DNA of 45,057 bases, filler included, from Jimgerdemannia flammicorona (lineage: Eukaryota): the NCBI GenBank assembly GCA_003990765.1. It is 2 parts of 2 records of this genome, joined end to end, with 100 filler letters (N's around TTAATTAATTAA, not from the genome) between each part and the next. Parts side by side here need not be neighbours in the genome. Positions count along the whole stretch, not along the records: positions 1 to 22,480 come from RBNJ01001270.1; 1 more part is not named here. One strand, written 5' to 3'. The notes under the pieces are model-generated. The model was not told the origin of the DNA. It made no database searches and saw only the letters and a list, made by a program, of their open reading frames with translations. Positions within the stretch are counted from its first letter, which is position 1. The number at the start of each line of letters is the position of its first letter. This document shows, piece by piece, positions 1-45,057 of the stretch. The translations under genes and the position numbers were made by a program.

Positions 1-330
1 TTTTTATAGTCACTTGGACTCCTTTATTGCCTAAAATTATCTAATACAACAATGACCCCATACAATGACTGCTATAACTACAAAGTACAAAGAAAGGCCC
101 ATCAGCCAACACCTTCTTTCCACCGCACCCCTCTGTCATCAAGCACCAGGTGCCCTCGACTCCTCTGTACGATGTCCCCAAGGCCCCTAACTGGTGCCTC
201 TTCCCCTACTGCCATATTATCACTTGTGCGTCGTGGTTATCTCCGACGCGGGGTTGGGTACTGGTCGGCCCCGTGATCAGCACTGGCAGATGCTCACAAG
301 AATGCCCAACAAATTGTTATTGGAGAGACC
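1..330 (-). mobile_element. 3' end of a poly(A)-tailed non-LTR retroelement; right boundary uncertain
   Basis: Reverse complement of 1-28 is AATAAAGGAGTCCAAGTGACTATAAAAA, nearly identical to the 3' terminus of the TSD-flanked insertion at 9324-9350 (AATAAAAGAGTCCAAGTGACTAAAAAA). No CpG in 1-123. Confidence 0.5.
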
Positions 331-554
331 AACAAAATTAATTCTAGCCAATGGTGCCGTTGTGCGTACATCAGGCCGTCCACTCATTTGATACTTCCGC
401 GATAGGGATTCATCACTATTTGAGAGTTACGCGACAGTTCTGTTAGCGTCGTTGGACGGTGAACGTATAAAAGCACCGAAAAAGGGGTTTGGCCATGTAT
501 ACTTGATGGTAGCTAAATTCGAAGTCTGAATCCGTATATTGCCGAAGCGAAAAC

Positions 555-723
555 TGTTGTGAATATGGGGTGGAGCAAAGAAGGAAGGAAGGGAAAAAAA
601 AAAAAAAAAAAAAAAAAAAAAGAAGGAAGGAAGGGTATTGTTTATTGATCGCGTTTTTACGCGTTGAAATCGGTGATGTAATCACGGGTGACGTAATCAC
701 GTATAAGCCACATATAAGCCACA
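555..723. mobile_element. Solo LTR related to the copia LTRs at 8160 and 15860
   Basis: Starts TG, ends CA. Shares collinear motifs with the copia LTR (GAATA..GG.GTGGAG, TTGTTTATT, CGCGT.TTTACGCGT, GTGACGTAA, CATATAAGCCACA). The homologous site in the paralogous unit (about 18467-18487, CGAAAACATATGCACAGG) is empty. No clean TSD. Confidence 0.65.
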
Positions 724-835
724 AATTATGCACAGGAAACAAAATTTGGTGGCGACAGCAACATCCCCACCAATCTTATCCCAGCACCTCGCCATCACCA
801 TCGATATACCAAGATGTCTGTTCACAAATAACCAA

Positions 836-1981
836 TTACGCCAAGTCAGTGTCACCTTCGGCGCGACCATCTGCAGAAACTTGTAGACTTCCTCGTAGAC
901 CGTGAATGCGGGGGGGGAAATGATAATAGCGTGGCGGGAAAAATCGTTGTTTGCCTCTCGGTAAATGAAATCACGGCCATAAACTAGCTTGCCTCAACTT
1001 ACAATCAACCTGGCCAATCTCGGCGTGGCGCCTTTCCAAAGCGCGAGCACGCCATCCTTCCTCGAGACCTTTACCACGCAATCAAAGCTATTCTTATACA
1101 ATTTTTGGCGTCGAGCGCCTGCATCTTTGTCTTGATGACATTGAGGGGGCATAGTGGTATACGCGGTGACGATGCCTGCCACGCCGCCGACAGCGAAGGC
1201 AGCCCATGATGGGAGCGGGTCGTCCGGCCTTGCGCGGAGGTGCTGCACCTGAGTCTTGAGAGCGCATCATGACGGAGAACAGGCCCCGGTAGATTCCGCC
1301 TAAGCCTTCAGCACGGACAATAGCCGTGCTATTTAAGGTTCGGCGTGTATTAGTTTGGTTCTGGTGTCGAGTGGGAGCCGTTGGGTGATCGCTATCGGGG
1401 AAATAGTCTTCACACTTGCTCTCGACCATAAACTCCAAACTTACTTTGTCGTCTCTGGCGGCGTGACAATCAGCGTAGCCTCCGTCATATCCGCTCCTAA
1501 CCACCCAAGCACGCTCCTCGTGCCGATGAGCTTGCCGTAGTCGTCGCGGAGGGCCTGTGCGAATTTGTCGTAGGCAAGGAAGCGGATGGCAATGGCGAGG
1601 GCGGACACGTCGCAGTGGAGGGCGAAGATTCCCAGGGTGCGGACGGTGTGTGAGGAGGTCGATCGGGCCTTTGAAGCGCGGCTGGAGGGTTGGGGGGTGA
1701 AAGAAGTTAATTGCGCTTGCGAAGGTCAGATTCCTATATTATAAATGGGGATAATATTGGCGCCTTACCGCCTGTACAGCAGCCAACTTGTCTCCTTCCA
1801 GCTGTAACATCGTCTTGATGTACTCGGTCAGGTAGGTTAGGCGTCGTCCACTCCACAAGAAGGCGGGGTTCTTCTTGTCCTTCGTCTGCAGGTTATGACG
1901 AAACAAGTTTCAACAGACTGGAAGCGTCTTGAGAGGATCAGATGCGAAGGCACCAAGACGAGTCATAACCTTGTCAGACAT
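836..1981 (-). pseudogene. CTP1: Mitochondrial citrate carrier pseudogene (copy D)
   Basis: Collinear with the intact gene at 18633-20000 including introns. Multiple internal deletions and frameshifts; fragments such as ALWKGATPRLARLI are retained. Confidence 0.9.
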
Positions 1982-2351
1982 GTTCAGTAGGCCGCTCAAG
2001 GTGGTATGGACGAGAGGGGGATGAAGAGAGTAGTGTGTCCTGGTGGTTTGATTGCTCGTCGGAGAGTTTTATCTAATCATCAGTCACAATGCACCGTAAA
2101 ACCATATATCAAATTCCCAGGCAACCCAAATGTTCCAAAATTAATCATAAAAGTTTGGACAATACATAACTTCGCACCAATAACATATAATATATACTGA
2201 AGATGACATAAGAGTGACATAGGGCATATTTTAACTTAATGTCAGGAACTTAATGTAAACGAGTGCTGATGGGTGTTCTGATGTACGGATAGGTCATAAA
2301 TACTGGTGGGTTTACGTATTGGCTCAATTCTAGAAAAAAGCGGTAACTAAA

Positions 2352-3167
2352 TCACATATCCAACCCAAAAAAATACATTGGAGTGCTGCTTGTCACAAGT
2401 AAATGAGTTTCGCTGGGGTAGTCTGTGCCATATCCCTCCAATTGAAATTCCGAAATTTGAGGTGGCAGCACGTTTTCCTGGATACTCATCGGATAGTTTT
2501 CCTGGAGGCGGGAGTCGTTAAGGGTTGTGACGTCCACTGCAGGGGCGAGGTCGGTTTCGTCAAAGTTAACGAGGTCGTCAAGTTCATACAGTGTCTGGAT
2601 GATAGTAGTGTTGTTCTCCGCAGAAAATTGGTTGCACATATACTCGGTAGCTGTGTGATAGTTATCCTTCGAGAAACAAGGTTCGCTACGCTTACCACAA
2701 CGATGGCAAGGAGCGCCCGAGCATCGCTTTTTGTGCAAATGGCATTTGGCGCACGCCGTTCCCGGTGCCTTTCTCTTGGATTTATTTATGCAGGCGTGAA
2801 GGTGGCATCGCTTTTTTCTTTTCGAACAATCAGCGCATTGCTTGTACGGGGTGTACGCCGGCGACTGTTGTGGCATGGGGTTGGTGCTAGATAGGTGCGG
2901 CGAAGAATCTTGATTGTCAACGAACGCATCCAAAATGTTTTGCGAAGGATTTGAGGTGTTTCTTTCGATTTCGCCGACGATCGGGGGTCCACTGGCGTGG
3001 GTTTCTGTCCATAGGTGAGCCAGGAGATGATCCATGAGGTTGAAGATCAATGAGCAATTTGGATAGGGGCAGCGGAGATAAGAGACGTTTGGATGGATTT
3101 GGTTTTGAATCAGAAAACGTGACTGAAGGCGTTGAGGAGGCCTTGGAAAAATGGGTCGGTAAGTCAT
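2352..3167 (-). CDS. Intronless zinc-finger transcription factor, 271 aa: C2H2 finger + CxxCx6CxxH module + Zn2Cys6-like cluster
   Basis: CPYPNCSLIFNLMDHLLAHLWTETH (C2H2), CADCSKRKKRCHLH, ACAKCHLHKKRCSGAPCHRCGKRSEPC, acidic C-terminus. TATA-like TATAAA about 50 bp upstream. Confidence 0.85.
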   Translation of the reverse strand: MTYRPIFPRPPQRLQSRFLIQNQIHPNVSYLRCPYPNCSLIFNLMDHLLAHLWTETHASGPPIVGEIERNTSNPSQNILDAFVDNQDSSPHLSSTNPMPQQSPAYTPYKQCADCSKRKKRCHLHACINKSKRKAPGTACAKCHLHKKRCSGAPCHRCGKRSEPCFSKDNYHTATEYMCNQFSAENNTTIIQTLYELDDLVNFDETDLAPAVDVTTLNDSRLQENYPMSIQENVLPPQISEFQLEGYGTDYPSETHLLVTSSTPMYFFGLDM

Positions 3168-3347
3168 TTTTATGATTTGTTCTTGTTCGTGCTTTTGGAA
3201 TGTGGCAACATGGTTACTTTATACATGGTCGAGTGATTTGAATTTCGAATTTTTGCCGCTTTATTCTTATTCCCACCCTCATGCTGTGTTCGATTCGTTC
3301 AACCCTGTATCACGGCAATTGTATTGGCTAATGCTTTAAACCCTCGC

Positions 3348-3408
3348 CGGAACCGCACAACTTCAACGTAATGAAGAATCGATGCGATGATATAACGTGA
3401 CGGTCCCG
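3348..3408. promoter_or_regulatory. Two CGG-N2-CCG inverted triplets upstream of the zinc TF; candidate zinc-cluster binding sites next to a CCAAT box
   Basis: CGGAACCG at 3348-3355 and CGGTCCCG at 3401-3408; ATTGG at about 3323. The motif recurs upstream of every TF copy. Confidence 0.4.
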
Positions 3409-3492
3409 TGTCACGTGGACAAATTGACAGTTTTGTTTCCCTCCATGCGTACCCCAAACAAGAGCCCAAATGTGGCTCACCCGGGAGAAAGT

Positions 3493-3606
3493 TTGTAAAC
3501 AAGGTTGCTTTTTCGTATATTTTGTAAACAAGCGTTGCTTTTTCGAGAATAAATTGTATATATTTTGTAAACAAGCGTTGCTTTTTCGAGAATAAATTGT
3601 ATATAT
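3493..3606. repeat. Short tandem repeat, about 44-bp unit, 2.5 copies
   Basis: TTGTAAACAAG(C/G)GTTGCTTTTTCG-type core occurs three times, twice followed by AGAATAAATTGTATATA. Confidence 0.8.
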
Positions 3607-4311
3607 ATGTACACAATCCGCGACGTTACCGCTATCCCACTAACCAAAAGAGATGGTTTCTTTCGATCACGGCAATTTATTGGCTAATGCTTTAAACCCT
3701 CGCCGGAACCGCGCAATTTGACCAAGCCCAGGTCTAAAATAGAACAATGAACCAGGTCCAGAATAGGTGTTCCGCGCTTCCTTTCGGCGAATTGGTCACA
3801 ACGAGTTGAGATATTTGTGCCCATACTCCCATGTGCGCCTCAACTTTGCTGTAAATCTTAGTTTTACGCGGGTGTCCTCTCGTTCTGGACAATGAGTGGG
3901 CGGCTCGTTTTGCTTATCGCCTGCTCCCAGATCTGCTTCTTCCACGTCTTTGTGCTTTGCACATACAATAAAAAAGAATATACTATACTTTGTGCAATCA
4001 TGGAGAGTTTGGACCATTTTCCTACATATCTGAGTGTGCGATTCATGGATTAGTTACCAGCCTCAGAGTGTTTTTTTTATTCTCGGAAGGCGATCGGTGC
4101 TAAGATCGACACCGCAACTTGCTTTTTATCGCCACTTTCCATTTTTATAAATTTACAAAATAGGCGGTCAGGGGCACGATCAAAAAGGTCATGATTTCCC
4201 TGAATAAACCTGCATATTGCCCGGTGGAAGAAAAAAAAAAAAACGTCTGTGAAACCATTTCACTTCATAGGCAATGACAAGGTTTGTGTATTGTTTGCCG
4301 TTGTACTAAGG

Positions 4312-4590
4312 TCAAGAGTGCCTATTGTGCGTTGGCGCCATCCCACCGAGGTGTGACGAAGAGCCTTGATTCATAGCGAGCGCATCCGAAGTGTTTTCCA
4401 AAGGATTTGAGATGTTTCTTTCGATTTCGCCGACGATCCGGGGTCCACCGGCGTGGATTTCCGTGCAGAGGTTTGGGCAATTTGGGTAGGGGCAGGGGAG
4501 GCAAGAGACGTTGGGATGGATTTGGTTTTGAATCAGAAAGCGTGGTTGGAGATCTTGAGGGGGCCTTGGCAGAATAGAGCGGTAAGTCAT
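4312..4590 (-). pseudogene. Truncated 5' fragment of the zinc TF gene with its promoter
   Basis: MTYRSILPRPPQDLQPRFLIQNQIHPNVSCLPCPYPNCPN aligns to the N-terminus of 2352-3167. The C2H2 finger is internally deleted and the cluster domains are absent. Confidence 0.85.
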
Positions 4591-5515
4591 GATTTTTTCA
4601 TGTTTTTGAAATGTGGTGACACCGGTTCCTTTTATACATAGTTCAGTTACTCGAATCTCCTCCATTTCGAATCACTTCCATACCCCTCGTCCCGCGTTCG
4701 ATTCGTTCATCGGCTAACCTCGTCGGAACCGCATAATGTGAACGGGATAGCAGTCACTCGATGGGACATCTCATCTGGGTTTTCGTATGGGACACATCAC
4801 ATCCAGATTTTCATACGGAACACATCCTATCCATCTCATCTCTCATTATATAATTATATATAAATCAAGATGCATAGAATTTAATATCTATGCAGCTGTT
4901 TTGTCGGAGAGATTTGAAAAAGCGCTCGGTTATAGGAGCGATAGGTTGTTGATTTTTTTTTTTTTTTTTTTTATAGGTTGCTTGATTACTGTTAGACGAT
5001 TAGGAAAGACGAAATACTAACATGTGCACAGCAAAATCTGTTTTCCGAATGTTGCGGCGGAGTTAAACCAAGACGGTTTGAGATTATCATGTGAAAATAC
5101 TATCAGACGGTCGTTGGGAATAAGATTTTATTTTCGAAGGTGCTTATATGACGTTTTATCTGTGGATCCAGAGAAAATTGGCACCGACCTGCATGCTTGA
5201 GTACGGAAAGGTTGGCCGAGTAGTACGCCAAAAAAGGGTTCAGGCCAATAATCACGTAATCTACTGATCAGGTCGTCCCCCTCATGTCAATTATATAACA
5301 TGTTATTTTATTACTATTTAAGAGTACACCGTGACTGATCTGTTCGCGTCGGAGGGTGGGTGTATCAAAGCATATTTTTGTATGTATCAAAAAAAGACAA
5401 ATAAAATGCTATGATGCATGTCCAAGACCTAGTGATGACAGCAACATCCTCCAACCTCATCCCAGTACGTCGCCATAATTACCGATATATCAAGAGCCTG
5501 TCCGCAACCAACCCA

Positions 5516-6615
5516 TTATGCCAAGTCAGCGTCTATCCTTGCCACCTTCGGCACGACCATCTGAAGGAATTTGTAGACTTCCTCGAGACTGTGAAGGCGA
5601 TACCGCCGGAGGACTATAATGAGAAGAGAGTTTGTAAGTACGGAGAAAAAAAAATACGATAATAGTGTGGGGGAAAAATATTGTGTCCCTCCCAGCAAAT
5701 GAAATAAAGCTTCCCATCATCGTCCAAGTCACAGACGAGCCCGCCTCAACTTACAATCAACCTGGCCAATCTCGGCCCGACGCCCCCTTTCTCGCGACCT
5801 TTATCACGCAATCAAAGCTATTCTTGTACAAATTTTAGCGTCGACCGCCTGAATCTTTGTCTTGACGACGTCGAGAGACAGTGGTATACACGGTGACGAT
5901 ACCAACAGCGAAGGCAGCCCAGGATCGTCCGGCCTTGCGCGGGGGCGCGGTGCCTTTGTCTTGAAGGTGGAGTAGACAAAAAAGCGGACGGCGGAGTTGG
6001 TATCCTGGCGTATCATGACGGGGGGCCGCGATATTGAAAATAGTCCTCACACTTTCGACACCCACTCCAACACGGCGCTCGACCATAACCTCCACACTCA
6101 CTTTATTGTCTCTGACGGCGTGACAATCAGTGCAACCTCCGTCATACCCGCTCCTAACGCCACAAGCACGCTTCTCGCGTCGCTGAGCTTGCCCTGGTCG
6201 TCGCAGAGGGCCTGTGCGAATTGGTCGTAGGCAAGGAAGCGGACGGCGCTCTTCCAATGACGAAGGCGGACATGCCACGGTAGATGGCGAAGATTTCCTG
6301 AGTGCGGACGGTGTGCGTGAGGTGGCCGATCGGGCGGCTGAGGTTCGGGGTGGAAGTAAGTTAGGTGCACTTGCAAAGGTCAGGTTTCTATGACATAATG
6401 GGATATAATCGATGCCTTGCCGCCAGTACGATGGCCAGCTTGTTTCTTTACAGCTGCAACCTCTTTTTGTATTCGGTAAGGTAGGTTATGGCGCCCTCCA
6501 CGCCGCCAGTGATGAGAGATAAGGTAGAGTTCTTCTTATCGTCCTTCGTCTGCGGTTACGACGAACAACAGACTGGAAGCTTTCTTGAGAGGGACAGATG
6601 CAAAGGGTCATAACC
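5516..6615 (-). pseudogene. CTP1: Mitochondrial citrate carrier pseudogene (copy C)
   Basis: Collinear with 18633-20000. The start-codon exon is deleted and there are several internal deletions and frameshifts. Confidence 0.9.
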
Positions 6616-6884
6616 TGTTCAGTGAGACTGTACGCAGAGTGACTTGATTGATCGACGGAGAGTTTATTCAATAACCAGTGTAATTACCGAAATAAATTAA
6701 ATGTCATAAAAGATTGGACATCGAACCAAATAAACTTGATATAACATATGCTGAAGATGGCATATTAAAAATAATAGAAAATCTATAAGAGTGGCATAGG
6801 GCATATTTTAGCTTGGTGCCAGGAACTCAACGTAGTCGAGTGCTGATAGTGGGTTTGCATTTGCTCAATTACAAAATAGCAGGA

Positions 6885-7490
6885 ATATCCAAAAAAATAC
6901 ATCGGAGTGCTACACATCCCTCCAATAGAAATTCCGAAATTTGAGCGGCACGTTTTCCTGGAAGCGGGAGTTAAGGGTTGTGACGTCCACTACAGGGGTC
7001 GGTTTCGTCAAATTTGACTAGGTCGTCAAGTCCATACACTATTTGGATGATAGTGTTATTGTCCTCCGCAGAAAATTTTTGCACAGATGCTCGGTAGCCG
7101 TATGATGGTTATCCTTCAAGAAACAAGGTTTGCCACGTCTGCCACAGCGATAACAAGGAACTCCCGAGCATCACTTTTCGTTCAAATGGCATTTGCAACA
7201 CGCCGTTCCGGGTGTTTTCCTCTTGGATTTGTTTAATAAAGCATGAAGGCATCGCTTCTTTCTTTTCGAACAATCAGCGCACTGCTTGTACGGGGTGTAT
7301 TCCGACAACTGTTGTGGCATGGGGTTGGTGCTGGATAGATGCGACGAAGAACCTTCGATTTTGCCGACGGTCAGGGGTCCACTGACGTAGTTTTCCGTGC
7401 CAGGAGAGTCCATGAGGCTGAAGATTATTGGGCAATTTGGGTGCAGCGGAGGTAAGAGATTTTGGAGAATGTGACTGGAGATCTTTTTAT
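6885..7490 (-). pseudogene. Zinc TF pseudogene (copy B)
   Basis: YKQCADCSKRKKRCLH and TACCKCHLNEK followed by a premature TGA (CGA in intact copies). N-terminus largely deleted. Confidence 0.85.
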
Positions 7491-8159
7491 ACATGGTCGA
7501 GTGATTCGAATTCTGCCATTTTATCTTATCCCCACCCTCATTCTGTATTCGATTCGTTAGACCTTGTATCGCGGCAATTGTATTGGCTAATACATTAAAC
7601 CCTCGCCGGAACCGCACAACTCCCAACGTAATTGAAAGGATTGACGTGATGATAACTCCGAACGGACTATACACTATAGCCGGTTCGGAAATTGGTACTT
7701 GTTGACGCCGGATCGGCCCCCCCCCTTTTTTTTGGACAAAGTACGAGGCTTGTGTGCTTATTTCCGGGTTGTGTATACATGTTTCTGAGGTGCGCCATTA
7801 TCGCGCGAATTTTATGACCACGTGCCATTTTACCCGTAAGGGCAGTATAGTCTGAAAAATTCGAAAGTGAGAGTTCGCAGCGAAAGTGACATTCCAGGTT
7901 GTATATATATACATATTTTAAAATCTGTTTTCCGCACACTATCAGCACCACAATGCACTATGTTACGGCGCCAAAATGTTCGGAAAGGAGTCAAACCAGG
8001 ACAGTGTGTGATTGTAAAGGACAATACGATTCGTTGGGAATTAGAGTCGCCAATGGCGTGATCCAGAAAAAATCAATTAAAAGTTCTGGCTGAGTAGTAT
8101 CACCTGTGCCAACAATCCGAATCTGACGTCACCAATTTGTTTTCGCGGCAACATCGCCA

Positions 8160-8287
8160 GTATCTTAGTTGGGAATACGGAGTGGAGGAGAAGAGGAGCG
8201 TTGTTTATTATTCCAGATAGCGCGTCGAGTGACGTAACTCAAAGATGACGTAGTTACATATAAGCCACATTATCGAGATGTAATACA
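8160..8287 (-). repeat. 3' LTR of the copia element (CpG-intact)
   Basis: Direct repeat of 15860-15996; adjacent to the PPT; inner end reads TG on the minus strand. Confidence 0.92.
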
Positions 8288-8822
8288 ATACTCCCGCTCA
8301 ACGAGATAATATGCAATGTAAGCAGGAATGTAATGTAACCAAGCAATAACTGCAAAATGACTGTGAATGTACTAAAAGAATGCTATCTACACATGCTTAA
8401 AACATAAGAAACTATAGTGAAAATGAAGAATGTAGATTGGTCCCAATAGTAGAAAATCTCAAATATAGAAGAAGAAAAAGAAGAAAAATTTAATATAATG
8501 CTTGAAGAGAGAGATATATATTGCAGCTTCCTTTTCATTATCAAATATCTTGTGATTACTCATTGCTGGCATATAGTTCTATTGCTGGTATATAGTTTAC
8601 TATAAGACTTATTTTTTTAGTATATTGCTTAAATTTAGATCTCAAAAGAGCTTTGATAAGTGAATCTGCAATAATATACTCTATGGGAATGTATTTTAAG
8701 TATATAGTTTTATTTTCTATATATTCCCTTATATAATAGTGTTGTATATCAATATGTTTGGTTCTGCTATAATGAATAGAGTTCTTTGCTATAGTAATTA
8801 TAAACTAGTTATCCTAATGAAT

Positions 8823-9342
8823 ATATGTATATCATAGTAGTCTGCCCTGGGGTGGAAGGTTATTGGCAGACCTTGGAGGAACATTGGGGCTCTGAATGAG
8901 GGCAGCCAGGGGATTCCATCAGTATAGTTGCCAGAAGAAAACTGGTGGGAGATATTGGTGATGTGTGGGGTAGTATTGGGCAGATCTTAGGAGTATAGAT
9001 CTTGATAGTATCACACTAGCAGTAGGTCTTTGAGAGTGAAAGCTGGATGGAAATTGGGAATTTGATAGAGCATTGACATTGACTTGTGAGAGAGATAGTG
9101 CAGGAGTGATGGTATCAGAGGAGGTGGCAAGAGGTGGGGATAGTGAAGAAGGTACAAGATATTGTCTTAGAGAATCAGAGTCATTTGGTGCTAGATAAGA
9201 CTAGAATGCAGTGAAAAATTGAGATAAGTTGATAGGTTCTACTAGGTTCAGTAAGTCCTTTGGATATAGTGTGAGTGGTCAAGAGAACTTGTATATTATT
9301 TACTATTCTTATAAACTGGTTAGAATAAAAGAGTCCAAGTGA

Positions 9343-9373
<31 letters not shown>
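8823..9373 (+). mobile_element. 5'-truncated poly(A)-tailed non-LTR retroelement inserted in the copia RNase H
   Basis: 16-bp TSD AGTTATCC(T/A)AATGAAT at 8807-8822 and 9374-9389. AATAAA signal then about 30 A. G-rich body distinct from the flanks. Confidence 0.85.
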
Positions 9374-9377
<4 letters not shown>

Positions 9378-11218
9378 ATCCAAATGAATTGATATAGAGT
9401 ACTATTCCTGATTAAAGCTAAGTTCTTTTAACAGTTAGCATAACCAAATGGCTTCCTTTATTTCTGTAGATAATACTTAATATATACTCTAGTTATATAT
9501 ATAAATAATATTATTACTAAACTCTACTTATGTATTTGCCAGAATATAATCTCTTTATTATTTAATTAAAAGAGATACTCAGTTATAGATTAGTAATTAT
9601 CTAAGTCTTTAGTCCAATCAGCATCACATATATCATATAGATATGTTGTTGTCCTTATCATTATTACCATTGCTCTTACTTAATCTATTAAGAGTAAGTA
9701 TATATGCAGTATACTATTTTCTTGAAGTATTTGAATATATACTTAACTACTGACTAATATATATTATTATAATATAATAAATACTATATTATCTTATTCA
9801 TAATATATAAGATGTCAGATCTTATTTTTAGCATAAGATATATAATAGACTCACTGTTTACTAATAGAGAATATTAGTATAGTTTTTATTATTATTGGTC
9901 TTAAGCTTTCTTAACTTCACTAATGTTTCTATAGAAATACTAACAGACTTATATTTACTCATATTAAAGTATTTAAAAATAGCTTAGATATATATTGACT
10001 GTGAGAGATATATAGTATATATATATACTCTTATTATATATAATAGATATCTTTAAAAGAAAAAATGTATTACCTATGTCTATTATTTTAAATTCTTTAA
10101 ATAGAGCTTTTTTTTGACTTTATTAAACTTACTTTTTATTATAATAATAATAATATCATCTATTTGTATATATATAAATATCACTCTATTGGTATAGTAT
10201 TGAATATATATATAGTTATCTGCTTTATAGTATATGAAACTATTGTTAAGAAGATATTTATTAATTTCTCTATTTTACAAATAGATTACTTGCTTGATAC
10301 TATATAATCCTTTGTATAATTTACATACTAGATCATTATTTTACTCATATTCTTATAGCTGGTAAATATATAACTCTCTGTCTTTATATCTATCTAATAG
10401 ATTTCCAGATTATGTATGGTACTGATTGCAAGAAGTATTCTTAGTAAAGTAAGCTTGAATACTGATAAAAATATCTTATTATAATTTATACTATAATTTT
10501 ATAAATAACCCTTAGTAATAAAATAAGCTTTATATATATTATTCTATACTTCTATTATACTTATACTTAATTTTGTAAACTCAATATAATTTTATAGCTT
10601 GTTAATTAATTAGAAGAAGTATCAGATCTATATACTATTCTTGATAAGTAAATTATACTCTTTATCTATAATATATTACTATTTTTTATTATATATCAGA
10701 AGATATTATTACTTTATTATATATATATTTGGCTTATTAGAAGTTATAATAAATATATATTTATATATATATCTCAGCATAACTCATATAGTCTTTATAT
10801 TACTATTTAGAGTTTGCTAGTATATCTTAATAATTTTCTAAATTAGAATAAGTCTCATTTCTGAGCTTATACTTTAACTTTTCCTTACTCTTAATAGACT
10901 TTTTATTATTATTATTAGTTTTACTATCTTTAATCTCTATTATTCTTGACTTAGATAACTCTAGCTTAGATATATAGAGTGATTGAAAATAATTTTACTT
11001 TATTAAAGAGGTTGGTATTAGATATTATATTTATATTGACTGAGATATAAATGTTAAAGTAGATATTAAAGTAGATATTGAAGTAGAGATTTCAATAGAT
11101 ACATTTATATAAGGTTTTTGATTCTCTTTTTTATTAAACTATATATCATATAAGATTACTATATGATGTTTACATAGATCTTAAAGTTGATATATAAATC
11201 CATAAGCTATCTCTTATG

Positions 11219-11433
11219 TTAATTTGTAAATAAATTTATCTGTAAAAAAAAATTAAATTAAAAGAACTTTTTATTAAAAATTTTATATCAAATATTATGT
11301 CAAAAAATATTTTAAAAATATAATTTTTGAGTTTTATTAAAAAACAAATTTTAAAAATTTTAAATTAAATATTATAATAAATTTTTTTTTTAAAAATATT
11401 AAATTTTTTACAGATAAATTTACTTGTATTTAA
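11219..11433. mobile_element. AT-rich MITE-like element inside the copia
   Basis: TAAATTTATCTGTAAAAAA at 11231-11249 is the reverse complement of TTTTTTACAGATAAATTTA at 11404-11422. TTAA at both outer ends (11219-11222, 11430-11433). Confidence 0.6.
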
Positions 11434-11983
11434 TTATAATATAAGGAATATATATATATATATATATATATTTTTTTTCTCACTATCTTCTAATATTTCT
11501 ATTACTATCAAAAATATTCAGATCTTTCTCAATTAATTCACAATCATAGTGATTTAAATATATACTATTTAAACTAACTTACAAGATAATCTCTCTCTCA
11601 ATAGCTCTCTATTTGAGCTTAAGTTTCTTTAAATACATATAATATCAGTTGAGATCTTTTTGCCTAAGGTAGTAAAGCATATTTGTGTATTGGTAGACTA
11701 TAGAGCAGAGCTGGCAGTAGTTGTACTGATCTTTGTATCATTACTTGAGATACTTATTGAGATTTTAGATATAGACAATAAGGATGACAGCTTGTTCTCT
11801 ATATCTCCTATCTTTCTCTCAAAATATTCCACTGTCTTCTTCATATTCTATACCCCCATAGCTTTGGTACTTATATTCTCAAGCCTTACAATTCTCTTCA
11901 CTATATCAGTCTTTTTCCTCTCTCTCTCTACAGTAAAGTTGTTCTCATTAGTAACCAGTTTGATAATAATCAGATATATATTT

Positions 11984-14900
11984 ATAAATAGAAACTGCTT
12001 CTTTTTTTTATTTTTTTATTTTTTTATTTTATAAACTCAGAGTTCTATAGATTTTATTAGAAGAAAACCTAGACTATATAGGCCAAAACTCTCTCTCACT
12101 ATCTACTAAACATTACTCTCATTAATCTAGACTACTGAATTATTCTGCAATCTCACTATTCTCACTATATATATATCAGATATACTGACTTCTACTATAT
12201 AGACTAGACTTGTCTATTCACTAGAGCTGGATTATTATAACTATATATAAGAGTACCTATATATTAGATCTAGCAATATCAGAACTGAATAAGAAATAGC
12301 CCCCTAAACCCCAAACAAAGGTCTGAGACAAAAAAAAAACCCCTAACTAGCTAACAAAAGACAGAATAAATTTAGAGTAGGTGAGTAAAGTACTTATATA
12401 TAAGATTCCCTCATGAACTGATATATGAACTAAGGCTTAAAAAAGTCTCACTCCCACTCTCCAAGTCTGTAGACCTTAATTATATTACCATGTCAGCTCT
12501 TAGTTCCAGTTAGATATTGCCAAATGAGGGAGATCTTACTTCTCAAGTCTGCAGGCCTTGATTGTATTGCTGCATTGGCTCTCAGTTCTAGTTGGATACA
12601 GCCAAGATACTGGTCTCTATACCACCTCACTCTCTGCCAGTCAATCAAAAGGCTCTACTAAGATAATACCTACCTCAATCCTGATGACCATCACCCTACT
12701 GGTCTACTATTATTACCCTTCCACCTATCTGTAATAGCCATCTCTCCTCTCATCTCAATACTATCTAAAAAGCAGTTACTTATACTAGAACTGTACTCAC
12801 TGAGAAGCTTGCCAAAGCTCAGAGAGCCCAATCACAGGCACTAAGGACTTGCAGGTAACCTATACTGATACTTAATTCCCAAGGTTAGTTAATTCTATAT
12901 ATAGTCTATAATATACCAGATAATACCTTATTGATGATAGCAAAAGGAAGAAAGTACTACATTAAAACAAATATACTCTAGATATAGCTGAAGGTACTAG
13001 AAACTGCAAAAAAGTAGAGAAGATACTAATCTGATATTGATAAAAGAATAACTTATCACTATTGTCTTCCTTCCACCATACCCTTACAGATATAGTAAAT
13101 CAATCCAAGGTAGAGAAGGTAATAATAGAGGAAAGAGGACTCAGAAGGTTGCCTACCAAATCTTATAACTAGTAAGATAGCAGAGAAAGGGGCAGAAACT
13201 ACTCCTTCTTGGTCATAAGGAGATACTATTAGGCAGAGCCTTGGGGTGGGAGTATGGCTGAATCAGTCAGCAGAGTTAGTAAGTAAGTAAGTCAAGGAAA
13301 GTAGATGAGTCAGAGATAATGAGAGAGAGCTTAGAGGCTTGGAGAGCTATAAGAGCTGAGGTATATTTAGCAAGATTATTCTTTTTTATTTACTTAGAGT
13401 GATATTTATCAGGGCCTGAGATAATACTGTGGAAAAAGAAGATATAGAGAGGGTGGGAGACTATTGCATTAAGTAATAACCAGTGATATAGTATATTCAT
13501 TGATATTATAAGCTATATATTATTATTATTAACTATATTAGTATATACTTTGCTTATATTGTCACTTTTTACTGACTCAAAAATATATAGCTTAGATATA
13601 GATATAGATATTTTTTCTAAATACTCAGTATATATTACTTATATATAGAATATGTCTCTATCTTAATTATCATTAGTTTTGATAGTATTTGTATTATATT
13701 ACTCTTTGCTATTATATTTCTTTTCACTGCTCTCATATTACCAATACTGACTTCTATACTTATTTTCATTATTCTTCTTATTTTTATAATAGCAGTCATT
13801 CTACAATACTCATACTTATTACAGTAATGATAGTTTCTATCAAACTTGAATTCATATTTTTGATCTTATTAGTACTTCTTACCTTATTCATATAATCTGT
13901 AAAATACTTTCTCATTATCATCATTACTACTGTTTTTTTTATATATCTCTTTATTGATGAGATTTATTATTATATAGATATAATCTGTAAGTTTTCTACT
14001 TTTATATATAACTACTATTACAATATTATATGTTGCTCCTTTCTTTGCTACCTTACTGGTTACAATAATTTAGTAGGCAATCTTCTGAGTTTACTTCACA
14101 ATTATTACCCCCTCTACCTCAGGTTGGTTTGCTGTACCTATTGCAAGGTAGTGAGAGAGAGGCAATAGTGATGAGTTACCCCTTTATTGGTGTCAGATCA
14201 GTATCTTCTCCACTTTTTTACAGTTTCTAGTACCTTTGGCTACATCTGGAGTACATTCATTTTGGTGCAGTACCTTCTTCCTTTTGCTGTCACCAACAAG
14301 GTGCTGTCTCAGTATATCATAGGCTGTATAGAGAGTTAGCTGACCTTGGGCATCAAGTGCTCAGTGTAGGTTACCTGCAGATCCTCAGTATCTGTGGTGG
14401 GGCCCTCTGGCTTTGGCAAGCTTCCTGGTGAGTGCAGTTCTGGTATAGGTAACTGCTTTTTAGGTGTTGTTAAGATGGGAGAGGGATGGCTATCATAGAT
14501 AAGAGAAAGAGTAATAATAGTGAACCAGTAGGGTGCCAGGCTGGGGGTAGTCATTGGGGCTGGGGTGAGTACTGCTTCAGTGAGACCTTTTGATTGATAC
14601 AGAGCAGTTAGGTGGTAGGTGTCACTCTCAGCTTCTTTTTGTAATTCAGCAGATTGGGCCCCAGTCATTGGGGAGGGTTGGGGGGCCTGAGACTACCTAT
14701 TTCAGGTGTCTTGGCTGCACTCAACTAGAACCAGGAGCTGATATAGCAATGTAATTGAGGCCTACAGACTTGAGTAGTAGGGTATTGAGAGTCTCCTCCT
14801 ACCTCATGTATAAGTCCTTTACTTATCTTGACTTAGAGAACCAGGTCCTACCCACTATAATATACTTTGATGAGAGTTTTTCTTTATCTGTCATTCTCTT

Positions 14901-15222
14901 TGAGATGGTAGGGGCTATTCTATTCAGCTTGGACATGGCCTTGTACATATGTTGGGGTCTCAGGCATGTACTTTTGGTCATTGGCATATGGCTGGGTTCT
15001 CTCTGATGATAGAGAGAGTATAGTATACAGAATGAGGTATGGACCAACATAGGCCCTACTGTGCCTGATATAATTGAGCTACTGGACAATAGCTAGCCTA
15101 GGTTAATGGGGGAGCAGTGCTTGATAGGTGGTGGGAGAGGGGTTTGACCTATATAGTCTAGGCTCTCTTCTAATAAAAATCTGTAGGATATTGAGTTTGT
15201 TAAAAAAAAAAAAAAAAAAAAA
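11984..15222 (+). mobile_element. 3.2-kb nested insertion in copia gag made of two related poly(A)-tailed elements in head-to-head orientation
   Basis: Poly(A) at 15202-15223 and degenerate poly(T) at 12002-12030. 12030-13200 is an imperfect inverted repeat of 14030-15200. About 11-bp TSD (ATATATATTT 11974-11983 / ATTATATATTT 15223-15233). Removing it restores a gag-like frame (KDKVLVLIKDLSEIYN / LIIIKLVTNENNFTVE). Confidence 0.75.
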
Positions 15223-15859
15223 ATTATATATTTCAGAGAGATCTTTTATAAGAACCAAAACCTTGTCTTTATTGCTGATATACTCTGCTGATATACTTAG
15301 AGAATTTATTTGATTTATCAGATTATTGATATATTTGACATATTTATAGATATTTTCCTTAGACTTTATTCATAGATTGAATAATTGAGATTTCAGATAG
15401 AACTGATTCAATGAGAATGCTTTTATATGATAATTATATAGAGTCTTTCACACATTGTAGACTATTGTAGTATATATTATAAGCTTCATTTACTGATTCA
15501 ATAATATAAAGGCAATCTTTTATAATACTCAGTATTCATTTATAGTATTGTAATCTTGAATCTATACTTACAGTTTCATATACTCTACTAAGCTATACTA
15601 CTTTAGGAGATTGCTCATATAGAATACTCAAATAGCATAATCCTTATCATTAAAGATAGGAATCAACCTCTTGGCTATATTTATGCTAGCCACAGGAACT
15701 GTGACCATCATACCCATTCTGGGGATATCTGTATCTGCTGTGGCTGATACATTTGTGCTAGCTCCTTGATTCATCAGTTGTGACATCTTGATATAGAGTA
15801 GTATATACTCTTAGAGAGGTGTTTCTTACTAGCTGCTAAGCAGGGCTCATAACCTTTAT

Positions 15860-15996
15860 TGTATCTTAGTTTGGAATATGGAGTGGAGGAGAAGAGGAGC
15901 ATTGTTTATTATTCCAGATAGCACATATTTATGCATTGAGTGACATACCTCAAAGATGATGTAGTTACATATAAGCCACATTATTGAGATGTAATA
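15860..15996 (-). repeat. 5' LTR of the copia element (CpG-erased)
   Basis: Direct repeat of 8160-8287; followed on the minus strand by PBS GGTTATGAGCCC (15843-15854). Confidence 0.92.
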
Positions 15997-16118
15997 ATGA
16001 GAATTTCAATAGTATGTTTTTTTATTTTTCATCTTTGCCAGCCAATATTATATCTTTATTATCTTTAATGAGCCCAGAACGTACTTCTCTTAGCTTTTAT
16101 CCGATTTCTCCTCGCCCG

Positions 16119-16611
16119 ACACGGCTTTCGACCATAACCTCCACACTCAATTTATCGTCTCTGACGGCGTAACAATTAGCGCAGCCTCCGTCATACCCGC
16201 TCCTAACCCTGCAAGTACGATCCTCGCGCCGCTGAGTTTTCCCTGAGCGTCGCGGAGGTCCTGTGCGGCAAGGAAGCGGACGGCGCTCTTCCAATGACGA
16301 GGGCGGACAGATGAAGATTTCCTAGGTGCGGAGGAGGTCGATTGGGCGGCTGAGGTTGGGAGATGGAAGTAAGTCAAGTGCACTTGCGGAGGTCAGGTTT
16401 CTATGACATAATGGATGCCCTACCGCCTGTACGGCGGCCAGCTTGCCTCTTTACAGCTGCAACCTCGCCTTTATGTATTCGGTCGGGTAGGTTATGGCGC
16501 CCTCCACGCCACCGGCGGTGACGCCGGCAATGGGAGAGAAGGCATGGTTCTTCTTGTCCTTCATCTGCAACAGACTGAAAGCATCTTTACGAAAGGCAGT
16601 AAGTCAGACAT
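16119..16611 (-). pseudogene. CTP1: Mitochondrial citrate carrier pseudogene, 5' half only (copy B)
   Basis: GKLSGARIVLAGLGAGMTEAALIVTPSETIN is retained. Homology stops in intron 3, about 120 bp from the copia LTR. Confidence 0.88.
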
Positions 16612-16945
16612 GTTTAGTAGGCCGAGAGGGGAAGAAGAGAGTAGTGACTTGATTGATCGGAGAATTTTATCTAATCATCAATTCAAACAATAACCGACTG
16701 TGATCGCGTGATTGGGCCAGGGGTCAACCACAAATGTTCAATAAAATTAAATATCATGAGAGATTGGATAATACATACTGAAGATGACGAATTAAAAGTT
16801 ATACAAGTGGCATATGGCATATTTTAGCTTAGTGTCAGGAACTCAATGTAATTGAGTGCTGATAGATGTTCTGATGTATGGATAGATCATAAATGCTAAT
16901 GGGTTTATGCATTGGCTCAATTCTAGAAAAAAAACGGTAACTAAA

Positions 16946-17730
16946 TCACATATCTAATCCAAAAAAATACGTCGGAGTGTTGCTTGTCACAAGTAACTGA
17001 GCTTCGCTACGGTAGTCTGTGCCATATCCCTCCAATAGAAATTCCGAAATTTGGGGTGGCAACACGTTTTCCTGGATACCTATCGGATAGTTTTCCTGGA
17101 GGCGGGAGTCGTTAAGAGTTGTGGCGTCCACTGCGGTTTCGCCGGGGTTAGCGAGGTCGTCAAGTTCATATAGTGTTTGGAAGATAGTGTTGTTCCCCGC
17201 AGAAAATTGATTGCACATATACTCGGTAGCTGTATGACAGCTATCCTCCGAGAAACAAGGTTCTCCACGCTTGCCACAGCGATAGCAATGAGCGCCCGAG
17301 CATCGCTTTTTGTGCAAATGGCATTTGGCGCACGCCGTTCCCGGTGCCTTTCTCTTGGATTTGTTTATGCAGGCGTGAAGGTGGCATCGCTTTTTTCTTT
17401 TCGAACAATCAGCGCACTGCTTGTACGGGGTGTACGCCGGCGACTGTTGTGGCATGGGGTTGGTGCTGGATAGGTGCGGTAAAGAGTCTTGATTCACAGC
17501 GAAGTGTTTTGCGAATAATTTGTGTTTCTTTCGATTTCGTTGACGATCGGGGGTCCACTGGCGTGAGTTTCCGTGCAGAGGTGAACCAGGAGAGGGTCCA
17601 TGAGGCTGAAGGACGTTGGGCAATTTGGGTAGGGGCAGCGGAGGTAAGCGACGTTCGGATGAATTTGGGTTTGCATTGGAGAACGTGGCTGGAAATGTTG
17701 AGGCCTTGGAAGAATGGAGCGGTAAGTCAT
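16946..17730 (-). pseudogene. Zinc TF copy A, frameshifted
   Basis: Closely similar to 2352-3167, but a net ~10-bp deletion near 17495-17510 splits it into a 78-aa N-terminal frame (17494-17730) and a C-terminal cluster frame. Confidence 0.8.
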
Positions 17731-18632
17731 TTTGAATAGTTTGTTTTTTGAATTGTGGCGACATGGTTACTTTTATACATTCCCGCCTACATGCTGCGTT
17801 CAATTCGTTCCATCCTGTATCACGGCAATTGTATTGGCCAAGGCTTTAAACCCTCGCCGGAACCGCGCAACTTCAACGTAGTAAATAATTAATTCATCAC
17901 AGCAGTCACCAAAAACCAAATTAGTGTGACAGTATCAGACGTCGTCGGTCGTGTGATGCCTGAAACCAAGGACCTAGGCCATTTCGGGCGACTGGCTCCC
18001 CCGTCAAATTCGTCAAATCCGACAATGTATTCAGCATATAGGTCGAACCTCATATCTCTCATTCCCAACGACCGTCTGATCGTATTGGCCTATATCACAC
18101 CAAATCCCAAACTGACACTCCTCCGAATATTTTTGCGCCGCAACATAGTGCGTCGTAACAGTAGTCAAGCGATCCGCCACTGTTGTCAATATCCATCAGG
18201 TCGCGCGCCACGTTGATTACGTCAGAATCTCGCGACAAAGTATCCGACGAATACCATGTTATATGACATAGTAAACTTTTGGATAGGATTTTCATCATTA
18301 CTTAAAAGTTAAGCAGCGTACACTGCAAATCAGAATACAATTTTGCTGGTGATGGAATGCGACTGTTCTGTTCGCGTGTATACCTGATGGTAACTAGTTC
18401 GAAATGCGGGGTGACGGAACAGGTTTCAGAACGCGTCGTCTGAAGTATATTACTTATGGTCGCGAACGAAAACATATGCACAGGAAAAAAAGATTTTGTA
18501 TATACCAAAGAAAATAGATAAAATGCTATGCCCATGTACCAGAATGGCCCCAAAATTTGGTGACGAGAGTATCTCATCCTAGTACGTCGCCGTCATTATC
18601 GATATATCAAGAGCCTGTCCGCAACCAACCAA

Positions 18633-20000
18633 TTACGCCAAGTCAGCGTCTATCCTTGCCACCTTCGGCGCGACCATCTGCAGGAACTTGTAGACTTCCT
18701 CGTAGACCGTGAAGGCGATACCGCCGGAGAACTGTAGTGGGAAGGGAGTTTTATAAGTGCGGAGAAAAAATACGATAATAGTGTGGGAGGAATATCATTG
18801 TGTGTCTCCCGGCAAATGAAATAAAGCTTCTCATCATCGCCCAAGTCACGGCCACAAACGAACCCGCCTCAACTTACAATCAACCTGGCCAATCTCGGTG
18901 TGGCGCCTTTCCAAAGCGCGAGCACGCCATCCTTCCTCGCGACCTTTACCACGCAATCAAAACTATTATTGTACGAAGTTTTGGCGTCGAGCGCCTGCAT
19001 CTTTGTCTTGACGACGTCGAGGGGCATAGTGGTGTACACGGTGACGATGCCTGCCACGCCGCCGACAGCGAAGGTAGCCCATGAGGGGAGCGGGTCATCC
19101 GGCCTTGCGCGGAAGCGCTGCACCTGCGTCTTGAGGGTGGAGTAGACAGAAAAGCGGACGGCGGAGTTGGCACCCTGGCGCATCATGACGGGGAACAGGC
19201 CCCGGTAGATTCCGCCTAGGCCTTCAGCACGGACGATGGTCGTGACGCCGTGAATCAAGCCGCGATATTTGGGGTTAGGCGTGTTTTGGTCGTGGATTAG
19301 TTTAGTTCTGGTGTCAGGTGGGTTTAATACGGGTTGGTCTACGTTGATCACTATCGGGAAAATAATCCTCACACTTTCGACACCGACTACAACACGGCGC
19401 TTGAACACAATCTCCACACTCACTTTATCGTCTCTGACGGTGTGACAATCAGCGCAGCTTCCGTCATACCCGCTCCTAACCCCGCAAGCACGCTCCTCGC
19501 GCCGCTGAGCTTGCCCTGATCGTCGCGGAGGGCCTGTGCGAATTGGTCGTAGGCAAGGAAGCGGACAGCTCCTTTAATGGTGTTTCCGATGACGAGGGCG
19601 GACATGCCACGGTAGATGGCGAAGATTCCCTGGGTGCGAACGGTGTGCATGAGGAGGTCGATCGGGCCTTTGAAGCGCGGCTGGGATTGGGGGGTGGAAG
19701 CAAGTTAAGTGCACTTGCGAAGGTCAGGTTTCTAAGACATAATGGATACAACCGATGCCTTACCGCCTGCCCGGCGGCCAGCTTGCCTCCTTCCAGCTGC
19801 AACCTCGTCTTGATGTATTCGGTCGGGTAGGTCATGGCGCCTTCCACGCCACCGGCGGTGGCGCCGGCGATGAGAGAGAAGGCAGGGTTCTTCTTGCTCT
19901 TCGTCTGCGGGTTACGACGAAACACGTTTCAACAGGCTGGAAGCGTCTTGAGAGGGACAGATGCAAAGGCATCAAGACGAGTCATAACCTTGTCAGACAT
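18633..20000 (-). CDS. CTP1: Mitochondrial citrate/tricarboxylate carrier (SLC25), 312 aa, 5 exons
   Basis: Exons 20000-19989, 19904-19764, 19680-19424, 19307-18878 and 18731-18633 with GT-AG introns give an open frame. Three carrier motifs (PTEYIKTR, PSETIKTK, PLDVVKTK), plus RQGANSAVRF and KGATPRLARLIFSGGIAFTVYE typical of fungal Ctp1. Confidence 0.93.
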
Positions 20001-21254
20001 GCTCAGTGGGCCGTTCGCAAGGTGGTGGTATGGAAAAGAGGGGATGAAGAGAGTAGCGTGTCTTGGTTGTCTTAGTGACTTGAGATCCAATCCATCTCGT
20101 CGGAGAGTTTTATCCAATAGGACTTTCTCCAGGTGACTGTTGCATCAGCAAACAGCCAAATATGGGGCTCTTATGTCAGCGTAAGCGATATAACATAATG
20201 CTTGGGTGGTGCGGCGCTGCCTACAACACCCTCACAAAAAAATTCGCCATTGACAAAGACTGCATGATTCATTTTGTGCGCCTGTGATAAATTCCGCGAA
20301 CATTATTATGCGAGAGTCCTAAATAGAATCGGCCAACTCGATCGACCCATGCGGACTCCGTATTTATCCTGACTCTCGAGCATGCTTCTCTCGCTTCCCG
20401 CCTGCGCCATCTCCGCCTCAGCGAAAACGCGGCAGGTGTCTGGTCGAGGCCTGCGTTCGAGATAGACAATTCCTGGCATTGCTGGCGATAATTGCGGTCG
20501 GCTGCGGAACGTGACAAGGTGTTTATTATTTGCGCGGAGCCGAACAGGTCCAACCCACAATTGATTAATGCGTGATGCTTTGTAATAGTTGTCCGCTCGA
20601 GCTCCACCAATACTAAATAAAAATGTATGTACCGATACACGTGGATCATGGCAAAGAAGGTACTGGAAGTGATTTGCTGCGGATATCAATGTTCGCCTGC
20701 ATCCGCGGAAGAGTGTCCAGCTTTTTGCATCCGGCGATCATTAGCTTCACGTGCCTGTGCATGTGATTGATTGTCCGCCGCAAAGCCTCCTTGCTGGGCG
20801 CCTAATTCTGACGTAAGCCAACGAATTGAGTCAAAATCCTTGTCAGCAGCGTATTGGAGGAGGAAATGTTGTTCGCTATTATTCCCTTGCCATGTGGCGT
20901 TGCTTTCATACATGAGAGGAGATTTGAAAATAAAATAAACGGATGCAACTGGAAGGCGTTTGACCAACCTGCAAGATTTGGACGAAATGACAAAGCGTAT
21001 GAGGGTTGGTTTTATCTTTGAAATACTGTAAACCAGGCAACGCTCCTTTAAAAAATTCCCTCTTCAAAGAAATTTATCCAAAACATGAACGTAATACAAA
21101 AATGCCACATGCGAAATCGTGACACCCAAGGCAATATCTGTAGTAGTTTAAATATTAGAGTGACACCAATAATGTTTCAACTCTAAGTAGGGGAGGAAAA
21201 ACAATCCATATCGAGCGCCAAAGCGGTTAAGTCAATTTAATAGAAATAAACAAG

Positions 21255-22166
21255 CTAGAGGTGAGGATCGCTTGAGCCGAAGTCATCGCCGGAACTGACG
21301 TCAGGTAGAGTATAAACCTCGAGGAGCTCAACAGACCGATTGCGAATATTCTGGTTGTCATGGTATTTGAGGGCGCGGAGATTCTGTTCGACGTCATGTT
21401 CGTTGACACAACGCAAAAAGGCAAGATAAGAATCCAACCTCTTCTCGTTGACAGCAAAATCGGCAATTTTTCGGAGGTCTACCAGTGCCTTAATGATAGA
21501 CTTGTTGTCAGCGGAGGTTAACTGATTACACCGAGACTTGATGAGAGCCTCAATGTTATCACAGTTGACACAAATTTGTCGTCTTTCATTGCAGCGGTTA
21601 CAAGGTGCACCCGAGCATCGTTTTTGGTCTATTTTGCACCCAATACACGCCTTTCCCGGTGAGGCTCGTTTTTCCGTGTTGATGGCGGCGACACGGTGTA
21701 GGCGACATCGTCTCTTTCTCCTGAAGCAGTCTGGGCATTGGTTATACTGCGGAGGCTTGGGTATGAAAGCGAATGCGGTCGGCGGTTGCGGAGCGACGTT
21801 GATGACCGAAGGATTCAGGAAAGGCGGTCGACTGACAAGGTGTTCTGCGATTGTTGGCGAGGGGCCTGATAGGCTCCCAAGTATTACTCCGTCGTTTGGA
21901 GTAATGCTGTCGTTGAATGCCGGGGTTGTGAGAGCTTGTGGATTAGGTGAGTTTTCATTTTGTATGCCGCTTTTCTGTGCGATGCTGGTGTGGGCGTCTG
22001 AGATCTTATGATGTCCAAGGATGTCCAGATTACTGAAAATCGACGGACACATAGGAAAGGGACAGCGGAACAAAGGGGGGCTGAGATGAATTTGCGATGG
22101 TAGTTCTTGAGGCCTCGGCAGGATGTTTTGATAGCGCATTTCGTGCGCTCTGTTGCTTGTTTTCAT
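21255..22166 (-). CDS. Diverged paralog of the zinc TF, 303 aa, intronless
   Basis: RYQNILPRP, CPFPMCPSIFSNLDILGHHKISDAH (C2H2), CPDCFRRKRRCRLH, ACIGCKIDQKRCSGAPCNRCNERRQIC and CNQ..A.N..II..L shared with 2352-3167. Confidence 0.85.
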   Translation of the reverse strand: MKTSNRAHEMRYQNILPRPQELPSQIHLSPPLFRCPFPMCPSIFSNLDILGHHKISDAHTSIAQKSGIQNENSPNPQALTTPAFNDSITPNDGVILGSLSGPSPTIAEHLVSRPPFLNPSVINVAPQPPTAFAFIPKPPQYNQCPDCFRRKRRCRLHRVAAINTEKRASPGKACIGCKIDQKRCSGAPCNRCNERRQICVNCDNIEALIKSRCNQLTSADNKSIIKALVDLRKIADFAVNEKRLDSYLAFLRCVNEHDVEQNLRALKYHDNQNIRNRSVELLEVYTLPDVSSGDDFGSSDPHL

Positions 22167-22480
22167 TTTTCGAGAAGGGAAGTTGGGTTAACCAATTTAT
22201 TTAAAGATCTGTCATATATATGAAAAAGTGGCGGTCCCGACTGGTTGGCATTAAAATTTAAGGCGGACCCGATCACGAGATGATGGGGTAATCCAAGGGG
22301 TTTTTTGTTTACGAGCCTCCCGACTTCCGCAACCATATCCTAATTCGATCAAATGTCGACTGCGGAATTTGGTTTCTGTGACCGCGCGGTTACGCTTGAC
22401 GAAAAGCAGCTTTTGCATCGCTGGCTATCGTCGGATCGAATTGGTACGCGAAGTAACCACCTTGGGAAGATAGTGCGGGG

Positions 22481-22580
22481 NNNNNNNNNNNNNNNNNNNN
22501 NNNNNNNNNNNNNNNNNNNNNNNNTTAATTAATTAANNNNNNNNNNNNNNNNNNNNNNNNNNNNNNNNNNNNNNNNNNNN
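22481..22580. other. Assembly gap with artificial spacer
   Basis: N runs flanking TTAATTAATTAA, which gives stops in all six frames. Confidence 0.9.
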
Positions 22581-22618
<38 letters not shown>

Positions 22619-23157
22619 CGGAGGTACAGAATCACTAAATTCACCGAATCACTGATCCGAGAATGGCTCTCGCTCAATAAAGCCCGCATCGTCGCGTATA
22701 TACACAACTCATTGCCCCTGCCATCTGGCGGACCGGGCTGTCTTGATTCAGCCGGCCTGCTCGATGCTCGGCGTGATGTCTACCACATCCATTGTTAATA
22801 CCTCCACAAGTTTGAACCAAGGGCATGAAAATGCCCACGCCGAACAAAGTCGATAGGCATACCAAGCGCGATTGTGAGGAAGCTAAATTACGCAAGCCTC
22901 AATAGTTCACAGCCCAAATGGCAATTAGTAGTATATACATGTCCGATATTGAGTAATATCGCTTTTAGCGTTGCTTTCCCTTCAGATTTTCTGGCGACCA
23001 TTCAACAAGGTTTATTTGTTACAACTGCGGGACAGTATATACACTTCTTTTCGAGCTTTGATGGTTGAAGCAGTGTTGGACGGACTGACCGCAGAGCGAA
23101 GGAATGTGCATGACGAGAAAGATACCTCGAATACAAAGGCCTTTCATCAGCGTGCGA

Positions 23158-23191
<34 letters not shown>

Positions 23192-23276
23192 TGCCTGATC
23201 CTGGGATATTAACTGACAATGATGAGGAAATACATTATAAGCAGGGCATTGGCAAGTAAAAAAAATCGGTTTAGAA

Positions 23277-23979
23277 ATGAAGCTTATTATCGTAGCCTTC
23301 GCCGTCTGCGGCATCGCTGCGTCCTGTGTTTTCGCTTTCTCCGTCAAGAGGGGCCCAAGTAAGCATATTGCCTTCATAACGTTATTGCTGAATTTTATCG
23401 CTTTCGATGTTTTCGACATTGCATTCTCGTTGACCGATCCTCCGTCACACATCTTTTACTATAATGCTTAAAGAAATTTCCAAGAAGTCGATTCCCGTCG
23501 ATCCCAAGCCCACCCATACCACCTCCACGAAGCCAAACCACCTGAGGCCCATCGCCAAACCTTTTCCCAAGGTTGCCAACAATTTGGTCGCCCTGAACCT
23601 GGACGTCTGCATCCGATTGTGCAAATTTAGGTTTGACACCTGCAAGAAAGAGAAGTTGCGCAATGACCCTAAGAAGAAAAGGCGTCCCGCCTCCTCCTGC
23701 TGGGCTACTTCGACCCCTATCTCAAGCGATTCGATTTCAGTGAACCCGATCCTTATTGCCGGGCAACCGACTCAAAGTAAGCAGTATTTTCAGTATCGAC
23801 TTCATCTGTCTGTGCTTGTTATTCTAGGTTGTGCATCTTTGCACTATAGTCCCGGATTCTGTGGACCGGGTGCATCAACCGCAATCCGCCTCCGGCGAAA
23901 GGCACAGACACCAGTGGTGCCTCAATCAACTAGACAAGTGCGTCCGCAAATGTCCCAATCAGAGGATGATGATAGATAA
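23277..23979 (+). CDS. Putative small secreted Cys/Lys/Pro-rich protein; possibly degenerate at the 3' end
   Basis: Signal-peptide-like MKLIIVAFAVCGIAASCVFA followed by FSVKR. Phase-compatible GT-AG introns 23359-23473 and 23777-23827. CIRLCKFRFDTC motif. TATAA about 40 bp upstream. Confidence 0.55.
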
Positions 23980-24756
23980 ACATGGATAGACTGTCCATGT
24001 GATATAACCTTTTTATTTTGTTTAGAGTGTTTATGGTGTTTAGATATCGCTTGCATTTGACAATAACGTAGAACCAAAGAAAAAATTTCTCAGCATAAAT
24101 ATATAAAGATTTTCTATCTTTACACAAACTGCCGTCTTGCTGTCGGAGCTACTTGTGAAGAATGGTAGATCGTTCTCCGCGCTTGCTTAGGATCGCTCTG
24201 CGATATGATGGCCAGCAATGAATTTCTGGCAAACAACGAACAAAACGTCGGAAGTAATGTGTCCGCTTGTTTTCCTTTACGGGGATAATTTGTAAGGTTG
24301 CAACCCGACTACAGGGATGGCGTTCTAGCAAGAGTGTTGTAATAACCTGCGCAGAGATCGTGCAAGCTTTTTATAGCAGGACTTAGTTGAAATACGATAC
24401 AATTCGTCATTACCACATGCTTCCAAGAAACATTGGCGCGTGTACTTCTGTCCTCTCACCACCGCGCTCTGACTCGTCGACTCTCTTGGTAAAGTTTCGT
24501 TGGAGCGTTGATAAGCTAAAAAAGCGTAGGAGATTTTACATACATGCCAACATCCATTGAAATCGTTCGATTCATCGCGTAAAAAGAAAACCAGCAAAGC
24601 CTTTACTACAAATGATACCGCAAGAGATGTTTCCGCCATTACCACAGGACCTAATATGATACAAAAGCTCAAATTCACGGTTCCAAGTATTGTCCATTCT
24701 ATAATTAACCATTGTTCGATTGCACTCTTGTCAGCCGTCATCGCCGAACCACCCCA

Positions 24757-25947
24757 CTACATATTGTACAAGTCCTTCGCTTGGTATCCCTTACTTGACG
24801 GAAGCCGTGACAAACGGGGCAACTGTTCTTCAATCAGCCGCACAAAATCTTTGTGTATTCTGAGGTCATATGCGGGGCTAAAGATGAAGATACTTTCCAT
24901 CTTCGTCCACGCGCTGAAGTCCGAGATACCCTCGCCCGTAAGGCTCAAGGAGGGGTTTTTGATGAAGAGGCGGCGCATGAATCTGGAGCGAGAAGCACAA
25001 AGCGCAAGGAAGCGGTCGGAAACGGCGCAGATATTGGAGAGCCGGAGGTTCTCGAGGAGCCGACACGAGTCGATGAGATGGCAGAGGGCGTCATCGGTGA
25101 TGTGTTGAGGAACCTCGGGCCCGGCCTCCAAGCCGATATCAACCAGATTTGGGCAGTGATCAGCAAGCGCGCGAGGCAAGGAGTCGCGGAATAGGTTCGG
25201 GCAGTCGACGATGCGGAAAACGCTCATCTGCGGACCCCACGTGCGCAGAGATTGCTCAAGTTTTGAATGTGATGCGTTGCCAAAATTAGCGAGTTTGAGG
25301 TTGTGGATGTTCCGGAGTGCAAAGATATGGTCAAGAGAGATAGCTTCGGGCGTGTGACGTTTGCTTAAACAATCAATTTCCAGGCTTTCGATTGATTCGG
25401 GTAGATGCTGCAGAATGATATCGCCTTCCTGGCCGAAAGCGCTGATGCCCTTAACTTGCAGACGCTTGAGATTGCGGGTCAAACCGGGAAAGAGGGTGGA
25501 CAGGAGCACAGAGAGGGAGGGCTGTTTGGCAATGGAGTACTCAATTGCGAGCCGCGAAAGCTGGCCCGGCGAAAGAAACTGCAGGATGCCAACGAGTGGT
25601 AGTAACAGCTCGGGCCAGTCACTACGGTCTGGTCTGAGGCACAGGACAATGCTCGTAACAAAGCCGAAGCCATGAACTAAGCCTGGCCGTGTACTCAAGC
25701 ACGAATCCGTCAAGTGGAAGACTAACCGCTCAAAAATAGCCTTCGCGCGGATGTCGTAACAGTCGAGGATGAGAAATACCCATACTATGGGGAGGGCAGC
25801 TTCGCGCCACTGGCGTGAGACGAGTGAGCAACTAAGCAAGGTAGAGCGGCGAAAATGATGAGAGATGAGGTTCGGGAAGGCTTCTGGGCTAGGTAATAGG
25901 AGTTTGAAAATTGTTGTCAACGTTTCGCGTGGAAGTGTCGAAGACAT
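24757..25947 (-). CDS. F-box-like / RNI-type leucine-rich repeat protein
   Basis: N-terminal LPRETLTTIFKLL...LLSCSLVSRQWREAALPIVW; C-terminal Cys-containing LRRs (LADHCPNLVDIGL, ITDDALCHLIDSCRLLENLRLSNICAVSD). First ATG at 25947. Confidence 0.85.
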   Translation of the reverse strand: MSSTLPRETLTTIFKLLLPSPEAFPNLISHHFRRSTLLSCSLVSRQWREAALPIVWVFLILDCYDIRAKAIFERLVFHLTDSCLSTRPGLVHGFGFVTSIVLCLRPDRSDWPELLLPLVGILQFLSPGQLSRLAIEYSIAKQPSLSVLLSTLFPGLTRNLKRLQVKGISAFGQEGDIILQHLPESIESLEIDCLSKRHTPEAISLDHIFALRNIHNLKLANFGNASHSKLEQSLRTWGPQMSVFRIVDCPNLFRDSLPRALADHCPNLVDIGLEAGPEVPQHITDDALCHLIDSCRLLENLRLSNICAVSDRFLALCASRSRFMRRLFIKNPSLSLTGEGISDFSAWTKMESIFIFSPAYDLRIHKDFVRLIEEQLPRLSRLPSSKGYQAKDLYNM

Positions 25948-27189
25948 GTCTGAAACAACGAGGGAAAAAACCACAAGCCACTTATTCCTGCTAAATTACA
26001 TGCCGGCCCTTGGCATGGGATCGCACCGAGGAACCCGAGGCCTGACTACCAAAGTAAGTATCGCGGCCGTCAGTATTCGCAAACGATAGAAGTATCCCAG
26101 GCCCAATGAAGACAGGTGGAGGCAACGAAATATTTGATTATTTCTTATCGGCGCATCGGAATATCGTTCCGACTGGTTGATATTTATGTCAATTTCGATT
26201 CCTTTGTAGCTTTATCCGGGTACAAAGGATGGAAAGCAAATGTTTGTAGCTAGCACCTGGTCATCGTCTGGTCGACTGAAACATGGGAGGCGGAGGATGC
26301 AAACAAATGAATATTTGCGTAAGCTTTTATACTGCCAATGCTTCCGCGGCTCCGTGGTTGGCTGCAGGTCGCCTTTTTTGGGTGATGGCGAGATGTTGAC
26401 GGCAACGGAGAACAACGTGGTTAATGTCATATGATATTTGGGGTCGAACGAGTGTTGCATAATATATATATTATTCGGGGGCTGAAATGTTGTGGCCATG
26501 TGATGAACAGCGTGGTAAATGGTGCAGTCACAAGGGTCCAGAGTCAATTTGGACACGCTTGCACACTTGTGTGACTTGCAATTGCAATCCAGTATCGGTC
26601 TTCATCACCATTATATCATAACGACGTTATTGCATGGGACATGCCACTACTGCTGCTCATGATTATGGATGGCATTTGAAGCGAAATATCGAAATATCGA
26701 ATATCACGATTGGGTAGCATCTGCTTGTTGCCTACCTACTACTACCTATTGGCATGGACACTGATATTCATGCTCCTATGTTCCGGAATGAAAGAGGCGG
26801 AAGGGCCAACAAAAGCAAGATGTAGGATGGGGGGGAGCCTCGGACAATAATTAATTACAATGGAAACAATAGAAACAGTGGAAGCAACGTTGGAACTTTT
26901 CTAATTTTTCTGTTACACGCCCATTGTGATCGGAAATTTCCCGATCAGGAATCAGTAAAAGAATAAAAAGGCTTTATCTACTTTCTTTTTCCCGCTTAAT
27001 TAATTACAAAGACATCGCGCCGAGTTTCATCCAATCATTCCTTCTCACACGCGACCGTCAAGTCACCGGAAGGCCCATTTAACCTAAGGTTGTCCCCAGC
27101 ACTGCAACCCAGGTTCCTCGTGACTTGACCCCCTCACACTTACATTCGTTTTCCACTCTCGCCCCGTTCCCCAAAACCGACCGCTTTCA

Positions 27190-29042
27190 ATGGACCAAAC
27201 TCTATCCATGGCTTCAGCTGACGACCAAGCCAATTCCTGCAAACCCCTCATCAAACCGATGTCAGTCAGATCTGAGCCCCGCTCCCCCATGGAAATACAC
27301 GAATTATCGGACGCTGAGAACGGCGTCTTCGCCGACCCGCCCAATCCCCAGACTGAAAAGCGCACGTTCAAACCCGTGTCTGTTAAAGACGGTTTCATGA
27401 ACATCGCAAAATCTTCCTATGTCAACGTCCTCATTATATTCGTGCCACTCGGAATCATCGCGAAACTCGTCGGTTGGAGCCCGACTGTCATCTTTGTTCT
27501 CAACTTCTTGGCTATTGTCCCGCTGGCGAAGCTCTTGGGGTATGCCACAGAGGATTTGTCGATCAGAGTCGGTGAGGTAAGTTGTAGAACAGGGTTTGCG
27601 GGAAAAAGAAAATCCCTCTCTTCTGTTCGAAATCAAACACGCCATTTAATCTCATCTCTCTACCTTTTCCTTATTGTCAGACCCTTGGCGGCCTGCTGAA
27701 CGCCACCTTCGGCAACGCCGTCGAGCTCATCATCTCCATCATCGCACTCACCAAGAACCTCATACGTATCGTGCAAGCCTCGATGCTGGGCTCGATCCTC
27801 TCCAACCTCGTCTTCGTCCTGGGATTCTGCTTCTTCTTGGGTGGCCTCAAGAACTATGAGCAGGAGTTCAACGCTACCGCCGCTCAAACCTCTGCCTCCC
27901 TCATGGCCATCGCAACCTCTTCCTTGCTTCTCCCCGCCGCCTTCGTCGCATCTACCTCAGGATTAAATGTCGAAGACTCTATCCTGAGTATCTCGCGCGC
28001 AACGGCCATCATCCTCTTGGTTATTTACGCGGGGTATCTCTATTTCCAGGTTAGAGATTGCTGAAGTAACCCTGTTTCCGCTAATATTCCCATACCCCTC
28101 ATTATTTACACATCATACTTTCTTTGTCTTTGCAGTTGAGAACACACAGTGCTTTGGTAAGTATTCGAAATGATTACTGGACCACATGCGTCAGACACAT
28201 TCCGGGTTGTCGCAAACCCCGCGCATAGTTTCTCCTCATTTTTGTTTTATTTTTCAAATCATCAATTTAACAAACCCCAATTTTCTTCTCCATAGTTTGT
28301 GGCAACTGAAAAGGCTGGAAATGATGAAAGCGAGGATCCGCAAATGCCTCTGTGGATGGTGTTAGCTCTGTAAGTTTTACAGACTCTTTTTATTCGAGAA
28401 CCACCATTATCATCAGGTCTTTGTTCATCTTTTTACCCAACCTTTTTTCAGCCTCGGCTTTGTCACGGTTTTGGTCGCCGTTTGTGCCGAGTTTCTCGTC
28501 GGCGCCATCGACGAAATCGTCCTTCAGTGGCACCTGACCGAGACCTTTGTCGGTCTCATCCTGCTGCCTATCGTCGGCAACGCTGCAGAACACGTCACCG
28601 CCGTCACCGTCTCCCTCAAGAACAAGATGGACCTGGCCATCGGCGTCGCCATCGGCTCCTCTATGCAGATCGCACTTCTCGTCACCCCGCTCATGGTCAT
28701 CATCGGTTGGATTATCGGCGTCAAAATGACTCTCTACTTCAACGTGTACGAGACCGCTGTCATGTTTATCAGCGTACTAATCGTGAATTACCTTATCGGC
28801 GTAAGTGTTCTCTTTTGCATTTTTTTTCTGTTCAATTTCCGAAAGGAATACTTCATCGTACACCAGATACTGATAACCTTGGGTATCGTCTCGATTTCAC
28901 CAATCTACAGGACGGTAAATCAAACTGGCTCGAAGGTCTCATGCTTCTCGGCGTCTACCTCATCATTAGCATCTCCTTCTTCTACTTTCCGGACCAAGCT
29001 GGCTCCGGCCTGAACGGAAACTCGACGACGAGCGCACAATAA
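27190..29042 (+). CDS. VCX1: Vacuolar Ca2+/H+ exchanger (CaCA/CAX family), 6 exons
   Basis: Exons 27190-27576, 27681-28049, 28136-28156, 28296-28369, 28452-28800 and 28911-29042. Alpha repeats [13 protein letters not shown] and [31 protein letters not shown]. Confidence 0.93.
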
Positions 29043-30946
29043 GCCTTGCGTGCACGTTGATTATTTTGCTTTTCTCGCGAGTGCTGTCCGTGCATTGTAT
29101 ATATACATGTATAACTTGACCGTGCCTGTACATTATTAATATTGACTATTGACGTTTGTTTTAATTTATTAAAAAGAAAGAATTGAACAGTATTTATGAT
29201 GGTGTAGTGGTTCCCGCGAATTGCCTCCGTCTTTTGAGCTCGGTCATACTTAGCAACATTGCCATCACCCGAAATACTGTATTACGATTACCACGAACTT
29301 GGCGCCATCAATCGTTAGCTATCATCCACAGCGTCCACTGTGAAGTTGAACTTGCATAATTACCTGTTGCGACCTTGAAAACCGGTTTCTTCGGTGCGAA
29401 TCTGGATTTCGTTTCACCCAGCAGATAGTGCAACCACGCTTACGTTGACTTTCAACATAGCAGAACACACGCCCCACACCGCCAATATGTTATACCTGTT
29501 ATGTATAGCCACTACCCTAAATGAGTAGACGAACACATATATCTTGGTATCGCATTTTGAGCTCGGTTAACCAAACAGGACGCCAGCGCCGACATGACGG
29601 ACAAACTGGTAAACCTTTTTGCGGGTTCAGAATAACCTTTAAGCTATTGCCTGTGGGGGAGGTTTCCCGCGGGGACCTTTCGGCAACACAAAAAGGTTAC
29701 CCAATTAGGTAAATAATTTGTCGCGTTAAAGAAAATAGGTAACCGCGCTTGAGTGGTTTTGGCTGGTTTGAAATAACAGATCAAAAAGATCTTTAAAAAA
29801 AACGTTGATACTTACACGTCCTCAATCCGATTCTCCACGTATAGCCGCCGTGTCCCGTCGCAAGGTATGAGTCAACTGTAAATACTTATAAGAACCCGCC
29901 GACCTGCAAATTTAACACATCGTTTCTAATTTGACTTGAGCAACTTGTCAAAAGTCACGTGCAAGAGCCATGGTCAAGGACAATTTTTCCGAACGCACAG
30001 GGTGTCAGATCCACGCGGTGGCCGCGAAGGTTTAGGGAATTTGTGAAGCTGGAGGGGGGACCGGGGTGGGGTATATATGAAAACAACCACCCCCACGAAA
30101 TTTTCAAGGTTATACAGGTTCAAACTTGAATATTGTTTGCCGTCGGAACCGTACTTTCCGTCCAATTGGAAACGGTCCCCACAACAAAAATCATTTTTCC
30201 CAGACTCGCGCATACGAACGTTTCCAATGGCGATGAGCGCAGCAGCGAACGGTAACCGAGTGGAGGTCAAGACTATGAAACTATGCACATCCCAGCCGTG
30301 AAACCTAGCTTTTGGGATTTCACACTATCCCATTTGGCCGATACTAATAGAACAAAAGAAGGTTGGTAAATAACAGGTTTGACAAGAGATTGAATAGGCG
30401 TCTTAATACGATTATCATTATGAATACCCCCACTTCAAGTCCAGATACCTGACGTATATCAGCTTCTGCACTTTAAGCTCCTGGGCCGTTATCCATGTTG
30501 TCCCCGTGCACACTGACATGATACACCAGTAATTCTTTTTTTTTTTTTTTTTTAATCAAGGAGGGAGCGTTAAAGTAGTGAACGAGAAAGCGGAGGAGAT
30601 GGTGAAATGAGATGGATTAGTTTGAGCGCGAGTGATTCTTTTATACGTTGAGGATGCAGAGGGCTTTTTTCGATAGTCTTGGTTGCTTTAATGGTTCGCT
30701 CTTCAGACACAACCAACGCCGTCTTTATAATTGGCTAAGAACGATTATGTATAATTTATTGGCCCAACTACAATATATTTTACATAAGTTTCATGACATC
30801 AGCTTTGCAGCACCAGAAAAGACATGCGAAAACGTGGGTTACATATATATGTGTGTGAATACAAACACGATGGTTTTACGAGTGGTTGGGATGTTTGAGC
30901 TATCACGAGAAACATCCTGATGTTTTTTTATCAATCCGGACCAGCT

Positions 30947-32520
30947 TTAGTACTCGTTCTCACTCTCAACGCCCTGGACATCTTTGATATTGTATTCCTC
31001 GATGACGGATTCAAATATTTCAGCTTCCTTCTCTGCGGATTCGAGATGGTCCGTGAAGTCCTTACCCTTGTGTTCTTTCCCCATCAATGTCATGACTATA
31101 ACACCGAAGAACGCAATCGCCATAAAGATAGCCTGGGTAAGGGCATAGTTTGGTATAGGCTTCTCTTTGGAGTCGAATACGAGATTCTGGTTGGAGTCAA
31201 CCACGGGAAACTTCTCACCAAGCACGGCCTCGATCTGAGCCGAAGCGGAAGATATGAGGTTTCCGATTTGGTAGCAGAGACCAGGGAAGGTTCCCCGGAA
31301 CTCGGGCGGCGAGAGCTCATTCAAATGCGCTGGGATGACGCCCCAGGCGCCCTGGACGAAGAACTGAAGCACGAATGCACCGAGCCGGAGGGAGTCCATG
31401 TTGGGCCCGAAGGCCCAGAGGGCGATAAAGCAGCCGCCGAGGATGGCACAGACGACGATGGCGCGCCGCCGGCCCCAGTGCTCCGAGTAGTAACCCACGA
31501 TAGTACCACCGAGGATGGCGCCGATGTTGTAGATGACGGCCGTGATTGTGACGTCGGCGGAGCTGTAGTGCATCTGCTTTTGGAGGAAGGCGGGGTAGAG
31601 ATCTTGGGAGCCGTGGGACATGAAGTTGAAGAAAGCCTGGAAACAGTCGAGGGAGGCGGTAATGTAAACGTGATTTGTTTAACGGCGAGCGTGCACGCCG
31701 TTTTATCGTAGCGATTTGTAAACAATTTTTTGATGCATACCATGAGGATAATGGCGTAAATAATGCGACCGTAGTAGTTTTTGAAAACCTTCTTAACTTC
31801 ATCCCAATACGTGCGACCTTCACGCTCACGAAACGCCTTCGTCCTCTCGAACGTATCAGACTCCGGCACGAAGGCACGAATGAAGATGATCAGCACAGCC
31901 GGGAAGCTCGCAACATAAAACACTACCCGCCAGGACGCTCCGATTCCCGTAACGATAGCATAGTTAAACAGCGCTGCCAAAAGATAACCTGTGGCATACC
32001 CCTGCTGCAAGATCCCCGAGAACAGACCCCTCGCCTCCGCCGGGAGGGACTCCATAGCAAGCGACGAGCCCAGTCCCCACTCGCCCCCCATAGCGACGCC
32101 GAAAAAAGCGCGCAGTACGACGAAGGTGGTCAAGTTTGGGGCGAAACCGGAGGCGAGTTCGATCGCGGAGTAAAGCAAGATGTCGACCATGAGTGGCCAC
32201 TTGCGGCCGAAGCGATCGGCCAGAGCGCCGAAGATCAGGGCGCCGACGGGACGGAGCATGAGGGTGAAGGTGATGGCGGATGTGACATCCGAGACCTCGA
32301 CGCCAAAGTCCTTGGCGATTGACGCGGCCGTCATGGAAACAATGAAGTAGTCGAAGGCATCCAGGGACCAGCCGAGGAATGCAGCCGCGAACGTGAGGCG
32401 TTGGTTTTTATCAAGCTCTTTAATAAGTTGCCAGGGACTCTTGTACTTCTTGGCCCTTATGGGGAATTGGTCGGCCATCGGCTGGGTGACGACGTCGCTG
32501 AGTTGGTCTTCAATTTCCAT
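30947..32520 (-). CDS. JEN1: MFS carboxylate/H+ symporter (SHS/Jen family), 489 aa, one intron at 31637-31740
   Basis: FLGWSLDAFDYF, LRPVGALIFGALADRFGRK, GVAMGGEWG, SGILQQGY, NFMSHGSQDLYP, FFVQGAWGVIPAHLNELSP. Confidence 0.93.
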
Positions 32521-33418
32521 CCTTCAATAATGGTGAGGAGGCAGAGGATGGGTCTATCAGTAACTGTCTGCGCAACTTAATGACTTTTCTGTAATCAGGA
32601 TTTAAGGTTTATGGTTTCTCGATAGAGAAAAGACATCTCGTTGTCTCAGTCAACTTAGGATATTGCCTTGTAACGGATTTCCAACAATGTCATGTTGACC
32701 ATCGTTTTCTAGTAATTTGCATGATTTGTATAGCCCTTTTTTGCTCTTTGCCAATGTCACAAGACTAATAGTACTTGTTTCTGATGAGAGGGAAATGTCA
32801 GGTACGTATAAAATGAGGTGAAGACTTTGTCCATGAAACAGAAGGAAACGGACGGCGTGTGACGCCCTGCCCTGCAAATCCAGCTATCAATAGAAAGGTA
32901 TCCAGTCACGTGTTGTCAAGAGCAGCCAAACAAAGTGTATTTTATATACAACGCGGGGAATAAAATATAACCACCACGACTACCTCCCGCCTTGTTTTTG
33001 TCTTGCGAAAAGGTTCAGATACGTGTTTGTATCGACCGCAACCAAAAATCTGAGCTGGAAGGAATTAAATGTGATCAGGAACGAAGAGTGGGCAAAATTA
33101 CACGATACATGACAAAAAACCATATATATCATACATGCAAGCTCATACATGCAAGCGAAAAGCAAATGTAAAGGGGAGGAAACAAAAATGCGAAGCGGGC
33201 ACAGGAAACACAGGAAGTGGGAAATTAAGAATACAGTCTATTACACTTGTGTCCATAGTCTTTCGTGCACGGGTGATGTTAAGTGGAATGGAGGACGCGC
33301 CTCCGCGAATGTGGGGTAATAGAGTTCTCTTCAATCTCACCGTCTCCGCACCTCGCTTCTCCATCGCACCATCGCCTGACATCCTCTCATCTTGACCAAT
33401 CCATCCACCGCACCCTTT

Positions 33419-34224
33419 TCAAAGCTTCCCAGCCTTGACCGCCGTCATGCACAGCCCAATGGCAGCCACATAATCACCATTAGCCCGATCCAGATATGAC
33501 TTGAGCGTCTCCCTATCAACATGCGGCAGCACGGCGCACAGATCGTTCAGCCCCTTGTCCAACGTTGATTTCATGACCTTCTTCGCCCTGGCGGAAGTGC
33601 TCGTGCTAGCGTTGAGGCTCACGCTGGCGGGTCTCGACGATTTACCACTGGTGGAAGAGGTCGAGGTAGTGGAGGTCGAGCTGGAGGGAGAAAGAGCGCT
33701 CTGCGAGCCGGCCTTGGGAGGTGAGGACGAGGGCGTGCGCCTGGATGTACTAGGTCGCTGGGTGGTCGAGGACGGGGGCGAGAGTGTGGGTTTGGCAGAC
33801 TTGGGGACGGCCTTACCGTTGGGCGAGGTAGGGACGTCATTGGCAGATTTCTCCTCAGTGGATGAGGTCAAGGTCTCGGATTCCTTCGGAGCAGGGGCTG
33901 TCACCTTAGGTGTCTTTGGCGGAAGCCTGATGGTCGTGGCCGTCATCGGCTTTTTGTGAGAGTTCGAGGTCGAGGCGGTCGTCGCCTTCGGCGGCCCCCT
34001 AGTCTTGGACGTGGCCGGTGTCGTCGTTATCTTCGGCGGCGGTGTCGTCGTCGCCGTTGCCGTCTTCGGCGGAATCGTCGCCGTCTTCGGCAGCGGCGGC
34101 GTCGTCGTCTTCGGCGTCGATGTTGTCGTCTTCGGCGTCGACGTTGTCGTCTTCGGCGTCGACGTTGTCGTCTTTGGCGTTGACGTTGTCGTCTTCGGCG
34201 GCGGCGTCGTCGTCTTCGGCGGCG

Positions 34225-34263
<39 letters not shown>

Positions 34264-36043
34264 TCGTCGTCTTCGGCGGCGGCGGCGTCGTCGTCGTCGT
34301 CGTCGCCGTCGTCATCGTCATCGTCGTCGTCGTCTTTGGCGCCGTTTTGGCAGCTGTGCTTAAAGGCTTGGTAATCGATGTCGAAGGCACCTCGGTGACT
34401 TCCGATGTCGGGTTCAACTTGGGCGATGTCGGGGTAGAGGAGAGCTTGGATGAGACTGGGGTAGAGGTGGGCTTGGGTGAGGCTGGGGTGGAGGTGGCCT
34501 GGCCTTTACGCTGGAGAGCTAGGGTAGATGTAGACGGGCTGGTGTTAATGGGTGGGCGACGGACGGGCTGTGGGGGCAGTGCAGTCAGATCAGCGACCAT
34601 GGCGGCAATCTTGGAGGTCGTCGGGGGGGGCACCTCCTTGGGCGGTGGGGCAGCGTTGAGCTGGGCCTTAAGAGCAGCGATCTTGGAGGTGCCCGGGGCC
34701 GCGGCAGGCGGGGGCGGCGGGGGCGGGGCGAGCTGCGCCTTGAGAGCCGCGATTTTGGAGATGGGCTGCGTGGAAGTTTCCGAAGCGGTGGTGGGAGCGA
34801 CTTCCGAGCGAGCACGGTTGTGGCCTGACGACGGAAGTGATGGAACAGCTTCCGAGAGGGTACGGCTGTGGCTTGACGGAACCGAAGGAGCGGCCACAGA
34901 GAGGGCACGACTACGGCGTGACAACGTGGCCGGGGGGGCAGCCGCCGAAAGGGCGCGGCTACGTACTGACGGTGTGGTCGAGACCGGCGTAGTCGGCGCG
35001 GTGACCGCCGGAGCTGGCGTGGGATCTGAAGATGGGGTCGGTGACTGCATTGGGGAGACAGCAAGCACTGGGATGGTGGCAGGCGCTGGAGGAGCGGCAG
35101 GCGCTGGGGAGGCAGTAGGTACTGGGGAGGCGGTAGACGCTGGGGAGCCAGTAGGGGAGGCGACAGGCGCTGAGATGGCAGGCGTTGAGGAGGTGACGGG
35201 CGCTGAGGAGGTGGCAGGCACTGAGGGGGTGGCAGGCGCTGGGGGGTTGGAAGGCGCTGAGGTGGCAGGCACCTTGGCTTTGACGGGTGCCTTATCCTTG
35301 ACCGGAGCCGGAGCTGGAGTTGGAGTTGGGGTCTTAGCCGGAGCCAGAGCCGGCCCCGCAGCCGTCAACCCGGTAGACCTCGACAGCTCCACCTCAGCCG
35401 CGGTGGGCTTGCGATAGGTGGAAATACGTTTGGATGGCAACGGCGTACGCTCCTCCTCCTCTCCGGGCAGTGCCAACGAGTGGGACATGGACAAAGACGA
35501 GCTGGGCGACATGGTAGTCGTCTGCACGAAAGACGCCACCTCAGGTGTGGGTGAGGGCGGCGACGGTGAGGGAGGTGACGGCGAGGAAAGCGACGGCGAA
35601 AGAGGCGACGGCGAGGGAGGCGACGGCGAGGGAGGCGACGGCGAGGGAGGCGACGGCGGATACGAGTAGACGGAATTAAGCGAAGAACTTGACCTGTTGA
35701 CGACTTTGACGACTTTAGGTTCCGGGATGGTGACAGGTTGGACGCGGATCCCATAGATGCTCGAAACAGTGTGAACGGGCATGGGGCCGAACGACTCTCT
35801 CGCGTGCGCACCGGCGGGGTGGGGCGTGGCGTTGGATACGCCCGTCTTTGCCGCCATAGCCACGAATCTTGACGTGGAAGTGGACTCAGCCGGCTGAATG
35901 GCGTTCGCTCTTCCCGGCGCCGCCTCGTTTGATCTGCCATCCCTCTCCAGTGTGTTCCCGGTCTTGTTCCCCACGGCGGCGGACGAATTGGACGGGCTGG
36001 GTCCGGCGGCGGCGTCCCAGTCGAGCAGGTCCAACATCGCCAT
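33419..36043 (-). CDS. Pro/Ser/Thr/Ala-rich protein with C-terminal CUE-like ubiquitin-binding domain; start uncertain
   Basis: Open frame of more than 2.6 kb, first ATG at 36043. C-terminus LNDLCAVLPHVDRETLKSYLDRANGDYVAAIGLCM fits the CUE pattern. Confidence 0.75.
34010..34340 (-). repeat. Coding minisatellite PKTTT(S/P)(T/P) (21 bp) and poly-Thr (ACG)n
   Basis: Repeated TTCGGCGTCGA(C/T)GTTGTCGTC units and (GTC)n runs. Confidence 0.9.
35565..35658 (-). repeat. Coding 15-bp repeat encoding (SPPSP)n
   Basis: GACGGCGAGGGAGGC-type units, about six copies. Confidence 0.85.
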
Positions 36044-36661
36044 TATATCCTGTTGTGTCCTCTGCTGGGTGTCGGTGCCATCGTGCAGTGAGGTGACGGA
36101 CGCCGGTGCCGAATTCTGCCGCGATGACGCCAATCCGTTGTGTGCCTCGAACGCGTTGGTGCTCTGGCTCTTGCTCCGCTCGTGACCGTCTGGCAGCCGA
36201 GTGCCTGGACGCAGGGGCTGATCGATGTGGGCGTAGGGTTTTGGTTTCTCTGAGGGTGACGAGTGTGCTCTGCGGAAAGAAGGGTTTTTTGTGCGCAGGT
36301 TCTTGATGTGCTGGTCGGTAGCCGTGTCTTCCTCGGGAAGGTGGTGCTCGGCGGAGAGCTTGGAGGGGCCGAGAATAGGTGAGAGGGAGATCTGTGATGC
36401 GCGCTTGTTGGATTTGGCGACCTCGTTCGAATCCTGCGAACTGCGTGACCGGGCGGGCGAGGGCGCGCCGAATGAGTCGCGTGACCAAGCATCCTCCGAG
36501 TCCGATTTCGAGCCGATGCGTTTGTGACCTGAACTGGCGAGACGGGCGGACTTGGCGGGGCGGAAGAGGGGCCGTTTATGGTGGAAAACCCTTGTGTTTG
36601 GTTTGTATTCTACAAGGAAAAGAAAAAAAAAGAAAAAAAAGTATTATAAACCTTTGTTTCG

Positions 36662-36694
<33 letters not shown>

Positions 36695-36732
36695 AAAATT
36701 AAAAAAAAAAAAAAAAAAAAAAAATAAAAAAA

Positions 36733-36772
<40 letters not shown>

Positions 36773-36773
36773 A

Positions 36774-36809
<36 letters not shown>

Positions 36810-37139
36810 CATCCAAACTCCCCACAAGTGCCCCATTCACTCTCACTAATCTTTTCAATCCACACAAATGCAATTACACCTCCTAACACGCCAAATAAAA
36901 AATTACCTAATACCACCAGAGGCGGCCCCTTTTCCTTCTGTTTTTTCGACCACTCCCACAACCCTGTTTGCGCGTTCGTGCAATCGCGAAACGCCCGCTC
37001 TACAAAAAATTATAAGGAAAAGGAGGATTAGACAAGGCTGCTGGTGACTTCACAAATCTACAATCTACAATCGTTTTTGCGCAATCTATACAACCCCACC
37101 ACATCTCAGATTTTTTTTTTTTTTTTTTCAAGGAGATGG

Positions 37140-39145
37140 TCAAATACATCCGGCGGCGTGCTGAAAATGTCTACACCGAATCCCCAATGGCTCGTACATC
37201 CCGCCTTTCCGCATTCCCCCTTCTCCCCTAATCGCCCTTTTCGCCGCTGACTTCTCGTCCTTCTTTCCCACCAATTCTTCCTCGTCCTCTAAACAGACAC
37301 CAACTCGATACCTGACACAAAAAACATAAAATCTAGCAAACGATCCCACTTACCATACGCCATCATCCTCTCCTTCTTCGACTTCATCTTCATGGTATGA
37401 TATAGTGTCAAATGACTATGCGTTCCCCCTGTCCTATAACTCGCTGTCAACACCTTCTTCTTCCCTGGTTGCTGCACGGGCTTCCCTCCCGTCAGCGACA
37501 GTCTCTGCGCGGCCTTTGTCGTATTGGGCGCGCTGGCGATGGCGGACGTGCCCATCCTCAGCGTGGGACCGGCGCGGATATCATCCGCGGGCCCTGACCG
37601 CACCGAAATCCCGTCTATCTCACGTTGTCGGTCCATCATGTCGCGCAACCGCCGGATCGGCTCCGTCAGCGCCCCGCCCTCTACGCCTTCGTTATCCCGG
37701 AACCGCAGAACGTCACCGTCCTCAAGGAGCGAGAGGTCCTGCGCTTCGTCCGCGCCCCGCACACGGTCATAGAACGAGCGTCCGCGGGTGTGCTGGTGCT
37801 CGGGTGGCAAGGAGGTCGGTTGGGAGTGGTCGTTGGTGGTGTCGGAGAAGGCGCGTGAGGGCGGACCGTGCCATGTAGGGTCGTTGGTGGTATCGGAAAA
37901 GGCGCGTGAGGGCGGACTGTGCCATGTAGGGTCGTTTGGTTGGATTTGATTTTGATTTTCGTCTTGGTGTTGACGTGTGCGTAGTTCGACTGGCACCGCT
38001 GCTACGCCGCTGCGGAGGGCGTCGCGTCGGCGTTGCTTCTGGCACTTGTAGCACATGCAATTGACGGGGGAATCGCAGTGCGTCGGGTTCGCCGAGGGCT
38101 TGCCCTTACACTTGACGCACATGCATTCCGCTGGGGCATCGTCGGCTATCGCTGTTGTTGTCGCGGGACTGACGCCGCCGAGGATCGAGGCGAGGTAGGA
38201 GTCACCACCACTTGTTTCCGCCGCCGCCATCGGCCCCGCCGCCGCGCTCGTGTCCGTATGTGTGCCCAGGTTGATGGCTCCCTCACTTCGGGTTGATTTT
38301 GGTGTTTTTGTTGAGGTGAGGTAGGAGCCCTGTGTGAGACTCCTGCCGCCACCAGAGCGGCCCGTGGATGTGATGGAGGACAGGTATGAGTCGCCGCTGT
38401 GGCTACTAGGTTTTGGAGAGGGTTGGGTGAAGCTGTGGGTTCGCGTGCAACGGAGGGGAGAGGGAGGGGGAGGGGATTAGCCGAGCCGAGCCAATTGGAC
38501 AAATATCTGTAGTTTGGCACGAAAAACCTCGCGAGATTTCGAGGACGCGGGGAGAAAGCGACAACCGGCACATACCTCTGGGCTTGCACTTGTGAGTTGG
38601 CCAACTGGACAGCGGTGATGCTGCTACTTCTCAGCGGCGATTCTGTCCGCAGGAATGAGGAGCCCAGGTTCGCGAAATCGTCAGGTCCGAACGAAGGCAA
38701 GCGGATCTTTGGTGCTGCCTTTGCAGGGTCTTTGAGTTCGAGCTTTGGTGGGTCCCGCAGCTCTAGTCTTACTGATAGCAGCGCGGGGATGAGGTTTTGG
38801 GAGTGTGGAGAAGAGGATAGAGGTTAAGGATAGGTGGGATTTATGTCAGCCGAGGGAATGGAGATTTCAAACGGACGAAGGAAAAAGGCTCTCGAGAGTT
38901 GGGAGAGGTTCGAGTTACTCACGGTCGAGGTTGTCGTCTGATCCCAAGGTGAATTCTGCCATTTTGGCCATGAAGTCTGGGAGATGGGTCGAGAATCAAG
39001 GGAATGAGCGGGCTCGTCGGGCACAGGCGGCGCACGGAGGCCACGGCGTAGGGCGGGTATCGCGCGCGAGAGTACTGTATCAGGTAAGCATGCACGATCG
39101 GTACGTACCGTCCTTGGACGAGGTATGCTGCAACTGGGCAGACAT
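37140..39145 (-). CDS. Hypothetical spliced protein with a paired CxCxxC motif; 5' exons uncertain
   Basis: Main exon about 37352-38402. GT-AG intron near 37291-37351 leads to a last exon ending at 37140. Donor GTATGT near 38574. CMCVKC...HC...CMCYKC motif. Confidence 0.55.
37830..37935 (-). repeat. 51-bp in-frame tandem duplication (NDPTWH(S/G)PPSRAFSDTT x2)
   Basis: Seen directly in DNA and translation. Confidence 0.9.
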
Positions 39146-41521
39146 TGGTATGTCGAGTGGCTAGGTTAGGCGATAGGGTTTTACTATTACTAATGCGATA
39201 AAGTATATACAGGAGCGAGGGTGAGGGAGTGTGATGGGTCCTTTGCAGGGAGGGGGGGGGAACAACAACATACACACGATCGTCGTCCTCAATAATCAAC
39301 ACGATCCATCATGCAAGCCGTCCCAAAGTGGCACCAGGCACATCCCGACGTAATCCACCTGTCCGGTGCTCTCAGCCATGCCCCACGTTCCGCTCACAGA
39401 GCACAGGAGCACAGGACCGCAGATTTTGTTGTGTACCCGCCAATCTAATAAGCCATCCTAAAAATTAAACGTCAAATCCCCCAAAACGTGATATCACATT
39501 CCTTTTTGCGACCCGAACAGGCCCCAACTAACCTGCTGCCCCGCGGAAGAGCGTCCTTTAGTCGTCTCCATTCACAATCCAGACCGGACATAGCCTTCCG
39601 CCTCATCGCCGACGCCGAGATGCCGAAAAATTTGTTTGTTTCGCATCTCCGCATAATATACAATCGTCACTACGTCTAGAAACTTCATCTCGTCGTCTTG
39701 GAATCCCCCTAATGTTGTCTTCGGAGCGTAGAATTGCACTAATTTCATTTTGCGAATCGCCACATGCATCCTTGTAGTCTAGTCCATTTACAACCTCAGA
39801 TGGATCCCTTCAATTTTCCGTGACTCGCGAACCACTATCATTTTCCCTTCGATATATCAGGGCGTATGCATTGTACGGTTTTCCTTTCTCGACAAGAGAT
39901 GGAATGCCGCTTTATCGTGTGTTGGACGTGACAAGCGAGAGAAAACTGTATACATGCCTTGAACAACGAGAAGATCGGACTTGGGAATTGGTGCCATTCT
40001 GGCACTTCATTGGGGCGGCTAGCCTCTCCCTCCTGTATAACTACGAGGTATCCAGGTATCCAGTAAGAGAAAGGATCGGGCCTTGAACCAAGACAATCGT
40101 GCATTGCTTTGTTCTTCTCGCTTCCAACTGCATAATGGTGTTGTTAAACAGACAAACAGACCACCGGAAAATGGAGAACTGCAAGGAATATATATCGTGC
40201 CGCGCCAATATCTTAATATAGTGCCACAAATAAAGGGAACTCGGTCACAATCTCAATTTCCATATTTGAGCGATTTTGATATTACCAAATCTCTTGCGGC
40301 ATTATTACACCACGACGACATCGGGCCTTACCATCACCCAAAAAGCGTCGACCATGACGATGCCTCCAATATACCACGGAGAACATTCAACCGTGTCATC
40401 TCCATTCTTGTCTTTTTTTTTTTTTAACAGTCCCATACACACAACATTCATCAGACCTGCACCACCACCAATTTCTGGATGAACGGATATGGAAAAATTG
40501 TAATAAAGTAGAAAAACCAAAAAGCGCGTGCTCGGACTGGTCTTTTGCTCATGGTTGGCGATCGCGTCTTCAGGTGTTGGTCTTTCGCTACTATTGGTTG
40601 GTTAAGGGGGGTGTGAGCTTGTCATGTGCCTCGCCCATCCCTAGTATGTGCATCTATATCTATTGCTGTCCACATCAACGGCCTGCTGGTGGGAACACCG
40701 ACAGACCGAGTTCGAGTTCGGATTCGCACCCTCTCACACTCTCCCGCCGATGCGCCTGACCCAACGACGCAGCATGTCTTTGCGCGCGTCCAAGGCAATG
40801 GTGAAGCAGTGCAGCGCTTTGAAATCCGCCACGGTCGCGCGCCAACCTTCCCAACGGTCACGTGGTGGCCGCTCACTGGGTTTCGTAGCACCGTGATGTC
40901 ACTTCGCTTTAGAAGCTCGCTGTGTGTGAAGTGTGTGAACGTGACCTCAAAAATTATAGGTATCTGCACCTAAATGGTCTTTATACATCATGACCCTCAA
41001 ATAAGTCATTCAGCTGGACATGAAGCGAAGAAGATTCAGAGAAATGACGTTGCTGAACCGACATGATACTGCAATAGGTAGTACTCAGCCTATGGTTTGT
41101 GTTACAAACCTCAACCCCTGTATGGCGAAGGATGGCAAGGAAGCCGTTTCCCACGATTTTTATAAAAAATAAAAAATAAACAAAAAGGGAGTATCATTAT
41201 CCTTTCTGTAGTTCACGCAACATTCCCGGATCATCACTATCCTCTCTGAAGTTCACTCAACCTTCCCGGTATAAAATGTCACAGCATGAAACCAAACGCA
41301 TGAACAAATTCTGTCCGATCTAACCGCCTAACCAGCGAACCATTCCCGTTTCTACTTACATTCCACTGTCATTACCAGCACTTTATCAGTTTCGATATGC
41401 AAACATTGTCAACAAAAAAAAGAAAAAAAAAAAAAAAAAAAAAAAAAAAGCGCACGTCAAAAACTAGGAGCTTGATGTGAGCATTGAAATATTCCGTTTT
41501 CTGAATTCTTTAACCCCAGAG

Positions 41522-42073
41522 TCAACTCTCCGTAAATGCACCCCCTTGGGACCAGCCATGACTGCATTTATAGAGAGTGTGCATTTAGAAAATGGCATTG
41601 AAAAATCAAAGGATAAGTAAAATATATTGTAAAAAAGAAAAATACTACAAAGGTCAACTATGTTGCTATTACTATTAAAATTGCAGTCTGTTTCATAGTA
41701 TTAATTTGATAAACATCTCGATTATTCCTGTTAGCTCCGCGTTGCGTCGTTGTATTGTTCTCTGCGTTGCATCGTTGCATTGTTCTGTGTTGCGTTCGTT
41801 GTGTTTGTTGCATTTGTTCCACGGATAATTTTTTGAAATAAATAAATATAAACTTACGGAACGTAATTAATAGTAACTTCGAATTTTGGAGGTAGTATTT
41901 GGATGCAAATCCATGTAAAATTATGTGCGTACACTTAGAGAATAGAAGGGACTGAGAAATCTTAGGAACGTGCAGAACATACTGTGCACTTAACTATAGG
42001 TCTCAAGCTTGAGGCTGAGCTTGAGCGTGCATTTTGGTGTGCATTTATGGAGAGTGTATTGATGGAGAGTTGA
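41522..42073. mobile_element. MITE-like element of about 550 bp
   Basis: Left TCAACTCTCCGTAAATGCAC; right GTGCATTTATGGAGAGT and GATGGAGAGTTGA as inverted copies; internal copy TGCATTTATAGAGAGT at about 41563. AT-rich non-coding interior. Confidence 0.6.
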
Positions 42074-42465
42074 TATATTGCTGCTTCAAAAATAAAAATA
42101 AGGTCTTGCCACCCCCATAGTTTACGGGACCAATTCTTCCATCACCTCGTCAACTACAGGGATTGGTCATGGTGGTTATATACTTTATCCATAAACTGTC
42201 GAGAATTGGAATTGCCATGGTGACATGACACTTTATCCGATGGCAACTGGCATAATAAATTTCCGTCTTCGGGCATATAATTAGGATTACCTGCTGGGAT
42301 CAAATTTCACTATTCCACGTTTGTTGATTTGTCTCTCTCGGGCATGGAACCGATCGAAGTCTTGGGTCGTGCAGTTAACATCCTTTTTTAGCCTTGTGCA
42401 ACAATTTGACAGGACATAGACGATGATATATCAGAGTTCAGGTTGTCAACTAATTACAACGAAGA

Positions 42466-44013
42466 ATGCTTTCAAAATTCACGCTTATACCATTGTGCAT
42501 ATTGCTCGCGGCAACCTGCACCTACGCCGTGCCCAGCGCAAGGCTCGCTCACGATCGTCGTGCGGCACCGCAGATTGAATCGAACAAAACACTCGTCCCC
42601 GCATCGGAGCTATCGCCTCTCGAAGATTATGCCAAACTGGCCGCTGTCGCCTACTGCAAGCTCGATACTTGGATTTGCGGATCCCTCTGTAACACGCTCC
42701 AACAGACGACGCTGGTCATGAGCTTTTCGATGCCCGGCGCCCGTGCAACTGGCTATATTGCACGCAACGATGTCACCCAGTCCATATACGTTGCTTTCCG
42801 GGGGACATTCTACATGGCCAACTTCCTGCAGGACGCCAATCTAATACTTGTTCCCTATCCTTCTGTAGAAGGTGCTCTAGTTCGCAAAGGTTGTCATGAA
42901 TATCTTATTCATGGATCACCTGTACTTGTGACGTTTTGCTTATTTCGATCGTTCGCATGCAAGACTAATGCCGGCCCATCTCTATCCATATTCTTGCAGG
43001 TTTTTACGAAACCTTCATCAGCTCTGCCGATAAAGTCTACGCGAGCGTTAATAAACAAATGACAAAGTATCCTAGCTATAAAGTATATCTCATCGGCCAC
43101 TCTCTAGGCGGTGGTGAGTGAATGACTTCTCTGCATCATTGTAAAAATAATATATATATAAAAATGCTCTGACGCAACGCTATTTTACGGTCAAATTTCA
43201 ATAGCCATTGCCGTCTTCACAGCCATAGATTTGCAAGACAGAATCAAGACGTTGAATGGATCAAATCTCTTTGTGTACACGTATGGTGAGTATGCAGTGA
43301 GATCGCGAGGTATCAGAAGCGCTTCGCCCGTTCGACGCAGTGTCGGTATTTTATTCGCATTTGCCGTTTTGTCCGCGTTCGCCGTTTTTCCACGTTCGCC
43401 GTTTTGTCCGCGTTCGTCGTTTTTTCCGCGTTTCACCGTTTGGCCCGCGTAACGCCGCGCCCTACACCCGCATTGCACTACGTTACCCAGTGTAACGAAT
43501 TCAATTTCACATTTTGCCCAGGCAAACCACGAATTGGCAATTCGGTTTTCGCCGATTACGCCTCGACCCTGGGAATCTCATTCATTCGCGTGGTTAACCA
43601 GCGTGATGTTGTCCCAGCGGTCCCGCTAAGAGCATCTGGATATAAGGTTTGTCTTTGGATACTTTGTAATTGTGATTCTTTAAAATTCCCATGATGCTGA
43701 AATTCTCCAAAAATCCACTTCCAGCATGAAGGTACGGAATACTGGATAGAAGACGCCATCGGCAATACTGTAACGTGCCCTGAACTTGATGATCCGACAT
43801 GCTCGGATTCGATTGATTTTTTAAGAAAGGAATGGCGTGATCATTTTCACTATTGGGGGTGAGTTGTCTTAAAGACTTGAAATTCCTGCACAAATCTTTG
43901 GTTCCGGATGCTCACATCTATCCATTCGTTTCATTCCGACAAACCATTTCATTGAATATCGTTGATTTTGCAGCATCGATATGCAATACTGCAATAAGAA
44001 CGGTCTGCAGTGA
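42466..44013 (+). CDS. Secreted triacylglycerol lipase (class 3, alpha/beta hydrolase), 6 exons
   Basis: Exons 42466-42889, 43000-43113, 43205-43285, 43522-43646, 43725-43858 and 43974-44013. Signal peptide, IYVAFRGT, GHSLGG, YTYGKPRIGN, RVVNQRDVVPAVP and DHFHY give a complete Ser-Asp-His triad. Confidence 0.93.
43355..43452. repeat. CpG-rich ~18-bp minisatellite in lipase intron 3
   Basis: About five copies of TTCGCCGTTTTGTCCGCG with variants. Confidence 0.8.
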
Positions 44014-44752
44014 CTTCAATCATATAGAATTGTATTGAGAGCCACATATTTCAATAAATGACAACATAAGTAATTTGACTACCCACCCCCCCCCCCACCC
44101 CCCCTATTCGCGAGTTCGTGTTTGAAGTGCCACATTCCCAAGGGCCAAGCGCGACAGTTGTTTCCGCACCGACCAATAGCTTACCAAATCGACCGAGCCC
44201 TCGTCTTGGCTATGAAAATTGCAATGCTCCCGATCGAAATGCTGGGTAGCACTCATAAAAATGGACGTGGTATGCACTCCGTCAAGTTACAGATGCGAAA
44301 CCCCTGATTGTGTACGGGTAACACTCATAATCGCATTAAAAATGGACACAGCTTAAGTTACATGCACTCCAGATGCGAAACTCCTCTGCCTGTGTACAGA
44401 TGTAGCAGTCACCAGCAGATGTCGAGGCATCCAACGACAACGACATGCAAGTGGGTCTACCGGAAGATCCGTCGTGGCCGAAGGAACCGTCTGGAAATAG
44501 ACTTGGATGACGTTATTGTGGATCGATCTCGAGTCTTGGGGTGAATACAAATTTAGGTTAAGGTTGTCCGAGTCCTATCCGTCGTATAGTAATTATATAC
44601 ACAAGTTTCATTACGGAAGCGTTGAGGTCAGCAGCAAGAGCCACATACCCGTTGTCATGCTTTAGCGTCTTTTTCCGGTTTCCCGTGACATTCAGGCAAC
44701 AGAACCATTGAAACTCCAAATGACCGGACACAGCAACAGAGAAAAAAAAAAG

Positions 44753-44804
<52 letters not shown>

Positions 44805-45057
44805 GTTAAAAAATAGAACCATGAAGCGACGCAAGATAATACCTGTAGATAATACCTGTATATACAATGTAATTTACAAACGAACTAATGCGATTTTGCT
44901 ATAAATGAAGGAAAGATGGGAAAGATAAAATAAATCACCTGACTTGATATCAATCAAGCCGAAGCGACAACATGGAGAAGATGTAAATAAGATACTTTTG
45001 GAGAAAATGGTTTGAAAGGCATTACAATAAGGTCATTTCAATAACGGCAAGATTTTT

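Follow-up and report, generated by a model that had tools for sequence, protein, structure and literature searches.

Our analysis of a window of Jimgerdemannia flammicorona DNA (45,057 nucleotides, the whole stretch that was analyzed) supports the view that a pair of LTRs preserves a polarised trace of C>T change specific to CpGs, affecting both strands and limited to one of the two copies. The contrast between these LTRs is the margin of a larger block that is free of CpGs. More specifically, our data show a CpG-only, two-strand, one-copy pattern together with step-like block edges and undamaged flanks.

The direct-repeat pair was found by a repeat search and then aligned with MAFFT. The left repeat (8160..8285, minus strand, 126 nt) is the undecayed 3' LTR of a copia-type element and carries eight CpGs (at 8178, 8199, 8221, 8223, 8226, 8233, 8249, and 8274), whereas the right one (15861..15996, minus strand, 136 nt) is the decayed 5' LTR and carries none (loss of 0/8 vs 8/8; Fisher, p=1.6e-4). 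The initial annotation of this DNA had claimed that eight of eight CpGs were changed in one LTR only, and this was borne out. The full count holds with the alignment used there (GCGCG/GCACA), and the MAFFT alignment gives seven aligned CpG-site transitions, with the eighth CpG (8221) straddling the junction of a 10-bp indel. The seven comprise four C>T (8178, 8226, 8249, and 8274) and three G>A changes (8200, 8224, and 8234; all in left-LTR coordinates), which alternate along the LTR without strand runs. We could likewise confirm that both TpG (four) and CpA (three) products are present and that both strands were affected. The trinucleotide context is ApCpG at five sites and TpCpG at two, and the two TGACGT motifs of the left LTR have counterparts that read TGACAT and TGATGT in the right one.

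Once CpG sites are set aside, the two LTRs are 98% identical, with two transversions and no transitions in 118 sites. Indeed, no transition was seen at any of the 36 non-CpG C/G sites or 74 A/T sites, and a CpA change was found at none of the 11 CpA/TpG sites. The differences that remain, the transversions 8171 G/T and 8237 A/C and the single 10-bp indel by which the left LTR is the shorter, are those that the annotation had listed. Change is concentrated at CpGs relative to other C/G sites whether the comparison is made as 8/8 vs 0/36 (Fisher, p=5.6e-9) or with 7/8 (p=2e-7), and the LTR pair by itself implies a CpG rate no less than 44 times background. The direction of change, from CpG to TpG or CpA, is well supported by the repeats themselves. 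In the right LTR, the 4-mers beside the extra 10 bp are CACA and TGCA, each one transition per CpG from CGCG. The left LTR shows just one CGCG at this site, as would be left by slippage that deleted DNA between two CGCGs that were still intact.

No CpG occurs between 8302 and 16080, where base composition predicts ~169, and the second-largest CpG gap of the window is 229 bp. This CpG-free block (8303..16079) has a GC content of 13-48% by sub-block and a CpG o/e of 0, compared with 0.95-1.4 in the flanks. Both of its edges are step functions: the last CpGs on the left are at 8295 and 8302, the next one is at 16080, and the right edge is within a few bp of where host homology starts. The 5' LTR lies inside the block, and the 3' LTR plus 17 bp of the interior lie outside it. 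Thus, the edge is not inside the LTR, as had been proposed; the CpG-free state begins 17 bp beyond the left LTR, in the internal region, and the entire 3' LTR is spared. With respect to their surroundings, the right LTR has AT-rich DNA on both sides and the left LTR adjoins host DNA of 45% GC.

The type of damage differs along the island. In its shoulders (8300-9200 and 15200-16080), the (CpA+TpG)/(ApC+GpT) ratio is 1.26-1.75, the outcome expected of CpG-only decay, and in its core (9200-11000; 19-27% GC), the ratio is 0.56-0.86. The core and the arms of an inverted repeat (see below) show a C>T preference of CpA>CpC>CpT, and the core also has a TpA excess. This shoulder-to-core gradient fits a domain that is strong at its core and weak at its edges. 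The core carries heavy non-CpG damage, including stops at Q/W codons, whereas the LTR pair has none, and parts of the island may therefore differ in age.

Judged by its sequence, the 7.8-kb region is a degenerate Ty1/copia-type element with foreign pieces inside, and its minus-strand orientation follows from the strand of its pol and gag remnants. Adjoining the 3' LTR is a PPT-like segment (8286..8302, minus strand; purine-rich GAGCGGGAG, with the candidate PPT run at 8289-8299), proposed from position and composition only, which retains the last two CpGs before the block. Beyond it lie the copia pol C-terminus (RNase H end; 8604..8813, minus strand; tblastn E 1e-11 and 8e-11), interrupted by one stop where homologs have Q/R, and a copia reverse-transcriptase remnant (10200..10534, minus strand; tblastn E 1.5e-6 and 1.3e-5), which falls in the 19% GC core and has several stops at Q and W positions of homologs. 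The tblastn queries for both were proteins P0001 and P0002, which bear PF07727. A copia gag remnant (15216..15504, minus strand) matched Pfam PF14223 with E 1.9e-4 and 21.4 bits, under the cut-off of 27. Finally, a candidate PBS-like site (15840..15854, minus strand) is 5 nt inside the 5' LTR; its plus strand resembles what we take to be the anticodon arm of initiator tRNA-Met, there is no tRNA gene in the window, and the site had no Rfam match. All five features share the minus strand and follow the order expected between LTRs. A six-frame Pfam search with stops read as X matched only gag and an S15 fragment and did not detect integrase or RVT_2, and 16 short interior ORFs gave no usable Pfam match.

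The interior is a mosaic that includes this S15 fragment and the inverted repeat. The former is a decayed pseudogene fragment of bacterial/mitochondrial-type uS15 (11614..11803, minus strand; Pfam PF00312, E 8.2e-6, 26.3 bits, under the cut-off of 31; PDB S15 chains, E 1.1e-6). Of the two arms of the inverted repeat, the left (12008..13194, plus strand) is the more decayed; it shares 78.7% identity with the right arm (14034..15223, minus strand) across 502 aligned positions, where the arms differ by 96 transitions vs 11 transversions.

At the insertion junctions, no target-site duplication was found, the 4-6 bp beside either choice of LTR ends being unmatched even with C>T/G>A allowed. On the right, ~600 bp of the neighboring paralogous gene are absent. 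This truncated mitochondrial-carrier paralog, unit 3 (16116..16568, minus strand), abuts the block, retains 36 CpGs, and is without the ~600-bp segment found in units 1, 2, and 4, which corresponds to 5437-6066. Given the missing target-site duplication and the loss of host sequence at this junction, a single undisturbed insertion is in doubt. From the 5' LTR to the resumption of paralog homology (~16078) runs an orphan CpG-free, AT-rich flank (15997..16079; 25% GC), for which an origin as decayed host DNA found no support: its purine/pyrimidine-collapsed alignments to three paralogs scored 23-27, vs 22.8 for shuffles (sd 2.6).

Decay has not spread into the flanks, as the carrier block beside the island has three lineage-specific CpG losses vs 2-4 in three paralogs, an equal level. 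On the other side, downstream of the spared LTR and on the same strand, lies a Cys-rich putative transcription-factor paralog, unit 2 (6934..7443, minus strand), a pseudogene that lacks the N-terminal part and is interrupted by in-frame stops. The initial annotation had placed the domain edge next to the upstream region of this gene; the pseudogene status of this copy weakens the idea of promoter protection by an active neighbor, for which we found no support within the window. Further copies of the LTR were found neither elsewhere in the window nor in two metagenome scans (0 matches for LTR patterns).

We consider methylation-type CpG decay confined to transposon DNA to be the probable source of this sequence pattern. 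The full account that we tentatively prefer, at slightly less than even confidence, would combine such decay with in-place positional sparing of the 3' LTR. C>T change specific to CpGs would have gone to saturation on both strands of the transposon island, presumably because 5-methylcytosine was deaminated within a CpG-methylated domain that is confined to the transposon, spans 8303 to 16079, and leaves 17 bp between its end and the 3' LTR. Both LTRs would stem from one insertion. The 5' LTR, within the domain, would have lost all 8-10 ancestral CpGs, and the 3' LTR none, perhaps escaping because it sits at a GC-normal island edge and is not embedded in AT-rich DNA. Deep in the island, CpA and CpC would also have been subject to C>T change by a second, slower process.

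A positional reading of the LTR contrast is possible. The domain invoked by the annotation gains from the sharply bounded 7.8-kb CpG-free block that holds the decayed copy, whereas the sparing as a positional effect is called into question by the rearranged locus. Several observations count against our preferred account. Slow decay in a chromatin domain should leave partly decayed margins, and the edges are step-like; the right edge falls where host homology starts, which suggests a boundary tied to sequence or history more than to position; and a CpG rate of at least 44-fold is high for purely spontaneous deamination. The one-sidedness of LTR decay may have an ordinary cause.

The two LTRs could instead have separate histories, an explanation to which we assign an appreciable, if minority, share of our confidence: the left LTR, along with 17 bp or more of interior, would come from a family member that is younger and still undecayed. 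A left LTR that is younger or recombinant fits the data about as well as the positional reading does. The step at 8303 would then mark where old DNA meets young DNA and not the limit of a chromatin domain. Such a junction could arise by recombination of a young copy near 8160 with an old decayed copy in the carrier gene, with deletion of the intervening DNA, or through gene conversion over a short tract, with a young copy elsewhere as the donor. The annotation had named different insertions or gene conversion as what would undo its positional interpretation, and the absent target-site duplication (also with C>T/G>A allowed), the ~600 bp of missing host DNA, and the rearranged mosaic interior leave room for this. 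In fact, the host block absent from unit 3 is what a deletion between nearby same-strand copies removes, and a step-like left edge is also in line with such a junction, as is a left LTR that lost 0/8 CpGs despite saturating decay elsewhere. However, separate histories require two same-family insertions within a few kb and a crossover as close as 17 bp to the LTR; alternatively, a conversion tract must end at that point. In addition, the non-CpG identity of the LTRs is so high (two transversions and no transitions in 118 sites) that the "old" LTR cannot be called old on this measure, and neither the window nor the two metagenome scans yielded a donor or second copy.

A repeat-triggered enzymatic mutator (RIP- or MIP-like and all-or-none in the sexual cycle), with the left LTR at the end of the recognized tract, would explain the saturating loss with base-pair-sharp edges, the CpG rate of at least 44 times background (LTRs alone), and the RIP-like CpA>CpC>CpT transitions of the core and of the arms of the inverted repeat. 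We nonetheless regard it as improbable, given that a homology trigger should affect both LTRs alike and one is untouched. Furthermore, the alternation of C>T and G>A without strand runs suggests many independent events, the LTR lacks the CpA change of classical RIP, and the available portion of a review (PMC13297926) confines RID to Ascomycota. Least credible, and very improbable, is an assembly chimera in which the LTR of a young copy at the locus was mis-joined to the interior of an old copy from elsewhere: repeats are the usual mis-join sites, and two 44-N runs at 22481-22580 were counted as scaffold gaps, but these runs are 6 kb from the block and 14 kb from the 8303 junction, and a mis-join would need young and old copies to share a long identical stretch immediately to the right of 8303, an unlikely situation if CpGs are present there in the young copy.

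Returning to the methylation domain with in-place sparing, a broader reading, which we consider rather unlikely at this stage, is that an Endogonales-type fungus marks transposon islands by an epigenetically inherited CpG-methylation domain that has base-pair-sharp borders and is not set by homology. If this reading is true, identical LTRs 7.7 kb apart met opposite fates, with all CpGs converted inside the domain (at least ~40 times background) and none 17 bp outside it, and island-edge LTR pairs would serve as a genome-wide ruler for domain borders and per-site 5mC mutation rates. If both LTRs came from one insertion, the intactness of an identical copy 7.7 kb away would mean that the CpG eraser does not read sequence per se; this eraser would act in a sharply bounded domain and far faster than ordinary mutation. 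This would argue against a homology-triggered mechanism of the RIP/MIP type and for an inherited methylation domain, and a genome-wide assay would follow, in which LTR pairs are compared according to how far they lie from an island edge. J. flammicorona belongs to an early-diverging fungal group that is thought to rely chiefly on 6mA. The locus is a single example of transposon-confined CG decay, and one rearranged locus is too little as yet to carry mechanism-level inference.

With regard to known systems, our search of main texts found no account of CpG decay in Endogonales or such Mucoromycotina, nor of one-sided LTR decay. As in Ty1/copia elements, there is an LTR pair and a gag...RT...RNase H order (gag being under the cut-off); unlike in those elements, a target-site duplication is absent. 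CpG methylation of transposable-element regions is a Basidiomycota-type pattern. The transitions are concentrated at CpGs and confined to transposon DNA, as in methylation decay. The locus resembles fungal 5mC-deamination decay in that C>T is limited to transposon DNA with adjacent genes intact, both strands are affected, and the LTR changes fall mainly at CpGs; it differs in the total loss (0 CpG in 7.8 kb) and the step-like edges. In Zymoseptoria tritici, Dim2-linked, methylation-linked C>T in transposons falls at CpA, according to the available part of PMC8016269, whereas the effect here is at CpG and the host is an Endogonales-like member of Mucoromycotina. A protein search with an F-box ORF yielded just two hits, both to Jimgerdemannia flammicorona, with identities of 39% and 32%.

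As in the RIP of Neurospora crassa and other Ascomycota, the transposon is full of C>T, and its core has CpA preference, TpA excess, and Q/W stops. Unlike RIP, the LTR change is CpG-only and a single member of the repeat pair is affected, so that the Neurospora-type hallmark, CpA-preferred C>T in all copies, is absent from the LTR pair. Closer in its target is the TpCpG hypermutation of repeats in Pucciniomycotina, which, as far as the accessible text of PMC3318451 describes it, is likewise repeat-associated, methylation-linked C>T centered on CpG; there is no requirement for a 5' T here, with 5/7 changes at ApCpG. Finally, integrated HTLV-1 and HIV-1 proviruses, as presented in the portion available of PMC1617119, undergo 5'-LTR-selective CpG methylation, so that the two identical LTRs of a single integrated element are in opposite states and the 5' LTR, decayed here, is the methylated one there; in those proviruses this is a somatic epigenetic state measured directly in mammalian cells, whereas the J. 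flammicorona LTR carries a germline mutational scar that may reflect past methylation.

Our search for repeats in positions 6000-18000, combined with MAFFT alignment, returned one direct repeat pair, namely the two LTRs of a degenerate copia-type element at 8160-8285 (126 nt) and 15861-15996 (136 nt). Counted position by position, the left LTR has 8 CpGs and the right LTR none, which confirms the asymmetry described in the initial annotation. The alignment contains seven transitions at CpG sites, which read from left to right as C>T at the CpGs of 8178, 8226, 8249, and 8274 and as G>A at those of 8200, 8224, and 8234. The claim that all eight CpGs were converted holds for these seven as aligned transitions, and for the eighth (8221, which straddles the junction of a 10-bp indel) only with the alignment used in that annotation. 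The only other differences are, as had been stated, two transversions (8171 and 8237) and the 10-bp indel. Outside CpG, transitions occurred at 0 of the 36 remaining C/G sites and 0 of the 74 A/T sites. The contrast between the LTRs is genuine and not a matter of chance (Fisher test; CpG sites versus C/G sites outside CpG, p=5.6e-9; left versus right LTR, p=1.6e-4). Moreover, C>T and G>A are interspersed along the right LTR without strand runs, an alternation that fits better with many independent hits than with one processive event. The spared (left) LTR also carries two TGACGT motifs (8230-8252), which we take to be CRE/bZIP-like; neither survives the CpG changes of its decayed partner (15941-15963). 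On the minus strand, the LTR further contains TTATATG, which may be TATA-like, and AATAAA.

The extra 10 bp of the right LTR are bordered by CACA and TGCA, each of which is a CGCG derivative with one transition per CpG, and the left LTR has a single CGCG at the same place. Exactly this left LTR would result if slippage had deleted DNA between two CGCG repeats that were still intact, and the pattern thus supports the polarity proposed earlier, in which the left LTR retains the ancestral CpG state, and it suggests an ancestral LTR with 10 CpGs. As long as the LTRs share family-level ancestry, reading the pair as a before/after record of CpG decay is sound. From the LTRs alone (8/8 losses versus 2 background changes in 118 sites), the CpG rate is at least ~44-fold above background, a figure that sets the 95% lower bound on CpG loss against the 95% upper bound on background change. 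The same calculation with the observed two background changes gives ~137-fold.

The contrast between the LTRs marks the border of a far more extensive feature. Between the CpGs at 8302 and 16080, a gap of 7778 bp contains zero CpG where ~169 are expected from base composition; no other CpG gap in the 45-kb window exceeds 229 bp, and all 1-kb bins outside the block have a CpG o/e of 0.93-1.44. The block takes in the right LTR and 83 bp past it, and the left LTR and the adjoining 17 bp of interior, with CpGs 8295 and 8302, lie outside. In the shoulders of the block (8300-9200 and 15200-16080), the (CpA+TpG)/(ApC+GpT) index is 1.26-1.75, as CpG-only decay would leave it, versus 0.56-0.86 in the core (9200-11000). 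GC drops to 13-21% within 9500-11600, with an excess of TpA, and the stops in the reverse transcriptase (RT) remnant fall at positions that are Q or W in homologs. These features show that C>T change has also taken place in the core at CpA and CpC, through a slower process. The right LTR is free of it, with 0 changes at 11 CpA/TpG sites. Elsewhere in the window, an open frame of 1074 codons with abundant Pro/Thr/Ser repeats occupies 33419-36643 on the minus strand, where GC is 65% and CpG o/e reaches 1.44, and the opposite-strand and shifted frames are likewise open. An A/T homopolymer adjoins two 44-N runs (22481-22524 and 22537-22580), and similar A/T runs of at least 30 recur at 594-624, 9345-9374, 23161-23190, 36662-36807, 41411-41449, and 44742-44801.

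Within the element, tblastn against PF07727-bearing proteins located a copia pol C-terminus at 8604-8813 (E 1e-11) and an RT at 10200-10534 (E 1.5e-6), and a copia gag (PF14223) was found at 15216-15504 (E 1.9e-4, under the Pfam cut-off). All of these recognizable parts lie on the minus strand in the expected order, from which it follows that the right LTR is the 5' LTR and the left the 3' LTR. The edge of the domain had been placed just inside the 3' LTR; since CpGs 8295 and 8302 are still present and lie outside the block, it actually falls just beyond that LTR. A PBS-like site at 15840-15854, 5 nt inside the 5' LTR, resembles, we assume, initiator tRNA-Met, and it found no support in a tRNA-gene search of the window or in Rfam matching. 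The 3' LTR is adjoined by a purine-rich run, and no integrase remnant was detected in the interior.

The interior is a mosaic. It contains a 1.2-kb inverted repeat (12008-13194 versus 15223-14034) with 78.7% identity, 96 transitions, and 11 transversions, in which the C-bearing contexts rank CpA>CpC>CpT. The ORFs of this repeat (12008-13194/14034-15223) matched no Pfam family, and the arm deeper in the island is the more C>T-decayed one, with 66 versus 30 C-bearing differences. In addition, the minus strand of the island carries a remnant of a bacterial/mitochondrial-type ribosomal protein uS15 gene (11614-11803), a decayed fragment with H>Y-like and R>C-like changes that may be a captured or retro-copied piece of a host gene.

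The island lies within a tandem array whose units combine a mitochondrial-carrier gene with a Cys-rich putative transcription factor (TF); units 1 to 4 are at ~754-3392, 5437-7654, 16116-17889, and 18571-22187. The duplicates share 74-85% identity, yet all have CpG o/e near 1. The TF copy found downstream of the spared LTR, in unit 2 and on the strand of the LTR, is a pseudogene that has in-frame stops and lacks the N-terminus; unit 3 has a truncated carrier and a TF that changes frame, and 4333-4620 holds an additional N-terminal TF fragment. At least part of the DNA to the left of the spared LTR belongs to this array, as 7950-8046 resembles an inverted copy at 18056-18156 downstream of unit 3 (70% identical, E 1.8e-10). 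On the right side, paralog homology resumes at ~16078, two bases ahead of the first CpG, and the 83 bp from the LTR to this point show no detectable kinship with the paralogs even when collapsed to purine/pyrimidine. The carrier block adjoining the island has 3 lineage-specific CpG losses versus 2-4 in the other three units, and the decay thus has not extended into host DNA.

A pattern that is CpG-only, two-strand, transposon-confined, and saturating is what 5-methylcytosine deamination would be expected to leave, and methylation-type, transposon-confined CpG decay is thus a probable class of mechanism. A CpG-methylated transposon island would undergo deamination and lose CpG on both strands, and if its domain ended 17 bp before the 3' LTR, that LTR would be spared in place. 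The 3' LTR abuts 45% GC host DNA, the 5' LTR sits in AT-rich DNA on both sides, and a domain with weak margins would fit the gradient of damage from core to shoulders. A positional domain is possible; the whole statement, positional sparing in place together with methylation-type decay of the island, we advance tentatively, as a claim not quite reaching an even chance. The one-sidedness is a single, rearranged example. No target-site duplication of 4-6 bp was found beside the LTR pair, even with transitions allowed, and a ~600-bp carrier block of units 1, 2, and 4 is missing from unit 3. One deletion between two nearby same-strand copies would account for both absences and for the step-like left edge. 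A younger copy may have contributed the left LTR, together with at least 17 bp of interior, via recombination or conversion, which is plausible if on the improbable side; such separate histories are what the initial annotation had named as refuting its positional reading. A repeat-triggered enzymatic mutator would also introduce C>T changes but is unlikely, given that a homology-triggered process is not expected to leave one of two identical repeats untouched. An assembly mis-join is highly improbable.

The two closest relatives of an F-box ORF in the window come from Jimgerdemannia flammicorona (39% and 32% identity), and the host is probably an Endogonales-type fungus. Neither CpG decay in this group nor one-sided LTR decay was the subject of any paper that our literature search returned. 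Endogonales-type genomes are described as very repeat-rich (PMC10386755), and general background on RIP and MIP is given in PMC7928374. Transposon-limited C>T tied to cytosine methylation is reported in fungi, with a Dim2-dependent process at CpA in Zymoseptoria (PMC8016269). For basidiomycetes, a CpG excess and TpCpG hypermutation are described (PMC3318451); in contrast, 5 of the 7 LTR changes here are at ApCpG, so that the TpCpG rule is inapplicable to this pair. A 2026 review presents 6mA as dominant in early-diverging fungi, RID as Ascomycota-restricted, and DNMT5 as occurring in some Mucoromycota (PMC13297926). As for identical LTRs in opposite states, HTLV-1 and HIV-1 proviruses are reported to have a selectively methylated 5' LTR (PMC1617119).

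Follow-up and report, generated by a model that had tools for sequence, protein, structure and literature searches.

The locus and its transposons

The stretch of DNA analysed here, which we refer to as the window, comprises 45,057 nucleotides, filler included, from the Jimgerdemannia flammicorona assembly GCA_003990765.1 and consists of two parts joined by 100 filler letters. A flanking gene product is 100% identical to a J. flammicorona protein (Endogonales, Mucoromycotina). The features at the locus, in order of position, are as follows.

8160..8285, minus strand: copia 3' LTR (left LTR), direct repeat with 15861-15996, outside the CpG-free block
8304..16079, no strand: CpG-free block, 0 CpG against about 170-175 expected, 29.6% GC
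8556..8828, minus strand: C-terminal (RNase H end) part of the copia polyprotein, containing an 82-aa open frame
8823..9374, plus strand: poly(A)-tailed retroposon of 552 bp, A-run at 9345-9374
9405..10540, minus strand: copia reverse transcriptase (RT) region (Pfam RVT_2, phmmer, tblastn HSPs)
12008..13194, minus strand: retroposon copy A, inverted repeat with 14034-15223, T-run at the left end (minus-strand poly(A) tail)
14034..15227, plus strand: retroposon copy B, A-run at 15202-15227, sitting in copia gag
15223..15687, minus strand: copia gag (tblastn of P0132 residues 10-162, E 3.3e-11)
15861..15996, minus strand: copia 5' LTR (right LTR), inside the block, direct repeat with the left LTR
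16080..16568, minus strand: truncated carrier-like gene paralogue of the right flank, normal CpG

A single full-length copia retrotransposon, on the minus strand, makes up the block together with three poly(A)-tailed retroposons nested in it. As in Ty1/copia elements, direct LTRs enclose gag, RT and RNase H, arranged in the order typical of copia, and the distance between gag and RT (about 2.3 kb) is close to the 2.5 kb or so expected from P0132. The copia pol matched 12272 proteins at E<=0.001 in phmmer. Six-frame translations with stop codons read as X were scanned against Pfam, where both RVT_2 (30.6 bits, cut-off 31.6, E 3.3e-7) and Retrotran_gag_2 (23.6 bits, cut-off 27, E 3.9e-5) fell just under the curated cut-offs; plus-strand frames of whole-block reads gave 0 families at E<=0.01. 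The C-terminal part was supported by tblastn matches of copia polyproteins at 8604-8828 and by phmmer stretches at query residues 650-735, and its 82-aa open frame returned only 2 homologous matches when used as a protein query. A Ribosomal_S15 match (29 bits, cut-off 31; about 11615-11803, minus strand) might have marked a host gene caught in the block, but we rejected it as probable chance, since the DNA there is already explained in full by copia parts.

No target-site duplication was detected for the copia element, the 5 bp beyond 8160 being unlike those beyond 15996, so the LTRs may stem from two insertions and are unusable as a clock. Recombination or the deletion of a flank may lie behind this mismatch. 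Two LTR patterns used to look for further copies in metagenome contigs each returned 0 matches. The retroposon at 8823..9374 lies between the two copies of a 15-bp target-site duplication (8808-8822 and 9375-9389, 14/15 identical) and interrupts the copia frame between P0132 residues 1358 and 1361 in tblastn, and the gag HSP likewise ends at 15223, at the edge of copy B. The inverted copies A and B had no shared 9-mer that would mark target-site duplications. Overall, these domains and insertions bear out the nested transposon cluster that an initial annotation had placed here.

Complete loss of CpG within sharp bounds

The window contains 2417 CpGs by computed count. The largest gap between them runs from 8302 to 16080 (7778 bp), and the second largest is 229 bp. 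The block within this gap (7776 bp, 1091 C and 1207 G) would be expected to hold 169 CpGs by overall composition, or 174 when expectations are summed across 200-bp bins; the count, in which many CpGs would have told against such a gap, returned 0. In 1000 shuffles within 200-bp bins the mean was 174.8 CpGs (sd 11.3) and the minimum 136. GpC is present 190 times (o/e 1.12). All 1-kb windows wholly within the block have 0 CpG, and windows of the flanks have a CpG o/e of about 0.8-1.44. There is no gradient in the 200-bp bins beside the block, and its edges are very sharp, in agreement with the bounds first proposed.

The initial annotation had further held that GC-balanced stretches share in the loss and that composition alone cannot explain it, and both statements stood. 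Positions 14301-14700 are 48-50% GC and contain 22 GpC and 0 CpG against about 21 expected, and 8901-9100 (43% GC) also has 0. Conversely, an AT-rich flank at 41001-42500 (37-38% GC) has a CpG o/e of 0.86-1.0, so low GC alone is insufficient to explain the gap. The nested elements are affected alike, with 0 CpG against about 17 expected in the retroposon at 8823..9374 (about 41% GC), 34 in copy A (34.5% GC) and 54 in copy B (43.4% GC), copy A being more mutated than copy B. Decay is nevertheless graded, from about 20% GC in the copia body to 34-43% in the younger inserts, with CpG at 0 throughout.

Flanking DNA and linked paralogues

The loss is confined to transposon DNA. Flank CpG o/e is 1.07-1.10, and 23 CpGs lie in 16101-16300. 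The gene fragment of the right flank keeps 16/19 family-conserved CpGs, compared with 16/20, 16/21 and 16/18 in its paralogues. This fragment bears on the view that the block is merely old, dead DNA undergoing ordinary, untargeted, AT-biased neutral decay. Spontaneous mutation is commonly biased from GC to AT, which would favour such decay. However, although the adjoining fragment is truncated and differs from its paralogues by several indels, it keeps its CpGs, and its lineage-specific changes (17 GC>AT, 7 AT>GC and 12 transversions) are like theirs. Furthermore, the copia protein can still be recognised by homology (48 of 83 conserved residues are retained), although every CpG is gone. We therefore regard neutral decay as very improbable.

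Five pairs of linked gene paralogues beside the block, 85-89% identical over 421-2012 columns, have 57-74% of their CpG positions in common (e.g., 77 shared vs 36 not) and have ordinary transition/transversion ratios of 2.4-3.4. These pairs speak against a true RIP analogue acting without RID, that is, homology-triggered deamination of cytosines in repeats, at CpG and then at CpA, CpC and CpT. Canonical RIP strikes any duplication that is long and similar enough, linked ones above all, and these pairs (0.4-2 kb) are untouched, although a hypothetical local system might work with other thresholds. The left LTR, equally repeated as the right one, is also spared. On the other side, the edges of the loss match transposon DNA with no leak into the flank, and the genome is reported to be >77% repeats (PMC10386755), so that all nested families are probably repeated.

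Direction and context of mutations

The two LTRs provide the clearest record of change. The left LTR retains 7 CpGs, and the 144 bp from 8160 to 8303 hold 10 (o/e 1.56). At all 7 of the aligned positions the right LTR reads TpG (4) or CpA (3), interleaved, with A, G or T as the 5' neighbour; CpG was thus converted on either strand regardless of the preceding base. Otherwise the LTRs differ by only 2 substitutions and one 10-bp indel.

These conversions argue against native composition, in which the families would be CpG-avoiding and AT-rich by origin, perhaps through horizontal acquisition, with little local change. Horizontal transposon transfer is reported to be frequent in Mucoromycotina (10.1101/2025.06.16.659975), and copies A and B have only 5 opposed CA/TG pairs in 642 columns; with so few shared sites that resemble ancestral CpGs, CpG may have been scarce already in the master copy. 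However, the CpGs of the left LTR and their fate in the right one do not agree with an origin without CpG, and the coding frames are impossible for an active element. In the RT region, GC is about 20%, in-frame stops are numerous and the frame shifts several times; the pol frame has 57 stop codons in 749 codons, and tblastn registers several frame changes over 1.2 kb. Against 83 conserved columns of the copia polyprotein, the element differs at 35, and the inferred changes comprise 26 C>T or G>A, 4 reverse and 13 transversions. Native composition is already largely contradicted by the data from the locus and is, in our judgment, highly improbable.

C>T and G>A changes occur in similar numbers, which places the mutations on both strands. 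This symmetry disfavours an AID/APOBEC-type cytidine deaminase editing retroelement cDNA before integration, which predicts G-to-A on one strand. In favour of such editing, the four elements are all retroelements, and changes from C to T or from G to A prevail. But the TpG and CpA outcomes are interleaved in the LTR, and both LTRs, if derived from one insertion, would be edited alike. To our knowledge, 100% CpG specificity in the LTR fits no known deaminase motif. Of all the explanations weighed, we give this one the least credence.

Over 642 well-aligned columns, 102 transitions and 19 transversions separate copies A and B. C sites in one copy were read as T in the other at 38/78 CpA, 21/63 CpC and 13/109 CpT, and in the opposite direction at 13/54 CpA, 9/37 CpC and 8/118 CpT. 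The resulting rates descend from CpA (0.49/0.24) through CpC (0.33/0.24) to CpT (0.12/0.07), and all CpG is lost. Concordantly, CpT/ApG o/e is 1.4-1.67 in all sub-elements, where CpG is 0, and 0.78-0.89 in the flanks. From these sequence comparisons, the loss of CpG in the block is mutational and is not restricted to CpG. The near-saturating, transposon-directed CpG mutation process of the initial annotation can consequently be retained in part: it is mutational, near-saturating (7/7 CpGs in the LTR) and confined (16/19 kept in the flank). The restriction to CpG has to be dropped, given that non-CpG cytosines were lost too, in the order CpA, CpC, CpT.

A proposed model of methylation-dependent decay

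The explanation that we favour, with slightly better than even confidence, is methylation-dependent C-to-T decay confined to a transposon island, as seen at the one locus studied. A copia element of about 4.9 kb would have inserted first, and three poly(A) retroposons would then have landed within it. C-to-T mutation would have followed over the entire island, dependent on cytosine methylation of the transposon chromatin and proceeding by deamination of methylated cytosines, either spontaneous or promoted by an enzyme. The adjoining genes would have been unmethylated and would have retained their CpGs. If CpG was the most fully methylated site, every CpG would be lost; if CpA and CpC were less methylated and CpT hardly at all, their loss would be proportional to the age of each element. 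We infer that 5mC deposited by a DIM-2-like or DNMT1-type enzyme was the cause. Counting against the methylation reading, the edges are very sharp, where spreading of heterochromatin might be expected to blur them, and the left LTR is fully spared even though it abuts the CpG-free interior.

A further-reaching reading is a RID-independent, transposon-guided system of cytosine hypermutation in Endogonales, a functional analogue of RIP in an early-diverging fungus, which we consider possible but doubtful. Small RNA or H3K9 methylation might guide such a system by way of a DIM-2-like enzyme. All CpG, along with much CpA and CpC, would then be removed within limits that follow transposon edges almost to the base pair, and linked gene duplicates would stay unaffected.

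The suggestion in the initial annotation of an undescribed genome-defence system was not upheld, and the pattern fits decay of methylated cytosines or RIP-like mutation. The process is of a known kind; its novelty lies in the lineage and in how complete the loss is. RIP and RIP-like mutation are considered features of Dikarya. Literature searches on methylation, transposable elements, RIP and DNMT1 in Jimgerdemannia and Endogonales recovered no account of either RIP or CpG loss for Endogonales. One study reports DIM-2-like homologues from Endogonales and Glomeromycota and describes the Mucorales as largely without 5mC (10.1101/2022.12.01.518749). Our results suggest that cytosine methylation and the resulting mutation shape transposons in this plant-symbiotic Endogonales lineage. 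If the pattern is general, it provides a testable link between the DIM-2-like enzymes of early fungi and the inactivation of transposons. Standard RIP indices ignore CpG and would overlook a pattern of this kind.

Comparison with RIP and other known systems

RIP is usually diagnosed by TpA/ApT of at least 0.89 and (CpA+TpG)/(ApC+GpT) of at most 1.03. These indices are, in the same order, 1.12 and 1.10 for the whole block, 1.16 and 0.81 for the RT-RH part of copia, and 1.32 and 1.19 for retroposon copy B. A RIP analogue is therefore favoured by the TpA/ApT of the block and by the second index in the copia core, whereas the block-wide substrate index misses the usual threshold. The dominance of transitions (102 vs 19 between copies; 26/4/13 at conserved copia columns), the involvement of both strands, the sharp repeat limits, the enrichment in TpA and the many stops are all shared with the RIP of Neurospora and Pezizomycotina. 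The preferred context differs, since Neurospora RIP is reported to prefer CpA (PMC8016269) and CpG comes first in the block. In the reports available, RID is placed in Pezizomycotina only (10.1101/2022.12.01.518749), and Dallaire et al. state that no RIP signatures were detected in Mucoromycotina (PMC8647823); RIP-like index signals outside Dikarya have nonetheless been suggested for Zoophthora (PMC11105155). Weighing both sides, we believe a homology-triggered RIP analogue to be unlikely.

Methylation-dependent decay finds its closest parallel in Zymoseptoria tritici, where Dim2-dependent 5mC in TEs is reported in the order CG > CA > CC, with almost none at CT (PMC8016269). This order of methylation is the order of cytosine loss observed here, although the preference of the local enzyme may differ, and both phenomena are confined to transposons. 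Among the CH dinucleotides in TEs, CT is the most frequent and CA the least frequent in both cases, as the same source states for Z. tritici. However, Z. tritici is an ascomycete in which an evolution experiment is described as yielding Dim2-dependent mutations at CA, not CG, with CG abundance unchanged with Dim2 (PMC8016269), whereas CpG loss is total in the block. The parallel thus lies in methylation preference and not in the measured mutation spectrum.

The Glomeromycotina are related Mucoromycota in which mCG is reported on TEs of Rhizophagus (PMC8647823) and Gigaspora (PMC13443276), bimodal and concentrated on transposons, together with a DNMT1-related enzyme. The methylation described there resides on existing CpGs, and what these accounts say of it includes no mention of saturating CpG loss or of non-CpG decay. 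Transposons of Pucciniomycotina are reported to undergo TpCpG hypermutation (PMC3318451), which resembles the present case in striking transposon cytosines that precede G. The target in Pucciniomycotina requires a 5' T, as described, whereas the converted CpGs here follow A, G or T, and CpA and CpC were also hit.

Extent of the CpG-free block

The window contains 2417 CpGs, and the longest interval without one spans 7778 bp, bounded by CpGs at 8302 and 16080; the second-longest is only 229 bp. The initial annotation had described a CpG-free block here, and the description was borne out. No CpG occurs from 8304 to 16079, where composition (C 1091, G 1207) predicts 169 for the block as a whole and 174 as a sum of 200-bp bins, and 1000 shuffles within such bins gave a mean of 174.8 (sd 11.3) and a minimum of 136. 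GpC, in turn, occurs 190 times. Base composition can be ruled out as the cause because GC-balanced parts of the block lack CpG (e.g., 14301-14700, 48-50% GC, 0 CpG) and AT-rich flanking DNA retains it (observed/expected ratio, o/e, 0.86-1.0). There are 14 CpGs in 8101-8300 and 23 in 16101-16300, and 200-bp bins revealed no CpG gradient at the block edges.

Structure of the nested elements

The block is occupied by a minus-strand copia element with a direct repeat of 126-136 bp (left LTR, 8160-8285, outside the block; right LTR, 15861-15996), interrupted by three insertions with poly(A) ends.

Features of the copia element and its insertions (P0132 is a copia polyprotein used as tblastn query)
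8604-8828, minus: copia polyprotein C-terminus; open frame, tblastn
8823-9374, plus: poly(A) insertion; A-run 9345-9374; 15-bp target-site duplication, 14/15 identical
~9405-10540, minus: copia reverse transcriptase; Pfam RVT_2 30.6 bits (below the cut-off, 31.6), tblastn HSPs
12008-13194, minus: retroposon copy A, inverted repeat of copy B
14034-15227, plus: retroposon copy B, inverted repeat of copy A
15223-15687, minus: copia gag; tblastn to P0132 residues 10-162, E 3.3e-11; Pfam Retrotran_gag_2 23.6 bits (below the cut-off, 27)

Without the insertions the copia element measures ~4.9 kb. The insertion at 8823-9374 breaks the pol frame between P0132 residues 1358 and 1361 (tblastn), and a phmmer search with translated 8556-10802 (minus strand, stops read as X) matched 12272 proteins at E<=0.001, of which 1094 reached E<=1e-10. 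Copies A and B form one ~1.2-kb family in inverted arrangement, the A/T-run of each at its outer end, and no target-site duplications were found for either. Since none was found at the outer LTR ends of the copia element, recombination may have formed the element, or it may have lost a flank by deletion. A Ribosomal_S15 (Pfam) match at ~11615-11803 (minus strand; 29 bits, cut-off 31; E 1.2e-6) falls where the copia integrase is expected, in sequence of very high AT content, and is probably a chance match of low-complexity sequence.

Mutational loss of cytosines

The part of the left LTR that aligns with the right LTR carries seven CpGs, and at these sites the right LTR has TpG (four) or CpA (three), interleaved, with A, G or T as 5' neighbour. 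The remaining differences are two substitutions and one 10-bp indel. As seven reversions to CpG by chance are not credible, we infer that the right LTR lost its CpGs through C-to-T change on both strands. Given that the left LTR has CpGs that are mutated in the right, the alignment indicates that the copia family is not CpG-free by nature. A CpG-poor composition native to the element is very unlikely, contradicted as it is by the LTR pair and by stop codons (57 per 749 codons of the pol frame).

The left LTR and 18 bp inward (8160-8303; o/e 1.56) keep all ten CpGs despite touching the CpG-free interior. A promoter boundary, gene conversion or a recombinant element are possible causes. This LTR adjoins the upstream region of a minus-strand ORF (7171-7797), and an active promoter boundary there is speculation.

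Judging from the nested copies, cytosine loss in the block is not limited to CpG. Copies A and B, each with zero CpG, align over 1250 columns; the 642 well-aligned ones show 81% identity, with 102 transitions and 19 transversions. C in copy B faces T in copy A at 38/78 CpA, 21/63 CpC and 13/109 CpT, and C in copy A faces T in copy B at 13/54, 9/37 and 8/118, respectively. CpT/ApG o/e is 1.4-1.67 in every sub-element, and flank values are 0.78-0.89. For the copia body (~20% GC), the ratios are CpA 0.66, TpG 0.88, CpC 0.75, GpG 0.46 and TpA 1.34. GC content is graded from this host element to the inserts (34.5%, 41% and 43%), with CpG zero throughout.

Of 83 conserved columns of copia polyproteins (>=60% consensus; 30 or more homologues), 48 have the conserved residue in this element and 35 do not. 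Among the inferred changes, 26 are forward (C>T or G>A), 4 are reverse and 13 are transversions; most are unique one-step changes, and codon-choice ties were assigned to the forward class. The two forward types occur in roughly equal numbers; such strand symmetry contradicts deaminase editing of cDNA, which we regard as extremely improbable.

Confinement to transposon DNA

The right flank of the block is a truncated paralogue of a carrier-like gene, part of a tandem array.

Tandem two-gene units (mitochondrial-carrier-like ORF and cysteine-rich, CxxC-repeat ORF)
773-3392, minus: unit 1
5437-7654, minus: unit 2; cysteine-rich copy stops early
16116-17889, minus: unit 3; carrier copy truncated at the transposon block
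18571-22187, minus: unit 4

The units are 85-89% identical where alignable, and homology of the right flank to the others is unambiguous from ~16116 and weak from ~16076. This paralogue bears 17 GC>AT, 7 AT>GC and 12 transversions specific to its lineage and keeps 16/19 family-conserved CpGs. In the remaining three units these classes number 19/9/16, 15/3/7 and 6/6/3, with 16/20, 16/21 and 16/18 of the CpGs kept. Cytosine loss is limited to transposon DNA, and neutral decay without targeting, contradicted by the neighbouring gene fragment, is highly improbable. The transposon-directed CpG mutation initially proposed thus holds as to its mutational nature (7/7 LTR CpGs) and its confinement to transposons, but not as a CpG-only process, CpA and CpC also being lost.

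Five pairs of linked paralogues (85-89% identity, 421-2012 columns) have 57-74% of CpG positions in common, with ts/tv between 2.4 and 3.4. Either the process is not set off by duplication alone, or these linked duplicates fall below its threshold. RIP is known in Pezizomycotina. An analogue triggered by homology would accord with the sharp block edges but is unlikely, given that the linked duplicates are untouched, the left LTR is spared and RID is reportedly absent; Navarro-Mendoza et al. (10.1101/2022.12.01.518749) describe RID as confined to Pezizomycotina.

Candidate mechanism

On balance we lean towards C-to-T decay that depends on cytosine methylation of the transposon island, because of the context order of Dim2, the DIM-2-like genes of Endogonales and mCG on Rhizophagus and Gigaspora transposons. 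Cytosines of the island would have been methylated and then decayed from C to T, and CpG loss would have run to completion because CpG is the best-methylated and maintained site. Dim2-dependent 5mC in Zymoseptoria tritici transposons is reported to follow CG > CA > CC >> CT, the same order as cytosine loss in the block, and CT is given as the commonest and CA as the rarest CH dinucleotide of its TEs (PMC8016269). According to Navarro-Mendoza et al., Endogonales and Glomeromycota possess DIM-2-like homologues; transposon mCG is documented in Rhizophagus (PMC8647823) and Gigaspora (PMC13443276). Weighing against methylation-dependent decay, mutations in the Z. tritici evolution experiment are described at CA, not CG (PMC8016269), the block edges are sharper than spreading heterochromatin suggests, and the left LTR has been spared.

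CpG-directed transposon mutation is reported from Pucciniomycotina, where a 5' T is required (PMC3318451). Index-based hints of RIP outside Dikarya come from Zoophthora, and the authors themselves attach caveats to them (PMC11105155); Dallaire et al. describe RIP signatures as undetected in Gigaspora or Mucoromycotina (PMC8647823). Our literature search found no paper on such a pattern in Endogonales among the publications it covered. The block is a striking and clean example, at one locus, of what is probably a known type of process in a lineage new to it.

Other features of the window

Homopolymer stretches of A or T in intergenic DNA, 30-60 nt or longer (594-624, 22581-22617, 23161-23190, 36662-36807, 41411-41449, 44742-44801) are not markers of one retroposon family, because self-BLAST found no shared sequence beside them. 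Two runs of 44 N each (22481-22524 and 22537-22580; 88 in total), which had been read as assembly gaps or masking, lie in the filler between the joined records. A flank F-box ORF has four matches, none above 39% identity and all to Jimgerdemannia flammicorona proteins. For the first exon of an MFS transporter (31756-32520, minus), identity is 100% to a J. flammicorona protein at NCBI, 75% to one of Endogone sp. and <=65% to other Mucoromycota. These matches place the window in J. flammicorona or a very close relative (Endogonales, Mucoromycotina) and exclude an ascomycete source. An open frame of 1074 codons (33419-36643, minus; DNA 63-67% GC), very rich in P, S, T and A, contains tandem 'TTTSTPK'-like repeats, and its CpG o/e rises locally to 1.44, in strong contrast with the remaining window.
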